From Candidatus Saccharimonadota bacterium (lineage in GTDB: Bacteria > Patescibacteriota > Saccharimonadia > Saccharimonadales > Saccharimonadaceae), in the NCBI GenBank assembly GCA_017431465.1, contig JAFRLA010000030.1, forward strand, positions 276 to 64,275: a DNA stretch of 64,000 nucleotides. The letters run 5' to 3'. Shown here piece after piece: positions 1 through 64,000 of the stretch (position 1 is the first letter of the stretch; each line of letters starts with the position of its first letter). The position numbers and the translations under genes are program-made. The notes below the pieces were generated by a model. It was not told the origin of the DNA and made no database searches. It saw only the letters and a list, made by a program, of their open reading frames with translations.

Positions 1-347
1 TCGTTTGTTGTGTGCCACTGCTTCTAGAAGTCAATTTCGTAAATATCTTGATCTATAATCTTGGTTTTTATACTGCAGTACGAATTATGCGCGAAATAAT
101 CTATACGGACGTAATCATGTTCTCAAAAATTAAACCATACAACGATAAATACAACGTGGAATTTTTTGCCGTACGCGAAATTCTATTAAATACTGGCCGC
201 GCACTTGGATATGCTGCGCTTGCTTTTGCCGCATTGCCGACCCTTGGGCTAGCTAGCGGCCTTAAATTAGTATTCATCATTGTTATTGCTGCGATTACAC
301 TGATGGGCTTACTTTCGGCAAATTTCCGCGTATACCGCCGAAAATAA
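1..347 (+). CDS. membrane protein, C-terminal part; the 5' end lies outside the window
   Basis: The reading frame is open to the window edge (no stop upstream of the GTG at 12). It has a hydrophobic C-terminal segment, a TAA stop at 345-347 and a hairpin terminator directly after. Confidence 0.5.
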   Translation, partial: VCCVPLLLEVNFVNILIYNLGFYTAVRIMREIIYTDVIMFSKIKPYNDKYNVEFFAVREILLNTGRALGYAALAFAALPTLGLASGLKLVFIIVIAAITLMGLLSANFRVYRRK

Positions 348-350
348 AAA

Positions 351-370
351 CGAGCCTTCCGGCTCGGTTT
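351..370 (+). terminator. rho-independent terminator-like hairpin
   Basis: cgagcc-ttcc-ggctcg followed by gttt, immediately after the stop codon. Confidence 0.5.
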
Positions 371-372
371 CG

Positions 373-447
373 TGGTACCGCCAGCTGGAATCGAACCAGC
401 ATTGTACCCTTAGAGGGGGTATGTCCTATCCGTTGAACGATGGCGGC
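373..447 (-). tRNA. tRNA, probable Arg (anticodon UCU), with an unusual C at position 33
   Basis: Manual cloverleaf: acceptor GCCGCCA/TGGCGGT, D arm GTTC/GGAC, anticodon stem TACCC/GGGTA, loop CCTCTAA, T arm GCTGG-TTCGATT-CCAGC, encoded ACCA. Confidence 0.75.
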
Positions 448-462
448 AACTTACTTTTATGA

Positions 463-468
463 TATAAT
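463..468 (+). promoter_or_regulatory. -10 box TATAAT 6 nt upstream of the ATG at 475 (leaderless-type start)
   Basis: gaTATAATaaaactATG; no Shine-Dalgarno sequence is possible in a 6-nt spacer. Confidence 0.55.
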
Positions 469-474
469 AAAACT

Positions 475-903
475 ATGAGATCAGTCAAGCATAAGCTCTT
501 TGCACCAATCGCTCGGAAGATTTCTATCGGCGTAGTTATTATCTCGGTTTTAGCCGTAGCAGGGAACTTGGCTGCGAGTGCTTACTTTTCGCCTGAGAAA
601 ATTGTCGAACGCGAGATGACAAAAATCGCGAAAGACTATTATGAGAACTATTTCTATGAAAATTACACCGAAAAATATCTTTCCCAGAAGGATAAGCTAG
701 AACGACTAGAAAAAAATGGTTTTCCGTATGTCTACCTTCGCCAACTTTTGCATTATGATAACGGCAAACACGCAGATTCTGCGCCAAACTTCCGCTACGA
801 GGGTTATACCTGCGATACGAATAAAACCCATGTGATTTTTTACCCAACAGTACCATACGGCCGCACAGATTACCGCGCCGAGTACCACTACGAATGTAAG
901 TAG
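475..903 (+). CDS. hypothetical N-terminally membrane-anchored or secreted protein
   Basis: 142-aa ORF with an N-terminal hydrophobic segment (ISIGVVIISVLAVAGNLAASAY) and a TATAAT-N6-ATG start. No family recognised. Confidence 0.6.
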   Translation: MRSVKHKLFAPIARKISIGVVIISVLAVAGNLAASAYFSPEKIVEREMTKIAKDYYENYFYENYTEKYLSQKDKLERLEKNGFPYVYLRQLLHYDNGKHADSAPNFRYEGYTCDTNKTHVIFYPTVPYGRTDYRAEYHYECK

Positions 904-966
904 CTCGAGAGGGCTTTACTTTTCCTAGATTTTTGGTATAATTTTAAGAGTACATTTTGTTTTTAT

Positions 967-1041
967 GGTCTCGTAGTATAACGGTTAGTACATCGGGTTT
1001 TCATCCCGACAACGCGGGTTCGACTCCCGCCGAGATCACCA
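967..1041 (+). tRNA. tRNA-Glu (UUC)
   Basis: Cloverleaf GGTCTCG...CGAGATC-A-CCA, anticodon loop TTTTCAT, T loop TTCGACT. Confidence 0.9.
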
Positions 1042-1044
1042 GTA

Positions 1045-1073
1045 TTGACATTCACCCCTATCTGTGATATAAT
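1045..1073 (+). promoter_or_regulatory. consensus sigma70-type promoter TTGACA-17-TATAAT
   Basis: TTGACA at 1045-1050, a 17-nt spacer and TATAAT at 1068-1073. It lies inside the hairpin that follows tRNA-Glu. Confidence 0.6.
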
Positions 1074-1095
1074 AGAACAGATGGGGGCGTTTTTT
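1055..1095 (+). terminator. hairpin plus T-run after tRNA-Glu
   Basis: cccc(t)atctgt at 1055-1065 pairs with acagatgggg at 1077-1086, followed by gcgTTTTTTattt. Confidence 0.45.
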
Positions 1096-1153
1096 ATTTA
1101 AGAACGCTCGTTGTAGCAATTTTCAGCGAAATTCACTTCAGGAGGTGGTTTGT

Positions 1154-1558
1154 ATGTTCGACATGGAGAATGTCAAAAAGCCCATTCGCCCCAGGCAGAT
1201 TATCTGGGACGCATCCAATGTCTCACGAGTAAAGTTGGGAGCAGTACTCGGCGCCGGATCGTTGCCGCCGGGCACGTTTATCAAACTCAATAGAACTTTC
1301 TTCGATGCGGATGATGACATGGAGGATATTAAAGCTTTCGTAGATTTCTGCGAAGAGCAGGGCTACCTAATAATTCTCGAGGTTAATCTTCCAGAGATAG
1401 ACCCAGACGCTATCACGCCGAACGAGGCATTCGAAGCTGGCGCAGCTAGCATTATGGTCAGCGAAGCCTTGACTGGCGACGACCCTCAGGGAGCGCTCAC
1501 CGAATGCATCGGTGCGAACTACGGCAGAATCATTGAGAATATCCAAATGGGGAAGTAA
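1154..1558 (+). CDS. hypothetical protein
   Basis: The ORF has AGGAGG at 1140-1145, 8 nt before the ATG at 1154, and a strong terminator follows. No family recognised. Confidence 0.6.
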   Translation: MFDMENVKKPIRPRQIIWDASNVSRVKLGAVLGAGSLPPGTFIKLNRTFFDADDDMEDIKAFVDFCEEQGYLIILEVNLPEIDPDAITPNEAFEAGAASIMVSEALTGDDPQGALTECIGANYGRIIENIQMGK

Positions 1559-1576
1559 GTAGTGAGTTTTTTTGAA

Positions 1577-1604
1577 AGACCCGGCGTATGTCGGGTCTTT
1601 TTTT
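1577..1604 (+). terminator. rho-independent terminator
   Basis: agacccg-gcgtatgt-cgggtct followed by TTTTTTT. Confidence 0.7.
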
Positions 1605-1632
1605 ATTGTCTTTATGGTATAATTATAACAAT

Positions 1633-3066
1633 ATGAGTAAACAACTATTTAAGAGAACCAAAATTTTGGCTACGATTGGCCCGTCTGTTTTTACAGAAGA
1701 AAAAATCAACGAATTAATCATGGCAGGCGTAAATGGCTGCCGCCTAAACTTTTCCCACGGCGATTATGTCGAGCGTGATCAACAGATCGCTTGGATCAGA
1801 AAAGCCGCCGAGAACAAAGGTCGCTCCGTCGCGATTTTACAGGATCTCCAAGGTCCAAAAATCCGTCTCGGCGTCCTTAAAAACGACAAAATGGATGTCA
1901 AAAAAGGCGACATCTTAATCCTTGACCACTCGGTCGAAGAACACGATGGCAGTAAGCGTCTCCCGGTCCAGTACAACCTTGCTGATAAAGCGAAACCGGG
2001 CGAGCCGATTTACATTTTCGACGGCAAAATTAAAACGAAAGTCCTAGAAATCGAAAGTCCATCTGCGGTTAAAGTTGAGGTCGAAAACGACGGTTTCATC
2101 ATGAGCCGTAAAGGTTTGAACCTGCCGGATACCGACTTTGGTGGCGATATTATTACCGAGAAAGATATGGCCGATATTGAGTTCGGCGCGAGTCGCGATT
2201 TCGATTACGTTGCTTTGAGCTTCGTTCAGTCCGCTGAAGATATTAATAAGTTGCGTCAGATTCTACTTTCCCACGGTTCGACCGCTCGCATCGTTGCGAA
2301 AATCGAAACCAAAAAAGCGATTGAGAGCGACGAAACTATGGAAGCTATCGTCGAGGCGACCGATGGTATTATGGTCGCGCGTGGCGATATGGCCGTCGAG
2401 GCTGGCGCCGAAGTTGTGCCGATTGTTCAGAGAAAGTTAATCGCGCTTTGTCGCAAACATTCGAAGATGTGTATCGTCGCGACCCAGATGATGGGCTCGA
2501 TGGTTGATAATCCGGAGCCTTCCCGCGCGGAAGTTTCCGACGTAGCGAACGCCGTGATTCAGGGCGCCGACGCCGTCATGCTTTCCGATGAGACCGCGAA
2601 CGGTAAATATCCAGTCGAGGCGGTTCTCGCGATGAAAAACACGATTTTATATACCCAAAATCATTCGCACGTTCGCGAGGTCGACGATGTTTCCGGCGAC
2701 TTCAAGAGCTACGATGCGATTTCCGAAGCTGCGGCCAGACTTGCCGAGAAAATCGAGGCGGATATTATTATTTGTCAGACCGCGACCGGCACAACCGCTT
2801 CGGCGATTGCCGCCCAGCGTCCAAATGTCCCGATTATTACCGTGACTTCTAATCCGCGCGTGGCTGGTCAGCTCGCTTTGACCTACGCGAACTCGGCCTT
2901 TGTCCGCCCATATTCCGACACTTATGGTCTTGACCTTGCGCAAGAATTGAAGGCGAACGGTTATCTCCAAATGGAAGATGGCCAGACCGAGCTTACAGGT
3001 GTTATTGTTTCCGGTGGCAAGGATAAAATCGGTAGTACCGACACCATCCAAATCGTAACAGTATAA
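1633..3066 (+). CDS. pyk: pyruvate kinase
   Basis: Motifs KILATIGPS, NFSHG, DLQGPKIR, MVARGDMAVE and MLSDETANGKYP. The start is set at ATG 1633, downstream of TATAAT at 1618-1623. Confidence 0.95.
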   Translation: MSKQLFKRTKILATIGPSVFTEEKINELIMAGVNGCRLNFSHGDYVERDQQIAWIRKAAENKGRSVAILQDLQGPKIRLGVLKNDKMDVKKGDILILDHSVEEHDGSKRLPVQYNLADKAKPGEPIYIFDGKIKTKVLEIESPSAVKVEVENDGFIMSRKGLNLPDTDFGGDIITEKDMADIEFGASRDFDYVALSFVQSAEDINKLRQILLSHGSTARIVAKIETKKAIESDETMEAIVEATDGIMVARGDMAVEAGAEVVPIVQRKLIALCRKHSKMCIVATQMMGSMVDNPEPSRAEVSDVANAVIQGADAVMLSDETANGKYPVEAVLAMKNTILYTQNHSHVREVDDVSGDFKSYDAISEAAARLAEKIEADIIICQTATGTTASAIAAQRPNVPIITVTSNPRVAGQLALTYANSAFVRPYSDTYGLDLAQELKANGYLQMEDGQTELTGVIVSGGKDKIGSTDTIQIVTV

Positions 3067-3083
3067 TATATAGGAGGTTTTGC

Positions 3084-4145
3084 ATGGTAGCGACCATAAA
3101 AGATGTAGATTTTAAAGGACAAAACGTCCTCGTTCGGGTGGATTATAATGTGCCCATGCAGGATGGGAAAATCACCGACGATCTTCGCATCGTCGCCAGT
3201 CTCCCAACCATTAAATATTTGCGCGAGCATGGTGCACGCCGAATCGTCTTAATATCGCACTTCGGTCGGCCGGAAGGGAAACGCGCTCCAGAACTATCGC
3301 TCAAGCCGATCGCAGAGCATCTCCAAAAATTAATACCAGACACAAAGGTGGAATTTGTTGACGAGGTCTCTGGACCAGAAGTCGAGGAAGCTGTTGAGAA
3401 TCTTCCAGATGGCGGAATTTTAGTTCTCGAAAATCTAAGATTTTTCCCAGGCGAAGAGGCGGATTCGGACGAATTTGCTCGCGAGATTGTTGATGCTACT
3501 CATGCTGATCTGTTCGTACAAGACGGATTTGCAGTCATCCACCGAGCCCATGCTTCTACTGACGCAGTTGCGCGTGAATTGCCAAGTGTTGCCGGATTGT
3601 TGCTAGGAAAAGAGATTGCGAATTTATCGAAGGTTGCCGACAACCCGAAACATCCGTTTCTTGTCGTAATTGGTGGCGCAAAAGTTGAAGACAAACAGCC
3701 GCTGATCGACAAATTTCTACCAGTTGCGGACCAGATTTTTGTAGGTGGAAAAATTGCCGCAGACGGATATAAATCGGATAATCTAAAAATCGTCGTTGCT
3801 AGTGATTTTTCCGACGACCAAAAATTTGACATCGGCGAGGAATCTACGGCAAAGGTCCTAGAACTAGCCAGTCGCGCGAAGACCGTCCTCTGGAATGGCG
3901 CGCTCGGCAAGGCCGAAGATAAGGAGTATGAAAAAGCCTCGAAAGCTCTTGCTGAATTTCTCGGCCAGCATCCGGAAATCACTTCTGTAATTTGCGGCGG
4001 TGACACGACTAGCTTTGTCGAAAACTTGCAAAAACAAGAGCCTAATCTAGAATATATGCTCGTTTCTACCGGTGGCGGCGCGGCGTTGGAACTCCTTACC
4101 GGCGAAGACCTACCTGGACTAGAGGCGCTAGAAGGCGAGAATTAG
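3084..4145 (+). CDS. pgk: phosphoglycerate kinase (short form, 353 aa)
   Basis: Motifs RVDYNVP, ISHFGRP, GGAKVEDK, WNG..G and STGGGAALE. AGGAGG lies upstream. Confidence 0.9.
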   Translation: MVATIKDVDFKGQNVLVRVDYNVPMQDGKITDDLRIVASLPTIKYLREHGARRIVLISHFGRPEGKRAPELSLKPIAEHLQKLIPDTKVEFVDEVSGPEVEEAVENLPDGGILVLENLRFFPGEEADSDEFAREIVDATHADLFVQDGFAVIHRAHASTDAVARELPSVAGLLLGKEIANLSKVADNPKHPFLVVIGGAKVEDKQPLIDKFLPVADQIFVGGKIAADGYKSDNLKIVVASDFSDDQKFDIGEESTAKVLELASRAKTVLWNGALGKAEDKEYEKASKALAEFLGQHPEITSVICGGDTTSFVENLQKQEPNLEYMLVSTGGGAALELLTGEDLPGLEALEGEN

Positions 4146-4168
4146 CACTCTTGACCTACGAGTGCTAA
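4142..4168 (+). terminator. hairpin spanning the pgk stop codon, with the clpC -35 box in its loop
   Basis: ttagcactc at 4142-4150 pairs with gagtgctaa at 4160-4168. The loop ttgacctac contains TTGACC. Confidence 0.4.
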
Positions 4169-4179
4169 TTTGCTATAAT
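4151..4179 (+). promoter_or_regulatory. promoter TTGACC-17-TATAAT, 6 nt upstream of the clpC ATG
   Basis: TTGACC at 4151-4156, TATAAT at 4174-4179, ATG at 4186. Confidence 0.6.
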
Positions 4180-4185
4180 GAGAGT

Positions 4186-6657
4186 ATGAACGAAGAATTC
4201 AATGACATCATGAATCACCTCTCTGAAAATGCACGCTTTGTGCTGCAAAAGGCTGATTTTTTCAGCAAACAGTATAACAAGGGGTATATGGGAACGGAGC
4301 ATCTGCTTCTCGGTATTCTGGAGCAGGATACCTGTTCTGCGGCGCAACTTCTCCATGAGGAGGGGATTACCTTTGAAGACATTGATAAAATGATGAACAA
4401 AAACAGCTCGGTTGATCCAAAAACCGGCGGAGCAATGGCCATGATGTCTCTTTCTGAAGCGACAGTTTTAACTTTGCGGATGGCTTCGACCTTCGCTCGC
4501 GAGCAGGGCTCAGACACTATCGGTACAGAACATATTCTCCTGGCTTTGATTTCCCAGCCAAACTCGCGCGCAACCAAGCTATTAGAAGCGAAAAAAATTG
4601 ATTTAGATGCGCTGGCTGATAAATTGGAAAATTTCGCTGAAGAACAAGCGAAGATGTATGAGCGAGAAAAAGAGCGTGAAAAATACTTGAAGCCGAAGTT
4701 GAAATGGCTAGCGAAATTTGGGCAAGATCTAACGGAAATGGCAAGGAATGGCGAACTCGATACAGTCATTGGCCGCGATTCGGAAATCGAGCGCGCAGTT
4801 ACGGTGCTGTGTCGTCGAACAAAATCAAACCCGGTTTTGATTGGCGAAGCTGGCGTTGGTAAAACTGCGATTGTCGAAGGCATCGCCGAGCGAATTGCAA
4901 AAGACGAAGTTCCAGGTGCTTTGATCGGCAAACATATTTATCAAGTTGATCTTTCCGCCATGGTTGCCGGCACAAAGTTTCGTGGCGAATTTGAAGAACG
5001 GATCAAAGGCGTAATTGATGAAGCGGTTGAAGATCCTTCGGTCATTCTATTTATCGACGAGCTACACCTTTTGACTGGCGCTGGGTCTTCCGAAGGTTCG
5101 ATGGACGCCGCGAATATCTTAAAACCAGCGCTCGCGCGCGGTAAAATCCATCTGATTGGTGCGACTACTAACGACGAATACCGTAAGAATATCGAAAAGG
5201 ACAAGGCCCTTTCTCGTCGCTTCCAGACCGTCGTAGTTGAAGAGCCGAGTCCAAAAGTTACGCTTCAAATTTTAAAGGGCGTAAAAAAGCATTATGAGAA
5301 ACACCATGGCGTAGAGATCCCAGATAACATTTTGGAAACTGCCGTGAATATGTCTCGCCGCTATATCAATGATCGCTATATGCCAGATAAAGTAATTGAT
5401 GTGATTGACGAGGCCTCTGCTATTGCTAAAGTTGAAGCAGACAAAAAAGACGGCGGGAAATACAAGAAGTTGAAAATTGAAGAGAAGTCTCTAAATGAAA
5501 AAATTGAAGAGGCTGCCGATAACGAAGACTATGAAAAGGCGGCAGAGTATAAAACGAAACTCGCGCAAATTGAAGATGAATTAAAAGCGCTCCAGAAGTC
5601 TGGCGCGGATAAAGTCCCAAGATTGACCGAAGATCATCTCGCGAAGGCCGTTTCGCTAAAAACTGGCATTCCAGTTTCTAAAGTGCATGGCGATGAATTA
5701 GAACTGCTGACTAAGTTGGAAGATCATATTGACAAAGCGATTATCGGGCAAGACGAAGCAGTCCATACTGTCGCAAAGGCAATTCGTCGCGGTCGTTCAG
5801 GGATTGCTAATCCGAATCGTCCGATCGGCTCCTTCTTATTTATGGGTCCGACCGGCGTTGGTAAAACTGAACTTGCCCGCGTGATTGCGCGCGAAGTTTT
5901 TGGCGGAGAAAATGCTCTCTTTAAAATCGATATGTCCGAATTTGGCGAAAAGCACAATGTTTCACGTCTCGTCGGTGCGCCGGCCGGCTATGTTGGCTAT
6001 GATGATGGTGGGAAGTTGACCGAAGCAATTCGCCGCCGCCCATATTCAGTTGTTTTGTTTGATGAAATTGAGAAAGCCCATCCAGACGTATTTAATTTAC
6101 TTCTCCAGATTTTAGAGGACGGCGTTTTGACCGATGGGCAAGGCAACAAAGTAAAATTCAACAACACTGTTGTAATTTTGACATCAAACCTTGGGTCCGA
6201 AGCGATGTACGAAGAGGACAATTTTGGTTTTTCTGCCTCTAAGAAAAAAGACAAAAAGGCTCGAGAAGCTGAATATGCGCTCCAAAAGTCCGCCGCAATG
6301 AGGGCTCTGAGAAAGCAAATGCGTCCAGAGCTCATCAACCGGCTTGACGCTATCTTGGTCTTCCACCCGCTAACCGAAAAACAAGTCGAGCAAATTTTTG
6401 ACACGATGTTAGAAGACCTTAAGAAGCGCATTGCGACAAAGAGTGTTGGTTTGAAAATTACGCCGGAGGTCAAGGCCCATATCATTAAAATTGGCTACGA
6501 TCCAAAGAATGGCGCGCGGCCACTCCGTCGTGCTATCGAAGACAACTTGGAATCCTTAATTTCCGATGCAATTATCTCCGGTGAGATTAAAAAAGGCGAC
6601 ATCGCCGTCATAAAAATGGTCAAGAATGAGCTGAAATTATCGGTGGGGAAGGAGTAG
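4186..6657 (+). CDS. clpC: ATP-dependent Clp protease ATPase subunit, ClpC-type
   Basis: It has Clp_N repeats and two Walker A sites (GEAGVGKT, GPTGVGKT). A UVR-like motif (DYEKAAEYKTKLAQIEDEL) lies between the AAA modules. Confidence 0.9.
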   Translation: MNEEFNDIMNHLSENARFVLQKADFFSKQYNKGYMGTEHLLLGILEQDTCSAAQLLHEEGITFEDIDKMMNKNSSVDPKTGGAMAMMSLSEATVLTLRMASTFAREQGSDTIGTEHILLALISQPNSRATKLLEAKKIDLDALADKLENFAEEQAKMYEREKEREKYLKPKLKWLAKFGQDLTEMARNGELDTVIGRDSEIERAVTVLCRRTKSNPVLIGEAGVGKTAIVEGIAERIAKDEVPGALIGKHIYQVDLSAMVAGTKFRGEFEERIKGVIDEAVEDPSVILFIDELHLLTGAGSSEGSMDAANILKPALARGKIHLIGATTNDEYRKNIEKDKALSRRFQTVVVEEPSPKVTLQILKGVKKHYEKHHGVEIPDNILETAVNMSRRYINDRYMPDKVIDVIDEASAIAKVEADKKDGGKYKKLKIEEKSLNEKIEEAADNEDYEKAAEYKTKLAQIEDELKALQKSGADKVPRLTEDHLAKAVSLKTGIPVSKVHGDELELLTKLEDHIDKAIIGQDEAVHTVAKAIRRGRSGIANPNRPIGSFLFMGPTGVGKTELARVIAREVFGGENALFKIDMSEFGEKHNVSRLVGAPAGYVGYDDGGKLTEAIRRRPYSVVLFDEIEKAHPDVFNLLLQILEDGVLTDGQGNKVKFNNTVVILTSNLGSEAMYEEDNFGFSASKKKDKKAREAEYALQKSAAMRALRKQMRPELINRLDAILVFHPLTEKQVEQIFDTMLEDLKKRIATKSVGLKITPEVKAHIIKIGYDPKNGARPLRRAIEDNLESLISDAIISGEIKKGDIAVIKMVKNELKLSVGKE

Positions 6658-6660
6658 GTT

Positions 6661-7665
6661 TTGAGAAGCGCTTACCATAATAAGAGACCGCATAAAATTA
6701 CTGGAGCAATTATCCTTGTCGTTGTAGTCGGTTTGCTCATTTTTGGCGGAATCTATGCGGATAAATTGGAGCACTTTATGAGCGATTTGATCTCCAATAT
6801 GCGCTATTCTGGGTCGCCAGAAATTACTGAAATTGCCGACAAACTACAACTTACTAGCCGCGGCCGTTTTGTCTTCGGCTCGACGAACCCGGCCATTGAG
6901 GATTACAATGAGTTCAACGCACACTGCAATAGTCACGATAGAGACACATCGATGCTCGGTTGCTACGGAAACAACAAAATGTATATCTATAATGTGACTG
7001 CTGAAGAATTAGCCGGCATTAAAGAGTCTACTGCCGCACACGAACTTATGCATGCGGTTTGGGATCGGATGCCCGAAAGCGAAAAAGCGGAACTATCGGG
7101 AATTATACTGGACGAATATAATAATGGCGAAGCGCACGAACGGTTACAGAAAGAGCTGAAAAATTATGATGAAGACGAGATTGTCGACGAGCTTCATTCT
7201 CGCTTTGCTACAGAAGTGAAAAAGTTGCCCGAGAAATTAGAGGAGCATTATGCTGAATATTTTGCTGATCAGGATGCGGTCGTAACATTTTATGAAAATT
7301 ACCGCGCGCCGTTCGAGAAGTTAGAGTCTAAATTCCAGGAGCTATCCGACGAGATGGAAGAGATCAAAAATGAATACGATGAAAAAGAAGCTGAGTACGC
7401 GACGCGCGCCGAAAAATTTTCGCGTGCCGCTGATGAATTTAACAGTTGTGCCGCGGAGCTAGACTGTTTCCCTAGCAAAGCTGCTTTCGACGCCCGCCAC
7501 AATGAATTACTTGCTGAACAAAACGCTCTGGATGAGATCTATGATGAGCTCTCGGCGATTGTCGATCGATATAATAGTAAAGTAGACGAGTATAATAGTA
7601 ATGTATTAAGTGGCGAAAAATTAGATAATATGATGAATAGTAATAAGGTTGAAGAAATAAAGTAG
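6661..7665 (+). CDS. membrane-anchored putative zinc metallopeptidase-like protein (HExxH) with a coiled-coil tail
   Basis: TTG start 3 nt after the clpC stop, an N-terminal TM segment, an [11 protein letters not shown] motif and a Glu/Lys-rich heptad-like C-terminus. Confidence 0.55.
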
Positions 7666-7676
7666 AAAGGAGATAT

Positions 7677-8258
7677 ATGAAAAACTATTTAGTTCCAACC
7701 GTAGTCGAAGAAACCAACAAAGGCGAACGCGCCTATGACATCTACTCGCGTCTTTTAAACGACCGAATTGTGTTCCTCGGCGAGGATGTTAACCCGCATA
7801 CCGCAAACCTCGTAATTGCACAGCTGTTGTTTCTAGCCCATGAGGACCCGAAGAAAGATATTAAATTATATATTAACTCTCCGGGTGGCAGTGTTTATGA
7901 TGGCCTTGCAATTATCGACACGATGAATTACATTGAGCCGGATGTTCAGACGATCGGTATCGGTCTTCAGGCTTCGATGGGCGCGATGCTACTTTCTTGT
8001 GGCGCAAAAGGCAAACGCTCGGTTCTCGAGAACTCGCGTATTATGATCCACCAGCCATCTTCTGGCACAGAAGGAAAAATTACCGACCAAGAAATTATGC
8101 TAAAAGAGGGCATTTTCTTGAAAAAGCGTCTTGCTGAAATTTTTGCGAAGAATACCGGAAAGAGCATTGAACAAGTAGAAAAAGACATGGATCGGGACAA
8201 CTGGATGTCTGCTGAAGAGGCAAAGAAATACGGAATCATAGACGAGATTATTAAATAA
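7677..8258 (+). CDS. clpP: ATP-dependent Clp protease proteolytic subunit
   Basis: Motifs [20 protein letters not shown] (catalytic Ser) and IMIHQP. Confidence 0.95.
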
Positions 8259-9628
8259 TGACGGCTGCTAAAAGATCGACTTCGAATTTCGTTTGCCAAA
8301 ATTGCGGGGCGACTTATGCGAAGTGGCTCGGCAAATGCGAGAACTGCGGCGAATGGAATTCCCTAGTCGAGCAAGTCGTAAATGAGGCGGAACTTAATTC
8401 TGCGAAGTCAGCCATTGCGCGAGGCGCAGTCTCCGGCAAGAAGCTGAGCGCTTCGTCAATTCGTGAGATTACTCCGCCGGACGATAAAACTCGATTGAAG
8501 ACCGAGTTCAAAGATCTAAATACGGTACTCGGCGGCGGAATTTTAGAGGGGTCTGTCTCGTTACTTTCTGGTCAACCTGGCATTGGAAAATCAACATTAC
8601 TCATGCAGATTTGTGCGGAAATTTCTAAATCCAAACCAGTTCTTTATGTTTCTGGCGAGGAGTCCGCAGGGCAGGTAAAACTGCGCGCGAAAAGACTTGG
8701 AGCAGATTCTGACAAGTTATTTTTTGCAAGCTCGACTTCCGGGAATGACATTGCTAAAACGATTGAAACAGGGGAATACGCGTTAGTAATAGTCGATTCA
8801 ATTCAAACCTTGACGCTCGCAGAAATTTCCTCTGCGCCGGGGACAGTCTCGCAGGTTAATAATTGCGGGAATTTAATTATTCGCGCCGCAAAAGCGACCG
8901 GCACGGCCGTAGTAATTGTTGGGCATGTGACGAAAGACGGCTCGCTCGCTGGTCCGAAAGTTCTAGAACATTTAGTTGATGTGGTTTTGAATTTTGAAGG
9001 CGATCGTTATGGCGGATTTAAAACCGTTCGTGCAGTGAAAAATCGTTTTGGCAGTACATCCGAGGTTGCGATTTTCGAAATGAATGACAAGGGCCTAGCT
9101 GAAGTTCAGAATCCATCAGCTGCTTTGCTGGCTGAACGCCAGAATACGGACGGTTCAATTATCCTTGCGACTCTAGAAGGCACGCGTCCAATTTTAGTAG
9201 AAATCCAGGCGCTCGTTACAAAATCCAATTTTGGCTACCCAAAACGCACGGCTTCCGGATTTGATATTAATCGCCTGAACCTTCTGATCGCCGTAATCGA
9301 GCGGCGCACTAAATTAAAACTTGATGACAAAGACATTTTCGTGAATGTTGTTGGTGGAATGAAGCTGCAGGATTCTGCCGCGGATCTTGCGGTCTGTATG
9401 GCGATCGCTTCGGCTGCTGCTGGCAGAAAACTGTCGGAAGACTATGTCGTGTTTGGCGAGGTCGGGCTTGGTGGCGAAATTCGCTCGGCTTTCCGCCCAG
9501 ATCAAAGAATCGCCGAGGCGAAAAAACTTGGGTTTAAACATGCGCTAGCGCCAAGCACGACTAAAGATCCTTTCGTTACCCCGGCAAAAGATTTGCGCAC
9601 AACTTTGATTAAATACGTAAATAAATAG
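8258..9628 (+). CDS. radA: DNA repair protein RadA/Sms
   Basis: Zinc finger CQNCG..CENCGEWNS, Walker A GQPGIGKST, KNRFG and a Lon-like C-terminal domain. The start overlaps the clpP stop (TAATG). Confidence 0.95.
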   Translation: MTAAKRSTSNFVCQNCGATYAKWLGKCENCGEWNSLVEQVVNEAELNSAKSAIARGAVSGKKLSASSIREITPPDDKTRLKTEFKDLNTVLGGGILEGSVSLLSGQPGIGKSTLLMQICAEISKSKPVLYVSGEESAGQVKLRAKRLGADSDKLFFASSTSGNDIAKTIETGEYALVIVDSIQTLTLAEISSAPGTVSQVNNCGNLIIRAAKATGTAVVIVGHVTKDGSLAGPKVLEHLVDVVLNFEGDRYGGFKTVRAVKNRFGSTSEVAIFEMNDKGLAEVQNPSAALLAERQNTDGSIILATLEGTRPILVEIQALVTKSNFGYPKRTASGFDINRLNLLIAVIERRTKLKLDDKDIFVNVVGGMKLQDSAADLAVCMAIASAAAGRKLSEDYVVFGEVGLGGEIRSAFRPDQRIAEAKKLGFKHALAPSTTKDPFVTPAKDLRTTLIKYVNK

Positions 9629-9652
9629 TATAATATAACAAAGGAGGAAATT

Positions 9653-10198
9653 ATGGCGACTGATTTTAATAATTCGCAAACTAAGAAAAACTTAGAGGCT
9701 GCGTTTACTGGCGAATCCCAAGCACATACTAAATATTTATACTATGCTTCAAGGGCTAAAAAAGATGGCTATGAACAAATTGCAGACATCTTTACTGAAA
9801 CTGCCCTGAACTAAAAAGAGCATGCAAAAATTTGGTTCAAAATGCTACATGACGGATCCGTTCCAGACACTCGCGTAAATTTAAACGACGCAATCGCTGG
9901 CGAAGAATACGAATGGACCGATATGTATAAAAAGTTCGCCGAGGAAGCTCGTGCTGAAGGGTTTGAAGAAATTGCCCAAAAATTTGAAAGTGTCGGCGCG
10001 ATCGAAAAAGAACACGAAGAACGCTACCGCAAATTATTGAAAAATGTTGACGATGACGTTGTCTTTAAGTCAGACCAAGTTACGGTCTGGAAATGTCGCA
10101 ACTGTGGCTATGTCTTTGTCGGCGACGAAGCTCCAGAAGTCTGCCCGGTCTGCGACCACCCTCGCGCCTACTTTGAAATCCGTGCCGAGAATTATTAA
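9653..10198 (+). pseudogene. rbr: rubrerythrin interrupted by an in-frame TAA (codon 54)
   Basis: AGGAGG lies before the ATG at 9653. The N-terminal part reads AFTGESQAHTKYLYYASRAKKDGYEQIADIFTETALN[12 protein letters not shown]. The same frame continues to the rubredoxin-like CRNCG...CPVCDHP end, and the TAA sits at 9812-9814. Confidence 0.8.
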
Positions 10199-10209
10199 AG
10201 TAACAATCT

Positions 10210-10788
10210 TTATTGTTTTAGCGCTTCGCGAACGCGCTCTTCTACGGAGAGATTTTTATCGACGTTCGCAAGCGCGGCTGTGGCTTCTTTTAGCGGGAAG
10301 CCAAGCGAAATTAGAGCTTCTAGCGCCTCGTCTTTTTCATTATCGTCAACACTTGTTGGTTGGCTTTCGGTTCGCCCGTATCTAGAAGGTATTCCGACTT
10401 TATCTTTCAAATCAACAATTACGCGTTCGGCCGATTTTTTACCAACTCCAGTCGCTCTAGCGATAAAGCCAGAGTCTGCGTTAGCAATAGCATTCCGGAC
10501 TTCTTCTGCTGGAGCCAAAGACAAGATTGCTATCGCGGCCTTCGGGCCAATTCCTTGCACCGAAATTAAGAGCTCAAAAATCTTTTTCGCGGCTAGCGAA
10601 GAAAACCCGTAAAGTTCCTCTGAATTTTCACGCACCGCATGATAAGTATAGAACTTAGTTTTATCGCCAAGGTTAACCGACTCAAAGTCGATCGAAGACA
10701 GGGCAATTTCGTATCCAACGCCATTCACGTCGACAATCACTGAATTAGCAAATTTTTCGGCAATTTCGCCTCGAATGTGTGCAATCAT
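10210..10788 (-). CDS. ruvA: Holliday junction helicase subunit RuvA
   Basis: Motifs MIAHIRGEI, VDVNGVGYEI and VQGIGPKAA (HhH). Confidence 0.9.
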   Translation of the reverse strand: MIAHIRGEIAEKFANSVIVDVNGVGYEIALSSIDFESVNLGDKTKFYTYHAVRENSEELYGFSSLAAKKIFELLISVQGIGPKAAIAILSLAPAEEVRNAIANADSGFIARATGVGKKSAERVIVDLKDKVGIPSRYGRTESQPTSVDDNEKDEALEALISLGFPLKEATAALANVDKNLSVEERVREALKQ

Positions 10789-10837
10789 AATATAATTATA
10801 TCATTTTTTAGCTAAGCCTGCGTGCTATAATAATTGT

Positions 10838-11332
10838 ATGAGGATTTTAGGCATTGACCCCGGTACTGGCATCTGCGGTTTTGGTGTAATTGAAATTAGC
10901 AATGATAATCGACCAAAAATGTTAGACAACGGCGTGATTACCACGCCCGCCCATACTCCTTTGCCGGAGCGGCTTGAAGACATCTATAATTCAATGCACG
11001 AAATTATCAAATTAAACAAACCCGATGTCGTTTCGATTGAAAAACTATTTTTTACCAAGAATATCACAACCGGCATCTCCGTTGCTGAGGCTCGAGGGAT
11101 TTGTTTGCTCGTTGCGAAACAAAACGGCCTGCCAATTTTCGAGTATACACCTAATGAGATTAAGAAAACCATGACTGGCTACGGTAATGCTGACAAAAAA
11201 CAAATGCAGGAAATGGTAAAAATTCGTCTAGGACTTAAGAGCGTGCCGAAGCCCGACGATGCCGCCGATGCGCTTGCTGCGGCGCTAACCCACCTATACG
11301 TCTCTAAAACTCTTGCAAAAGTTACCGACTAA
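10838..11332 (+). CDS. ruvC: crossover junction endodeoxyribonuclease RuvC
   Basis: MRILGIDPGT..., a DAADALA motif, and TATAAT at 10826-10831 six nt before the ATG. Confidence 0.9.
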   Translation: MRILGIDPGTGICGFGVIEISNDNRPKMLDNGVITTPAHTPLPERLEDIYNSMHEIIKLNKPDVVSIEKLFFTKNITTGISVAEARGICLLVAKQNGLPIFEYTPNEIKKTMTGYGNADKKQMQEMVKIRLGLKSVPKPDDAADALAAALTHLYVSKTLAKVTD

Positions 11333-11787
11333 TAGCGCGGATACCCGCGGTAGATCAAAATATCTACATATGCCGAAACGATACCGACAATCACTACCCA
11401 GCCCTCGTAATTGGCGATTATTCCAGCGATTTGGTCGGAAAGGGAATCAAACGGGAAAAATCTAGCGAGCACCGGCGATAATAGCGCGGTTAAAACTAAC
11501 GCAAATACCGCTGCGTCGATAATATGGAAGATCCCGCCGAGTCCGCCGCGTGGCGAGCGTAAGTATAACAGAAGAGGAAAAAGCGCCACCAACGCGACGA
11601 AAACTCCAGTTTCGATTAGCTCTAGCGATACGACTGAAGTCAGACTAGAAAGCCAATTCGCGAACTCTTTCCCGCACAATTCATAAACCGATAACCCGGC
11701 TATAACTGCGAGATGAGCCGGCCCGCCATGCTTCTTCGTTAAGAAAAATAGGGCGAACAATGCGGCAAGAGTAAGCAAGATTACCAT
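11329..11787 (-). CDS. hypothetical polytopic membrane protein
   Basis: Hydrophobic ORF. The start is set at the second ATG (11787), which lies 6 nt downstream of a minus-strand TATAAT (11794-11799). Confidence 0.55.
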   Translation of the reverse strand: MVILLTLAALFALFFLTKKHGGPAHLAVIAGLSVYELCGKEFANWLSSLTSVVSLELIETGVFVALVALFPLLLYLRSPRGGLGGIFHIIDAAVFALVLTALLSPVLARFFPFDSLSDQIAGIIANYEGWVVIVGIVSAYVDILIYRGYPRY

Positions 11788-11825
11788 AAGCATATTATAA
11801 CATAAAATTATGCTATAATAAATAT

Positions 11826-12860
11826 ATGGGAATTGAACGAGTTATAGAACCGACTACACCCGACGAAGATGGATCGAAATCCGAAGAGGAGATTTTTGAG
11901 CAGACCTTGCGGCCACTAACTTTCAATGACTATATCGGCCAAGACCGGATGAAAAATAATTTAAAATTAGCGATTGATGCGGTAAAAAAACGTCAGAAAA
12001 CAACTGGTAAAAAAATTGCCCAAACTACGCTTGACCATATCCTATTGTACGGTCCGCCGGGGCTAGGAAAGACCACGATGGCAAATGTTATTGCGCATGA
12101 ATTAGGAGCGAATATTAAAGTTACTTCTGGCCCAGCAATCGAACGAGCCGGTGACCTAGCGAGCATCTTGACAAATCTCCAGGAAGGTGATGTGCTATTT
12201 ATTGACGAGATCCATCGTTTGCGCCGTGCAGTCGAAGAGGTTCTGTACTCTGCAATGGAAGATTTTAAACTAGATATTGTTATCGGCAAGGGCCCGGCAG
12301 CTTCGTCAGTCAGGTTAGATTTGCCGAAATTTACAGTTATTGGGGCGACGACCAGAACTGGCTCACTTGCAGGGCCTTTAAGGGATCGTTTTGGAATTTT
12401 GCACCGCCTAGAATATTATAAGACCGAGGATATTGAAAAAATTATCGCTAGAACGGCGAAATTGCTAGACACAAAGATTGAGCCAGAGGCAGTAAAATTA
12501 TTAGCCACACGCTCAAGAAGAACTCCGCGTATCGCAAACCGCCTCGTAAAGCGAGTGAGAGACTACGCTGATGTGAACGGCGATGGCATTATTGATACTG
12601 AAATTGCCAAGAAGTCGCTAGAGTTAATGGAAATTGACGAGCTAGGGCTCGATCCCGCAGATCGGAATATGCTAAATCTGATGCTAGAAAATTATGAAGA
12701 TCGACCAGTTGGCCTAGCGACCATCGCCGCCTTAACAGGGGACGAGGCCTCAACAATCGAAGATTATTACGAGCCGTATCTTCTACAACTTGGCTTGATC
12801 GAGCGTACTCCGCGCGGCCGAAAAGTGACTAAAAAAGCTGAGAAACATTTAAAACACTAG
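11826..12860 (+). CDS. ruvB: Holliday junction helicase RuvB
   Basis: Motifs GPPGLGKTT and FIDEIHRL, plus a RuvB C-terminal winged helix. TATAAT at 11814-11819 lies 6 nt before the ATG. Confidence 0.95.
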
Positions 12861-12915
12861 CATTTTTATTTTGACGACTTTTGTGCTATAATCAAGAAAA
12901 GTAGGAGTTTAGGCT

Positions 12916-13503
12916 ATGAAAGAAGACCTAGTTAAACTACATCACGCCCGCAGTCAGAAAGACTTTCCAGGGCTGAATCTTGAGGATGGAGAATATGTTG
13001 AGCTAGTAATTCATCGTGCCCCGATCGGCGTAACTGCGATTTGGGTTTTAGCTTTTGCGGTTATTCTCGTCTTAACAGTCTCGCTGGGGTTACTTTTGAC
13101 GGACAATAATGCCGCTGCGACTTTGAATATTAACCAGGCGGCTGTTTCGTACCTCTACTTTATCATCTTTATTCTTTACGGTATTACCGCTGTCGCCGCC
13201 TTTGTCGCGACTCGCGTTTATCGTAGCAACCGCCTCGTCGTCTCGAATAATCGCTTGTTTCATTATCAAAGTCTCTCGCTCTTTTCGCGTTCGACTAATG
13301 TTATCGACCTCTCTTCGATCGAAGATGTTAGCTATCGCCAAACCGGCTTAGTCGATCATCTCCTCCATATGGGCACGATTCGCCTTTCTACCGTCGGCGA
13401 TGAGACTACTTATACTTTTAAATATGCGGCGATTCCGAAAGCAAACCTAGACGAGATCACGCATCTTGTCCACGTTGCTAAAAAAGACAAGAAATCTACT
13501 TAA
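12916..13503 (+). CDS. membrane protein with a bacterial PH-like (YdbS/YdbT-type) topology
   Basis: It has two TM helices followed by a soluble domain, and an SD (taggag) upstream. The family call is tentative. Confidence 0.5.
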   Translation: MKEDLVKLHHARSQKDFPGLNLEDGEYVELVIHRAPIGVTAIWVLAFAVILVLTVSLGLLLTDNNAAATLNINQAAVSYLYFIIFILYGITAVAAFVATRVYRSNRLVVSNNRLFHYQSLSLFSRSTNVIDLSSIEDVSYRQTGLVDHLLHMGTIRLSTVGDETTYTFKYAAIPKANLDEITHLVHVAKKDKKST

Positions 13504-13510
13504 TCGGATT

Positions 13511-13543
13511 AAAAAATAACGCCCGAAAAGGGCGTTATTTTTT
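13511..13543. terminator. bidirectional rho-independent terminator
   Basis: aaaaaataacgccc-gaaaa-gggcgttatttttt lies between convergent genes. Confidence 0.7.
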
Positions 13544-13547
13544 AACT

Positions 13548-13943
13548 CTAACTGCTGCGATTCTTCTTGATGTAATCTTCTTCTTTTTCTAGCACTGCGC
13601 GCAAGGTGTATTCACGACATTTTCCATCTTCGCAGTTTGCTGGCTGGTATGAGTAAGAACTCCCGTCCTCGCCCAAGTTTATCCCGGAAGGGTCGGTAAA
13701 CAGCGCCGGGTCCATCGTCGTTAGGTTATCTTCGGAAATCTCTTCCGGATAGTAACCATTTTTCGTGAAGAATCCTTCCTCAAGCGAATAGTACATGGCA
13801 TTTATCGCAGTTTTGCGTTGGTCGTCTCGGCTCATCGCATCGATGTTCATTTTCTGAACAAAGAACAACACAACCGCAAGCGATACAAACAAAATCACGA
13901 TTACGAGTTCAAGTACTGTGAAACCAGATTTACTTTTCCGCAT
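13548..13943 (-). CDS. type IV pilin / pseudopilin-like protein
   Basis: Class III signal MRKSKSG|FTVLELVIVILFV, with Gly at -1, Phe at +1 and Glu at +5. A Cys pair (CEDGKC) lies near the C-terminus. Confidence 0.8.
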   Translation of the reverse strand: MRKSKSGFTVLELVIVILFVSLAVVLFFVQKMNIDAMSRDDQRKTAINAMYYSLEEGFFTKNGYYPEEISEDNLTTMDPALFTDPSGINLGEDGSSYSYQPANCEDGKCREYTLRAVLEKEEDYIKKNRSS

Positions 13944-13952
13944 ACCCGATCC

Positions 13953-14450
13953 TTAACGCTTTGTGCAGGTATAAGTAACGTCGTCAGAACTCAAAGTGAC
14001 AGTCGCCTCTTTTAGTTCGCTATCAACGGAAACATTGAAATCTTTGATTTCAAAATCGTCGAAATCAATAACTTCATTGTCGATATTGTAGCCATTCGTG
14101 CCAATGCCAATAGTCGTAATCTCGCCATCACTAGTCATACAAGACCAGTCGCCAAGCATACCGCTAAAAACAATTTTCAGCACGGTACCAACTACGAAAA
14201 CCAGGATCGCGGTCATAAAAATCGAAATTGCAGAGCCAACGATGGTTAAGACTAGACCACTAGATCTCTCACCACCCTTCGCCTTATAAATAATGGCTAG
14301 AATTAGCCCAATAATACCGAGAAAAAGTCCTAGCGGGGCGCTTATAAAAATTGCCGCGAAGACAATTGACAGAATTCCAAGTACTTTGCCCGCCGTGTTT
14401 AAGCCGTGCGAAGCTTCTTTCGTTTTTGCTACTTTTTTCTCGTTTGCCAT
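13953..14450 (-). CDS. hypothetical membrane protein, co-transcribed with the pilin gene
   Basis: It has three predicted TM segments and a C-terminal soluble domain. A GGAGG SD lies upstream, and the gap to the pilin gene is 9 nt. Confidence 0.6.
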   Translation of the reverse strand: MANEKKVAKTKEASHGLNTAGKVLGILSIVFAAIFISAPLGLFLGIIGLILAIIYKAKGGERSSGLVLTIVGSAISIFMTAILVFVVGTVLKIVFSGMLGDWSCMTSDGEITTIGIGTNGYNIDNEVIDFDDFEIKDFNVSVDSELKEATVTLSSDDVTYTCTKR

Positions 14451-14470
14451 ATTTCCTCCTTAAAATTATA

Positions 14471-14547
14471 TGGTAGCACAGACTGGGATCGAACCAGTGA
14501 CCTTAGGCTTATGAGTCCTACGCTCTAACCAACTGAGCTACTGTGCC
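14471..14547 (-). tRNA. tRNA with anticodon CAU (elongator Met or lysidine-Ile)
   Basis: Cloverleaf GGCACAG...CTGTGCT-A-CCA with anticodon loop CTCATAA. There is no initiator-type GGG/CCC anticodon stem. Confidence 0.85.
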
Positions 14548-14581
14548 AAGTGAGGGGATACTCCCATTATACCATATAAAA

Positions 14582-14667
14582 TGGCGGAAAGGACAGGATT
14601 CGAACCTGCGGATGTTTCCATCTCTGGTTTTCAAGACCAGTGCCTTCAACCACTCGGCCACCTTTCC
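14582..14667 (-). tRNA. tRNA-Ser (UGA)
   Basis: Class II tRNA with a long variable arm, anticodon stem CTGGT/ACCAG, loop CTTGAAA and an encoded CCA. Confidence 0.9.
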
Positions 14668-14751
14668 AGGGACAATTATACCACGACTTGACAAAATTAC
14701 CAAGATATGATACAATAAGAATAACCCCGCGAAATCGGGCCAGTCTTTTCG

Positions 14752-15456
14752 TTATTCAAGATTAGTATGAACAGCGGTCACGTCATCGAGATCGTCAACT
14801 GCTTCAAGCAATTTTTCGGCTTTTTCCAGATCTTCGCCATCTAGCTCAATGCGTGCACCAGAGGGTAGATATTTCAATTCCGCCGAAGTCACGGTCAAGC
14901 CCCCATCAACCAATGCTTGGCGAACTTTCATTAGATCCGAAGGTGCAGTAATAATTTCGATTCCATCCTCTTCCTCAGAAGCATCTTCCGCACCCGCGTC
15001 GAGCGCCGCCATCAAAGCATCCTCACCCTTATCAGAAATAAAGATTACGCCTTTTCTTTCAAACTGAAACATCACAGAACCCGGGTCGGCCATGCGTCCG
15101 CCATTTTTCTGCAGAGTATTGCGCACGTCCGGCATTGTGCGATTTTTGTTGTCAGTGGCAACCTCGATAATCACGCCAATTCCGCCAGGGCCATAGGCCT
15201 CGTAAGTTTCCTCAATCAGCGCGGCGCCTTCTTTCGATGCGGCGCGCGCGATTGCTCGCTCGATATTCGCTTTCGGCATGTTCGCGTGCTTGGCTTTTTC
15301 TAGCACCATCGCCAGCGATGGGTTCATCGCTGGATCTGCGCCTGCACGTGCCGCGATAGCGATCTGATTTCCGATCTTTGTAAACAACGCTCCGCGCTTC
15401 GCATCTACGACCGCTTTTTGGCGTTTCGTCGTTTCCCACTTACTATGTCCAGACAT
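14752..15456 (-). CDS. yebC: YebC/PmpR family DNA-binding regulator
   Basis: MSGHSKWETTKRQKAVVDAKRG... is the diagnostic N-terminus. Confidence 0.9.
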   Translation of the reverse strand: MSGHSKWETTKRQKAVVDAKRGALFTKIGNQIAIAARAGADPAMNPSLAMVLEKAKHANMPKANIERAIARAASKEGAALIEETYEAYGPGGIGVIIEVATDNKNRTMPDVRNTLQKNGGRMADPGSVMFQFERKGVIFISDKGEDALMAALDAGAEDASEEEDGIEIITAPSDLMKVRQALVDGGLTVTSAELKYLPSGARIELDGEDLEKAEKLLEAVDDLDDVTAVHTNLE

Positions 15457-15546
15457 TTTTTGCTCCTTAAAAATTAAACTGATAAAACTCTTAATACTAT
15501 TATAACACTTTTCATCCTGTCGGGAAACCCGTGCTATAATATATAT

Positions 15547-16350
15547 ATGGTATTATGGATTGCATTAGTGCTAGGTCTAGTTCAGGGCTTAACTGAATTC
15601 ATCCCGGTATCAAGTTCCGGACATCTCGAAATTTTTGAGCAGCTACTCGGCACTCGTCCAGAAAACTTCCACTTTTTCCTAGAGCTGATTAACATCGGTA
15701 CGCTCCTTGCGCTGATCATTTTCTTCCGGAAACGTATTGCGAAAATCCTAAACGACATCTTCAAAAAACACAACTATAAACTCGCTTTAAACGTCATTAT
15801 CACTTGTATTCCAGCCGGGCTTGCTGGGCTGCTTCTCGGCGATTTTATCGAAGAAAACGGGTTTTTCTCTTCTTTATACACGGTCGCGATCGCGATGGGC
15901 GCGGTCGGCATTTTAATGGTTTTATCAGACAAATTGCCGCATTTCTCAAAACTTAAGAATGAAGATTCCCTAACTAAGCCCCGCGCGCTCGGTATCGGTT
16001 TCGCTCAGGTTTTTGCACTAATTCCAGGCGTCTCACGCTCTGGCTCGACGATCGTTGCGGGTCGGGTTGCTGGGCTAAACTCTGAATCGGCGGCTGAATA
16101 TTCGTTCCTAGTCTCTATCCCGCTCATGACCGCGGTCTGTCTGAAAACACTAATCTCAAGTTCTGCTCGCGAATACCTGCTCGCCAATGCCGGAATGCTG
16201 GCTTTATCAAATTTAGTCGCCTTCGTCGCCGGGCTATTTGCGATAAAATTCGTTCTAAAATACTTGAAACGTCCAGGTTCGCTCAAAACTTTCGGTTGGT
16301 ATCGTATCGTTTTAGCCTCAATTGTTCTAATTTTCGTGCTACTTGCTTAA
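15547..16350 (+). CDS. uppP: undecaprenyl-diphosphate phosphatase
   Basis: Motifs GLTEFIPVSSSGHL and PGVSRSG. TATAAT at 15535-15540 lies 6 nt before the ATG. Confidence 0.9.
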   Translation: MVLWIALVLGLVQGLTEFIPVSSSGHLEIFEQLLGTRPENFHFFLELINIGTLLALIIFFRKRIAKILNDIFKKHNYKLALNVIITCIPAGLAGLLLGDFIEENGFFSSLYTVAIAMGAVGILMVLSDKLPHFSKLKNEDSLTKPRALGIGFAQVFALIPGVSRSGSTIVAGRVAGLNSESAAEYSFLVSIPLMTAVCLKTLISSSAREYLLANAGMLALSNLVAFVAGLFAIKFVLKYLKRPGSLKTFGWYRIVLASIVLIFVLLA

Positions 16351-16418
16351 AACCCTTGTAAAAATCCAAAAAATAGTGTAAAATAATAAGAAGTTATTAG
16401 AAAAAAAGGAATATTTTT

Positions 16419-17138
16419 ATGTCAGAAATCAAATTATCTCTAGACAAGCGTACTCTGACGGGTAAAAAACTCGCTAGTTTGCGCAAGGATGGCTTTATCC
16501 CTTCTGTCGTTTATGGCGGCGAAGGCGAGCCGAAGTTGGCCCAATCGACCTACAACGATACCGAAAAAGTTTTGAAAGCTGCCGGTTATCACTCTACTAT
16601 CGATCTAACCGTCGACGGCAAAACACAGATGGCGATCGTAAAGAATATCGACATCGATCCAGTTTCGCGTCGTATTATTAACGTTGAGTTTCAAGCCGTT
16701 TCTGCCGATAGGGCGATTGAAGCGACTACTCCGATCAAACTTGTTGGCTATGAGAATTCTGAAGCAACAAAACTTCACTATACCTTGTCCCAGGTCATGG
16801 AAGAAATCGAAGTCAAAGCGAAACCGTCCGATCTTCCGAAAGAACTCGAGGTCGACGCTTCGAAGCTTGCGACTACCGACGATAAGATTACTGTCGCTGA
16901 TATTGTTCTGCCGAAGGGTGTCGAACTTGCTGACAAGGAGATGAAGCCGGAGCAGGTTATTGCTACCGTCTACGATCCTGCAGTTGAAGCAGCGCAACGT
17001 GAAGCTGAAGAGAAAGCCGCAGTCGAAGCAGCCGCAGCCGCTGAAGGTGGTGAATCCGCCGAGGGCGAAGCAGCTCCAGCCGCTGAAGGTGGTGAATCCG
17101 CCGGAGGCGAGAAGCCGGCCGAAGAAAAAGCTGAATAA
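16419..17138 (+). CDS. rplY: 50S ribosomal protein L25 (Ctc form) with an Ala/Glu/Gly-rich C-terminal extension
   Basis: It has the GKK..LRK.G.IP.V.YG N-terminus and a long acidic low-complexity tail. Confidence 0.85.
   Translation: MSEIKLSLDKRTLTGKKLASLRKDGFIPSVVYGGEGEPKLAQSTYNDTEKVLKAAGYHSTIDLTVDGKTQMAIVKNIDIDPVSRRIINVEFQAVSADRAIEATTPIKLVGYENSEATKLHYTLSQVMEEIEVKAKPSDLPKELEVDASKLATTDDKITVADIVLPKGVELADKEMKPEQVIATVYDPAVEAAQREAEEKAAVEAAAAAEGGESAEGEAAPAAEGGESAGGEKPAEEKAE
17037..17103 (+). repeat. 25-nt direct repeat at a 42-nt period inside the rplY tail
   Basis: gccgctgaaggtggtgaatccgccg occurs at 17037-17061 and again at 17079-17103, encoding AAEGGESA twice. Confidence 0.9.
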
Positions 17139-17151
17139 AATATTCCAAACG

Positions 17152-17180
17152 AAAAACCCCGCGAAAAAAGCGGGGTTTTT
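17152..17180 (+). terminator. rho-independent terminator
   Basis: aaaaaccccgc-gaaaaaa-gcggggttttt. Confidence 0.7.
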
Positions 17181-17185
17181 CGTGA

Positions 17186-17191
17186 TATAAT
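17186..17191 (+). promoter_or_regulatory. -10 box TATAAT 6 nt upstream of the ATG at 17198 (leaderless-type)
   Basis: gtgaTATAATataaccATG. Confidence 0.55.
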
Positions 17192-17197
17192 ATAACC

Positions 17198-19012
17198 ATG
17201 AACGTATTGATTATTGGGAATATCTTAAAAGATGTCTATCTTAAATTAGACGAAACTAAGAATAATTTCGAGATTGACGAGAACGGCACTCCTTGGCTCG
17301 ACCTCGCGTTTAACGGCTCTACGCATAATTTTTTTCGGCGCAGCTCAATTTACGGCGGGGCGACCGTCTCCCTTGAGGTTCTGAATAAATTTGGGCACGA
17401 TGCCAAAGTTGTCGGTTCGCGCTTGCAGTGCGAAAATGGGGAAGTCTCCCCGAACGGTCAAATGCCGGCCGGCTATCGTTATATTTTGTGCCACGAGAAT
17501 AAAATTGCCTATTTTTCGCCGAACGAACACGAAAAAACTGTTTGGGAAAATCCAACCGAGCCGATCGATTGGCTATTTATCGACCGTTCAGCGGGAGTAA
17601 CTAAGGATTTATTAGATAATATAAACAGTTTTTTGTCAATGTCATCAAGTACGCGCGTGGCGATGTATGCTAGAGAAAATATGAACGAGTTCGACCGTGA
17701 ATTGGCGAGTCGAGCCGATCTGATATTTTCAGAAGGAGAGTACCACGACACAAAGGGCGCCGAAAGCTCAGTTTGCGAAATCTTTAAGGACAGAATCAAA
17801 CTCGGCGAAGTGGAAGAAACTTGGCAAAGTGAACGGCTAGAATTGATGACTAGGCTGACGCTCTATTCGATTATTTCCGCTTCAATTTTTGGCGCGCTAT
17901 TAAACGGCCGCTCGGTACGCGAAGCGGTCAAGTTCGCAAAGCTAAATGCGGAAGGTTCGAGCTTAAAAGGGACTTTGACTATGAAAAAATTGGAGGAAAT
18001 GCTATCCGATAATCACGATAATATGCTAGCCGATACTGATATGATTGCGGCTCAAATGGTAGCGCCAAAAAAAGGCATTCTAGCGGCCGATGAATCTGGT
18101 GGCTCGATTCAGAAAAAATTTGCCCAGCTAGATATTCCAGACGACGAGCAACATCGCCGCGACTATCGTAACATCTTCCTGTCCACAGAAGATTTAGAAA
18201 AATATGTAAACGGGGTAATCCTTTTCGACGAAACAACCCGCCAAAAAGCTGATAACGGCCAAGACTTTGTCTCGTTTCTGACTACGAAGGGAATCATCCC
18301 AGGGATAAAAGTCGACCAAGGTTTAGAAGATCTAGAGGGCGCAGTTGCCGGCGAAAAGTATACGAAAGGCCTAGAGGGGCTGCCAGAACGTCTAAACGCG
18401 TATTATGACCAAGGTTTGAGATTCGCAAAGTGGCGCGCGGCCTTTGAAATTACTTCTAAGACTCCGAGCGATCTCGCAATCGATAAAAATTGCGAAATCT
18501 TAGCACAATATGCTAAATATTGTCAGGCCGCCGGCATCGTCCCAATTGTTGAGCCGGAAGTTGTGCACGACGGCAACTATACAATTGAAAAATGCGCCGA
18601 AGTCACCGGCAAAATCTTAAAGCGTCTTTTTGAAGAATTGGATCGTGCTGGGGTCCGACTTGAAGCCTGTATCCTAAAATGCAACATGGTTCTTGCCGGC
18701 AAAAAGTACCCAATAAGCAGCACCCCAGAAGAGGTCGGCCGTGCGACCGCAGAAATTTTGAAGGCGAATGTCCCAGAAGCTCTGGCTGGCGTTGTCTTTC
18801 TGTCTGGCGGACAGACAGTCGAGCAGGCGACGGACAATCTTCGCGCCGTGGAGAAGAACGGCCCATTCCCTTGGCCGGTTACTTTCTCGTTTGCGCGCGC
18901 TCTCCAAGACCCAGCATTATACGCTTGGAAAGGGAATAATGCTAACTGCGCCGCCGCCAGTGAAGCCTTCAAGAAACGCTTAATCGCTAACACAGAAGCC
19001 CTGGAAGGCTAA
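17198..19012 (+). CDS. fusion protein: N-terminal PfkB/ribokinase-like domain (catalytic motif degenerate) plus C-terminal class I fructose-bisphosphate aldolase
   Basis: The C-terminal ~330 aa align to class I FBA (GILAADES, GIKVD, IVPIVEPE, ILKCNMV, FLSGGQ). The N-terminal ~270 aa show a ribokinase-like GGATVSLEVLNKFG. They have LYSIISASIFGALL where DTxGAGD is expected. Confidence 0.85.
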   Translation: MNVLIIGNILKDVYLKLDETKNNFEIDENGTPWLDLAFNGSTHNFFRRSSIYGGATVSLEVLNKFGHDAKVVGSRLQCENGEVSPNGQMPAGYRYILCHENKIAYFSPNEHEKTVWENPTEPIDWLFIDRSAGVTKDLLDNINSFLSMSSSTRVAMYARENMNEFDRELASRADLIFSEGEYHDTKGAESSVCEIFKDRIKLGEVEETWQSERLELMTRLTLYSIISASIFGALLNGRSVREAVKFAKLNAEGSSLKGTLTMKKLEEMLSDNHDNMLADTDMIAAQMVAPKKGILAADESGGSIQKKFAQLDIPDDEQHRRDYRNIFLSTEDLEKYVNGVILFDETTRQKADNGQDFVSFLTTKGIIPGIKVDQGLEDLEGAVAGEKYTKGLEGLPERLNAYYDQGLRFAKWRAAFEITSKTPSDLAIDKNCEILAQYAKYCQAAGIVPIVEPEVVHDGNYTIEKCAEVTGKILKRLFEELDRAGVRLEACILKCNMVLAGKKYPISSTPEEVGRATAEILKANVPEALAGVVFLSGGQTVEQATDNLRAVEKNGPFPWPVTFSFARALQDPALYAWKGNNANCAAASEAFKKRLIANTEALEG

Positions 19013-19049
19013 TTAGACTTTTTAAACCCACTTATGCTATAATATACTC

Positions 19050-20366
19050 ATGAAAACTAAAGTGGGCGACTTAACTATTAAAGATATTAAAGCGCGGCAA
19101 ATTCTCGACAGCCGCGGCAATCCAACGGTAGAGACTGACGTTATTTTGTCATCTGGTCATATTGGCCGTGCAGCAGTGCCGTCGGGTGCATCAACTGGCG
19201 CTGGCGAGGCTTTAGAGCTCCGCGACAAAGATGACCATTATTATAATGGCAAGGGAGTTTTGAAGGCTGTTTGGAATGTCAACGAAAAAATTCGTGATGT
19301 ATTAGTCGGCAATTCAGCAGAGCAAAAAACCGTGGACCAGTTAATGCTCGATTTAGACGGGACGGATAATAAATCTAACCTTGGCGCGAATGCGATTCTT
19401 TCCGTCTCGCTCGCGATCGCGAAAGCCGTTGCAGCAGCTAAAGAACAGCCGTTATATAAATATATCGCGGAGCTTGCCGGCACAACTGACCAGATTTCCA
19501 TGCCGATGCCAATGATGAACGTGATGAATGGTGGCGCTCACGCTGACTGGTCGACCGATTTCCAGGAGTATATGATCATGCCACTTTCGGCTACGAATAT
19601 TTCCGAAGCGGTTCGTATGGGCGCAGAAGTTTTCCATGCGCTCCACGACATTCTACGCGAACGTGGTTACCCAACAACTGTCGGTGACGAGGGCGGTTAT
19701 GCGCCGAATATGCGCGAAGGCGACAATGAACCTTTGGAATGCATTCGTTTGGCGATCGAGCGCGCTGGCTATACCCCAGGAACGGATTTCTTCATTGCTA
19801 TGGATATCGCTGCCTCTGAATTTTACAACGAAGATCATTATGAACTAAAGACTAATGGCGACTGGAAATGGTCAGACAACCTAATCGATTGGTATACTTG
19901 GATTCTAGATAATTATCCAGTTGCTTCTATTGAGGACGGGCTATCGGAAACTGACTGGGAGGGCTGGAAGGCCATGACAGATCGGCTAGGGAATCGGACT
20001 CAGTTGGTTGGCGATGATTTATTTGTAACAAATGTCAAACTTCTAGAGCACGGTATTTCCGAAAAAGCCGGAAATGCAATTTTGGTAAAACCAAATCAGA
20101 TCGGCTCTTTGACGGAGACTATTGAGGCGGTTTTGACCGCCAAAAAGGCTGGTTTCGGTACTATCCTCTCGCATCGCTCCGGCGAAACGGAAGACACGAC
20201 CATCGCGCACTTGGCCGTAGGTCTAGGCACTGGTCAGATTAAAACCGGTTCGCTTTCGCGTAGCGAGCGAATTGCTAAATACAACGAATTAATCCGCATC
20301 TCAGAAGAAGATCCAGAGATTAATTTCGATTTCGAATTGCTAGAGAAACTAGCCCACCGCTCCTAG
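19050..20366 (+). CDS. eno: enolase
   Basis: Motifs [35 protein letters not shown] and SHRSGETED. Confidence 0.97.
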
Positions 20367-20398
20367 ATTTTTGTGAAAAATATGTTATAATAATAAAA

Positions 20399-21661
20399 AT
20401 GGATAAAAAGCTGCGAGAAAAGTTGAAAACTTTGCCTGTCACGCCGGGTGTTTATTTTCATAAAAACGCCAAGGGCGAGGTAATTTATGTCGGCAAAGCG
20501 GCGGTTTTGAAAAATCGCGTACGACAGTACTTCCAAAACACTGAGAAGGATCCAAAAACAGCAGCCTTAGTCGCCGAGATTGCTGATACCGACTGGCTGA
20601 CCGTAGATACCGAGATGGACGCACTATTCCTAGAATCAGAAATGATCAAGCGCTATAAACCGAAATGGAACATTCTGCTTCGTGATGACAAAACCGTGAG
20701 CTATGTCCGGATTGACATGAAATCAGAGATCCCTTATGTTTCGATTACTCGCCAGCCAATCGGCGACGACGCAACCTATATTGGCCCGTTCTATGCAAAA
20801 AATACTATAAAAACCGCATTAAGAATCCTTCGCAAAGTTTTTCCTTATTATGACAAACCTTATAATGGTAAAAAGACTTTGGACACCGATCTCGGCCTAA
20901 CTCCAGGGATTGAAATCGGGGAGACTACGCCAAAAGAGTATAAAAAGACACTGCGAAGACTGATCCGCTATCTTGAAGGTGATCGTGAAAAATTGATTAA
21001 GGAGCTTGAGAAGCAGATGAAAGAGGCCTCGAAGCAGCAGAACTACGAGGAAGCAGCTGAGCTTAGAAATCAATTCTTTGGGTTAAAGGGGCTAAAAAAG
21101 AAAATTGTTTTCTCGGACAAGGAATTTTTGGACATTTCCTCTGACGAGGCTCTAAAAGAGCTTCAGTCTTTGCTAAAGTTGCCAACTCCGCCAAAACGCA
21201 TCGAGGGCTACGACATTTCGCATATTTCTGGCACCGACGTCGTGGCTAGTATGGTCGTTTTTGTTAACGGCGTCTCTGATCGTTCGGAGTACCGCAAGTT
21301 CAGATTAAAGAGCCAACAGAACGACGACCCTGCAAGCCTTAAGGAAATCCTAACTCGCCGATTTAAGCATAAGGATTGGGCTGCTCCAGACGTGATCCTT
21401 TTGGATGGTGGCAAACCGCAATTTTCCGCGGCCAAAGACACGCTAGAAGAGTTGGGGCTCGAAAATATTCCGATTATTGCGCGCGATAAGTCTGGTGACC
21501 ATGGTAGAAATGCCGAGGTAAAATTAGTAATAGACGCCAAAATTACCCCTCTTCCTCCTGATGGCCACCTCGCAAAACTCATTGCGCGCATCGACGAAGA
21601 GTCTCATCGCTTTGCTGTGACCTATCACCGTTTACTAAGACGAAAAAGGATGTTAAAATAA
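20399..21661 (+). CDS. uvrC: UvrC-like excinuclease subunit, short form lacking the C-terminal (HhH)2 region
   Basis: It has GIY-YIG (PGVYFHKN..GEVIYVGKA..L.NRV.QY), a UVR motif (YEEAAELRNQ) and the endonuclease V-like IEGYDISHISG. It ends at 420 aa. Confidence 0.8.
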   Translation: MDKKLREKLKTLPVTPGVYFHKNAKGEVIYVGKAAVLKNRVRQYFQNTEKDPKTAALVAEIADTDWLTVDTEMDALFLESEMIKRYKPKWNILLRDDKTVSYVRIDMKSEIPYVSITRQPIGDDATYIGPFYAKNTIKTALRILRKVFPYYDKPYNGKKTLDTDLGLTPGIEIGETTPKEYKKTLRRLIRYLEGDREKLIKELEKQMKEASKQQNYEEAAELRNQFFGLKGLKKKIVFSDKEFLDISSDEALKELQSLLKLPTPPKRIEGYDISHISGTDVVASMVVFVNGVSDRSEYRKFRLKSQQNDDPASLKEILTRRFKHKDWAAPDVILLDGGKPQFSAAKDTLEELGLENIPIIARDKSGDHGRNAEVKLVIDAKITPLPPDGHLAKLIARIDEESHRFAVTYHRLLRRKRMLK

Positions 21662-21665
21662 GGTT

Positions 21666-22034
21666 ATGATAAAAAAACAACTGCTAGGTTTTGTGGCACG
21701 CTGGATTCTCTCGTCTTTTGGGATGTGGATTTCCATCACTTTGTTTGGTAAAATTTACGGCGGTAGCGCTATTTGGATTTTTGTTCTTGCTGGTTTTATT
21801 TTCTCAGTTGCCAATTCGTTGATTCGCCCACTAATGACTTTGATGGCTCTGCCACTAATAGTCTCTACGATGGGGCTCTTCACTCTAATCATTAATATTA
21901 CGATCGTCGGCCTAACTATCTGGCTAACCCCGAACGTTACGATGGATTTTCCAGGTGCGCTTCTTAGCTCTCTCGTGATGAGTTTGGTTAATGGGGTTGT
22001 AAATTTTTGGATTTCGCCGTATACTAGTAAGTAA
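21666..22034 (+). CDS. small membrane protein (phage holin family IV / DUF360-like)
   Basis: Four hydrophobic segments in a YvlD-like pattern. The call is tentative. Confidence 0.6.
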   Translation: MIKKQLLGFVARWILSSFGMWISITLFGKIYGGSAIWIFVLAGFIFSVANSLIRPLMTLMALPLIVSTMGLFTLIINITIVGLTIWLTPNVTMDFPGALLSSLVMSLVNGVVNFWISPYTSK

Positions 22035-22035
22035 T

Positions 22036-22257
22036 ATGGGAAATATTTTACAGACAACTACCTTAATTTCGGCGATTTTGTCAATTTTGTTGATTTTATT
22101 GCAACAACGCGGTGCTTCCTTAGGGGCCGGCTTTGGTGCTAGTGGCGAACTTTATACAACTCGCCGCGGACTCGACCGCTCTTTGTTCAACGCCACGATT
22201 GTCTTTGTCGTAATCTTTATTCTGTCAATTCTGGGGCTATTATTAATTCCATCATAA
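22036..22257 (+). CDS. secG: preprotein translocase subunit SecG-like
   Basis: 73 aa with two TM helices and a Gly-rich loop (QQRGASLGAGFGASG). Confidence 0.7.
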   Translation: MGNILQTTTLISAILSILLILLQQRGASLGAGFGASGELYTTRRGLDRSLFNATIVFVVIFILSILGLLLIPS

Positions 22258-22260
22258 ATT

Positions 22261-23994
22261 ATGAGTGCTAGAAAAGGTAAGCGTGGGCAAAAAATCATTC
22301 GAAAGTTTTCGCGGTTTTCTAAAAAGGCCGGCGAGAATAGTATGGAGCATATCCAAGAGAACCTCGTAGAGCGTGTTGACCATATTAAAAATGTTAAACT
22401 TCTCATCTTGGAGTGGTCTTTACTAGTTTTAGCCTTGATCATGTTATCGGTTACCCAAGCCTTTTGGTATGCGGAATCTTATTCAGTTGATTCTTGGGGC
22501 AAAGGAGGGACTTATACCGAGGGGACGCTTGGGAAAGTCAACTCGTTAAACCCGCTTTTTGCTTCGACGAGTAGCGAAAAAGCACTCTCGAAATTAATGT
22601 TCGCGACTTTGACCGCGCCAGATTATTCTGGCCATATCGGCCTAAACCTCGCTGTTTCGGTTAAGACTGAAGATTCTGGTAGTACTTGGACAATTAAGTT
22701 GCGTGATGGCGTAAAATGGTCAGACGGGGAACCGGTAACGAACCAGGATGTCTTATATACGGTGGCGATCTTAAAAGACCCAAGCGTCAACTCCTCGTAT
22801 TCCTCCAACCTTTCGAAGGTTGAAGTTACGGAAAAAGATGGCGAGCTTTTGTTCTCGCTTCCGACTGCCTATGCCAACTTCCCGTCGGCGTTAGATTTTC
22901 CGATTTTGCCTGAGCACGTTTTAAAAGACGTTGATGCCAGCTTACTTCTCGAGAACGCCTTTAGTTTATCTCCAGTAACTTCGGGTCCATTTTCTTACAA
23001 TGCGTCTCAGAATATCGGTACAACTGGTGAAAAAATCGTCTATTTGACGCCAAATGAGTCTTATTACGGTGGCGCGCCGCTTCTAGACAGTTTCGCGATT
23101 CATGCTTTTGTCGATAAGGAATCTCTGATTGACGCAGTAAAAACGGGCGCTGTTACCGCGACTGCCGAATTATCTCCAAGCGAAGCCGAAAGTCTGGCTT
23201 CGAGCGCCTTTACCGAGCGTGAATCTGCAATAAATAGCGGAGTTTATGCCTTTTTCAATACAACTGGCACGATTTTCAATAATGCTGATCTTAGGAAGGC
23301 GGTCCAAAAAGGTTTAGATATGCGCTCGCTTCGCGCTCCAACTGGCGAAGAAGTCGCGCTTGACTATCCGTTGCTTAAAACTCAAACTACTCTTCAGGAT
23401 AGCCAGTACCCAACTTTGCCAGAATACGATCCAAAAGGCGCAAAAGAGATTATTAGCTCTGCAAATCTGGAGACCCCAGTAAATTTGGTCGCCGCCAACA
23501 CGGGCTATATTCCAGCAGTTGCTGAAAACTTGAAATACCAGCTAGAACAACTTGGTTTTAAAGTAGAGCTTCACGTTTATGATCCTGATCAGGATTTCTT
23601 GTTGACGGTGATTCGGCCGCGTGACTATGATATTCTTATCCAGGAAATCGGCCTTGGCGCCGACCCGGATCTGTTCGCTTATTATCATTCTTCTCAAGCC
23701 CAGCCAGGAGGTCTCAATCTCTCCAACTACAATAACGCCTTGGCTTCAGATTTGCTCCTCGCTGCGCGCGGAACAATGGACCAAGAAGTTCGGAATGCGA
23801 AATACGCCGCTTTCTTGAAACTTTGGGTTGAAGACGTCCCGGCAATTGGAATTTACCAAGCGAATATGGACTATCTCGTTAGCAAGAAGGTCCGTAGTTA
23901 CTCCAATGAGAATCATCTAGTTACCTCGATTGATCGCTACGAAGACGTCTCGTTCTGGGCCACTCAAAGAGTTACCAAAAACCGTACGCCGTAG
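22261..23994 (+). CDS. membrane-anchored solute-binding protein, ABC peptide/nickel family 5-like (orphan)
   Basis: It has an N-terminal TM anchor and a family-5 SBP-like pattern (W.DG.P.T..DV, PNE.Y). No permease or ATPase gene lies nearby. Confidence 0.7.
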   Translation: MSARKGKRGQKIIRKFSRFSKKAGENSMEHIQENLVERVDHIKNVKLLILEWSLLVLALIMLSVTQAFWYAESYSVDSWGKGGTYTEGTLGKVNSLNPLFASTSSEKALSKLMFATLTAPDYSGHIGLNLAVSVKTEDSGSTWTIKLRDGVKWSDGEPVTNQDVLYTVAILKDPSVNSSYSSNLSKVEVTEKDGELLFSLPTAYANFPSALDFPILPEHVLKDVDASLLLENAFSLSPVTSGPFSYNASQNIGTTGEKIVYLTPNESYYGGAPLLDSFAIHAFVDKESLIDAVKTGAVTATAELSPSEAESLASSAFTERESAINSGVYAFFNTTGTIFNNADLRKAVQKGLDMRSLRAPTGEEVALDYPLLKTQTTLQDSQYPTLPEYDPKGAKEIISSANLETPVNLVAANTGYIPAVAENLKYQLEQLGFKVELHVYDPDQDFLLTVIRPRDYDILIQEIGLGADPDLFAYYHSSQAQPGGLNLSNYNNALASDLLLAARGTMDQEVRNAKYAAFLKLWVEDVPAIGIYQANMDYLVSKKVRSYSNENHLVTSIDRYEDVSFWATQRVTKNRTP

Positions 23995-24009
23995 TATAAT
24001 ATATTATAT

Positions 24010-25074
24010 ATGGTTAAAAAGCGAGGTAAAAACCTATTGTTCTCGATTGCTATAACCATGCTTTTTATTGCTGTCGGAGTGTTGTTGATTCTACAACATG
24101 AGCCAGTAGATAGCGAGGCCTATTCTCTGCTTGTACGAACGGGAATTTCTTATCGACTAAGTAGTTTTATCAGCCTCATTATAGTTTCCGCTGCAGTTTT
24201 TATTATCTCCCAATTTACCGCTTTTAAAAAGTGGCAAAAAATTCTAATTGTCCTATCTGGTGGCTTTTTCTATTTCCCGTCGGTCCATGCCAGTTTCGGT
24301 ATTGCGACTTTTAATTGGGGGGCGAAGGCCGATTATTGGGAATTCTCTAAACAGCTAAACGAGTCGCTTTACGGGGTGTTAATCCCGATTTTCGAACTTG
24401 GATTAGCGTTTTTACTGATCTACCTCTGCGCTCGCTACTTAAAATTGTTTTTTGCCGCAGTTTTAACAATCTGCGGCTATCTCCTACTTCTATATTTTGC
24501 TGCACCGCTCCCGCTTTCTGGCGAAGCGACTGCTCCTCTACTTGCTTTAATGGTATTATTTATTGCTTTAACCTTCTCTGCGAAACGACGAGGCCGCAAT
24601 CGTCTCGATCAAATCTTTGGCCGGCTAGAAACGTACAAGTTGATCAAGGCTCACACCTCGGTCCGTTCACTTTGCCTAATCCCTGTCATTCTCTCAGTCC
24701 CCCACGCCGTATTTAGTGCGATAAGTGACTTAACAGGCGAGGTCTCGGACGCCTATACAATCTCTAGCCAGATTAATCAGCTCCCAGAAAATACGGTAAT
24801 TTTACCAGCTTCGCCTACCGTAAGAAGTGAACTAGAGCTTTACGCTCCGTTGCTTGACGCTAGTCACGAAATTCATAGTAGCACCGTAAATGATGAGAAC
24901 CTTGATGACACGATATCTGAATTAGCTGGAAAACGCATCTATATTGCGCTAAGAATTAATGCCTGTGGGGAGTCTGCCGACAATATTGCGTTAGATAAGA
25001 ATTGGAATTTGACTGAATTAGCCACATCAAAAAACGCCCTGAAATTGGCGTTAGTATCTGGTGCGCCTGACTAG
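24010..25074 (+). CDS. hypothetical polytopic membrane protein with a C-terminal soluble domain
   Basis: 354-aa ORF with multiple TM segments. The last 16 nt overlap tRNA-Leu on the opposite strand. Confidence 0.5.
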   Translation: MVKKRGKNLLFSIAITMLFIAVGVLLILQHEPVDSEAYSLLVRTGISYRLSSFISLIIVSAAVFIISQFTAFKKWQKILIVLSGGFFYFPSVHASFGIATFNWGAKADYWEFSKQLNESLYGVLIPIFELGLAFLLIYLCARYLKLFFAAVLTICGYLLLLYFAAPLPLSGEATAPLLALMVLFIALTFSAKRRGRNRLDQIFGRLETYKLIKAHTSVRSLCLIPVILSVPHAVFSAISDLTGEVSDAYTISSQINQLPENTVILPASPTVRSELELYAPLLDASHEIHSSTVNDENLDDTISELAGKRIYIALRINACGESADNIALDKNWNLTELATSKNALKLALVSGAPD

Positions 25075-25147
25075 ACTCGAACTAGCACAGCCAAAAACGG
25101 CCACTACCACCTCAAGGTAGCGTGTCTACCAATTCCACCACAGGCGC
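25059..25147 (-). tRNA. tRNA-Leu (GAG)
   Basis: Class II tRNA GCGCCTG...CAGGCGC-A-CCA with anticodon stem CTACC/GGTAG, loop TTGAGGT and a long variable arm. Confidence 0.9.
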
Positions 25148-25261
25148 ATTAAAGTACTTATTTATTATATCATACTTTTAAAAAACAGGGAATAAATCGG
25201 CTAATCACCTCTATCCTGTGGAAAACTTTTTGACAATTTTGAAAAAAGTCCAAAAAAAGTA

Positions 25262-25290
25262 TTGACATAAGCATATTAGTAGTCTATAAT
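25262..25290 (+). promoter_or_regulatory. consensus promoter TTGACA-17-TATAAT for the surface-protein cluster
   Basis: TTGACA at 25262-25267 and TATAAT at 25285-25290. A 45-nt leader carries gaaaggaaa before the ATG at 25336. Confidence 0.65.
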
Positions 25291-25335
25291 CAGAAGGGTA
25301 AAGGTCATATAATAAAAAAGAAAGGAAACACAAAT

Positions 25336-26118
25336 ATGTCCAAAACAACTAAAATTATTGCTGCCCTTGGGGTAGTTGCAGGTATCGGAGTCGCTTCGTT
25401 GCCATTAGCATCCTACGCAGAAGGCGAAACTTCTGTAAGCGGTAACGTTCGTCTTGAGGTTGAAATCTCTCCGGCGATCGCTATGCGTATTCACTCTAAC
25501 GCTGATCAAACTTGTACTGATGATGACAGCGATCCAGAGACACCAGATACGTGTACTGATAACTACGGCTTTATCGGTTATGAACCAGCTGACGCTCAGG
25601 GTCCTAGCGACGCTGCTGCGGTTGCAGGTCCGTCTCTCGCAACTGGCTTACAGTTAAGCGCTAACCAAGCTGATGAATCGACCCTCTTCTCTGAGATCGA
25701 GGTCCGTTCTAACACTGGCGCCTTCAAGCTCGAGCTTCTTGACGCTGATGATGATACTAACTTGAACCTTGCTACTCCGTCGGCAACTGCTAACGAGTAC
25801 ATTCCAGCAGGTGTTACCCTCATCTCTGGCGGTGCTAATGATGGCAAAATCAACGGCCAGGTTGCTGGTTGGGCAGTTAAAGGTGGTGACGTAACTTCTT
25901 GGACTGCTGTCCCAGCTGGTGCTTCTGCTGATTACGATGCTGACGCTGGTACTGGTACTGCTGCTCAGACTCCGCTTACGATTCTTGCTAGCGGTTCTAA
26001 CGCTACTTCCCCGCTTGCTTATAGCGCGAAGACCACGGTTAACTATGGCGTTGCTTCCGGTTTGACTAAGACTGGTGTTTACAGCGACATCGTTACCTAC
26101 ACTGCTACTGCTATCTAA
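25336..26118 (+). CDS. secreted Ala/Thr/Gly/Asp-rich surface protein (cluster gene A; WxL-protein-like position)
   Basis: Signal peptide MSKTTKIIAALGVVAGIGVASLPLASYA, a beta-strand-like composition and a paralog at 42118. No family is securely recognised. Confidence 0.75.
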   Translation: MSKTTKIIAALGVVAGIGVASLPLASYAEGETSVSGNVRLEVEISPAIAMRIHSNADQTCTDDDSDPETPDTCTDNYGFIGYEPADAQGPSDAAAVAGPSLATGLQLSANQADESTLFSEIEVRSNTGAFKLELLDADDDTNLNLATPSATANEYIPAGVTLISGGANDGKINGQVAGWAVKGGDVTSWTAVPAGASADYDADAGTGTAAQTPLTILASGSNATSPLAYSAKTTVNYGVASGLTKTGVYSDIVTYTATAI

Positions 26119-26229
26119 TTTAGCCAATAGCAAAGCCCCTCTGTCCAAGGATAGAGGGGTTTTTGTGTAAAATGGGTCTTGCATTTAACTTCCCGCTCGT
26201 GTATAATTGGGTACATAACAAGGAGGTTA

Positions 26230-27258
26230 ATGACTGTAAAACGAACGAAACTTAGCATTGCTGCCGCGTTCGCAGCTCTATCAGTAGGGGTAAATATTTT
26301 AACACCAATTAACACCCAAGCCGCCGACGACAAGAGTGTTAATTCTAACGTTGGGCCGGCTTTTTTGCAGGTCTCGCCGACTAAACAGCGGATTTCTATC
26401 GAGCCAGGATCGCATTACGTATCCTCGTTCAAGGTCCAAAATATCGGAGAAACGACCTTCTCCTACAAGGCTTATGCAACGCCGTTTAATGTAATTAACG
26501 AGAACTACGAGTCTGATTATAGTACTCGCGGTACTTATAGCCAGATTTCTGAGTGGATTACCTTTGATTCCGCTACTGAGACCGGTACTTTGGATCCAAA
26601 TAGCGAGAAAGAAGTTTCTTTCACCGTTAATGTTCCAAAAGACGCCCCGGCTGGTGGTCAATATGCCGCTATCATGGCGGAGACCCAGGACGGTAGCTCA
26701 GAGGCGAACAACATCCGTACCGTTAACCGTGTCGGGATGATTCTTTACGCTTCTATCGCGGGCGAGACTAAAAAAGAAGGTCAAGTTCTTGAAAATAAGA
26801 TCCCAGGCTTCGTTTTGAACCCACCGCTAACTGCTACTTCCCTCGTCGAGAATACTGGTAACGTCGAGGCAACTGCGGAATATACCTTTAAGATCTGGAA
26901 GCTCTTTGATAAAGAGACAGTTTACTCTAACGAAGACAAGAAGGGGTCCTTAGATATTATGCCGGGCACGAAGCGTTTCGGCACTATCAACTGGGATGGC
27001 GCTCCAAAAATTGGTGTCTTCTGGGTTGAACAGACTATCAATTATCTCGGGAAGACTTCGACTAACAAGAAACTTGTGATTATCTGCCCGCTCTGGCTCT
27101 TATTCCTAATTCTTGCGGTAATCTTCTTCCTAGTCTTCTGGCTAGTCAGCCGTATCCGTAGTCGGAAACAGGCTAAAAACGGTGGCGAGTCTCCGAAACG
27201 CTCTCGCTCTCGCCGCAGCCTCATTAAGAAGGAGAAAAAAGATGAGAAAAAAGACTAA
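26230..27258 (+). CDS. surface protein with signal peptide and C-terminal TM anchor, DUF916/DUF3324 (CscA)-like architecture (cluster gene B)
   Basis: AGGAGG lies before the ATG at 26230, and the signal peptide ends TQA|ADD. It has two beta-sandwich-like halves, a C-terminal TM and a Lys/Arg-rich tail. It is a paralog of gene C. Confidence 0.75.
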   Translation: MTVKRTKLSIAAAFAALSVGVNILTPINTQAADDKSVNSNVGPAFLQVSPTKQRISIEPGSHYVSSFKVQNIGETTFSYKAYATPFNVINENYESDYSTRGTYSQISEWITFDSATETGTLDPNSEKEVSFTVNVPKDAPAGGQYAAIMAETQDGSSEANNIRTVNRVGMILYASIAGETKKEGQVLENKIPGFVLNPPLTATSLVENTGNVEATAEYTFKIWKLFDKETVYSNEDKKGSLDIMPGTKRFGTINWDGAPKIGVFWVEQTINYLGKTSTNKKLVIICPLWLLFLILAVIFFLVFWLVSRIRSRKQAKNGGESPKRSRSRRSLIKKEKKDEKKD

Positions 27259-28228
27259 TGGATTCCGCGTTTTAAGCCTTGTTGCTGCGACAATCCTTGG
27301 TCTAGGCTCTCTCCTGTCCTTTGTCCCGTCCGTCGGGGCAGAGGAGGGAGCCAAAGAGACTCAGAAGCCAGCCGTCTGGCTTCAAATCTCCCCAGTTTCC
27401 AATAAAGTCACATTGGTTGCTGGCGAAAAGAACGAATATAACTTTACGGTCTCGAATATTGGTTCTGAGACTTTTAGCTATCATGTCTATGCCGCTCCGT
27501 ACTCGATCAGCGATGAGGAATATAACGTTAATTTCTCTAACGAAACAAATCGTACTCAGATTTCTCGCTGGATTAAGTTCTACGACGCTGAGAATAAATT
27601 GACAGATCGAGCCGGCTTCACTATCAAAAGTGGCGAAAAACAGACGATCAATTACCAAATTTCCGTCCCGGAAGATATCCCGGCCGGCGGCCAATATGCT
27701 ACGATCTTTGCCGAATCTGACGAAACTGAAGGTGAGCTCTCTAGCTCTGGAATTAAAACCGTTTCGCGGGTTGGCCTAATTGTCTATGGTCGTACAGAAG
27801 GGGAGACCGAAGATAAAGCCAATATTACTGATTTTAACATCCCGACTTTTCTAACCTCCGGTAAAATTAGTGCCGATTCTCGGGTAGAAAACAACGGTAA
27901 TACCGATTTTGAGGTGGTTTACGAATTCGAAGTAAGTTCGATTTTCGGGAAACAACTTTTTGTAAAGAATAACGCCTATAATATTCTCCCAGATACTGCT
28001 CGTCATGTTAAAACCGAATGGGAAGAAACCCCGATGATGGGCTTTTATAAAGTTCATTATAAAGTCGCCGCTTTGAACGGTGAAACCACTCGTGAAGCTA
28101 CTAAGATTGTAGTCATAATGCCAATTTGGATGATAATTATAAGCATAATCCTATTGACATTTATCATCGTTTGGGTTATAATCCTTATTAGGAAGCGCAA
28201 AGAGCGCAAGTCCCGCCTCCTCGTCTAG
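27242..28228 (+). CDS. paralog of gene B (cluster gene C), with the same architecture
   Basis: AAGGAG lies before the ATG at 27242, and the gene overlaps the end of gene B by 17 nt. Motifs shared with gene B are LQ[VI]SP, NIG.ETFSY, QIS.WI.F, PAGGQYA.I.AE, TV.RVG.I.Y and VEN.GN. It ends in a TM plus RKRKERK. Confidence 0.75.
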   Translation: MRKKTNGFRVLSLVAATILGLGSLLSFVPSVGAEEGAKETQKPAVWLQISPVSNKVTLVAGEKNEYNFTVSNIGSETFSYHVYAAPYSISDEEYNVNFSNETNRTQISRWIKFYDAENKLTDRAGFTIKSGEKQTINYQISVPEDIPAGGQYATIFAESDETEGELSSSGIKTVSRVGLIVYGRTEGETEDKANITDFNIPTFLTSGKISADSRVENNGNTDFEVVYEFEVSSIFGKQLFVKNNAYNILPDTARHVKTEWEETPMMGFYKVHYKVAALNGETTREATKIVVIMPIWMIIISIILLTFIIVWVIILIRKRKERKSRLLV

Positions 28229-28312
28229 GAGTTATAGAGAAGGCGCGGGCTTGAACTGCGAGCTGTTCTCTGCGAAGCCAAAATAAAAACCTAAAAAGAA
28301 AGAGTGTGAAGT

Positions 28313-29236
28313 ATGCAAATAAGCAAAAAACATCTTTTTGGCATAGGTGGTTTGGTTGCCGTAGCAGCTACTGTTGCCTATGCCTCGACTTTGCCTGCTC
28401 CAGACGCCGACGCTACAGGGAGCGTTAGTGGGCAAGTTAAGGTTTCCGTCAATGTTTATGGGGAGAATCCAGAGGTTCGGATTACTACCATTAAAGACGG
28501 GGACGTTTTTGTCGATGGCAATATCGACATTGGCGCTATCTATACTGTTGCAGAATCTTTGGACTACCAACTCTGCAAAAACTATGGTGAAGCCAATGAA
28601 TATTGCGCCAATCTTGGTACAAACGGGACATATACCCCAGAGACTATACCAGAATCGGGCGAGCGCGCTTTCGGTTTCGACTTAGACTCTGATCCAAACC
28701 TTGGTTTCGGTGATTATGTCTTAAAAGTCGTAAACCATGCCTATAACGGCACTGTCGAAGACGCAGTATCGTTTAAATATGTACCGATAAAAATCACTAC
28801 GGTTGGTACGGCCGAGAATGGTGATCCGATCGTTGAAGTAGAGTATGCCGCAAAGATTAACTCGTTTGATCTCCAAGCATACGATAAAGATGATAAGCCG
28901 CTGTTTGATAATGCATTGAATATTAGTGTGGATAATCCAGGGGTCAGCGGCACAAAGCAGGTAACCTTGCCGTTCGCGAGCTATGGAGCAGCGAGTGGTG
29001 ACTATACCGTGTCGGCTCAGGGCCGAGGGGCTGATGGCACGATCTACACTGGCCAGATCGCTTACACTGACGTAAAATATCAGGCTCCGGACGCTCCAGA
29101 GGTGCCAAAAACTGGTGGCTTACTCCAGAGTTTAAATATTACTAAATCAGATTATATTATCACAGGAGTAATCGTGTTTGTACTTGCTACTGCTTTCGCG
29201 GTCCGCACGTTAAAAAAACGTAACAACCGACGCTAA
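28313..29236 (+). CDS. sortase-substrate-type surface protein (cluster gene D)
   Basis: It has a signal peptide and an Ig-like repetitive body. The C-terminal sorting signal is VPKTG (nt 29102-29116), followed by a hydrophobic segment and KKRNNRR. Confidence 0.75.
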   Translation: MQISKKHLFGIGGLVAVAATVAYASTLPAPDADATGSVSGQVKVSVNVYGENPEVRITTIKDGDVFVDGNIDIGAIYTVAESLDYQLCKNYGEANEYCANLGTNGTYTPETIPESGERAFGFDLDSDPNLGFGDYVLKVVNHAYNGTVEDAVSFKYVPIKITTVGTAENGDPIVEVEYAAKINSFDLQAYDKDDKPLFDNALNISVDNPGVSGTKQVTLPFASYGAASGDYTVSAQGRGADGTIYTGQIAYTDVKYQAPDAPEVPKTGGLLQSLNITKSDYIITGVIVFVLATAFAVRTLKKRNNRR

Positions 29237-29276
29237 GCAAAATTAAGAATTAAAGTTTGTTTTTGGCTAATCTTTT

Positions 29277-29305
29277 GAAGTGCTTCTGCTTGGCAGAGGC
29301 ACTTC
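29277..29305 (+). terminator. 13-bp hairpin after the cluster (no T-run)
   Basis: gaagtgcttctgc-ttgg-gcagaggcacttc. Confidence 0.4.
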
Positions 29306-29385
29306 GTTCATGAGACATAAGTGCTTTTCTTTTTACAATAAATATGCTACAATTTACTTAATATAATTTAAAGGAGTTCATAATA

Positions 29386-29721
29386 ATGAGCGAAACTGCT
29401 AAAACCCCAGCTAAAAATGGTGAAGAAGCTGCAAAGCCAATGGCGACCGCTTCTTTGATTCTCGGTATCGTTGCTACCGCGACCGCTATCTTGCCGATTC
29501 CATACATCGGTTTTCTTGGCTTCGTCGGCGGTATTGTCGGTATCGTATTAGCTGCTAAATCCCGCAAAATCGCTAAGACTAGCGTTGGCACTGCCGGCTT
29601 AGTTCTCTCGATTATCGGTGTTGCTGTTACTGCAGTTGCGATCATCTGCGTACTTGCTTGTGTTGGTACGCTCGGCGCGGCTGGTGCTTTCAATGGCGCT
29701 AACTGGAACATTACTTACTAG
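29386..29721 (+). CDS. small membrane protein (DUF4190-like pattern)
   Basis: AAAGGAG SD lies upstream. It has two or three TM helices with a GIVLAAKSRK loop. It is preferred over the mirror ORF on the minus strand. Confidence 0.6.
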   Translation: MSETAKTPAKNGEEAAKPMATASLILGIVATATAILPIPYIGFLGFVGGIVGIVLAAKSRKIAKTSVGTAGLVLSIIGVAVTAVAIICVLACVGTLGAAGAFNGANWNITY

Positions 29722-29736
29722 TAGTTAAAACTCTGA

Positions 29737-29764
29737 CTGTCCCGGTTTGCGCTGGGGCAGTTTT
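29737..29764 (+). terminator. rho-independent terminator-like hairpin
   Basis: ctgtccc...ggggcag followed by TTTT. Confidence 0.5.
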
Positions 29765-29781
29765 GGACTTTGAATTTTTAG

Positions 29782-30582
29782 ATGTTTCCGCTAATTAATA
29801 TTTTCGGCACTGAAATCTCGACGTATGTTATCGCTGCGACAGCCGGGCTAATTTTGTCGCTTTTTCTGGCGATGCGTTCTGCGCGGCGGCTAAAGGTTGA
29901 GGATAGCGATATCATTTTTCTGATGCTCTTTATGGGGATCGGGCTTTTTATCGGCGGTCATCTCGTATATGGTCTAACGAATTTCGATAAACTGATCTGG
30001 GTATTTTCGCATCTAAACGAAATCCCGTCTTTTGGGACTTTTTTGGAGATGCTTGGATTTATTTTTGGCGGCCAAGTCTTTTATGGCGGCCTGATCGGCG
30101 GGCTAATCTCAGCTTACATTTACCTCCGTGTGACGAAACGCGATGTTGCCAAATATTTCTATATCATCGCGCCGTTCATCCCGCTCTTCCACGCTTTTGG
30201 GCGGATTGGCTGTTTTCTTGGCGGATGTTGTTACGGCATAGAAATGAACCACGGAGTAGTCTTTCACCATTCGCTCGCGCCGGGAGCGAACGATGTCCCG
30301 CGTTTGCCGGTTCAACTAATCGAGGCTTTTTGTAACTTTGCGCTCTTTGGAGTGTTGTATTATTTACAACGGAAAGGGAAGTGTCAGAAGAATTTAATCT
30401 TTATCTACTTGCTAAGCTACAGCATTGTTCGCTTCGTCGACGAATTCTTTCGCGGCGATATGTACCGCGGTTTTATCGGTCCGTTTTCTACTTCGCAAAT
30501 CATTAGCCTTGGGCTTTTTGTGTTCTCAGTCGGAGCGCTGATCAAGATTTCTCGATCGCATCGTCATAAAAAGACGGGCTAG
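29782..30582 (+). CDS. lgt: prolipoprotein diacylglyceryl transferase
   Basis: The HAFGRIGCFLGGCCYG motif and a polytopic membrane profile. Confidence 0.9.
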   Translation: MFPLINIFGTEISTYVIAATAGLILSLFLAMRSARRLKVEDSDIIFLMLFMGIGLFIGGHLVYGLTNFDKLIWVFSHLNEIPSFGTFLEMLGFIFGGQVFYGGLIGGLISAYIYLRVTKRDVAKYFYIIAPFIPLFHAFGRIGCFLGGCCYGIEMNHGVVFHHSLAPGANDVPRLPVQLIEAFCNFALFGVLYYLQRKGKCQKNLIFIYLLSYSIVRFVDEFFRGDMYRGFIGPFSTSQIISLGLFVFSVGALIKISRSHRHKKTG

Positions 30583-30625
30583 CCTCTTCCATCTTTTAGT
30601 ATACTATGTTATAATAATAGTAAGT

Positions 30626-30702
30626 GGACGATTAGCTCAGTTGGCTAGAGCGTCTCATTGACGTTGAGAAGGTCGGGGGTTCGACTCCCTCATCGTCCAC
30701 CA
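30626..30702 (+). tRNA. tRNA-Val (GAC)
   Basis: Cloverleaf GGACGAT...ATCGTCC-A-CCA with anticodon loop TTGACGT. Confidence 0.92.
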
Positions 30703-30723
30703 ATCCAGATTAGATGACCCTTC

Positions 30724-30752
30724 AAGGTCATTGTTCTTGACCTTCTGTTTTT
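30724..30752 (+). terminator. terminator after tRNA-Val
   Basis: aaggtca-ttgttct-tgacctt followed by ctgTTTTT. Confidence 0.6.
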
Positions 30753-30768
30753 ATTTGGCTTATACTAA

Positions 30769-30879
30769 AATTGTTATAACAACGCCTACTACCTGGTCCT
30801 GAATAGCTCCGATGTCTACCCTCAGCTCTACAACTCCAAGTGGCTCGGGTTTACTGTACGCTGCGTAGCTGCTAGCTAG
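30769..30879 (+). pseudogene. start-less remnant of a FISUMP (Fibrobacter succinogenes major paralogous) domain C-terminus
   Basis: It encodes NCYNNAYYLVLNSSDVYPQLYNSKWLGFTVRCVAAS-stop, bounded upstream by TAA. The region 30781-30879 is about 87% identical (13 mismatches in 99 nt) to 42812-42910. Confidence 0.65.
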
Positions 30880-30930
30880 TACTAGGGCTCTGGGCAGCCC
30901 CAGGGGCGCCGCCCAGCAACCGCCCAAGCC

Positions 30931-30957
30931 AAAAAATCACCCCCGACAAGGGGGCGA
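30931..30957 (-). terminator. rho-independent terminator of rpmA
   Basis: On the minus strand: tcgccccc-ttgtc-gggggtga followed by TTTTTT. Confidence 0.6.
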
Positions 30958-30984
30958 TTTTACGAAAGCGGCCAAAGCTAAAAC

Positions 30985-31257
30985 TTAGCGCACTTCGACG
31001 CGCACGCGTGGCACATTTTTACCAGAAAAATGCGATTTTTTCGTTTTGACGAAAGTGACGACGCCGTCTTTTGCGGCATGAATCGTAAAGTTGCGAGACA
31101 TATAAGTACCTGGGCCAGCGATTTTTGTACTACCGGTCTGACGAACTAGGACCTCGCCGTTCTTAACTTTCTGGCCACCAAAGCGCTTTACGCCAAGGCG
31201 CTGACCAGCATTATTATGGATATTTTTCGAGCTACCGCCCGCTTTAACGTGTGACAT
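30985..31257 (-). CDS. rpmA: 50S ribosomal protein L27
   Basis: Motifs KAGGSSKN...RLGVKRFGGQ and VRQTG. Confidence 0.92.
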   Translation of the reverse strand: MSHVKAGGSSKNIHNNAGQRLGVKRFGGQKVKNGEVLVRQTGSTKIAGPGTYMSRNFTIHAAKDGVVTFVKTKKSHFSGKNVPRVRVEVR

Positions 31258-31258
31258 A

Positions 31259-32392
31259 CTATTTCTTCCTTAAAATTAATATTTCTCGGGCTACGATTTG
31301 TCCAGCTCGCGCATACAACAAATCGGACCCAAAATCTTTGTTTACATTATACCCCAGTTCAACAATCTTGTCAACAAGATTTAGACGCGAATAACTATCG
31401 TCCGGTCGAAGCCATGCTGGTACCGCCAAAACCACCGGCGTCCCAGATTTAATTTGCGGCGCAAGATTCTTTAAAAATCCGAGCAAAATACCCCCACACT
31501 CCTGTTTTGCCTCTTTTAACTTAATCTCTACTGGCGTCTGAGACATTGGCGGCCCAAGATAAGTCTCGCACGCCACTGCGTCAATCGGCCCGGCCCACTG
31601 AAAATCAGTGGCGTCCCCGGTGCTGACCGAAAAAGGTAGCGCATCTTGCGACATCTGGAGCCCGGCCGCCAGCCAGCGAAGGTTTTTCTCAGAATATTCA
31701 ACCATCCGCTCAGACAAATCCGTTCCGTACGCTGCGTAGCCCATCAAAATCGCTTCTTGCAAAACTACTCCCGTCCCGCAGAACGGATCAAGCACTCGTG
31801 CGCCATCCGGAAGTTCCCCACAAAGGTTGATCAGGATTTGTGCTAATTTCGGCGGCAACATCCCAACCCGGGCGTCTCGCGCCGGGCGCGCCTGGTCACG
31901 CCGAGCATATGCGGTAATATTTTGTGCCCCGATTGATCGGTACCAATCTTTGCCGACCCGCATTAGCTCAACATGCAGTGGCTTATCGAAAACTCCTAAT
32001 CCATTATGATGCGCCGCGGCAGTAGAAATTGCTGACCCGGCCGAGTTTGGCAAAACGCGTACGCTTCGCCCGGCCTTCTTAAGGACGCGCTTTAGTTTTA
32101 AGGCCTCACTAGCGGCCGATCGTGCAGATGCTCGCATAGAATAGTCCGAAACTCCGAGTGTGATTTTACCTTCTGGCAAAGAAGACAAAAATTTCGCAGG
32201 CGAAACGGACAATAGCTCGCCAAATTTCAAACTCCCTCCGAATCGTGATAACTCTGGGCGAGAATTAGCAGAAAAAGTAGCTAAACTAGAACCTTTGACA
32301 ACTGGCGAAATAGACTCTACGTCGCCAAATTGTGCGCGCAGTTCCGCCAGAGAAATTTCCGGCTGCCGTCCTAAAATCGCCAGATAACGCAT
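31259..32392 (-). CDS. putative SAM-dependent RNA/DNA methyltransferase (UPF0020/Trm11-like)
   Basis: Motif I VLDPFCGTGVVLQEA sits in the C-terminal half. A minus-strand TATAAT (32399-32404) lies 6 nt before the ATG. Confidence 0.65.
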   Translation of the reverse strand: MRYLAILGRQPEISLAELRAQFGDVESISPVVKGSSLATFSANSRPELSRFGGSLKFGELLSVSPAKFLSSLPEGKITLGVSDYSMRASARSAASEALKLKRVLKKAGRSVRVLPNSAGSAISTAAAHHNGLGVFDKPLHVELMRVGKDWYRSIGAQNITAYARRDQARPARDARVGMLPPKLAQILINLCGELPDGARVLDPFCGTGVVLQEAILMGYAAYGTDLSERMVEYSEKNLRWLAAGLQMSQDALPFSVSTGDATDFQWAGPIDAVACETYLGPPMSQTPVEIKLKEAKQECGGILLGFLKNLAPQIKSGTPVVLAVPAWLRPDDSYSRLNLVDKIVELGYNVNKDFGSDLLYARAGQIVAREILILRKK

Positions 32393-32426
32393 ACTATAAT
32401 TATACCATATCTGTTATAATAGTTCT

Positions 32427-33602
32427 ATGGAAGAATTAAATGCTGAATCCCCGAGATTTTCCGTTTCCGAATTTATTGCTGTTACGAACCAAACTCTGGA
32501 ATATTCTCAAGAAAACGGCGTTTTAGTGGAAGGCGAAGTTTTTGAATTTAAAGTTAACCAAGGTAAATGGGTCTTTTTCGATCTTAAAGACGAAGAGGGA
32601 AGCATCAGCTGTTTTATGCCGCTCTGGCAGCTTCGTATTCCGCTCGAAGATGGCATGAAAGTGGTCGTTAAAGGCTCGGCAAAAGTTACAAATTGGGGCA
32701 GGTTCTCTTTCACGGTTCAGAAGATCATGCCAGTCGGAGAGGGAAGCATCAAAAAGAGTTTTGAGAAGCTGAAGAAGAAGTTGGAAAAAGAAGGTCTGTT
32801 CGCGGCAGACAAAAAACGCCCATTGCCAGAAGATTTGACAAAAATTGGCGTGATTTCATCAACTTCCGCCGCTGGCTTCGCAGATTTTTGTAAAATTATC
32901 AACGCTAGATGGGGCGGGCTGGACATCAAAGTTTGTCATACCCAAGTCCAAGGTCTCGCTGCTCCCGATCAGATTATCCGCGCGTTGAAATATCTAAACG
33001 AGCGCGGCGAAGTCCAGGTCATCGCGATTATTCGCGGCGGTGGCTCGGCCGACGACCTCGCTTGTTTTAACGACGAAGAATTAGTTCGCGCAATTGCCAG
33101 TTCGAAAATCCCAGTTATTACCGGTATTGGCCACGAAGTCGATGAGTCTCTTTCGGATCTTGCCGCCGACATCCGCGCCTCTACCCCGAGCAACTGTGCG
33201 GAAATGCTATCAAAAGATCGTGTCGCCGAGTCTAACAAAGTAAAAGACTTGCTTTCTCACGCCCGTGCCGGCCTGCTTCAAAAAATTGATTACGAAAAAG
33301 AAAGTCTCGCGAATACGGTTATTGCAATGAATGCTGCCGTCAGCAAACATTTAGACGCTTTGTCGGCCAAAGTCGAAGATAATTTACAGAAAATTCGTCG
33401 CGAAGTTTTTGCAAAGTTAGACCGCGCCGAAAGCGACCTCGCGCACAATTTAAAAATCATCAATAGCCTAAATCCAGATCAAGTACTCGCGCATGGATAT
33501 GCTATTTTGTCTGGCAAAATTAGTCCCGGTAATGTTGTAAAAATAACAACATTAAAACAGGAAGCGACCGCTCAAATTAAAAAAGTAAAAGAAAGGAAAT
33601 AA
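32427..33602 (+). CDS. xseA: exodeoxyribonuclease VII large subunit
   Basis: N-terminal OB fold, IGVISS...A...D, RGGGS.DDL and ISAIGHE-like GIGHEVD. Confidence 0.9.
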   Translation: MEELNAESPRFSVSEFIAVTNQTLEYSQENGVLVEGEVFEFKVNQGKWVFFDLKDEEGSISCFMPLWQLRIPLEDGMKVVVKGSAKVTNWGRFSFTVQKIMPVGEGSIKKSFEKLKKKLEKEGLFAADKKRPLPEDLTKIGVISSTSAAGFADFCKIINARWGGLDIKVCHTQVQGLAAPDQIIRALKYLNERGEVQVIAIIRGGGSADDLACFNDEELVRAIASSKIPVITGIGHEVDESLSDLAADIRASTPSNCAEMLSKDRVAESNKVKDLLSHARAGLLQKIDYEKESLANTVIAMNAAVSKHLDALSAKVEDNLQKIRREVFAKLDRAESDLAHNLKIINSLNPDQVLAHGYAILSGKISPGNVVKITTLKQEATAQIKKVKERK

Positions 33603-33603
33603 T

Positions 33604-33804
33604 ATGGCCGAGAAGAAAACTATCAACCAAAAAATTGACGAATTAAATAATTCTGTCGAATGGTTTTATGGAGACGATTTCGTTTTGGAAAAAGCTCCAG
33701 AAAAATACCAGTCCGCAGTCAAATTGGCTAAAGATATTCAAAAAGATCTAGACGATCTAAAGAACAAAATTGAAGTGATCGACAAAGACTTTTCAAAAGC
33801 ATAA
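33604..33804 (+). CDS. xseB: exodeoxyribonuclease VII small subunit
   Basis: 66-aa helical protein immediately after xseA (1-nt gap). Confidence 0.8.
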   Translation: MAEKKTINQKIDELNNSVEWFYGDDFVLEKAPEKYQSAVKLAKDIQKDLDDLKNKIEVIDKDFSKA

Positions 33805-33825
33805 GCATAGTGTATAATATAACTC

Positions 33826-34659
33826 ATGAACGATGGGCAAAATCCGGGATTTGTTCCCCAATCACAACAACCACAACCAAATCCAGCGCCGAATACTTTC
33901 GCAGCTGCTACTAACGGACAACAATTCCAAAGTACACAAGCGGCTACGCCGGTCTTTAATGCCGGGAATGCTATTCCGCAGATGGGAAACAATGCGGTCT
34001 CGAACGCTTCGCCAATTTCCGGAGATCGTCGCCCACTAACGTTCATCGTTATTATTATTGTAGTTAGTTTAATTGCTGTAACTTTTATCGGTCTATTCAT
34101 TTGGATGGCCGCGCAGTATTCCGAAGTTAATGGCGACGTCGAAGGCAAAGTCACCGCGGCAGTCGCTGAGGCCGTAAACGAGAATACGAAAAAACTAGAG
34201 GACGAATTTACTGAGCGCGAAAAATCGCCTTACCGGACTTTTTCTGGCCCGGCCGACTACGGCGAACTCTCGTTTAAATATCCGAAGACTTGGAGTGTTT
34301 ATGTTGCTAAAGACGCAAGCGATGGCGGAGACTTCGAAGCTTACCTAAATCCGGACGTCGTACAGCCTGTCGGGAGTGAGACCATCAACGCTTTACGCGT
34401 CTCGATCAAAGACTCTTCGTACGATACTGTTGAAAAGGCCTACGAAAGTAACATTAAGGCTGGTAAACTAACTGTTGCGGTCCGCCAGGTCGGTGGTGCG
34501 AATGCGAATATTTATACTGGCGAACAGCCAGCTGGCAAGATTCAGGGCATCGCCGCGCTAATCAAACTTCGCGACAAGGCGGTCGTTATTCAAACTGACG
34601 CGATGGTTTTTGAAAAAGATTTTTACAATCTTCTCGACACAGTTTCATATAAGTCGTAA
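33826..34659 (+). CDS. hypothetical single-pass membrane protein with a Gln/Pro/Asn-rich N-terminus
   Basis: A disordered N-terminus, one TM and an extracytoplasmic globular domain. TATAAT at 33813-33818 lies 7 nt before the ATG. Confidence 0.6.
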   Translation: MNDGQNPGFVPQSQQPQPNPAPNTFAAATNGQQFQSTQAATPVFNAGNAIPQMGNNAVSNASPISGDRRPLTFIVIIIVVSLIAVTFIGLFIWMAAQYSEVNGDVEGKVTAAVAEAVNENTKKLEDEFTEREKSPYRTFSGPADYGELSFKYPKTWSVYVAKDASDGGDFEAYLNPDVVQPVGSETINALRVSIKDSSYDTVEKAYESNIKAGKLTVAVRQVGGANANIYTGEQPAGKIQGIAALIKLRDKAVVIQTDAMVFEKDFYNLLDTVSYKS

Positions 34660-34698
34660 GCGTTTTTCACGCGCCAGGAGTTGTGCTAAAATAAAACT

Positions 34699-35391
34699 AT
34701 GGAAAGCGAGGTAAATGGTATTTTGGTTGCTGCTCACGAGCTAAAGGCTCCATTATCGCTTCTGCGACAACTTGCCTTCTCGCTAGAACTTACGGAAGAT
34801 GACACTGCGGCGCGTACAAAAATTCAGCATCAGATGATCGACGTTTCCGATCGTGCCCTGAAGCAAGTCTCAGATTTAACGAAGATTGCGCGACTCGACG
34901 ATGGGCTGTTTGAAATGGAGCCGGTCGCTATCCGTGGGGTTTGCGACGAAGTGACTAGTGAACTTCGCCATCTTTTTCGCTATAATCATAAAAAACTTGA
35001 GACATCCTATACGAACCATTCGCGACTTGTCGTCGCGAATCGTGAACTTTTATATAGCGTGATTTATAATTTCTGTTTAAACGCGATGCACTATTCCGAC
35101 AAAGACTCGCGCTCCGAACTGACCGTCCGAGATTATCAAGACAAAGTACGTTTTCTAGTTCGCGATTTTGGACCGAGTCTCCCGACTGACGTTTGGCGTA
35201 GCCTAAAGAAAGGCTGGGTCGAAAAGCCTACTTCCATTGCAATGCGTCCGGGTAGTTCCGGGTTAGGGCTTTATATTGCCTCGAAATTCTCACAATATAT
35301 GGACGCAAATGTTGGTGCAATTCGTCATCGTGACGGCACTAGCTTCTTTGTCGATTTGCCAGTTTCTAAACAAGCGAGTTTATTCGTATGA
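34699..35391 (+). CDS. soluble minimal histidine kinase (HisKA plus HATPase core only)
   Basis: The H-box AAHELKAPLS is at residue 12. The N box (NAMHYS), G1 (DFGPS) and G2 (GSSGLGL) are present. There is no TM or sensor domain. Confidence 0.8.
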   Translation: MESEVNGILVAAHELKAPLSLLRQLAFSLELTEDDTAARTKIQHQMIDVSDRALKQVSDLTKIARLDDGLFEMEPVAIRGVCDEVTSELRHLFRYNHKKLETSYTNHSRLVVANRELLYSVIYNFCLNAMHYSDKDSRSELTVRDYQDKVRFLVRDFGPSLPTDVWRSLKKGWVEKPTSIAMRPGSSGLGLYIASKFSQYMDANVGAIRHRDGTSFFVDLPVSKQASLFV

Positions 35392-35735
35392 TCTTTATAA
35401 TTGACGACGATCAGGAAATGGCCGAGTGTATTTCGTTAGCGATTAGGTCGATTAAGCCCGCCGAATCGATCCGAATTTTCTCAAATGCCATTGCGGCAAT
35501 GCAGGTGCTAGATGATGAAGAATTACCGAGCCTGATCTTTTTAGATATTTTGCTAAATGGCCCAGACGGCTTTACTTTTTTGAATGAGCTAAGCTCTTAC
35601 TCAGACACAGCAAAAATCCCAGTCGTTATTGTTTCGTCATTAAGTCTAAAAAAACAACAATTAGAGGACTATGGCGTTGTCGGATTTTTAGACAAGACTA
35701 CGATGACCCCGGAGGATATTCAAAAATATGTCTAA
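35388..35735 (+). CDS. single-domain response regulator (receiver only)
   Basis: An acidic DDD pocket, the phospho-acceptor context LIFLDILL, VVIVSS and FLDK. The start overlaps the kinase stop (ATGA). Confidence 0.8.
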   Translation: MIFIIDDDQEMAECISLAIRSIKPAESIRIFSNAIAAMQVLDDEELPSLIFLDILLNGPDGFTFLNELSSYSDTAKIPVVIVSSLSLKKQQLEDYGVVGFLDKTTMTPEDIQKYV

Positions 35736-36411
35736 AAATGTAGACCTAAAAACTGACGCGATTGTGCTCCGCCGCACCAATGTTGGCGAGGCAGACCGGG
35801 TTATTAATCTTTTGACTCCGGGTGGCAAAATTACCGTTTCGGCCAAATCGGTCAGAAGGGAAAAATCTCGTCTTGCTGGCGGAATTGAAATGTTTTGCTT
35901 ATCGCGTGTCGGTGTCCATCAAAGCCAAAAATCTGGTCGCAATATTTTAACTTCCGCTAAAATGGTAAAATTTTACAAAAATATTCTCGGCGATATCGAG
36001 CGGCTAGAATTGGCTTCGGAAATTTTGCGCCAAGTTTCGCGTGCGGCAGAGGGAATTGACGACCCGGGGTACTTTGACTTAGTCCGGCAATGTTTTGAAG
36101 CGCTAGATAATAAATCTCCGACCAATGTTATCTCTGCCTGGTTCTTATTAAACTTTGCAAGACTAAAAGGGGAGCAAGTCAACTTAATTGCAGATGTAGA
36201 AGGCGAAAGGCTGCGGTCCGATGAAAATTATGCCTGGGATTCTACGGAAATGGCCCTCAGGCGATTCCCGGCCGGAAAAATTTCCAGCAATGAAATTAAA
36301 GCGATGCGCCTAATGTTGTCCAGTTCATTAGAACTAGCGTTGCGGGTAAAGAATATTGAGGCTCTTACGCCGGAGATCTTATACATTGCGAAATCGCTAA
36401 ATCAGTTGTAA
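35728..36411 (+). CDS. recO: DNA repair protein RecO
   Basis: The RecO N-terminal OB pattern (DAIVLRR...GEADRV..LLT...G). It overlaps the response regulator gene by 8 nt. Confidence 0.8.
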   Translation: MSKNVDLKTDAIVLRRTNVGEADRVINLLTPGGKITVSAKSVRREKSRLAGGIEMFCLSRVGVHQSQKSGRNILTSAKMVKFYKNILGDIERLELASEILRQVSRAAEGIDDPGYFDLVRQCFEALDNKSPTNVISAWFLLNFARLKGEQVNLIADVEGERLRSDENYAWDSTEMALRRFPAGKISSNEIKAMRLMLSSSLELALRVKNIEALTPEILYIAKSLNQL

Positions 36412-36414
36412 AAT
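36409..36414 (+). promoter_or_regulatory. -10 box TAAAAT whose first three bases are the recO stop codon, 6 nt upstream of the glyQS ATG
   Basis: ttgTAAAATataagtATG. Confidence 0.5.
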
Positions 36415-36420
36415 ATAAGT

Positions 36421-37782
36421 ATGAATAATCTAGAAGATATTGTGAGTCTTTGTAAGCGTCGTGGCTTTATTTTCCCAGGCTCTGATGTTTACGGCGGCTT
36501 TGCTGGGACTTGGGACTTTGGCCCGCTCGGCGTGAGTTTGAAGAAAAAAATTATGGATGAATGGTGGAAATTCTGGGTCGAAGACCGCGATGATATGTAC
36601 GGTATTGACGCGGCGATTTTGATGAATCCTAGAACCTGGGTCGCTTCTGGCCATACTGCGACTTTTGCCGATCCGCTCGTAGAGTGTAAGGATTGCCACG
36701 GTCGTTTTCGTGCCGATAAAATTGCTGATGGAATTTCCGAATCGGTTACGACTGAAGAGTTTCAGGCTCTCGGCGTAAAATGCCCGACCTGCGGTAAAAC
36801 CAATTGGGGCCCGATTCGCAAGTTTAACATGATGTTTGAAACCCATGTTGGCGCCGTCCTGCCTGAGGATGTAAACGGTGACGAGAATGCGAAGGCTCTA
36901 GCCGAAAAATCGGTCGCCTATCTTCGCCCAGAAACTGCGCAGGGAATCTTTACGAATTATAAAAATGTTGTTGACACATTATATCCAGATTTGCCGTTTG
37001 GCTTAGCCCAGCAAGGAAAGGCTTTTCGAAACGAGATTTCTCCGCGTGATTTTATCCTGCGCGATCGCGAATGTTCGCAGATGGAAATTGAGTATTTTGT
37101 CCGCCCGGATGATTGGGAAACTCAGTTCGAGAAGTTGCTTAAAGAAAACCACGAATTCCTAGAAGAAAAAATGGGGCTTCCGGCCGATAAAATTAAAGAC
37201 TACGAAGTCCCGGCTGACGACCGCGCGCATTATTCCAAGCGTACAATCGACTTTATGTTTGAATATCCGAATGGGGAAGAAGAGTTGATGGGACTAGCCT
37301 ATCGCACCGATTTTGATTTACAAAACATTGCCCGCGAATCCGGAAAGTCCATGGAATATCGCGACAAGAATAGTGGGGAAAGCTTCGTTCCGCACGTCAT
37401 CGAGCCTTCGATTGGCGTAGAGCGTTTGTTCCTTGCCGTTTTATCTGCGGCCTATGCCGAAGAGGAAATCGACGGAGGGAAACGCATCGTTTTGAAACTG
37501 CCGGAGAACCTTGCGCCGTATAAGTTCTGCGTTTCCCCGCTCCTGAAAAATAAACCGGAGCTCGTCGAAAAAGCCCGCGAGGTCTATAATCTTCTTCGCA
37601 AAAAATATGGCAACGTTACCTGGGACGACTCCGGCAATATCGGTAAACGATACCGTAAACAAGACGAAATCGGCACCCCGAAATGCGTGGTCATCGACTT
37701 CGATACCTTAGAAGACGACACAGTTACTGTTCGTAACCGCGATACCACAGAGCAAGTCCGCTTGCCGATTGATGAATTGTAG
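36421..37782 (+). CDS. glyQS: glycine--tRNA ligase (dimeric GlyQS type)
   Basis: Motifs CKRRGFIFPGSDVYGG..G.WDFGP, RPETAQG and FRNEISPR. Confidence 0.95.
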   Translation: MNNLEDIVSLCKRRGFIFPGSDVYGGFAGTWDFGPLGVSLKKKIMDEWWKFWVEDRDDMYGIDAAILMNPRTWVASGHTATFADPLVECKDCHGRFRADKIADGISESVTTEEFQALGVKCPTCGKTNWGPIRKFNMMFETHVGAVLPEDVNGDENAKALAEKSVAYLRPETAQGIFTNYKNVVDTLYPDLPFGLAQQGKAFRNEISPRDFILRDRECSQMEIEYFVRPDDWETQFEKLLKENHEFLEEKMGLPADKIKDYEVPADDRAHYSKRTIDFMFEYPNGEEELMGLAYRTDFDLQNIARESGKSMEYRDKNSGESFVPHVIEPSIGVERLFLAVLSAAYAEEEIDGGKRIVLKLPENLAPYKFCVSPLLKNKPELVEKAREVYNLLRKKYGNVTWDDSGNIGKRYRKQDEIGTPKCVVIDFDTLEDDTVTVRNRDTTEQVRLPIDEL

Positions 37783-37951
37783 GGAAACTAAATAAGTAAT
37801 TTCTCAAGAAACGACTCCTCACGTCCGATAAAAAAGTAGTTTGCTAGGCGGATGTCGAAAGAAATTAGCAGTTTCTTTCTCCATCCGTAGCAAACTACTT
37901 TTTTATCGGGTTCGTCGTATGTTTCTTAAGAAATTACTTATTTAGTTTCCC
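37782..37951. repeat. 170-nt imperfect inverted repeat (long hairpin) filling the glyQS-ppa convergent gap
   Basis: The outer arms 37782-37812 and 37921-37951 give 31 bp with 1 mismatch. The inner arms ccgataaaaaagtagtttgcta / tagcaaactacttttttatcgg give 22 bp and are perfect. The stem extends further to a ttagca loop near 37865. Confidence 0.85.
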
Positions 37952-38468
37952 AGCGTTTAATCGCATCAGCAATCACCTGTTTTGCCTCCGCAACGTCGCC
38001 AAATTTCTCTACTTTCGTCGTCCCCGGCTTCTTGAGATCCTTGTAGTGATTGAAGTGGAACTCAATCTGCTCAAGCGTTCGCTTTGGCAAATCTTCGAGC
38101 GTTTGATAAGCGTCGCCATTATTGCGGTCGTCCGCCGGTACGCAGATAATCTTGTCGTCTACTTCTCCGTCGTCGACAAACTTCATTACGCCGAGAATTC
38201 TCGCAGCAGTATAAACGCCAGTCGTGAGCGGCTGATCGGTAATTAATAGCACATCGAGTTCATCGCCGTCTTCATCCAAAGTCTGCGGAATAAACCCATA
38301 GTTACAAGGCTTCGCAAACGCTATCGGCTCTACGCGGTCAAGCATAAAGCAAGCTTTTTCCCTGTCCCACTCGATTTTATGATTCGATCCAGTCGGAATC
38401 TCAACGACAACGTTGATTTCCCCGTTTTCGTAATCCCCCGGTGTTAAGATTTTGTTAAAATCTGCCAT
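37938..38468 (-). CDS. ppa: inorganic pyrophosphatase (family I)
   Basis: Motifs NVVVEIP.GS..K.E.D, DGD.LDVL and DDK. The start is set at ATG 38468, which follows a GGAG. Confidence 0.93.
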   Translation of the reverse strand: MADFNKILTPGDYENGEINVVVEIPTGSNHKIEWDREKACFMLDRVEPIAFAKPCNYGFIPQTLDEDGDELDVLLITDQPLTTGVYTAARILGVMKFVDDGEVDDKIICVPADDRNNGDAYQTLEDLPKRTLEQIEFHFNHYKDLKKPGTTKVEKFGDVAEAKQVIADAIKRWETK

Positions 38469-38504
38469 ATTTATCTCCATTTAATACCCTTTTATTATAG
38501 CACA

Positions 38505-39692
38505 TTAATCTAGAAAAATCTTCTGGTCTTTGATTTCGTCCGGCAGGTAACTTTTATCGAGGTGGAATCCCGCTTCCCATTTCTGCCCTTTGCCGTAGCC
38601 TAAGTCTTTCATCAGTTTCGTCGGCGCGTTGCGAAGATGTGTCGGCACAGGCAAGCCCATTGACTTATGCGCTAAATCTTTCGCACGCGCCCAAGCGTCG
38701 TATGATACACGACTTTTCTTTGACTTTGTCAGCGCGCAAACTACGTGCGCTAAGATAATTCCCCCCTCTGGCATTCCCACTCGCTCGACCGCCTCGAAAG
38801 CCGACACCGCGAGTGGCAGAGCTCCATTTCCGGCCAGTCCAATGTCTTCCGAGGCAAAAACTACCATCCGCCGCGCAATAAATTTCGGATCTTCCCCGGC
38901 CTCGACCATCCGCGCAAGATAATACAGTGCTGCGTCCGTATCACTGCCGCGCATCGATTTTATAAATGCCGAAATATTATCGTAATGTTTGTCGCCGGTT
39001 TTATCATAGCCCGGTACTTTCCTACCGGCCGCTTCTTTGACAATATCGACATCAACTTTTCCCGAGCCGCCGGCCAGCGATAACGCTAGCTCCAAATCTC
39101 CAAGCGCGCTCCGCGCATCTCCGCCTGAAAGTTCCGCGAGATAATCTAGCGCCTTCGCCGAAACTCGCTTTGAAGCCTTCTCCGCTTTTATAGCCCGCTT
39201 TAAAACCGTGATAATATCATCTTTGGACAGCGGGGAAATAACCACTACGCGCGAGCGGGACAAAAGCGGGGAAATAACCTCAAACGACGGGTTCTCAGTC
39301 GTCGCTCCGATTAAAATTATCAAGCCCGATTCGACATGCGGCAAAAACGCATCCTGCTGTGCCTTATTAAACCGATGAATCTCATCCACGAAAAGCACTG
39401 TTCTCGTCCCAAGATTCCAGTTTTGCCGCGCCCTTTCGACGACCGCCGAGATATCCTTTTTCCCCGCCGTTACCGCCGAAAGTTCCACAAAATCCGCCTT
39501 GTACTCTCTCGCTAAGATTCTCGCCAGCGTAGTTTTCCCCGTTCCTGGCGGCCCCCAAAAAATTAGATTTACCGGTTCGCCTTTCTTTACGATTTCCGTC
39601 AAAATTTTTCCTTCGCCGATAATCTCATTTTGGCCGACAACCTCGTCTAGATTTTGCGGCCGCATCCTCTCTGCTAGTGGCACTCTATTCAT
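38505..39692 (-). CDS. rarA: replication-associated recombination protein A
   Basis: Motifs LAERMRPQNLDEVVGQ, GPPGTGKTT and VDEIHRFNK. The start at ATG 39692 lies 7 nt after a minus-strand TATAAT (39700-39705). Confidence 0.9.
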   Translation of the reverse strand: MNRVPLAERMRPQNLDEVVGQNEIIGEGKILTEIVKKGEPVNLIFWGPPGTGKTTLARILAREYKADFVELSAVTAGKKDISAVVERARQNWNLGTRTVLFVDEIHRFNKAQQDAFLPHVESGLIILIGATTENPSFEVISPLLSRSRVVVISPLSKDDIITVLKRAIKAEKASKRVSAKALDYLAELSGGDARSALGDLELALSLAGGSGKVDVDIVKEAAGRKVPGYDKTGDKHYDNISAFIKSMRGSDTDAALYYLARMVEAGEDPKFIARRMVVFASEDIGLAGNGALPLAVSAFEAVERVGMPEGGIILAHVVCALTKSKKSRVSYDAWARAKDLAHKSMGLPVPTHLRNAPTKLMKDLGYGKGQKWEAGFHLDKSYLPDEIKDQKIFLD

Positions 39693-39734
39693 ACTATATA
39701 TTATATACCATTCTAGGCTTGACATTAAAATTAT

Positions 39735-39763
39735 ATCGTGATACGATATAATCGTAGTACGAT
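39735..39763 (+). promoter_or_regulatory. two tandem palindromes ATCGT-N3-ACGAT (candidate OhrR operators) overlapping TATAAT boxes
   Basis: atcgtgatacgat at 39735-39747 and atcgtagtacgat at 39751-39763, at a 16-bp period. Each runs into a TATAAT box (39747-39752 and 39763-39768). TTGACA lies at 39719-39724. Confidence 0.45.
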
Positions 39764-39785
39764 ATAATTTACAAAGGAGTAAAAA

Positions 39786-40265
39786 ATGAGCATCTACGAT
39801 TACAAAGTCAAAAATCGCAAGGGCGAGGACGTTTCCCTTGCCGATTTCAAAGGCAAAGTCCTTTTAATCGTCAACACCGCGACCGGCTGCGGCTTTACGC
39901 CACAATACGAAGGCCTAGAAAAGCTATACGAAAAATATCATGACAAAGGCCTAGAGATTCTAGACTTCCCTTGTAATCAATTCGGTCACCAGGCTCCAGG
40001 CTCCGATTCTGAGATTCATGAATTTTGCACCGCAAAATATAAGACCCAGTTCGATCAATTTGCCAAAATCGAGGTCAACGGCGATAAAGCCGACCCGCTC
40101 TATGATTTTCTAAAAGAGCAGAAACCAGGAAAGCTTGGCAAAGCGATTAAATGGAACTTTACGAAATTCCTAGTTGATAAAAATGGCAACGTCATGAAGC
40201 GCTATGCGCCGACTGTTGAGCCAGAAAAAATCGAAGGCGAAATCAAGGAGCTACTAAATGCCTAA
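39786..40265 (+). CDS. glutathione peroxidase-family thiol peroxidase
   Basis: Motifs VNTATGCGFTPQY, FPCNQFG and KWNFTKFLV. Confidence 0.9.
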   Translation: MSIYDYKVKNRKGEDVSLADFKGKVLLIVNTATGCGFTPQYEGLEKLYEKYHDKGLEILDFPCNQFGHQAPGSDSEIHEFCTAKYKTQFDQFAKIEVNGDKADPLYDFLKEQKPGKLGKAIKWNFTKFLVDKNGNVMKRYAPTVEPEKIEGEIKELLNA

Positions 40266-40743
40266 TGAGTCGAAGTCCTGCCAGACACCTAGCACGTCGA
40301 AACTTTGCCAGCCTTTCGATGCGTTAAAACTTGAGAACCAGCTTTGTTTCCCAATTTATCTTTGCTCGAAAGAAATTACGCGTCGATATCGTCCGCTGCT
40401 GGAAAAACTTGACTTGACTTATTCGCAGTACGTCGCGATGTTGTATCTTTGGGAGCACAAAACTGCGACCGTCGGCGAGCTTGGAAAAGTGATGATGATG
40501 GATTCAAACACACTTTCCCCGATTCTAAAAAAGCTGGAAGAAAAAGACTATCTCGTGCGCGAACGTTCAAATGAAGACGAGCGCAACGTCGAGCTAACTT
40601 TAACCGAAACAGGCGCAAAACTAAAGAATCGCGCAAAGGAAGTCCCGGTGAAAATGGGAAAATGTCTCGACCTTAGCGCGAAAGATGCTGCCGAAATTTA
40701 TAGATTATTATATAAAATACTAGCTAATGTAGAAAGGAATTGA
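40258..40743 (+). CDS. ohrR: MarR-family organic hydroperoxide sensor OhrR-like regulator
   Basis: LKLENQLCFPIY...YRPLLEKLDLTYSQYVAMLYLWE and ERSNEDERNV closely follow the Bacillus OhrR pattern. This includes the sensing Cys. Confidence 0.85.
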   Translation: MPNESKSCQTPSTSKLCQPFDALKLENQLCFPIYLCSKEITRRYRPLLEKLDLTYSQYVAMLYLWEHKTATVGELGKVMMMDSNTLSPILKKLEEKDYLVRERSNEDERNVELTLTETGAKLKNRAKEVPVKMGKCLDLSAKDAAEIYRLLYKILANVERN

Positions 40744-40744
40744 A

Positions 40745-41062
40745 ATGAGTGTAATTGAACTAAACTCCGAAAATTTTGAAAACGAAGTCTTAAAATCGAG
40801 CGAACCGGTCCTCGTCGATTTTTGGGCAGACTGGTGTGGCCCGTGTCAGATGATGAGTCCGATTGTCGAAGAGCTGGCAAAAGATGCAAAGTATTTTAAA
40901 GTCGGCGAAGTCAATATTGATGATGAAGATATCTTAGCCGAAAAATATGAAGTATCGAGCATCCCCTGTTTTATTGCTTTTAAGGACGGCAGAGAAATTG
41001 GTCGCAGCGTTGGCGCTCAGTCTAAAAAGAAGTTGATCAAGTTGCTCGGCATGGAGGCCTAA
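40745..41062 (+). CDS. trxA: thioredoxin
   Basis: WADWCGPCQM active site, 105 aa. Confidence 0.93.
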   Translation: MSVIELNSENFENEVLKSSEPVLVDFWADWCGPCQMMSPIVEELAKDAKYFKVGEVNIDDEDILAEKYEVSSIPCFIAFKDGREIGRSVGAQSKKKLIKLLGMEA

Positions 41063-41063
41063 G

Positions 41064-41981
41064 ATGTATGATGTAATTATTATCGGCGCCGGCACAGCAG
41101 GACTTACCGCCGCGATTTACGCCGCACGCGCGAATAAAAAAGTGATAGTTTTAGAGGGCAAAACCTATGGTGGCCAAATTATCACGACTTTTAATATCGA
41201 GAATTACCCAGCCACCCCGCACATTTCCGGTGTCGATTTCGCGAAACAGCTTTATGCCCAGGCGGTCGAGTTAGGCGCCGAGGTTGAGTTTGAAGAAGTT
41301 TTAGCAGTCAAAAAGATCGAAGGCGCCGAGGAGTCATCGAGGCTGATGTTTGAGGTCGAAACCGAGGATGATAAATACGAGGCGCCCGCAGTTATTCTCG
41401 CTACCGGCTCTGAGGATAAGAGACTTGGTCTTAAAAATGAGGAGGAATTTACTGGCCGCGGCGTTTCCTACTGCGCGACTTGCGACGGCGCAATTTATAA
41501 AGGCGAGGAAGTCGCCGTGGTTGGTGGCGGTAACACTGCGCTCTACGATACGCTATATCTTTCCGATGTCGCAAAAAAAGTTTATCTTATCCATCGTCGC
41601 GATGAGTTCCGCGGCGACCCAGCCCTAGTCGATAAAATTAAAAAACACGACAATGTTGAGTTTGTCATGGACACGCAAGTCACTGAAATTAAAGGCGAAA
41701 AAAAGCTAGAAAGCATCGAACTGACTAATAAGAACGGCGAAAAGAAAGAACTAAAAGTCTCTGCGCTTTTCGTGGCGATCGGTCGCACGCCCGCAACGGC
41801 GGCGTTCGCGAATCTGGTCGAGCTTGATGATGGTGGCTACATCGTGGCCGACGAGAGCTGTCTAACTAGCACGCCCGGCATCTTTGCCGCCGGCGACGTC
41901 CGGACGAAATCTCTGCGTCAGCTCGTTACCGCCACCGCAGACGGCGCCGTCGCCGGCAATGCCGCCGCCGAGCTGTCCTAA
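41064..41981 (+). CDS. trxB: thioredoxin-disulfide reductase
   Basis: Motifs GAGTAGLTAA, the CATCDG redox centre, GGGNTA and GIFAAGD. Confidence 0.93.
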   Translation: MYDVIIIGAGTAGLTAAIYAARANKKVIVLEGKTYGGQIITTFNIENYPATPHISGVDFAKQLYAQAVELGAEVEFEEVLAVKKIEGAEESSRLMFEVETEDDKYEAPAVILATGSEDKRLGLKNEEEFTGRGVSYCATCDGAIYKGEEVAVVGGGNTALYDTLYLSDVAKKVYLIHRRDEFRGDPALVDKIKKHDNVEFVMDTQVTEIKGEKKLESIELTNKNGEKKELKVSALFVAIGRTPATAAFANLVELDDGGYIVADESCLTSTPGIFAAGDVRTKSLRQLVTATADGAVAGNAAAELS

Positions 41982-42117
41982 GCCTGCGGAAAACTTTTAG
42001 CCTGTTGTAAATTACATGAAAAACCACCTGCCTTTTCATTTTGTTTATGCTAATATAAAACCACAATAGGTCTATCAAAATAAAAAAAGAAAATAAAAGA
42101 AAGGAACTCCACGCCCT

Positions 42118-42910
42118 ATGAAAACTAATACTAAAATATTTGCCGCTCTCGGCGTAGTAGCTGGCCTAGGTCTCGCCGCCTTCCCAGCCTTCTCCTACGC
42201 TCTTGATGTCTCTGGTGATGTAGAAGTAGAAACAGAAGTAACCCCATCTCTTGCTATGCGTATTCATTCTAACGCAGACGCCACCGGAGAATATGGCTTT
42301 ATAGGCTATAACCCAGCCACTGCAGAAGGTTCAGGCGACCCAGCTGCCGCTGCTGGCCCATCTCAGGCTACTGGCCTTTCTCTTTCTTCTAACCAAGCTG
42401 ATACGACCACTCTTTACTCTAACATTTCTATCCGCTCCAATACTGGCAAATTCAAACTAGAAGTCACTGATGCCGATACAGACAATGCTCTAAGAAACGA
42501 AGCTGGCTCTACTACAGAAAACCAATACATTCCAGCTGGCGTCACTATGAGCACAAGCGACAGTACCACTATCGCTGCTCTAGGTACTAACACTACTAAC
42601 CCACTAGCCTACAGCCTCCATCTGCCCGAAAGGCTGGAGACTCCCAACCAACTCAGAGTTCCAAACCCTCTATAACAACTATAATAGTGCAAGCAGCATG
42701 ATGAGTTCTAGCGGCCCTGCCTTCGTCCTGTCTGGCTACCGCTACGGCGGCAGTATCCTCGCTCAGGGCTCCAACGGCTACTATTGGTCGTCTGTGGCGG
42801 ACGATAGTAACTACGCCTACAACCTGTACCTGAATAGCTCCAGTGTCAACCCTCAGAACTACAACGGCAAGTGGCTCGGGTTTACTGTACGCTGCATAGC
42901 TGCTAGCTAG
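42118..42910 (+). pseudogene. chimeric, frameshifted gene: paralog of cluster gene A (N-terminal ~165 aa) joined out of frame to the C-terminal half of a FISUMP domain
   Basis: Frame 1 (42118-42675) matches gene A up to NPLAYS, then diverges to a stop. Frame 2 is open from 42608 and reads PTASICPKGWRLPTNSEFQTL...GYYWSS...GFTVRCIAAS-stop at 42910. Confidence 0.65.
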
Positions 42911-42984
42911 GTACGCGTCGGATTCGGCCGAGGATAACTCTGGCTGTACATCGCTACATTAAGTGGCCCCCGCTACGAACCACG

Positions 42985-43011
42985 AAAAACCGCCCACCCG
43001 GGCGGTTTTTT
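42985..43011 (+). terminator. rho-independent terminator
   Basis: aaaaaccgccc-accc-gggcgg followed by TTTTTT. Confidence 0.7.
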
Positions 43012-43196
43012 GCCTCTATGCTGATTTTCGTCCCTGCTGGTTTTCTGTCAAGCTGATGCTTGTAAAATGTCGGAATGTTGCTTTTCTAGATAGGTGTGGT
43101 ATAATTAGAGAGCGTGGTTCTGGTCGCTGACGCTCTCAGAACCTCGCTCGTCGAAAAAGCCGAAAAACAAGTTTTTTATCGTTTTTCTTCTCGCTC

Positions 43197-43272
43197 GGCT
43201 CTGTAGCTCAGTTGGTAGAGCAGAGGCCTGAAGAGCCTTGTGTCACTGGTTCAAGTCCAGTCGGAGCCACCA
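43197..43272 (+). tRNA. tRNA-Phe (GAA)
   Basis: Cloverleaf GGCTCTG...CGGAGCC-A-CCA with anticodon loop CTGAAGA. tgGTATAAT at 43100-43105 gives a leader of about 90 nt. Confidence 0.92.
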
Positions 43273-43289
43273 ATTTGTTTCACAAATTG

Positions 43290-43316
43290 GCACGAGACAA
43301 AAGTCTCGTGCTTTTT
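43290..43316 (+). terminator. rho-independent terminator after tRNA-Phe
   Basis: gcacgagac-aaaa-gtctcgtgc followed by TTTTT. Confidence 0.65.
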
Positions 43317-43355
43317 GTTTCACAAAAAGTGGCTCTTCTGCTATAATATATATGT

Positions 43356-44396
43356 ATGAGATTGCCGTTTCGCAAAACTCATCTGATTTTGTATATCGCA
43401 GGGGCGACCCTCGTTGCGGGTCTTTTTGGCGTGCTTTCGCGAACTATCCCGAGTACTTTTGCGAACGATTCCGAGCAGCCTCACTACGAATCCGAAACTC
43501 ACTTTGTTACTATCTACGACCAAGGGAAAAAACTCACCATCAAAACAGACGCAATTACTGTTCGTGAGGCTTTGGAACGTGCAAATTACAAATTGGCTGA
43601 AACTGACGTGGTTGAACCAGCGCTAACCATGCAAATCACGGAGGACAATTATCGAATCAACATCTACCGCGCCCGGCCAGTTCTAATCATCGACGGTACA
43701 ACCAAAAAATATGTCATGACCTCTAGTTATGATGGCGCGACTATCGCTAAAGCTGCTGGCCTGACTCTTTATGATGGCGATGAAATCAAATTAGTTCCAA
43801 ACGAGAGTTTCCTAGAAGCCGGAGATGCCGAAACGTATAAAATTACGCGAAATGGCGGTCGGACCCTAACTATCGAAACGCCGATTGCTTATAGCGAAGA
43901 GACTATAGAAGACGCAAGTCTCGCGGAGGGAGCTTCTGAAGTCCGCCAAGTTGGCGAGGAGGGAACCGAGACTGCGATTTATCAAGTAAATTTCGTAGAT
44001 GGGGAAGAAACCTCTCGCGAGCTTGTTGAGAAAAAAGTGACAAAGGAACCAGTCAAGAAAATCACAGCGGTTCATGCTAAGCAATCGACGCCGTCTGTCC
44101 CGCCAGAATGGGAAACTTGCGCTGGCTGGGCACGCAAAGCCGGCGTTTCAGAAGCTGATTTATACAATGCCTTGACGTTGATTTACCATGAATCTGGCTG
44201 TCGCGTAAACGCCAAGAACCCATCCGGCGCCTATGGTATTCCACAGGCTCTTCCGGGCAGCAAAATGGCAGAGTTTGGCGCAGATTGGGAAACTAATCCT
44301 GTGACGCAAATTAAGTGGATGGCGAAATATGTCAAAGACCGCTATGGTGGCTGGCAGCAGGCTATGGCCTATTGGTGGGGGCATCATTGGTACTAA
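43356..44396 (+). CDS. cell-wall hydrolase-like protein (DUF348 repeats, G5 domain and C-terminal transglycosylase-like domain)
   Basis: An N-terminal anchor, TVREALERANYKL (DUF348-like) and a G5-like segment EVRQVGEEGTETAIYQV. The C-terminus reads YHESGCRVNAKNPSGAYGIPQALPGSKM. Confidence 0.75.
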   Translation: MRLPFRKTHLILYIAGATLVAGLFGVLSRTIPSTFANDSEQPHYESETHFVTIYDQGKKLTIKTDAITVREALERANYKLAETDVVEPALTMQITEDNYRINIYRARPVLIIDGTTKKYVMTSSYDGATIAKAAGLTLYDGDEIKLVPNESFLEAGDAETYKITRNGGRTLTIETPIAYSEETIEDASLAEGASEVRQVGEEGTETAIYQVNFVDGEETSRELVEKKVTKEPVKKITAVHAKQSTPSVPPEWETCAGWARKAGVSEADLYNALTLIYHESGCRVNAKNPSGAYGIPQALPGSKMAEFGADWETNPVTQIKWMAKYVKDRYGGWQQAMAYWWGHHWY

Positions 44397-45154
44397 AAAA
44401 CAACAAATCATTAGGACAACATTGGTTAAAAGACCGTGAGATTCTGAATGAAATTGCGGATTTAGCCTATGAAGACGACGTAGAGTTATGTCTGGAGATT
44501 GGACCAGGCCTAGGTACTCTGACCAGTTCCCTCCTTAAAAATTTTGAAAAAGTTCTAGCGATTGAATACGACGAAAGATTGGCGAGGAATTTGCCAAAAT
44601 CTTTTCCGGGTAAAAATTTAGAAGTTTTGAATGCTGATTTTCTCGACTTTGATTTAGATGAAATTACTGAGCCTTATGTCGTTGCCGGCAATATCCCCTA
44701 CTATATTACTTCCCCGATTATCCTAAAATTGGCAGAAACAAATAATTTGCCGAAAAAAATCGTGCTTTTGATCCAAAAAGAGGTTGCCGAGCGTATCGCT
44801 GCCGACTCGGGGAGTCATACAGTCCTTTCTCTTTCAGTTCAGAACCGTGCCTATGTCGAGCTCGGGCCAGTAGTTGATCGGGAATTTTTTACTCCTCCGC
44901 CGAAAGTCGATAGTCAGGTTATCATTTTAGAACCCCATTCGCCGATTGTTCCAGAAGAAACAATCAAGCTCGCTAAAATTGGTTTCTCCTCGCCGCGCAA
45001 GAAGTTAATCTCTAACTTGCCTTACGAAAAATCGGTTCTATCATTAATTTTTAAGGAGATTGGCATCCCTCTTGACGCTCGCGCTTCTGATCTGGAACTG
45101 GAAACTTGGGAAAAATTGCGAAAAAGCCTTGAAAAAGTTAGCCATAAGCGGTAA
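44387..45154 (+). CDS. rsmA: 16S rRNA (adenine1518/1519-N6)-dimethyltransferase
   Basis: Motifs KSLGQHWL and LEIGPGLGTLT. The start is uncertain: the in-frame TTG at 44387 is proposed, and it overlaps the end of the upstream gene. Confidence 0.8.
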   Translation: MVLKNNKSLGQHWLKDREILNEIADLAYEDDVELCLEIGPGLGTLTSSLLKNFEKVLAIEYDERLARNLPKSFPGKNLEVLNADFLDFDLDEITEPYVVAGNIPYYITSPIILKLAETNNLPKKIVLLIQKEVAERIAADSGSHTVLSLSVQNRAYVELGPVVDREFFTPPPKVDSQVIILEPHSPIVPEETIKLAKIGFSSPRKKLISNLPYEKSVLSLIFKEIGIPLDARASDLELETWEKLRKSLEKVSHKR

Positions 45155-45191
45155 AATATAATCAAAGCATCATAAAAAGGGAGTATTTTTA

Positions 45192-46850
45192 ATGAATCCG
45201 GAAGACAATCAATCACAAACCCCGGCTACTGGGCCAGCCCCAGAGCCGACTACGCCTGCTCCAGCGCCAGAAAATCTTTCTGCTGCCGACCAAAATGACG
45301 TAGCTAACGCGATTAATGAATTAGCTAGTGCTGCGGCCGCTGCTGGCGGCGAACCGGCTCCGGCTTCGACTGTGCCAGAGGAGTCAGCGCCAGCTGCTGA
45401 GGCCTCGACTATCGAACCGTCCAGCGTCCCGACTTCAATCAACATTGAACCATTACCAGCGGCCGAGCCAGAGCCGACCGCCGCTGCGGCTGCTACCCCA
45501 GCTGCTGCCCCAACCGCTACCCCAACTGCTACCCCAACTCCAGACGTCGCCGCTGCGATTACCGAACTGGACGCCGACGCAGTAATTGATTCGATTGATG
45601 CTCCGGAAACTACCCCAGAAAGTGCGGTTCCGACCGCTATTGGCGTAGATACTACCCTTAATAATACAAATTCCGAAACTGTTCCAGCCGAGGCCGAGGC
45701 TCCGGCCGAAGCTCCTTTTGCAGCGAATGCAACTACTGACGGCTCCGAGGAAAGCCTCTCTGACGAAGGTGGAGAAGATGACGCCAAAATTATTTCTTCC
45801 GAAGAAGGAGAAGAAGAGCCAATCAAACCAGCAGATCCAGTCCCAGGCTCTATCGGCTCCGCGATCAATTATTCCGAAACTGCTCCGGATCATGCCGAGC
45901 AAACCGAGAAGCCAAAAGGTCTTGCGGCGTTATTCTCGAAGAAGCCAAAGAAAGCAGAGGCTCCAGCTCCTGCCGCTCCGGCTTCCTCAGTCGTCGAACC
46001 AGCTCAGCCGACTCAGCCAGCCGTAGAGAGCTCATCTACCGAAATTCCAGTCTCATTTGGTCCAGCGCCAGATGTCCCGAATCCAAATGCCGCTAAAAAC
46101 AAGAAAAACAGTACAATTCTTGCTCTAATTATTATTGGCGCAGTTGTTTTAATCGGCGTAATCGTGATGATTATTGTCTTTATTATGACCAGTAACAACA
46201 ATAAAGTAACAGTCACTGACAATAATCCATCCACTTCTGCGCCGGAGCCAGAAGATACTTCCCTGATCTGCTCCTACACTTCTAGCGCCAGTGACATAGA
46301 GAAGGCGAAAAACAGTAAACTCGCTAGTTACGAGTTGAAAATGATCGCTAACTATACCGACGACGAGATGGTTGATATGTCGATCACGGGCACATATAAT
46401 TATACGGACGCCGAGGCCGCCTCCGAGGGGGCTCGCCAAGCCAGGATTTCTTATACTCGTGACTACACGCAAATGAATATGAATAGTGACCCATTCACGA
46501 GTAATTATCCAGTAAATGGCAACAGCTTCACCGCTACCCACTTTGCCAAACTCGCCGACATTGACGAAGATAATGCAAAATTATTGTTCCTCAGCGCCAA
46601 TTCGCGCGGCGTAGTCGACACAAGTAAAGACGCGCTTCGCGAAGTCTTTACTAAACGCGGCTATACTTGTCGAAATACCGGCGAAGGCGAAGACGAAACC
46701 GAGGAAGACGAAAATGCTAATGCCGTAGAAGATACCGAAGATACAGAAGAAACTACTGGCGAGGACGAAGAAACTTACGAACCAGATGATGAAGATTATG
46801 ACGAAGAGTCCACTGATTACGAAGAGGATTACGACGACGATTCGTACTAA
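45192..46850 (+). CDS. hypothetical single-pass membrane protein with an Ala/Pro/Glu/Thr-rich N-terminal half and an acidic tail
   Basis: GGGAG SD upstream, about 300 aa of low complexity, one TM (ILALIIIGAVVLIGVIVMIIVFIM), a globular region and a DE-rich end. Confidence 0.6.
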   Translation: MNPEDNQSQTPATGPAPEPTTPAPAPENLSAADQNDVANAINELASAAAAAGGEPAPASTVPEESAPAAEASTIEPSSVPTSINIEPLPAAEPEPTAAAAATPAAAPTATPTATPTPDVAAAITELDADAVIDSIDAPETTPESAVPTAIGVDTTLNNTNSETVPAEAEAPAEAPFAANATTDGSEESLSDEGGEDDAKIISSEEGEEEPIKPADPVPGSIGSAINYSETAPDHAEQTEKPKGLAALFSKKPKKAEAPAPAAPASSVVEPAQPTQPAVESSSTEIPVSFGPAPDVPNPNAAKNKKNSTILALIIIGAVVLIGVIVMIIVFIMTSNNNKVTVTDNNPSTSAPEPEDTSLICSYTSSASDIEKAKNSKLASYELKMIANYTDDEMVDMSITGTYNYTDAEAASEGARQARISYTRDYTQMNMNSDPFTSNYPVNGNSFTATHFAKLADIDEDNAKLLFLSANSRGVVDTSKDALREVFTKRGYTCRNTGEGEDETEEDENANAVEDTEDTEETTGEDEETYEPDDEDYDEESTDYEEDYDDDSY

Positions 46851-46858
46851 AATTGAGC

Positions 46859-46889
46859 AAAAACGCGCGCTTGAAAAGAGCGCGTTTTT
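46859..46889 (+). terminator. rho-independent terminator
   Basis: aaacgcgc...gcgcgttt followed by a T-run. Confidence 0.6.
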
Positions 46890-46905
46890 GTTGTAAAATA
46901 TAATT

Positions 46906-48342
46906 ATGTCAGAAAGTCAAAAAAACATTTATATCACTACTGCGATTCCGTATGTTAACGGCACGGCGCATATTGGTCATGCTATAGATTACCTTCTCGC
47001 TGACGTCTATGCGCGTTACCAAAAATTAAATAATAAAAACGTGCGTTTCCAAGCCGGTACCGACGAGCACGGAAGCAAAATCTACAAAAAAGCGACCGAA
47101 ACTGGCGTAGAAGTTGAAGAATACGTTAGTGAAAATTCGAAAAAATTTCAGGATTTTATCAAAAAACTTGGCGTAGAATATACCGATTTTATTCGAACGA
47201 CCGATAAAGACCACGAGCGCCGCGTCCAGGAAATTTGGCAGAAACTCGAGCCGCATATTTACAAAAGTTCTTACGAAGGCTGGTACTGCGAGGGCTGCGA
47301 GCGGTTTATTACGCAGAAGGAATATGACGAAAACAGCGGGGTCTGCCCAGACCATCAGAAGCCGTACGAAAAACTTTCCGAAGAAAATTATTATCTAAAA
47401 ATTTCCGATTTCAAATCGGAAATTAAGCGTGCGATAGAGACTGATGAAATTAAAATCCTTCCAGATTTCCGCAAAAAAGAGGCTCTAAAACTGCTAGAGG
47501 ATTCGCCGGATGTTTCGATTTCGCGCCCAAAGGAGCACGTCAAATGGGGGGTAGCAGTCCCAGGTGACGAAGACCAGATTATGTATGTTTGGCCTGATGC
47601 GCTCGCGAACTATATTACAGTCCTAGGCTATCCAGATGAGGATATTTCCGCCTATTGGCCAGCTAACGTTCAGATTGTTGGAAAAGACATTTTAAGATTC
47701 CACGCTATTATTTGGCCAGCAATGTTGCTCGGTCTTGGGCTGCCGCTGCCAAAAGTCCTTCTATCTCACGGCTTCGTCTTGGCAAATGGCCAAAAAATGA
47801 GTAAATCTATCGGCAACGTTGTCGACCCTCTCGAAGTTCTAGAAAAACATGGCCTCTCGGCCTTTCGCTATTATTTCTTGCGACACGCTGACACTTTCCT
47901 CGATGCCGATTATACCGATGAGAAATATGAAGAGGCTTACAATAATGAGCTAGCGAACGATCTTGGAAATCTTGTCCAGCGTCTTGCTGCGATGTGCAAG
48001 AAACAAGATCTAGACGGCCTAAGAGATTTTACTCCGGCCATCGACAAAGAGTATCGCGAAATTATGGACAGCCTGTATTTTAGCAAGGCTTTTGACTATG
48101 CTTGGGAAAAAGTTCAGGCGATTAATAAACGTATTGACGATACAAAACCTTGGGAACTTGCCAAGGCAGGGAAGACTGAAGAACTAAAAGTGCTCCTAAA
48201 GAGCCTCGCCGAAGATTTGTTGAATGCAAATCATCTACTAAAACCTTTCCTCCCAGAAACAACCGATAGAATCGAAGAGATTTTCTTGGCTAATAAGATT
48301 GTCCCAGGCGACCCACTATTTCCAAAATCTTTGCCCGCCTAA
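46906..48342 (+). CDS. metG: methionine--tRNA ligase (short form)
   Basis: Motifs PYVNGTAHIGH, a CxxC...C.DH zinc knuckle and KMSKSIGN. TAAAAT at 46894-46899 lies 6 nt before the ATG. Confidence 0.95.
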   Translation: MSESQKNIYITTAIPYVNGTAHIGHAIDYLLADVYARYQKLNNKNVRFQAGTDEHGSKIYKKATETGVEVEEYVSENSKKFQDFIKKLGVEYTDFIRTTDKDHERRVQEIWQKLEPHIYKSSYEGWYCEGCERFITQKEYDENSGVCPDHQKPYEKLSEENYYLKISDFKSEIKRAIETDEIKILPDFRKKEALKLLEDSPDVSISRPKEHVKWGVAVPGDEDQIMYVWPDALANYITVLGYPDEDISAYWPANVQIVGKDILRFHAIIWPAMLLGLGLPLPKVLLSHGFVLANGQKMSKSIGNVVDPLEVLEKHGLSAFRYYFLRHADTFLDADYTDEKYEEAYNNELANDLGNLVQRLAAMCKKQDLDGLRDFTPAIDKEYREIMDSLYFSKAFDYAWEKVQAINKRIDDTKPWELAKAGKTEELKVLLKSLAEDLLNANHLLKPFLPETTDRIEEIFLANKIVPGDPLFPKSLPA

Positions 48343-50223
48343 GACATCGTAAACGACTTGTGCGTAGTCTTCCGCGGACTTTGCTTTGATTTCTTTTCCG
48401 TCTAGATAGCGCGCAGTCAAAATCGGTACATCACGGCATACTTCGTCTAGCAGATATCCGAGCGTCGGCTTCTCGACTCCTAGAACATTATACAGAGTAT
48501 TTGTCAGACAATTCGGCGTAGTTGTCGGAAGCGACATCTCGGAGACGATGGCCGGCAAGCCCTCAGTCGCGCCAGAATACCCGGCCGGCTTAAAATCGTA
48601 ATCAAAGTTTGCGTAAACGAAATATGGCGTAAGCTGCGAGACGTTACGATCGGCAAGCGAAGAACTGCTACTAGCCTTTCCGAAAATCCCAGGACTATGA
48701 TCGCCGAAGAATAGAACTACAGTTTTCTCGTCCATCTTTTCTAGCTCGGCAATAAATTCACCAAGGTATTTATCGGATTGATGGAGCGACTGAAGATAGG
48801 TTTCAATTTTTTCCTTCTCCCACTGTTCTTCTCCGGAGACGACGAAATCGTGCGTACTATAAACGTCATAATCATATGGCAGGTGATTTTGCATTGTTAC
48901 AAGCTCGATCGTCTGTTTGTCTTTATTTTCGCGCAGGGTCTTTAGCACTTGCTGATAAGACGAACGATCATTGACATACTGGGAATTTTCGTCATGCTCC
49001 GTAAAATCAAACTGAGCAAGATCTTTAAAATCGTCATACCCCTCAACCTTCAGAGCAATATTCCGCTTATACATCCCTCCGTTAAATGGATGCAGCGCCA
49101 GGGTTTTATAACCGCCGTTTTCTTTCGTAAAGCTAGCAATGCTCTCGACTGAGCCAAGGCGCGGAAAGATATCTGTAAACGGCACAGTATTCGCCCAGTA
49201 ATTAGTCAGCCCGGTAAATATTTCAAACTCCACATTCGCCGTCCCACCGCCATACTCCGTCGAATACATATAACCGCTCGGATATTTTTCAGTGATTTTG
49301 CGCCAATTTGGCGTCACCTCTCCGCTGCCCGAACCGTCAGCTGCTGAAAAATCATAATAGTCGCGCAACAGCTCCGGATCATAGAACGACTCGTTTAAGA
49401 TTACTACAATATTATAATCGGCATCCTTCAGGCTAGTGCGAGTATCGTCCGCCGCTTTTTTGTCATTATATTTTTGCGAAATCTCAGAGATTCTCTCCTC
49501 GCTATATCCTTCCGGCTCCTCCAGAGAAATCTTTCGCATATTATATAAGAAACCGAGAATGAAACCGTTTTCATCATAGTTGCGGGTTTGGTTCCAAGCG
49601 GTCAGAGTAGTTTCCAGCCATTCCACGCGCTGGTAGGCCACGCCTTCATGATTGCGCACAAAATCAGTCGTAGCGATAAATAACCCAAACATCATCCCCA
49701 TTACTGCGACGCGGGGGATAATCATCCGTTTTAGCCACCACGGCAAATTTTCCGGAAAAGCGAACCGGAGCGCATTTTTAGTCTTGACGTCAAACAATAT
49801 TCCTAAGAATAGCGAAAGTAGACACGCTATAATCATTCGGATCAACGCGCCGATATCGATGAATTTTGCCAGTTGTCCCGCCTGGTCGGCTAACTGAAAA
49901 TCTTCTGGAAGAAGCGGCGTCCCGCGCGAAACAAATTTATTAATGTGAATATAAGTAATAATAATTATCGCAACCATCAAAAGCGCCACAGAAAGTCCTG
50001 GTCGCCAGGTCAAAGCATAAACAAAAGTCAAAATTATCGTAATAATCAGCGCAGTATAAAAGAAAATTCGCGGTCGCTCAAAAACCATCCCAAATGCTCT
50101 CCCAGCATCGTTTACGAAATAGCGATATTCCAAAAACCAAGTCAGCACAATTGCCGAGACTAAAACAAATAGAATATTAAGAAAAATTTTTTTAGCAAGT
50201 TGTTTCTTGACCCTATTTACCAT
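48316..50223 (-). CDS. LTA synthase family (sulfatase-fold) membrane enzyme
   Basis: Five N-terminal TM helices and an extracytoplasmic sulfatase-like domain (VVILNESF, MQNHLPY, FFGDHSPG). It overlaps metG convergently by 27 nt. Confidence 0.8.
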   Translation of the reverse strand: MVNRVKKQLAKKIFLNILFVLVSAIVLTWFLEYRYFVNDAGRAFGMVFERPRIFFYTALIITIILTFVYALTWRPGLSVALLMVAIIIITYIHINKFVSRGTPLLPEDFQLADQAGQLAKFIDIGALIRMIIACLLSLFLGILFDVKTKNALRFAFPENLPWWLKRMIIPRVAVMGMMFGLFIATTDFVRNHEGVAYQRVEWLETTLTAWNQTRNYDENGFILGFLYNMRKISLEEPEGYSEERISEISQKYNDKKAADDTRTSLKDADYNIVVILNESFYDPELLRDYYDFSAADGSGSGEVTPNWRKITEKYPSGYMYSTEYGGGTANVEFEIFTGLTNYWANTVPFTDIFPRLGSVESIASFTKENGGYKTLALHPFNGGMYKRNIALKVEGYDDFKDLAQFDFTEHDENSQYVNDRSSYQQVLKTLRENKDKQTIELVTMQNHLPYDYDVYSTHDFVVSGEEQWEKEKIETYLQSLHQSDKYLGEFIAELEKMDEKTVVLFFGDHSPGIFGKASSSSSLADRNVSQLTPYFVYANFDYDFKPAGYSGATEGLPAIVSEMSLPTTTPNCLTNTLYNVLGVEKPTLGYLLDEVCRDVPILTARYLDGKEIKAKSAEDYAQVVYDVLGGQRFWK

Positions 50224-50256
50224 AACCTAATTTTACCACAAAATCGCCTCAACCAC

Positions 50257-50285
50257 AAAAAGCACCCCTAGAAAGGGGTGCTTTT
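50257..50285. terminator. bidirectional-looking terminator between the MIP gene and the LtaS-like gene
   Basis: aaaaagcacccc-tagaaa-ggggtgctttt. Confidence 0.65.
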
Positions 50286-50303
50286 ATCGTCTAGGGTAAA
50301 CGA

Positions 50304-51245
50304 TTATTTACGGGTTTTGCCGTCGCAAATGCATTTTGCGCCGCAGTAACCACATTCACCCGAGAGCTTAGCTGCGAAATCAGATAGATAGAATCCGATG
50401 ACGCCACCAAGTAGTGGGAAAATCCAGTAAGTTACGAGAGCGAGCGAAGCGCCGCCAAGTAATTCACCAAAGTTTTCTGCCCCATTTGGCATGATGCCGT
50501 ACATCAAAGCAGCAGCCGGGTTAAGGACGAAGTTGTTTTGTAACGAAAGGAAATTCGAAGAGATCACGATCATTACAACAAGCGCAACTGCACCAATACC
50601 GCCGCCAACAATCGCGGCGAAAGTTAGCGGGCTCTTCTTATACGCAAGAGCGCGAGCAAAGAAGAACGCAATCATGATCGCAGCAACAAACTCAATCATG
50701 GTTACTACCCAGAATTGAGCGCTGTCAACTTCCGCAACCTGTGGAAGCTCAGCAGCATTGTCGCCAGCGCCACGGAAAGCGTTGACAACTAGGAATGCGA
50801 ACCACGCACCGAGAATTTGCGAAATGATGTAAATTACACCACGAATCGCAGACATCCGGCGAGAAGCCATCATCCCGACGGTTACGATTGGGTTCAGGTT
50901 TGCGCCCGAAAGCCCATAAACCGCAGCGGTAATTGCGATCAAACCGAACATGATGTAGAGCGGCTGATACAAACCGAGGGTTAGTAAAATAATAGTAAGG
51001 AGCATCGTACCGACGACTTCGCCGATAATTGCGCCATAAATACGAGGATTCTTAAAAATTGTTAAGACATTTTCGTTCGCATCGTATTTGCGAGCAAAAA
51101 ATCCTTTGAGTGGGTTACCAGCACAAGTCGTCACTTCCTCGCGAGTTGCAACTTTAGCGGTCTTTGGAGCAGTCTTCTTAACTGTCTTTCTGGTCGCTGC
51201 TGGCTTGGAAGACTTGGTAGTCTTCGTTGACTTTGTAGTAGCCAT
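50304..51245 (-). CDS. MIP/aquaporin-family channel with atypical filters and terminal extensions
   Basis: The first NPA box reads NPI (SGANLNPIVTVG). The second reads NPAA, not NPAR. It has a Lys/Thr-rich N-terminal ~45 aa and a Cys-rich C-terminus CGYCGAKCICDG. An AGGAGG SD lies upstream. Confidence 0.8.
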   Translation of the reverse strand: MATTKSTKTTKSSKPAATRKTVKKTAPKTAKVATREEVTTCAGNPLKGFFARKYDANENVLTIFKNPRIYGAIIGEVVGTMLLTIILLTLGLYQPLYIMFGLIAITAAVYGLSGANLNPIVTVGMMASRRMSAIRGVIYIISQILGAWFAFLVVNAFRGAGDNAAELPQVAEVDSAQFWVVTMIEFVAAIMIAFFFARALAYKKSPLTFAAIVGGGIGAVALVVMIVISSNFLSLQNNFVLNPAAALMYGIMPNGAENFGELLGGASLALVTYWIFPLLGGVIGFYLSDFAAKLSGECGYCGAKCICDGKTRK

Positions 51246-51366
51246 TTAACCTCCTATTAAATTGATATATGATTTCATTATAGCACAAAACTTATTTCAG
51301 GCAAATTTTGGATTTTTGCAGAAAGTATGTTATAATGTTTAAGTATATTTTGAAAAAGGAGGAAAA

Positions 51367-51597
51367 GTGGGAGTTATTGTGTCCAAAGACCACGACCAGA
51401 ATTCACGTTTGACTGAACGTATCAACGCCGATTTACGCGAGCGCGCCGTAAAAACTTCAAAGAGCGCCAAAAATCCAGATCTTGCTGAGGACGCTGATTA
51501 TGTCCGCGATTTAAAAAAGACCGGTCGGTTTGGCTGGATTTGGGCGGTCTTGATCGTCCTGGCGATTGCTTCTCTAGTCGTGATTGTTGTGGTATAA
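51367..51597 (+). CDS. small C-tail-anchored protein
   Basis: AGGAGG lies before the GTG at 51367. It has a hydrophilic N-terminus and one C-terminal TM. Its stop TAA lies inside the pheS -10 box. Confidence 0.45.
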   Translation: MGVIVSKDHDQNSRLTERINADLRERAVKTSKSAKNPDLAEDADYVRDLKKTGRFGWIWAVLIVLAIASLVVIVVV

Positions 51598-51607
51598 TAT
51601 ATACCAT

Positions 51608-52552
51608 ATGACTATCGAGGAAATTAAGAAAAAGCTCAAAGCTTTAAATGGCGAATATGCCAAGATTAGAGAGTTACCAAAAGAAGAACGCAAGGCTTTT
51701 GGTGTTAAGTTAAATAAACAACGCGAAGAATTAGAGCGCGAGTTAAAAGCTGCCGAAGAAGCGGCGGAATCCGAAGATGTTGAGGCGATTGACATCACTG
51801 CGCCAGCCGCGCCAAACGAGCAAATTCCTGTAATTAAACAAGGCTCGAAACATCCACTAATGACCGAGCTAAACCGCGTCCTTGATATTTATTCTCGCAT
51901 GGGCTTCAACATTATCGAAGCGCGTCAACTCGACGACGAGTTTCATATGTTCGAGAGTCTAAATTTCCCAGAAGGGCATCCAGCCCGTGATGGCTACGAT
52001 ACTTTCCGAACAGAAGAGGGCTTTATCCCGCCGGCTCATACTTCGACGATGCAATACCGCGCGTTGACTCGTTTTAAATCAGATTTGGAGCAAGGCGGCC
52101 AGATCGCCGTCGTCATTCCAGGCCGCGTGTTCAGAAACGAAGATGTTGACGCGACCCATGAGCATACTTTCTATCAGTGTGAAGGCGTGTTTGTCTCCGA
52201 GGATGCGACCTTCGGCCAAATGCTTGGCGTTCTAAAAAGTCTATTTGAAAATTACTACGGCCAGGACTTAAAAATCAAAACTCAACCGGGTTACTTCCCG
52301 TTCACGGAACCTTCGTGTGAGCTTTTAATTGAAAAACCAAAATCGCTTGGCGGCAAAGGCGATGGTTGGCTCGAGATGCTTGGCTGTGGCATGATCCACC
52401 CAAATGTTTTGAAGACTGCCGGCATCGACCCAGAAAGATATAAAGGTTTTGCCTGGGGTGGTGGCATCGATCGCCTCGCGATGCTGAAGTATGGTTTGAA
52501 CGACGTACGCTATTTCGAATCAGGTAAGTTAGAGTTTTTGGAGGAGTTTTAA
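51608..52552 (+). CDS. pheS: phenylalanine--tRNA ligase alpha subunit
   Basis: Motifs FPEGHPARD, RNEDVDATHEHTFYQCEG and GCGMIHPNV. The start is ATG 51608, after TATAAT at 51593-51598. Confidence 0.95.
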   Translation: MTIEEIKKKLKALNGEYAKIRELPKEERKAFGVKLNKQREELERELKAAEEAAESEDVEAIDITAPAAPNEQIPVIKQGSKHPLMTELNRVLDIYSRMGFNIIEARQLDDEFHMFESLNFPEGHPARDGYDTFRTEEGFIPPAHTSTMQYRALTRFKSDLEQGGQIAVVIPGRVFRNEDVDATHEHTFYQCEGVFVSEDATFGQMLGVLKSLFENYYGQDLKIKTQPGYFPFTEPSCELLIEKPKSLGGKGDGWLEMLGCGMIHPNVLKTAGIDPERYKGFAWGGGIDRLAMLKYGLNDVRYFESGKLEFLEEF

Positions 52553-55003
52553 ATGAAAATTAGTTTGAACGAAATCAAGAAATTAGTCCCAAAAGCCGCC
52601 GAGATTGAAACTGATGAGCTAGTTCGCTTGATCGGCTCACGTTTGGTAGAAGTCGAGGGGACAGAAGATTGGTCTGAAAAATATAATAATATATATATTG
52701 TCAAAGTCGTTGCTTGCGAGGCTATTCCAGATACTCATCTCCATCTTTGCCAAATCGACGACGGTAAAGATGGCGTCCAGGTGGTTTGTGGTGCGCCGAA
52801 TGTTCATGAGGGTATGTTCGCAGTTTGGATTGCCCCAGGGGCGATTGTCCCGCAGACTTTCGGTACCGACGAAGAGTTTGAAATTGGCGCGCGCAAAATG
52901 CGTGGTTATGAATCAAACGGTATGCTCGCCGGTTTAGACGAATTAGACCTAGGCGATGACCATTCCGGTATTGTAGAAATTGATCCAGAGATGCCCGGCG
53001 TAAAATCTGGCGCCAGTTTTGCCGAAGTTTTCGATTTGAACGACATAATTTTGGATATTGAAAATAAATCGTTGACCCATCGTCCGGACACTTTTGGATT
53101 GATTGGGTTTGCGCGCGAAGTTTCCGGGATTCTCGGCGAAAAATTCCGCGAGCCAGAGTTTTCCAGCTTGCCTTTGAATGAGCAGGGAATCAACGTCAAT
53201 ATTTCCGATCCAGAAATTTGTGCGCGTTATTCCTGCGCGGTTTTAGACTTTACGGATGCTCCACGTTCGGAATACTTGACTAAGGACGATGCTTTTCTAG
53301 CAAAGGCTGGTATGAAATCGATTTCACCAATTGTCGACGTTACAAATATCTTGATGTTAGTTACCGGCCAGCCGCTCCATGCGTTTGATTATGATAAATT
53401 CATAAAAGTCGGCGGAACGGACAGCCCGGAAATCGTCGTTCGCACTGCCCGCGATGGCGAAAAATTAACGCTTCTTGATGGTGAAGAAATTGAATGTGAT
53501 GAAAACGATATTTTGATTGTTTCGTCTGATGTCCCGGTTGCGCTTGCTGGCGCGATGGGCGGCGAAAACACTGCGATTGACGGTAATACGAAGCGGATTA
53601 TTCTTGAGTCGGCAACTTTCTCGCTTTACCACTTGCGTAAAACTCAGATGAAGCACGGTATTTTTTCCGAAGCAATCACGCGCTTTACTAAGGGCCAGCC
53701 GGCTGGTATGACTATGCCAACGCTTGCCGAGGCGGTCAAAGCTATCGGCTCCGGCCCGCTTGCTGTCGTGGACTGCTTCCCCGCAAAGCCTGCCCAGCCA
53801 GTAATTTCACTGTCGCTCTCCGACATCAACTCCCTCCTCGGCACTTCTTACACCGCAGACACGGTCGCCGATACGTTGGATAACGTAGGATTTAACGTGG
53901 AATGCTTTTCCGAAGGGTCTAAGACTTGGCCGCTCGCCCCTTGGGACGCGGATAGCGGCCCGGAGCGGCCCGAGGAGAAGACATTCCACGTTAAATCCCC
54001 ATTCTGGCGTACCGACATCCATATCAAAGAAGACATCATTGAAGAAGTCGGCCGCCTGCTTGGCTACGATAATATCCCGCTCGATTTCGCAAAGCGTCCA
54101 TTTATCGGCGCAAAAGAAGACCCACTCTTCACCCTGAAAAATCGTATTCGCGACATTCTTTCCGATCGCCTCGCGGCGAACGAAGTCTTAACTTATTCAT
54201 TTGTCAGTCAAAAACTCCAAGAGACTGTCGGCGAAGACCCAGAAGATTCATATAAGATTGTCAATTCGATTTCGCCAGAATTGCAATGCTTCCGTCAATC
54301 TATTGCCCCGAGCTTGCTTGAAAAGGTTGCGATGAATTTGAAGGCTGGATTCAAAAATTTCTCACTTTACGAAATTAACCAGACCGCAAATAAAAAAGAT
54401 GGTCTAAATTCTGAGAATGTTCCAGAGATGAAAACCAAACTCGCGTTCGTTACGCTCGGTGATTTCTATGCAGCGAAAGCGAGTTTAGTTGCGCTTCTTA
54501 AGAATCTTGGCATCCCCGAGCCAGAACTTTCCGAGCCGAAAGAAATCCCAGGCTACTACGAGAAAAAGCATTCCGCCGTTCTTGAAGCTGGCTATGTCGG
54601 TGAGATTAAATCCGCGGTTTCGAAGCGTCTAAAAATCGACCAAGTCGTCGCAGTTTTTGAGCTAGATTTAGAAAAGTTATTACAGATCCTGCCGGAAACT
54701 GGCGTGAAATCCCTAAACTTTAGCCGTTTCCCGTCTGTCTCGCGCGACGTAACCGTAAAAGTAAAATCTGAGACCGATTTTGGGTCAATCAAAGAATCGT
54801 TAGGAAAAACACTCGCAGAAAAATGCGATATCTATAAAATTGAACCAGTTTCGCTTTACCAAAAAGACAAAAAAACTAAAAACCTGAGCTTTACTTTGAC
54901 TTTTGCCAGTCTAGATCATACCTTGAACACCGGCGAAATCTCTGCTATAATGGAAAAAGTTGAAAAATCTGTCAGAAAAGAATTTGCGGCAGAAATTGTA
55001 TAA
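52553..55003 (+). CDS. pheT: phenylalanine--tRNA ligase beta subunit
   Basis: A tRNA-binding OB domain, B3/4 and B5 domains and a FDX-ACB-like C-terminus. It directly follows pheS. Confidence 0.95.
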   Translation: MKISLNEIKKLVPKAAEIETDELVRLIGSRLVEVEGTEDWSEKYNNIYIVKVVACEAIPDTHLHLCQIDDGKDGVQVVCGAPNVHEGMFAVWIAPGAIVPQTFGTDEEFEIGARKMRGYESNGMLAGLDELDLGDDHSGIVEIDPEMPGVKSGASFAEVFDLNDIILDIENKSLTHRPDTFGLIGFAREVSGILGEKFREPEFSSLPLNEQGINVNISDPEICARYSCAVLDFTDAPRSEYLTKDDAFLAKAGMKSISPIVDVTNILMLVTGQPLHAFDYDKFIKVGGTDSPEIVVRTARDGEKLTLLDGEEIECDENDILIVSSDVPVALAGAMGGENTAIDGNTKRIILESATFSLYHLRKTQMKHGIFSEAITRFTKGQPAGMTMPTLAEAVKAIGSGPLAVVDCFPAKPAQPVISLSLSDINSLLGTSYTADTVADTLDNVGFNVECFSEGSKTWPLAPWDADSGPERPEEKTFHVKSPFWRTDIHIKEDIIEEVGRLLGYDNIPLDFAKRPFIGAKEDPLFTLKNRIRDILSDRLAANEVLTYSFVSQKLQETVGEDPEDSYKIVNSISPELQCFRQSIAPSLLEKVAMNLKAGFKNFSLYEINQTANKKDGLNSENVPEMKTKLAFVTLGDFYAAKASLVALLKNLGIPEPELSEPKEIPGYYEKKHSAVLEAGYVGEIKSAVSKRLKIDQVVAVFELDLEKLLQILPETGVKSLNFSRFPSVSRDVTVKVKSETDFGSIKESLGKTLAEKCDIYKIEPVSLYQKDKKTKNLSFTLTFASLDHTLNTGEISAIMEKVEKSVRKEFAAEIV

Positions 55004-55016
55004 TTCAGGAGGTAAA

Positions 55017-55712
55017 ATGCAAGAAAAAGAACTCAGAACTACGACTAAGCAGCGCGTCATAATTATTACTATCGCGGTTTTAACCCTTGCCTCGACGGTG
55101 CTTGCTTATTTATTGATTGTGCTCGCCGGCAATAAATCTAATAATACTGCCGAGACTAGCCCAGAATTAGCCGCTCTTCAGGAGGAATACAGTCAGTATC
55201 AAAGCGAGACTAACGAGTATGCCGCCACTTTATCGCAGCAGTACTTGGAAGAGTTTAAAGGGTACAAATCTCGCGTCAAAGCTTATAATGCCACGACCGC
55301 GAATAGCGACGGCCTAAAGACCGTCGACCTAAAAGAGGGAACTGGCCGCGAGCTAACAGAAGGCGATACTGATTACTTTGCTTATTATATCGGCTGGTGT
55401 GCTGACGAGGCGATTTTCGATTCGTCGTTCAACGACAGTAATGACCCGACCGCACTAAATACCCCGTTGGCGGCTGGTATTGGGCTGATCGAGGGCTGGA
55501 ATCAGGGTGTGATTGGTATGAAGATTGGCGGTGTTCGTGAAATTTCTATCCCGGCCGAGCTTGCCTATGGCGATACACAAGAAATCTGCGGCACAACTAA
55601 CTCGCCGCTAAAATTCATCGTGATGCCGATCGCTGATGATAAATTATCCGAACTTTCCAAAAAGATGGAAAAAACCTATAACGAAATGGTTGAAAAAATC
55701 TCCTCAAACTAG
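55017..55712 (+). CDS. membrane-anchored FKBP-type peptidyl-prolyl isomerase
   Basis: AGGAGG lies before the ATG at 55017. It has an N-terminal TM and the motifs IFDSSF, GLIEGWNQGVIGMKIGGVREISIPAELAYG. Confidence 0.8.
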   Translation: MQEKELRTTTKQRVIIITIAVLTLASTVLAYLLIVLAGNKSNNTAETSPELAALQEEYSQYQSETNEYAATLSQQYLEEFKGYKSRVKAYNATTANSDGLKTVDLKEGTGRELTEGDTDYFAYYIGWCADEAIFDSSFNDSNDPTALNTPLAAGIGLIEGWNQGVIGMKIGGVREISIPAELAYGDTQEICGTTNSPLKFIVMPIADDKLSELSKKMEKTYNEMVEKISSN

Positions 55713-55741
55713 TATAATAGACTTAATATTAAGGAGATTAT

Positions 55742-57364
55742 ATGATAAAAGTCAATAGAGTTTTGGCGGCGACTGGATTAGCGCTTGCTGGTGCTTTTGT
55801 ACCGCTAGCCGGTCTGGCTCACGCCGACACATATACTTATACCGTAAGTTTTACCGCTTCGGGGACACATACTCTGGCCACGGCCGGCGCCGAAGGTATT
55901 CAGGTTGACGGTAGTGACGTCATCACATTAACCGCTCCTGGCGCTTCGCCGATGGATCCGCCGGAAGTTATCGGTACTGCGGCCTGTGCGGACACGACGC
56001 ATTGTTCGATTACCGTTACCGACGGCCCGACTGGCGAGCTGATGTATAACGGCGCTAACTTTGCGGTCAAAACTACCGATGAGTGTGGTATTGATGTCGG
56101 ACCTGATTATCGCATTAATCGCGATGTGGCGCTTTCGGTTGCCGACCCTGAGGCCAGCCTCTTCACTGGCAAGGTCTGGTTCTTCTGGAACTGCGATGAC
56201 GGATTTTGTAAACAGCTGATTACTGGTATTACCGGCACCGAAGACGACGAAGATCCGTTTACCGGCCAACACCACTTTACTTATCATACGAAGTGGGTTG
56301 ATCAAACTACGATTAACGACGGCGGCAAAACTCCAAGCGTCGCAACTCTTTCTGATGATGACTATCGTATCATCTGGGAAGTCCCTGGTAATACTCCAGC
56401 AAACGACGCCTCGATTGATACTTGGGCGAAATACACCGCTTGGGAAGAAGCCCAGCTGGCGGCTACCGGCCCAGTTACTTGTACGAACGGCGAAGGGAAT
56501 AGCTACCAGGTTGATCCGTCTTACGATAAACTCAAACAGCTTCGTATCGACCCGACCGGCGCTTCGAAAGGCAAAAGCATCATTTCTACAAACGGCGATC
56601 GTGCTTTCCGCTTGACCATCTATGATCCTTCTACTTACTTTGGCGTGACCAACGCTTCGAACCCGTCCGACCTAGAATATTGGCCAGACTTCTGGGACGA
56701 AGGCATGTTTAACCCGGCTTATGATCTCTCTGGGACAACCGCCGCGGCTCCGCAGACTATGCAGGCTTATCTCCTAGGCGATACTGTAACTTTGAGGGCT
56801 GACGAAAAATCCGCTCCGATTTCGGGCATTTCGATTGCTTCTGAAGGCGTTTCAGCCGCTGCAGTTACGATTTCTCAATCTGGCGCAAACTGGAACTTGA
56901 AGTTTAACTCCAACTACTACGACAAGGTCGTCTTTAAGATTACTGCTGGTGGCCAGGATCGCTACCTCCAGATTAATCGCCTGAACGTCCTCGCCGTAAC
57001 TCCAGACCCGTACAACGGCAACACTCTCGGCGCGCGGGCTTACATCCCTACGCCTAACGATGGCGAATTCGATGTCGTTGCGACCTACTACTACGCCAGT
57101 GGCTCGTCTAAGACCACTTTGCTTGAGAAGTCTGGCAACGCTCAGGGCGCTGGTAAAAACCTGAAAGCTCAGATGTACAAGGTCCCGGCTTCCGCTGGTA
57201 TTACTATGAACGGTCTTGGCGCAGGTAGCCCAGTCGGCGTTTCCTTCACCATCGTTCGCGCTGGTAGCACCCCAACGAATTATAAAGGCACGCTCGCTGG
57301 TTCTGGCCGCGGTGTTTATTACACCTTCGACCGAAGCGGGACAATCTTTGGAAAGGCATTTTAA
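55742..57364 (+). CDS. hypothetical secreted protein (540 aa)
   Basis: AAGGAG SD upstream, signal peptide ...GLAHA|DT and several Cys pairs. No family recognised. Confidence 0.7.
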   Translation: MIKVNRVLAATGLALAGAFVPLAGLAHADTYTYTVSFTASGTHTLATAGAEGIQVDGSDVITLTAPGASPMDPPEVIGTAACADTTHCSITVTDGPTGELMYNGANFAVKTTDECGIDVGPDYRINRDVALSVADPEASLFTGKVWFFWNCDDGFCKQLITGITGTEDDEDPFTGQHHFTYHTKWVDQTTINDGGKTPSVATLSDDDYRIIWEVPGNTPANDASIDTWAKYTAWEEAQLAATGPVTCTNGEGNSYQVDPSYDKLKQLRIDPTGASKGKSIISTNGDRAFRLTIYDPSTYFGVTNASNPSDLEYWPDFWDEGMFNPAYDLSGTTAAAPQTMQAYLLGDTVTLRADEKSAPISGISIASEGVSAAAVTISQSGANWNLKFNSNYYDKVVFKITAGGQDRYLQINRLNVLAVTPDPYNGNTLGARAYIPTPNDGEFDVVATYYYASGSSKTTLLEKSGNAQGAGKNLKAQMYKVPASAGITMNGLGAGSPVGVSFTIVRAGSTPTNYKGTLAGSGRGVYYTFDRSGTIFGKAF

Positions 57365-57373
57365 GGAGGAATT

Positions 57374-57841
57374 ATGGCTAAAGAAATTTTAACTCTAGAC
57401 GCAGTAATCTCAGACGGTGTCATTACCGTCAACGGCGCCGCCGAAGATGGCATGCTCGCCGCCGCGATCGTAATCTATAACGCCGACGGTACGCAGATGT
57501 TATTTGCCGAATCGACCAGTGTCGCCGCGGACGGCAGTTTCGCCTACACGCTTGACACCGGCGCTCGCGGAACCTACATTGTTTCCGTCGCTGATTATGA
57601 GGGTAACGCTACAGCTAAAGTCGTCACGGTTTCTGAATCTACTGCCGCTGAGGCCTCGGTTGGTTCGCCGAAAACCGGTTTTGAGACCCAGCCAGCCGCC
57701 GCTAGCCCAGCTCCAGAGGCTAACGCCTCGGCGATTTCTGGCGCACTCTTCTTCGTCGGCTTTCTCGCTCTAGCCGCGGCCGGATTTTTCGCCGCTCGCC
57801 TAGTTATGCGTCGCCGCGCTCGCTCCCGCAGAGAAGCCTAA
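57374..57841 (+). CDS. small protein with a C-terminal SPKTG motif, TM and Arg-rich tail but no N-terminal signal peptide
   Basis: AGGAGG SD upstream and a beta-sandwich-like N-terminal domain (DGSFAYTLDTGARGTYIVSV). SPKTG lies at nt 57665-57679, followed by a 20-aa linker, a TM and RRRARSRREA. Confidence 0.65.
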   Translation: MAKEILTLDAVISDGVITVNGAAEDGMLAAAIVIYNADGTQMLFAESTSVAADGSFAYTLDTGARGTYIVSVADYEGNATAKVVTVSESTAAEASVGSPKTGFETQPAAASPAPEANASAISGALFFVGFLALAAAGFFAARLVMRRRARSRREA

Positions 57842-57856
57842 AGTTTCGCGGAATTA

Positions 57857-57889
57857 AAGCTACCCCTGTTCATCAGGGGTAGCTTTTTG
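57857..57889 (+). terminator. rho-independent terminator
   Basis: aaagctacccctg-ttcat-caggggtagcttt followed by a T-run. Confidence 0.7.
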
Positions 57890-57934
57890 TTACTCGAACA
57901 GGGGTCCTGTAGGAGGCACTTACCATAAGGGGTA

Positions 57935-57963
57935 TTGACTTTTTTGGCAAAGTGTGCTATAAT
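57935..57963 (+). promoter_or_regulatory. promoter TTGACT-17-TATAAT with a 63-nt leader
   Basis: TTGACT at 57935-57940 and TATAAT at 57958-57963. The leader contains the hairpin actgat-gaggaggt-atcagt, which presents the SD in its loop. Confidence 0.6.
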
Positions 57964-58026
57964 AGAAGGAGTGGGTTAGCAATAACGCAAAAACCCAAGC
58001 AACATACTGATGAGGAGGTATCAGTT

Positions 58027-58392
58027 ATGGTTACAATGATTTTAACAATACTTTGTGTCGTTGCGTCGATTATGATTCATTTCGAGGATAAGCATCGTCG
58101 AAACGGCGAGGTAAAATTGCCAGTCTGGACTAATCTTGTTTTCAAGATTTGGTCCGGGAGTACAACCGTGCTTTTGGCAGCCGTCTTCATTCTCGAGGAC
58201 GGAGCCTGGCTAATCGATCGGTTCAAAGACCTCGGCGCAGCAAATCTCAACGCGTGCATCTGCGCGGCGTTAGCAACTGTCTGGCTGGCCGTTGTGTACG
58301 GCCTGATTACATATCTACTCATCATTCCCGATGACGACGAAGATATGAATATAATTGCTGATGCTATCTATTATGATGGCGAGAGGAGGTAA
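58027..58392 (+). CDS. hypothetical 3-TM membrane protein
   Basis: GAGGAGG lies before the ATG at 58027, and the C-terminus is acidic. The longer GTG-initiated ORF would overlap the promoter and is rejected. Confidence 0.55.
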   Translation: MVTMILTILCVVASIMIHFEDKHRRNGEVKLPVWTNLVFKIWSGSTTVLLAAVFILEDGAWLIDRFKDLGAANLNACICAALATVWLAVVYGLITYLLIIPDDDEDMNIIADAIYYDGERR

Positions 58393-58395
58393 TTT

Positions 58396-58590
58396 ATGTG
58401 TAATAACGCTAATGGGAAGACTACCTTCAACATCGAAAACATCGGTAATATCGGCGCTGATAAGAAAGATGATGGCATCATGACGACGCAGAAAGTGACA
58501 AAACGGACTAAAAATGGAACAACAGTGATCATGAATCAGAATGCTCGAGAAATAACGAACATTGAGCATTTAGATACATTAATCCTCTGA
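58396..58590 (+). CDS. hypothetical small hydrophilic protein (64 aa)
   Basis: GAGGAGG SD inside the end of the upstream gene, a 3-nt gap and a strong terminator after. Confidence 0.45.
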   Translation: MCNNANGKTTFNIENIGNIGADKKDDGIMTTQKVTKRTKNGTTVIMNQNAREITNIEHLDTLIL

Positions 58591-58600
58591 GTTCTAATTT

Positions 58601-58624
58601 GCCCCCGCAATGCGGGGGCTTTTT
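58601..58624 (+). terminator. rho-independent terminator
   Basis: gcccccgc-aat-gcgggggc followed by TTTTT. Confidence 0.7.
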
Positions 58625-58655
58625 GTTGCTCTGCTCCCCGTGCTATAATTAAGGC

Positions 58656-59395
58656 ATGAACTACGAGGAGTTTCTAGCGGAGCTAGTTAAAAATGCCGAC
58701 GACGCTTATCGCGATTTTTCGTCGAAGGCGGTCCTGACCGAGCGTCCGTTTCTTGGCGTGCGAACGCCGAAGCTCCGAGAAATCGCCCGCGAAATTATAG
58801 CGGGGAAATATTCCGAAACGCCAGCTGACCAGATCAAGATTATCGCCGGCCTTTTGAGTCACGAGCCGGTTTCACGCGAGGAAGTTTTAGTTCGCGGGTT
58901 CGTTATCGCGCGGTTGCCGTATGAAGACATGGTCTTACATATGGATAAAGATTATCTGCCGTTCGTGGATAGTTGGGAGGCCTGCGACGTGTTTTGCGCA
59001 AGCATCAGGAAGGCCGTCTTGTCTCGGAAAAACGGCGCCGACCACCGCGAAGATTTTCTAAAAGTTGTCGACCAACTTCTCTCCTCGCCGCACGAATTTT
59101 ATGTCCGCACTGGCCTGGTCTGCCTGCTAGATTTTTATATCACGCCGGAATATCTCCCGGTAATTTTGATCGTGTCGGAAAAGTTGCCGCGCGTGATGAG
59201 TATTATATCAAGATGGCAATCGCGTGGTTGCTCGCGACTTGCTATGCGAAGTTACCCGAGCCGACTGAAGCGTTTTTGATGAGCACAACCGTGCTACCCA
59301 ACTGGACTTTTAATAGAACGATTTCCAAAATCTGCGATTCGTATCGGGTGGATAAGGACGCGAAAGCTAGACTACGAGCTTTGCGCCGGAAGTGA
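58656..59395 (+). pseudogene. DNA alkylation repair (AlkD-like HEAT-repeat) gene with a frameshift near 59160-59172
   Basis: The N-terminal 170 aa are in frame 0 (…FLGVRTPKLREIA…). The family-typical C-terminus (DEYYIKMAIAWLLATCYAK…) is in frame 2. The frames switch around ccggtaattttgatcg. Confidence 0.7.
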
Positions 59396-59407
59396 TATAA
59401 TAGAAGT

Positions 59408-60202
59408 ATGAAACTGGTTGTTTTTGCCGATATACACTATCTTGATGATGAGCATACAGAAGAAACTGGTCGAAAATTGACTTGGCTGGCGGTGCCGCTT
59501 GTAGAGAAGTTGGCGAGCGAGGTTGAGAAAATCAAACCAGACGCCTGCTTTTGTCTAGGTGATTTTATTGAGGATACGGAAAATCACGACATTGATGCGG
59601 CGAATCTCCGTTATATCTGGAGCAAATTGACGAAATTCCCAAAGCCGCTATTTGCTGTTCCGGGGAATCACGATTTGCGGACTTTGGAAAACGAAGAGAT
59701 TGCAGAAATTATGGGCACAAATCATCAGACTTTTTCCACGGATCTCGGCGGTTATCATTTCGTTTGTCTTTGGCCGGAGAAAAACGCGAACATTCCAGAC
59801 ACCGCAGGATCTACCTTTAAAACCCAATATATTTCTCAGAAAGATTTGGACTGGCTCAAACAGGATCTGCAAGACAGCCAGAAACCTAGTTTAGTGTTTT
59901 TGCACTTCGGCTTAGCGAACGATGAAATGCGTGATCACTTTTGGTTTGCGCATGACTCAGAACGAGCGGTCGTCGCGAATCGCGAGGACGTAAAAAAGAT
60001 TTTACGACAGCATAATGTTTTGGCGGTTTTTTCCGGTCATCAACATTGGACGAAACATCTCCGTGAGGACGGCATAGATTATTATGTAGTCGGTTCGATA
60101 ACCGAAGATATTGACGGCCAGGGCATTCCCGACGGAGTTTATTTTGAGGTTGACTTAGATGGCGACAATGTAAAAGCAACGGAAAAGCACGTGAGGTTAT
60201 AA
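59408..60202 (+). CDS. calcineurin-like metallophosphoesterase
   Basis: Motifs DIHY, GDFIED, GNHD and GHQH. TATAAT at 59396-59401 lies 6 nt before the ATG. Confidence 0.8.
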   Translation: MKLVVFADIHYLDDEHTEETGRKLTWLAVPLVEKLASEVEKIKPDACFCLGDFIEDTENHDIDAANLRYIWSKLTKFPKPLFAVPGNHDLRTLENEEIAEIMGTNHQTFSTDLGGYHFVCLWPEKNANIPDTAGSTFKTQYISQKDLDWLKQDLQDSQKPSLVFLHFGLANDEMRDHFWFAHDSERAVVANREDVKKILRQHNVLAVFSGHQHWTKHLREDGIDYYVVGSITEDIDGQGIPDGVYFEVDLDGDNVKATEKHVRL

Positions 60203-61612
60203 ATGGACAAAGAAACTTTTTTCTTTTACGATCTGGAAACATCGGGGCTTTCCCCGCGCGACGATCGCATCATGCAGTTTGCGGGTATCCGCACAGAGTT
60301 GGATTTGAACCCGATTGGCGAGCCGGTAAATTTACTGGTTCAACTTTCCGAGGACACTTTACCATCGCCGGATGCGTTGATGGTCACGAAAATTACGCCG
60401 CAACAAACGCGCCTGGACGGCTTGAGCGAGCCGGAGTTTTGTAAGTATGTTTCCGAGGAAATTTTCACGCCCGGGACGATTGCGGTGGGGTATAACTCGG
60501 TGCGATTTGATGACGAATTTATGCGGCATACTTTCTGGCGCAATTTTTACGATCCGTACGAGTGGCAGTGGAAAGACGGGCGCAGCCGCTGGGATTTACT
60601 CGATGTCGTCAGAATGACACGCGCGCTTCGTCCAGAGGGAATTAAATGGCCGTTCCAGCCGGCGAAGAAGTTTAATCGCGAAACTGGCGCGCGCGAAGAA
60701 GTTTTGGATGATGACGGCAAGCCAGTGATGGTCGCGACGAACCGGCTTGAGCTGATTACGGAATTGAACGGCATTAAACACGAGCACGCGCACGACGCGC
60801 TGTCTGATGTCGAGGCGCTGATTTCGGTAACGCGGTTGATTCGCGAGAGACAGCCGAAACTTTACGAGTATCTGCTCGCAATGCGCGACAAAAAACGCGT
60901 CGCGTCGTTGGTTGATTTAAAGAAGCCTGCGCCGTTTGTTTATTCTTGTGGCGAGTACCCGTCGGCCTATGAAAAAACTTCCGTCGCCTATCCGCTCTGC
61001 CCCGGCCGCACCCCGAACAGCGTTTTGGTCTATGATTTACGCTATGATCCGGACGAGGTTATGGAGAGAGAAAAGATTTTCCCGGTCGTAAAGGAACTGT
61101 GCCTAAATAAATGTCCAGCTGTCGCCCCGCTCGGCGTCTTAAACTCGGATGAAACTTGGTCGCGCATCGGTTTAACTAAAGACACGGTCGAGAAAAATCT
61201 TGAGAAGTTATTGAAACATCCGGAAATCGCCAAGGTAGCTGTCGAAACTCCCGAGCCAGATTTCGCTGAGCCGGTTGATGCCGAGGCGGCGCTATACGAT
61301 GGCTTCCTTTCTGATTCCGATCGCACGCGCGTGGAGGCGGTCCGAAATACTGGGCCTTCGAAACTCGCCGGCTTCTCACCGAATTTTCAGGACAAGCGCT
61401 TGCCGGAATTGTTGCTACATTACAAAGGCCGCAATTTCCCGAACACGCTTTCCGAAGCGGAGGCGGCAGCTTTTGCCGACTATCGTAACGCGCGTCTAAA
61501 CCGCCAGGCGGTCGGGTTCATGAAAGCGTTGGAACGATTGCAGGCTTCCGGCGATGCTGATGAATTTATTTTAGAGGAACTTGGTCTTTGGTTCCAAGGA
61601 CTACAGGGGTAA
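60203..61612 (+). CDS. sbcB: exodeoxyribonuclease I
   Basis: FFFYDLETSGLSPRDDRIMQFAGIRT, YNSVRFDDEF and HDALSDV are the DnaQ-like Exo I-III motifs. An SH3-like/helical C-terminal region follows. There is no gap after the upstream stop. Confidence 0.9.
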   Translation: MDKETFFFYDLETSGLSPRDDRIMQFAGIRTELDLNPIGEPVNLLVQLSEDTLPSPDALMVTKITPQQTRLDGLSEPEFCKYVSEEIFTPGTIAVGYNSVRFDDEFMRHTFWRNFYDPYEWQWKDGRSRWDLLDVVRMTRALRPEGIKWPFQPAKKFNRETGAREEVLDDDGKPVMVATNRLELITELNGIKHEHAHDALSDVEALISVTRLIRERQPKLYEYLLAMRDKKRVASLVDLKKPAPFVYSCGEYPSAYEKTSVAYPLCPGRTPNSVLVYDLRYDPDEVMEREKIFPVVKELCLNKCPAVAPLGVLNSDETWSRIGLTKDTVEKNLEKLLKHPEIAKVAVETPEPDFAEPVDAEAALYDGFLSDSDRTRVEAVRNTGPSKLAGFSPNFQDKRLPELLLHYKGRNFPNTLSEAEAAAFADYRNARLNRQAVGFMKALERLQASGDADEFILEELGLWFQGLQG

Positions 61613-61618
61613 AATCGT

Positions 61619-62089
61619 ATGACTTATCAAAAACATTTCATGGAAATCGCAGTGGCCGAAGCCAGGGAGGGAATTGAAAAAGGGCACGGCGGGCCGTTCG
61701 GGGCCGTAGTAGTAAAGGATGGCGAGGTCGTCGCCTCGTCGCACAATCAGGTTTTATCTAGCAACGATTCGACCTGCCACGGCGAAATCGCCGCGATTCG
61801 AAAAGCCGAGCAGGCACTCGGAACATATGACTTGTCCGAATGCGAACTTTACACGACGGGCGAACCTTGCCCGATGTGCCTCGCGGCGATCCTTTGGGCG
61901 AATATCGATAAGGTTTATTACGGCCGCACTTTAGCCGACAACGCTCGCGTCGGTTTTCGCGACGCGAAAATTGACGAAATGCTTGGCGGCAGAAACAATC
62001 TCCCAGCAGATTTCATGGAAGAAAAAGACCGGGAACTATGTTTGGAGCTTTTTGATAAATACAATAAAATGGACAAGACGATTTACTAA
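61619..62089 (+). CDS. guaD: CDA-fold deaminase, guanine deaminase (GuaD)-like
   Basis: Motifs GGPFGAVVVKDG, CHGEIAAIRKA and PCPMCLAAILWA. Its 156-aa length is as in Bacillus GuaD. Confidence 0.8.
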   Translation: MTYQKHFMEIAVAEAREGIEKGHGGPFGAVVVKDGEVVASSHNQVLSSNDSTCHGEIAAIRKAEQALGTYDLSECELYTTGEPCPMCLAAILWANIDKVYYGRTLADNARVGFRDAKIDEMLGGRNNLPADFMEEKDRELCLELFDKYNKMDKTIY

Positions 62090-62169
62090 CTCTTGGTGAC
62101 CTCACTCGCAGACGCTGAAAAAATGTAAACAAAAAGTCGCGAAAGATTTAAAAATGCTATAATATAACT

Positions 62170-63303
62170 ATGCACGAAATCAAATGTCCAAATTGTGGGA
62201 AAACTTTCAAAGTCGACGAGACGAGTTATGCGGCGATTTTGGCGCAGGTTCGTGGCAAAGAATTTGATGAGGAGCTTCACGAGCGCCTGGCGCAGCTCGA
62301 AAAATCCAACGACGAACGTCTGAGACAGCTTAAACGCGAGCACGAAAGTGAACTCGAACTTGCCGAAGAAAAAACTAAGTCTAAATCAAAAGAAGAAATT
62401 TTAGAATTAAAGCAACAGATTTTTGAATTAAATAGCAGCCTGAAAACTAAGGATGCCGAAACGAAAGTCCGTGAACAATCGTTGAAAGAAAAATATGAGA
62501 ACATGATCGATTTCCAGAAGGAAGAAATTGAGCGCCTGAAAGACATGAAAGCGAGACAAAGCACCAAAATGGTCGGCGAAACTTTAGAGCAACATTGCGA
62601 AAACGAGTTTAACAAGCTCCGCGCGACCGGTTTTAAAAACGCCTACTTCGAAAAAGACAATGAAGTATCGAAATCCGGCAGTAAAGGCGATTACATTTAT
62701 AAAGAAACCGACGAAAACGGCACGGAAATTATCAGCATCATGTTCGAGATGAAAAACGAGAACGAAACGACCGCGACGAAGCACAAAAACGAGGACTTCC
62801 TAAAGGAGCTAGACAAGGATCGAAACGAGAAAAACTGTGAATACGCCGTTCTAGTTTCATTGCTCGAACAAGACAGCGAGCTTTATAATACCGGCATCGT
62901 CGATGTTTCGCATCGCTTCCCGAAGATGTATGTTATCCGCCCACAATTTTTCATTCCGATGATTACCCTACTTCGAAACGCCGCGCTAAATTCTATGCAA
63001 TATAAAAACGAACTCGCGGTGATCCAGAATCAGAATCTCGACATTAAACATTTTGAAGAAAATATGGAAGCGTTTAAGGCTGGTTTCGCGAAGAATTATG
63101 ATCTCGCTAGCCGTAAGTTCCAGTCTGCCATCGACGAAATCGACAAAACGATTAGTCATCTTCAAAAGACCAAGGACGCGCTTCTTAGCTCCGAAAACAA
63201 TCTTCGCCTCGCGAACAATAAAGCCCAGGATCTAACTATTAAACGCCTCACCAAGGGCAATCCAACGATGGCCCAAAAATTCGAAGATGTGAAAAAGCGC
63301 TAA
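62170..63303 (+). CDS. DUF2130-like protein (zinc ribbon, coiled coil, putative PD-(D/E)xK-like core)
   Basis: An N-terminal CPNCG and a long Glu/Lys coiled coil. GDYIY...IMFEMKNE resembles a D...ExK motif. TATAAT at 62158-62163 lies 6 nt before the ATG. Confidence 0.7.
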
Positions 63304-63489
63304 GTTCGCGCACGCAGAACTGCAGAACTGACAATTCCGTAGAACTTTTCCGGGCCGCCCTCAAAAACTCGCGAGCGCGCCGGCACAAACCCATCCAGCA
63401 AATGTCGAGCGACGGACTCAGGATCAGAAATCTCATAAAACAAGAAAAACAAGACTAAAACACAAAAAACAGGAAATCGCTAAAACCTA

Positions 63490-63518
63490 TTGACAAAACC
63501 GCCACAAAATGGTAAAAT
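63490..63518 (+). promoter_or_regulatory. promoter TTGACA-17-TAAAAT
   Basis: TTGACA at 63490-63495 and TAAAAT at 63513-63518, with 9 nt before the ATG at 63528. Confidence 0.6.
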
Positions 63519-63527
63519 ATAAAAGTT

Positions 63528-64000
63528 ATGCGCGAAAATTCGAAGCATACCAGCGACGAGCGGTATCTCCGAACCGAAGCAAAAATACAGAACACAATCG
63601 ACACTATGCTCATAAATAAAAGGGTGGTGACGAAGGTCAGGGATTTCTGCGTGTCGGCGAGGATTAATCCCGCCACTTTTTATGGCCACTACGAAAGTAT
63701 CGGCGACGTGATTTTTGAGCGCGACCGCCGCGAAGCCGAAAGTCTGCGACAATATCTTGCTAATACCTCGAATCTAGAAATTGCTTTTCAGAAAACTTTC
63801 CGCTACATCGACGACCATAAAACTTATTTCAAAAGCATCACCACGCGCGACAACATCTGCCCGTATAAAAACCTAGTCATAACTCTAAAACCAGTATTAT
63901 TCGAAAACTGGGACGATTACCATAAGTGGGATGAAAAACGCGGGCAAAAACTCGAAAAAGTTTGCCATAAACTCACGTTCGAAGTTGCCGGCGAGTATAA
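63528..64000 (+). CDS. TetR-like transcriptional regulator, 3' end outside the window
   Basis: The frame is open from ATG 63528 to the window edge, so it is absent from the ORF track because it has no stop. The HTH-like segment VRDFCVSARINPATFYGHYESIGDV is present. Confidence 0.6.
   Translation, partial: MRENSKHTSDERYLRTEAKIQNTIDTMLINKRVVTKVRDFCVSARINPATFYGHYESIGDVIFERDRREAESLRQYLANTSNLEIAFQKTFRYIDDHKTYFKSITTRDNICPYKNLVITLKPVLFENWDDYHKWDEKRGQKLEKVCHKLTFEVAGEY

Follow-up and report, generated by a model that had tools for sequence, protein, structure and literature searches.

The 64,000-nucleotide stretch of DNA analysed here (the window), which derives from a member of Candidatus Saccharibacteria, carries on its forward strand four genes, A to D, that by a modest balance of probability encode a compact, usher-less chaperone–subunit surface filament or complex, the Saccharibacteria counterpart or a compact variant of the Pam pilus. 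Gene A (25336–26118; 260 aa, 26.1 kDa, pI 4.1) encodes a putative secreted, pilin-like subunit made up of one beta-rich domain. Gene B (26230–27258; 342 aa, 37.9 kDa, pI 9.3) encodes a predicted membrane-anchored, chaperone-like protein with two Ig-like domains that is remotely homologous to the DUF916 proteins of WxL clusters (WxLIP) and resembles PamD, and gene C (27242–28228; 328 aa, 36.8 kDa, pI 5.8) is its paralog. Gene D (28313–29236; 307 aa, 32.6 kDa) encodes a secreted Ig-like protein whose N-terminal region includes a donor-like strand and whose C-terminus carries a sorting-like signal; it is a candidate anchor of the PamR or CscD kind. The open reading frames of B and C span 26179–27258 and 27182–28228, respectively, and the starts were taken at the ATG codons at 26230 and 27242. 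The first-pass annotation had described four co-directional genes of these lengths, with the coding regions of B and C overlapping by 17 nt. Both statements were confirmed, and on three metagenome contigs the genes called independently were the same four, with equal lengths and the same overlap, which is consistent with translational coupling. The earlier supposition that the organism might belong to the CPR was also borne out.

Of the 78 species-representative Saccharibacteria genomes that were recovered, most show the co-directional layout A(1–3)-B-B'-D, and the cluster is therefore conserved far beyond chance. Among 53 complete related loci, A is located upstream in 36, two tandem B genes are present in 44 and D follows downstream in 47; all three features are combined in 32. 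We count this conservation in favour of a chaperone–subunit pilus.

The paralogy of B and C, proposed from shared sequence blocks, was confirmed by BLASTP (31% identity over 320 residues, E 3e-47). All of the listed blocks are present, except that the one given as NIG.ETFSY is one residue off in B (NIGETTFSY). An AlphaFold2 model of B (pLDDT 85) contains two beta-sandwich domains (residues 46–176 and 184–285) followed by a C-terminal helix (288–318), in agreement with the two halves and terminal helix previously read from the sequence. In the WxL/Csc clusters of Lactobacillales and Bacillales, WxLIP is composed of DUF916, DUF3324 and a transmembrane (TM) segment (Siezen 2006, PMC1534035; Hassan & Williamson 2023, PMC10599100; PDB 9i1y, 9i25), and from AlphaFold2 modelling a beta-hairpin strand of WxLIP is predicted to enter the WxL partner and complete the partner's sandwich (PMC10599100). 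B and C share the WxLIP architecture (signal peptide, two Ig-like domains, C-terminal TM helix and basic tail) and length (~330–345 aa), and a low-confidence hairpin at residues ~153–166 of the B model aligns in position with the WxLIP hairpin.

Domain 1 of B and C is a genuine remote homologue of the DUF916 domain (PGBD) of Firmicute WxLIPs. The DUF916 profile (PF06030) matched the B family nearly over its full length, albeit below threshold (18.3 bits versus a cut-off of 27.3; 25/49 and 36/150 members). Alignment of B-family domain 1 to 13 Firmicute WxLIPs with hhalign yielded a probability of 97% (E 1.2e-10), whereas shuffled and reversed controls gave E values of 0.26–0.66. When the B-family profile was compared with the whole PDB, EfmWxLIP1 was the only significant sequence (E 1.3e-4), and the top three Foldseek matches of B in the PDB were the solved Enterococcus faecium WxLIP structures (E 3.4e-13). 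These were followed by RbmA (2e-10) and the pilus chaperones CfaA, CsuC, PapD and FimC (1e-8 to 1e-7). On the other side, DUF3324 (PF11797) was detected in 0/199 B-family members, the hhalign comparison of domain 2 with HBD was not significant (E 0.017), and neither B nor C has the conserved PGBD motif NQIDKxxxYFDLK. Thus, of the earlier assignment of B and C to the DUF916/DUF3324 type, the former part holds as remote homology, supported by hhalign, Foldseek and the PDB profile, while the latter could not be detected by sequence.

The relationship to WxLIP raises the possibility that the products form a discrete surface complex of the WxL/Csc type, in which B and C would hold the secreted A on the wall as a non-covalently bound, functional stand-in for a small WxL protein and D would be a CscD-like, wall-anchored member; such a heteromeric adhesion or carbohydrate-binding complex would involve no polymer. 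We consider this rather unlikely. It is favoured by the homology of domain 1 and the top structural match just described, as well as by the gene order: in the 13 Firmicute clusters, too, a gene for a small secreted protein directly precedes that for WxLIP, and these clusters also include a small LPXTG protein. Furthermore, the order of motifs in A (turn-G[YW]xLxV, G-T/A-W and C-terminal Y...[LIV]T[YW]x[LA]) loosely recalls that of WxL proteins, some annotated examples of which end in Y-x-I rather than W-x-L, and a strong promoter upstream of D fits an abundant anchored partner. However, at least two WxL proteins are the defining requirement of such clusters, and the window cluster contains none. 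A was rejected as a WxL domain in every test, with 0/54 family members matching PF13731, hhalign probabilities of 0.2% against 16 WxL proteins and 0.5% against the E. faecium small WxL protein, and the WxL chain of 9i25 absent among its top 50 Foldseek matches. The undetected DUF3324 and the missing NQIDKxxxYFDLK motif count likewise against a WxL/Csc complex, and for the N-terminal donor-like strand common to A and D no equivalent has been described in WxL clusters. The latter also possess a single WxLIP gene rather than two in tandem, their anchored protein is ~105 aa long, compared to 300 aa with Ig-like domains for the D type, and the phylum is different. The match to csc/WxL clusters suggested by the first-pass annotation persists in gene order and WxLIP homology, but not in a WxL domain protein or in a DUF3324 recognisable by sequence.

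The A family comprises at least 158 Saccharibacteria proteins and has no match in Pfam or NCBIfam. The best PDB folds for the AlphaFold2 model of A (pLDDT 87.8) were the chaperone–usher pilins CsuA/B, CfaB and FimA and the TasA-type fibre proteins TasA and TLP-1a (E 0.02–0.15). These matches are not significant (E ≥0.02, TM ~0.3–0.45), which counts against a pilus; they are all donor-strand-exchange fibre subunits, which weakly speaks for one. Directly 3' of the signal peptide, A contains a putative donor strand (25432–25467, residues 33–44, SVSGNVRLEVEI), whose alternating positions are 91–100% hydrophobic in 54 homologues, with a glycine conserved in 93%. A corresponding strand of D (28421–28459, residues 37–49, SVSGQVKVSVNVY) aligns to that of A; in 23 homologues four alternating positions are hydrophobic in 100% and the glycine is conserved in 83%. 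The motif S-V-x-G-x-V-x-V-x-V-x-V, in which the alternating positions are 93–100% hydrophobic, is common to the N-termini of A and of mature D, and this pattern, read from the sequences, favours the pilus interpretation. At its other end A terminates 3–4 residues past an invariant Y-T-A in 41/54 members. The glycine-containing N-terminal strand and the aromatic C-terminal strand of A resemble the Nte and F-strand features of pilins, and we infer that the N-terminal strand may serve as a donor strand. The similarity to the classical and archaic chaperone–usher pili of Gram-negative bacteria (Pap, Fim, Csu, CFA/I) concerns the folds of both B and A. In contrast to those pili, the window system has neither an usher nor an outer membrane, and its chaperones are membrane-tethered; PapD_N/PapD_C and fimbrial Pfam matches were not found in the cluster proteins.

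D had been described as ending in a sortase signal made of VPKTG, a hydrophobic segment and KKRNNRR. These elements are present (29102–29233), together with a conserved spacer, G.L..LN(I/L)S..D(Y/F)L(I/L)TG; 39 residues follow VPKTG, and the tail is mostly 38–40 residues long in the D family. All 62 family members carry an xPxT[GN] motif (TG in 60, TN in 2), with VPDTG in 25, VPNTG in 14 and VPKTG in 4. However, the accompanying sortase anticipated by the first-pass annotation did not materialize: neither the 64-kb window nor ~1.3 Mb of sequence flanking the cluster in 78 species contained a sortase of any class, and the NCBIfam LPXTG-anchor model did not recognise the D tail. It is very improbable that the cluster specifies a sortase-polymerised pilus of the Gram-positive type, in which D would be a pilin or base subunit joined by covalent bonds and A would be an accessory. 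The strong conservation of xPxTG would fit such a pilus, and VPDTG, the commonest form in the D family, also serves as the sorting motif in RrgC, the base subunit of the pneumococcal pilus. Apart from the missing sortase, the D family shows no pilin motif or Cna_B/isopeptide-domain match, its Pfam matches being only generic Ig-like (FlgD_ig 8/23, CopC 3/23, RbmA-like_FnIII 1/23), and A has no sorting signal.

Transcription of the four genes as one unit, as originally envisaged, is not supported. The perfect sigma-70-type promoter reported upstream of A (TTGACA-17-TATAAT, 25262–25290) was confirmed; the window contains four such sites, versus 0.01 expected from shuffles, and promoters with at least 10/12 matches precede 68/83 A-family genes in related loci, compared to ~5% of random windows. 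Between A and B lies an intrinsic terminator or attenuator (26132–26170) with a 14-bp GC-rich stem (−24.8 kcal/mol, z −5.5) followed by a U-run, UUUUUGUGU, and a hairpin with a T-run is found 3' of A at 50/52 A-to-B junctions of related loci. A terminator 3' of the major subunit gene is typical of pilus operons. Upstream of B, a weak candidate promoter (TTGCAT-17-TATAAT, 9/12) and an AGGAGG Shine–Dalgarno sequence, located 6 nt 5' of the ATG at 26230, can be read at 26179–26226. A second perfect TTGACA-17-TATAAT (28154–28182) lies upstream of D, within the region encoding the TM helix at the 3' end of C. In related loci the promoter upstream of D-family genes is perfect (12/12) in 49/62 and matches at 11/12 in 13/62, versus 1/600 random windows; this promoter is conserved across species, and it presumably drives D. 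The terminator 3' of A and the promoter 5' of D had both been missed in the first reading. A hairpin of 13–14 bp without a U-tract (z −3.7) follows D at 29276–29306, and 46/61 related loci have a hairpin with a T-run 3' of D. Due to the strong terminator 3' of A and the perfect promoter of D, A–D probably constitute three transcription units and not one. The conserved terminator and promoter are counted for a pilus, whereas so strong a promoter would be unexpected for a rare terminator subunit.

Separate promoters and the terminator might also be expected of four independent envelope proteins, B and C being RbmA-like matrix or envelope scaffolds, A an antigenically variable secreted protein and D an ordinary anchored adhesin, with no chaperone–subunit relationship. 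RbmA is the second-best fold match of B, and the A family displays variable acidic inserts and variable copy number. We nevertheless regard independence as improbable, since gene order is conserved in most of the 78 species, B and C overlap, A and D have the N-terminal strand motif in common, and WxLIP, to which B and C are homologous, is defined by partner binding.

In the chaperone–subunit arrangement that we favour, A would be the exported structural subunit, a single pilin-like beta domain with an N-terminal, alternating-hydrophobic donor strand, and B and C would be chaperone-like proteins tethered to the cytoplasmic membrane via their C-terminal helices. After Sec export, a strand of B or C would cap and stabilise the incomplete beta-sandwich of A; by donor-strand exchange, the N-terminal strand of the following A subunit would then take its place. 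D, which has the same N-terminal strand and, in addition, Ig-like domains, may plug the last subunit; through its xPxTG, TM segment and basic tail it would fasten the structure to the membrane or, should it be a sortase substrate, to the wall. Expression would follow a pilus-operon logic, with consensus promoters for A and D and with B–C behind a terminator and translationally coupled. For an epibiotic CPR cell, the most plausible use of the predicted product would be to make contact with its bacterial host or with surfaces.

The earlier statement that such a module is uncharacterised outside Firmicutes has been superseded. A functionally equivalent system, the Pam pilus, has been described in Candidatus Mycosynbacter amalyticus, which belongs to the Saccharibacteria and hence to the same bacterial class; its parts are PapD-like chaperones attached to the membrane, Ig-like pilins and a membrane anchor (Troman et al., bioRxiv 2026, doi 10.64898/2026.03.03.709456). 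PamC and PamD form, like B and C, a pair of paralogous two-domain chaperones of the PapD/FimC type that carry a C-terminal TM helix; PamR resembles D in being an anchor that has an additional strand at its N-terminus and a TM helix at its C-terminus; and PamT is, like A, a single-domain protein. The respective sizes agree within 0.5 kDa (25.6/37.4/36.5/32.8 kDa in Pam versus 26.1 for A, 37.9 for B, 36.8 for C and 32.6 for D), a likeness that consists of descriptions and sizes. There are also differences. The four-gene cluster does not include the two-domain major pilins PamA, PamB and PamE, which have an internal linker strand, whereas A is a single domain with an N-terminal donor-like strand. 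PamT, whose size is nearest to that of A, reportedly has no donor strand and was of low abundance, which counts against the pilus match, and no sorting-like motif is mentioned for PamR, whereas xPxTG is conserved in D. Finally, the pamA neighbourhood is reported to include ATP synthase; no ATP synthase genes occur within 10 kb of the window cluster, which could therefore represent a system paralogous to Pam. The link between WxLIP and the Pam chaperones appears to be unreported.

The window contains a second A-family gene (42118–42675, forward strand; 185 aa, HMM E 2.7e-47), overlooked in the first-pass annotation, with no B- or D-family gene adjoining it. Its diverging C-terminus suggests that it might be truncated. 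Next to some related clusters lie genes for larger proteins in which the A domain is combined with additional C-terminal modules, in keeping with a modular assembly domain.

The surface-protein cluster comprises four co-directional open reading frames (ORFs) on the forward strand: gene A (25336–26118; 260 aa), gene B (ATG at 26230, to 27258; 342 aa), gene C (ATG at 27242, to 28228; 328 aa) and gene D (28313–29236; 307 aa). ORF calls placed all four where the first-pass annotation had, and the gene models, including the 17-nt overlap of B and C, were reproduced when genes were called independently on three metagenome contigs that contain an identical region. An AGGAGG Shine-Dalgarno sequence 6 nt upstream supports the start of B at 26230. 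B and C, which had been proposed to be paralogous, align over their full length with 31% identity (E 3e-47). Read from the sequence rather than with a predictor, the N-termini of all four products consist of a basic n-region, a hydrophobic core and an A-x-A-type site. In the homologue lists, all named homologues of A and B are 'hypothetical proteins' of Candidatus Saccharibacteria. The B/C family is very large: clustering at 50% identity leaves 9,257 representatives with E ≤ 0.001, of which 680 reach E ≤ 1e-30.

The cluster had been likened to the WxL clusters of Firmicutes, and B and C to their DUF916/DUF3324-type component. The latter protein, WxLIP, consists of a PGBD (DUF916, PF06030), an HBD (DUF3324, PF11797) and a transmembrane (TM) helix (Hassan & Williamson 2023, PMC10599100). 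A WxL cluster combines one or more WxLIPs with two or more WxL proteins encoded no further than four genes from the WxLIP, and such clusters are almost confined to Lactobacillales and Bacillales; in AlphaFold2 (AF2) models a hairpin strand of WxLIP completes the beta-sandwich of the WxL protein (PMC10599100). B and C matched PF06030 over nearly its full length, albeit with scores (18.3 and 13.7 bits, respectively) below the curated Pfam cut-off of 27.3 bits; the strongest match among family members had an E of 1e-5 to 1.6e-6. Two related Ig-like families, fn3_5 and NPCBM_assoc, matched B/C at similar levels. The AF2 model of B (pLDDT 85) displays two beta-sandwich domains, the second located at the position of the HBD, and a C-terminal helix at 288–318. 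BLASTP of B against C revealed that C carries a hydrophobic segment homologous to this helix, plus a basic tail; the C-terminal TM helix of WxLIP is thus found in both proteins. The best three PDB matches of the B model retrieved with Foldseek were to the solved WxLIP of E. faecium (9i1y and 9i25; E 3.4e-13 to 2.6e-11), with 263 columns aligned to 9i1y, followed by RbmA (2e-10) and then by CfaA, CsuC, PapD and FimC (1e-8 to 1e-7).

A narrow B/C family profile found nothing among the PDB sequences, so a broader one, built from 150 representatives at 50% identity, was needed; its only significant match among 177,635 PDB sequences was EfmWxLIP1 (E 1.3e-4; next match, 0.42). A homologue search from the EfmWxLIP1 fragment gave only 9 fragments, and reference WxL clusters were instead taken from the encoding contigs and plasmids, yielding 13 genuine Firmicute WxLIPs and 16 WxL proteins (one E. 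faecium locus and 12 plasmid loci). In hhalign comparisons with this set, B/C aligned to WxLIP with 98.8% probability (E 1.2e-16) at full length and 95.7% (E 9e-9) when only the ectodomains, without signal peptide or TM segment, were used. Domain 1 aligned to the PGBD with 97.0% (E 1.2e-10), while shuffled and reversed controls gave at most 0.2% (E 0.26–0.66). Taken together, the hhalign, PDB profile and Foldseek results therefore identify domain 1 of B/C as a real remote homologue of DUF916. Domain 2 matches the HBD in position and fold class only: it aligned to the HBD with 2.6% (E 0.017), and PF11797 matched none of the 49 + 150 B/C family members. Accordingly, the DUF916 part of the original assignment stands as remote homology, and the DUF3324 part is not detectable by sequence. 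The conserved NQIDKxxxYFDLK motif near the N-terminus of the PGBD is absent, the aligned position reading FLQVSPTKQRISIEPG in B and WLQISPVSNKVTLVAG in C. The Pfam families of classical periplasmic PapD-family chaperones (PF00345/PF02753) matched neither B, C nor any of 199 relatives, and an ORF scan of the cluster found no usher-sized gene.

Gene A had been likened to the small secreted protein of csc and WxL clusters; the searches did not bear out a WxL domain in it. No match to A was found in Pfam or NCBIfam, and PF13731 (WxL) matched none of the 54 A-family members, even at E ≤ 1. With hhalign, A scored 0.5% against the small WxL protein of E. faecium, and the A family, with signal peptide removed, 0.2% (E 0.3) against the 16 WxL proteins; a local pairing of the C-terminal strands was insignificant. 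The order of motifs in A is loosely WxL-like, and some annotated WxL proteins end in Y-x-I as A does, a likeness without statistical support. The AF2 model of A is confident (pLDDT 87.8, pTM 0.79) and shows mature A (∼230 residues) as one domain of nine strands. In Foldseek, its top 50 PDB matches did not include the WxL chain of 9i25; the best of these, all weak (E 0.02–0.15), were the donor-strand-exchange subunits CsuA/B, CfaB, FimA, TasA and TLP-1a. A WxL domain in A was rejected, since neither Pfam nor Foldseek nor hhalign, run with a single sequence and with a 16-sequence profile, gave a positive result. In 41 of the 54 family members the protein ends 3–4 residues past an invariant Y-T-A. 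Both mature A and mature D open with S-V-x-G-x-V-x-V-x-V-x-V, a putative donor strand in which the alternating positions are 93–100% hydrophobic and the Gly is conserved in 93% of A and 83% of D sequences. With A negative by PF13731, hhalign and Foldseek, and D by Pfam, the two or more WxL proteins of a WxL cluster are lacking in A–D. The analogy holds for B/C and for the overall logic, and fails for A, for a recognisable DUF3324 and, as described below, for a single transcript.

The C-terminus of D is as originally described, with VPKTG followed by 39 residues that include a hydrophobic segment and end in KKRNNRR. An xPxT[GN] motif is present in all 62 D-family tails (60 TG, 2 TN; VPDTG in 25, VPNTG in 14 and VPKTG in 4) and is followed by a conserved spacer, G.L..LN(I/L)S..D(Y/F)L(I/L)TG, the hydrophobic segment and a basic tail. 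The LPXTG-anchor model (NCBIfam/TIGR01167) did not match D at E ≤ 1. A TLxTC regular expression found no sortase in the 64-kb window, nor did phmmer with a class A sortase combined with a motif scan find one in either the window or the 78 loci related to it (∼573,000 ORF residues). Sortases are reported in more than half of CPR genomes, with a patchy distribution outside Microgenomates (PMC6744442). Pfam returned only generic Ig-like matches for D (RbmA-like_FnIII in 1 of 23 members, E 0.029) and no WxL domain. A D profile found nothing among the PDB sequences; hhalign of D was not significant against the B/C ectodomain and gave a weak match to the WxLIP ectodomain in the HBD region (38%, E 3e-4), which carries no conclusion.

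Similar tails were observed in proteins unrelated to D: 140-aa proteins of loci L043 (838–1260, reverse strand) and L046 (918–1340, reverse strand) end in IPKTG, a hydrophobic segment and a basic tail, and a 327-aa protein of L075 (16577–17560, forward strand) has APDTG in the same context. The 140-aa proteins belong to another type of cluster, in which one B-family gene lies between inverted A-family genes, an arrangement nearer to that of Firmicutes, in which a small LPXTG protein is encoded. In one genuine WxL cluster, on the Enterococcus innesii plasmid pEIDB1 (locus L013), a class A sortase gene (4989–5783) directly follows and overlaps the WxLIP gene, so that a sortase can be integral to WxL clusters.

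Conservation was assessed in the best 78 related loci, all from Saccharibacteria or Ca. Nanosyncoccus metagenome-assembled genomes, mostly of ruminant gut origin. Their ORFs were sorted by HMMs, and layouts were counted in the 53 loci with enough flank. The co-directional layout A (one to three copies)–B–B′–D, where B′ is the second tandem B-family gene (C here), recurs across these loci: A is upstream in 36/53, two B-family genes are present in 44/53 and D is downstream in 47/53, with all three features combined in 32/53. The flanking genes for a 354-aa membrane protein, a 111-aa protein and Lgt were rejected as parts of the cluster because they are not conserved alongside it. The first of these (24010–25074, forward strand), immediately upstream of the cluster, encodes a multi-pass protein with no Pfam match, is beside the cluster in 5 loci only, and shares its final 16 nt with a tRNA-Leu gene of the reverse strand (25059–25147). 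The gene at 22261–23994 (forward strand) encodes an SBP_bac_5 protein of the peptide-binding type, whose N-terminus carries a membrane segment, and lies upstream of the cluster in 31 related loci; it is either a moderately conserved neighbour or a matter of mere local synteny.

The A family extends beyond the cluster. A second member (42118–42675, forward strand; 185 aa; HMM E 2.7e-47) lies far from it, flanked by a thioredoxin-reductase-like gene (41064–41981) and tRNA-Phe; its C-terminus departs from the family (…LAYSLHLPERLETPNQLRVPNPL), so the gene may be truncated or frameshifted. In some genomes, proteins of 350–688 aa encoded just downstream of B–B′–D begin with an A domain and continue with cysteine-containing modules (motifs CPxGWRLP, YWSS and RCV). 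Such larger A-domain proteins were found in L048 (17718–19784 and 19854–20999), L087 (14654–16228), L094 (13820–15076) and L086 (1708–2760), the last with a low-complexity linker and TM anchor in place of the cysteine-containing modules. These modules may resemble the Fibrobacter-type lectin-like paralogous domain, and the proteins may be adhesin-bearing subunits.

A closer counterpart of the cluster is Pam, the pilus system of the saccharibacterium Ca. Mycosynbacter amalyticus, for which filaments were solved and the pam operon described (Troman et al. 2026 preprint, doi 10.64898/2026.03.03.709456). PamA, PamB, PamE and PamT are Ig-like pilins assembled by donor-strand exchange, PamC and PamD are PapD/FimC-like chaperones with C-terminal TM helices, and PamR is an RbmA-like anchor with two FnIII/RbmA-like domains, an extra N-terminal strand and a C-terminal TM helix (doi 10.64898/2026.03.03.709456). 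PamA–E, PamR and PamT of M. amalyticus are WP_260763277.1 to WP_260763289.1, among them PamC (WP_260763277.1), PamR (WP_260763282.1), PamD (WP_260763284.1) and PamT (WP_260763289.1). The PDB searches did not return entries 25PZ (PamA) or 25QA. Our comparison is based on the published descriptions and on protein sizes. The sizes agree closely: PamT 25.6 kDa and A 26.1 kDa, PamD 37.4 kDa and B 37.9 kDa, QHN43268 (an adjacent hypothetical protein, likely PamC) 36.5 kDa and C 36.8 kDa, PamR 32.8 kDa and D 32.6 kDa. The two-domain, TM-anchored chaperone pair is matched by B, whose AF2 model resembles the FimC, PapD, CfaA and CsuC folds, and by its full-length paralogue C, and is paralleled by the tandem B-family genes of 44/53 loci. 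D, with its N-terminal strand, C-terminal hydrophobic segment and like size, is a putative counterpart of PamR. A may correspond to a Pam-type pilin, in which a donated strand completes a truncated Ig-like domain: its best fold matches, albeit weak, are donor-strand-exchange pilins, and it has the conserved N-terminal strand. However, the major pilins of Pam have two domains (a nine-strand NTD, a linker strand and a CTD), whereas A has one, and no PamA/B-sized A-family gene was found among the HMM-classified ORFs of the cluster. ATP synthase genes, the neighbours of pamA, are absent within 10 kb on either side. Supplementary Table 1 of the preprint lists pamC as QHN42421.1, a 119-kDa protein encoded beside pilM; this does not agree with the text, where PamC is PapD-like and its gene belongs to the pam operon. 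QHN43268.1 (36.5 kDa), encoded immediately upstream of pamB, is the better fit.

The most economical reading of these comparisons is that A–D would constitute a compact Pam-type, usher-less chaperone-subunit system, in which A would be the subunit, B and C membrane-tethered chaperones, and D the anchor or terminator.

The perfect TTGACA-17-TATAAT promoter reported at 25262–25290, upstream of A, was confirmed. It is one of four in the 64-kb window (also 1045–1073 and 28154–28182 on the forward strand and 31346–31374 on the reverse strand), compared with 0.01 expected by chance; the organism thus evidently places canonical sigma-70 consensus promoters on selected genes. Expression of all four genes from the first promoter had been suggested, but the signals point elsewhere. 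Past the 3′ end of A lies a GC-rich hairpin of 14 bp (−24.8 kcal/mol, z −5.5), followed by a U-run, and such a terminator is present at this position in 50/52 related A-to-B junctions. Upstream of B, a perfect −10 is paired with a weak −35, and the Shine-Dalgarno sequence is strong. D has its own perfect promoter within the TM-helix codons of C, retained at 12/12 positions in 49/62 related loci and at 11/12 in the other 13/62, compared with 1/600 random windows. With the terminator after A, the promoter of D and the B/C overlap, the cluster looks like three units, A / B–C / D, and a single four-gene operon was set aside. Judging from these signals, the strand-bearing A and D would be strongly expressed and the chaperone-like B–C pair attenuated. 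The very strong promoter of D is more in keeping with an abundant partner than with a rare terminator, and a non-filamentous WxL-like complex consequently stays a live rival to the Pam-type system.

The system type was already described in the 2026 preprint, so that the cluster is not categorically new. Four features appear to be new: the compact four-gene form, whose small subunit has an N-terminal strand; a sortase-like signal conserved on D, the putative anchor; the conserved regulatory layout; and the homology of the CPR chaperone-like B/C to Firmicute WxLIP. This homology connects two bodies of work without mutual citation, one on the WxL virulence and adhesion clusters of Enterococcus, Listeria and Lactobacillus, the other on CPR Pam pili. 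It also points to strand complementation by a membrane-tethered chaperone as a mechanism, one that is testable in genetically tractable Firmicutes. The Pam preprint (doi 10.64898/2026.03.03.709456) makes no mention of WxL, DUF916 or LPXTG, and none of the papers searched ties WxL to donor strands; one general review treats both, separately. It is possible, if in our judgement rather doubtful, that Firmicute WxL/Csc clusters and CPR Pam pili share an ancient monoderm ancestor, a chaperone-subunit system characterised by the membrane-tethered two-Ig-domain chaperone (WxLIP = PamC/D = B/C), A–D being a minimal form that combines donor-strand exchange for polymerisation with a sortase-type signal for wall anchoring. 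WxL clusters would then be donor-strand-complementation machines, not simple peptidoglycan-binding complexes.

Saccharibacteria live attached to other bacteria and, type IV pili apart, little is known of how they make contact. The cluster is near-universal within a large gut-associated lineage of these bacteria, as judged from the best 78 loci (full layout in 32/53), and if the compact Pam-type reading is correct, it names, in testable form, the components of a candidate structure for host contact: a subunit, two chaperones, an anchor and regulatory signals. A keyword search of the Saccharibacteria Tn-seq paper PMC10633639 found no mention of the cluster. Elsewhere in the window, a 540-aa ORF (55742–57364, forward strand) is followed by a 155-aa ORF (57374–57841, forward strand), neither with a Pfam match; the latter ends in APEAN, a hydrophobic segment and RRRARSRREA, and the two may represent another surface or anchored protein pair.
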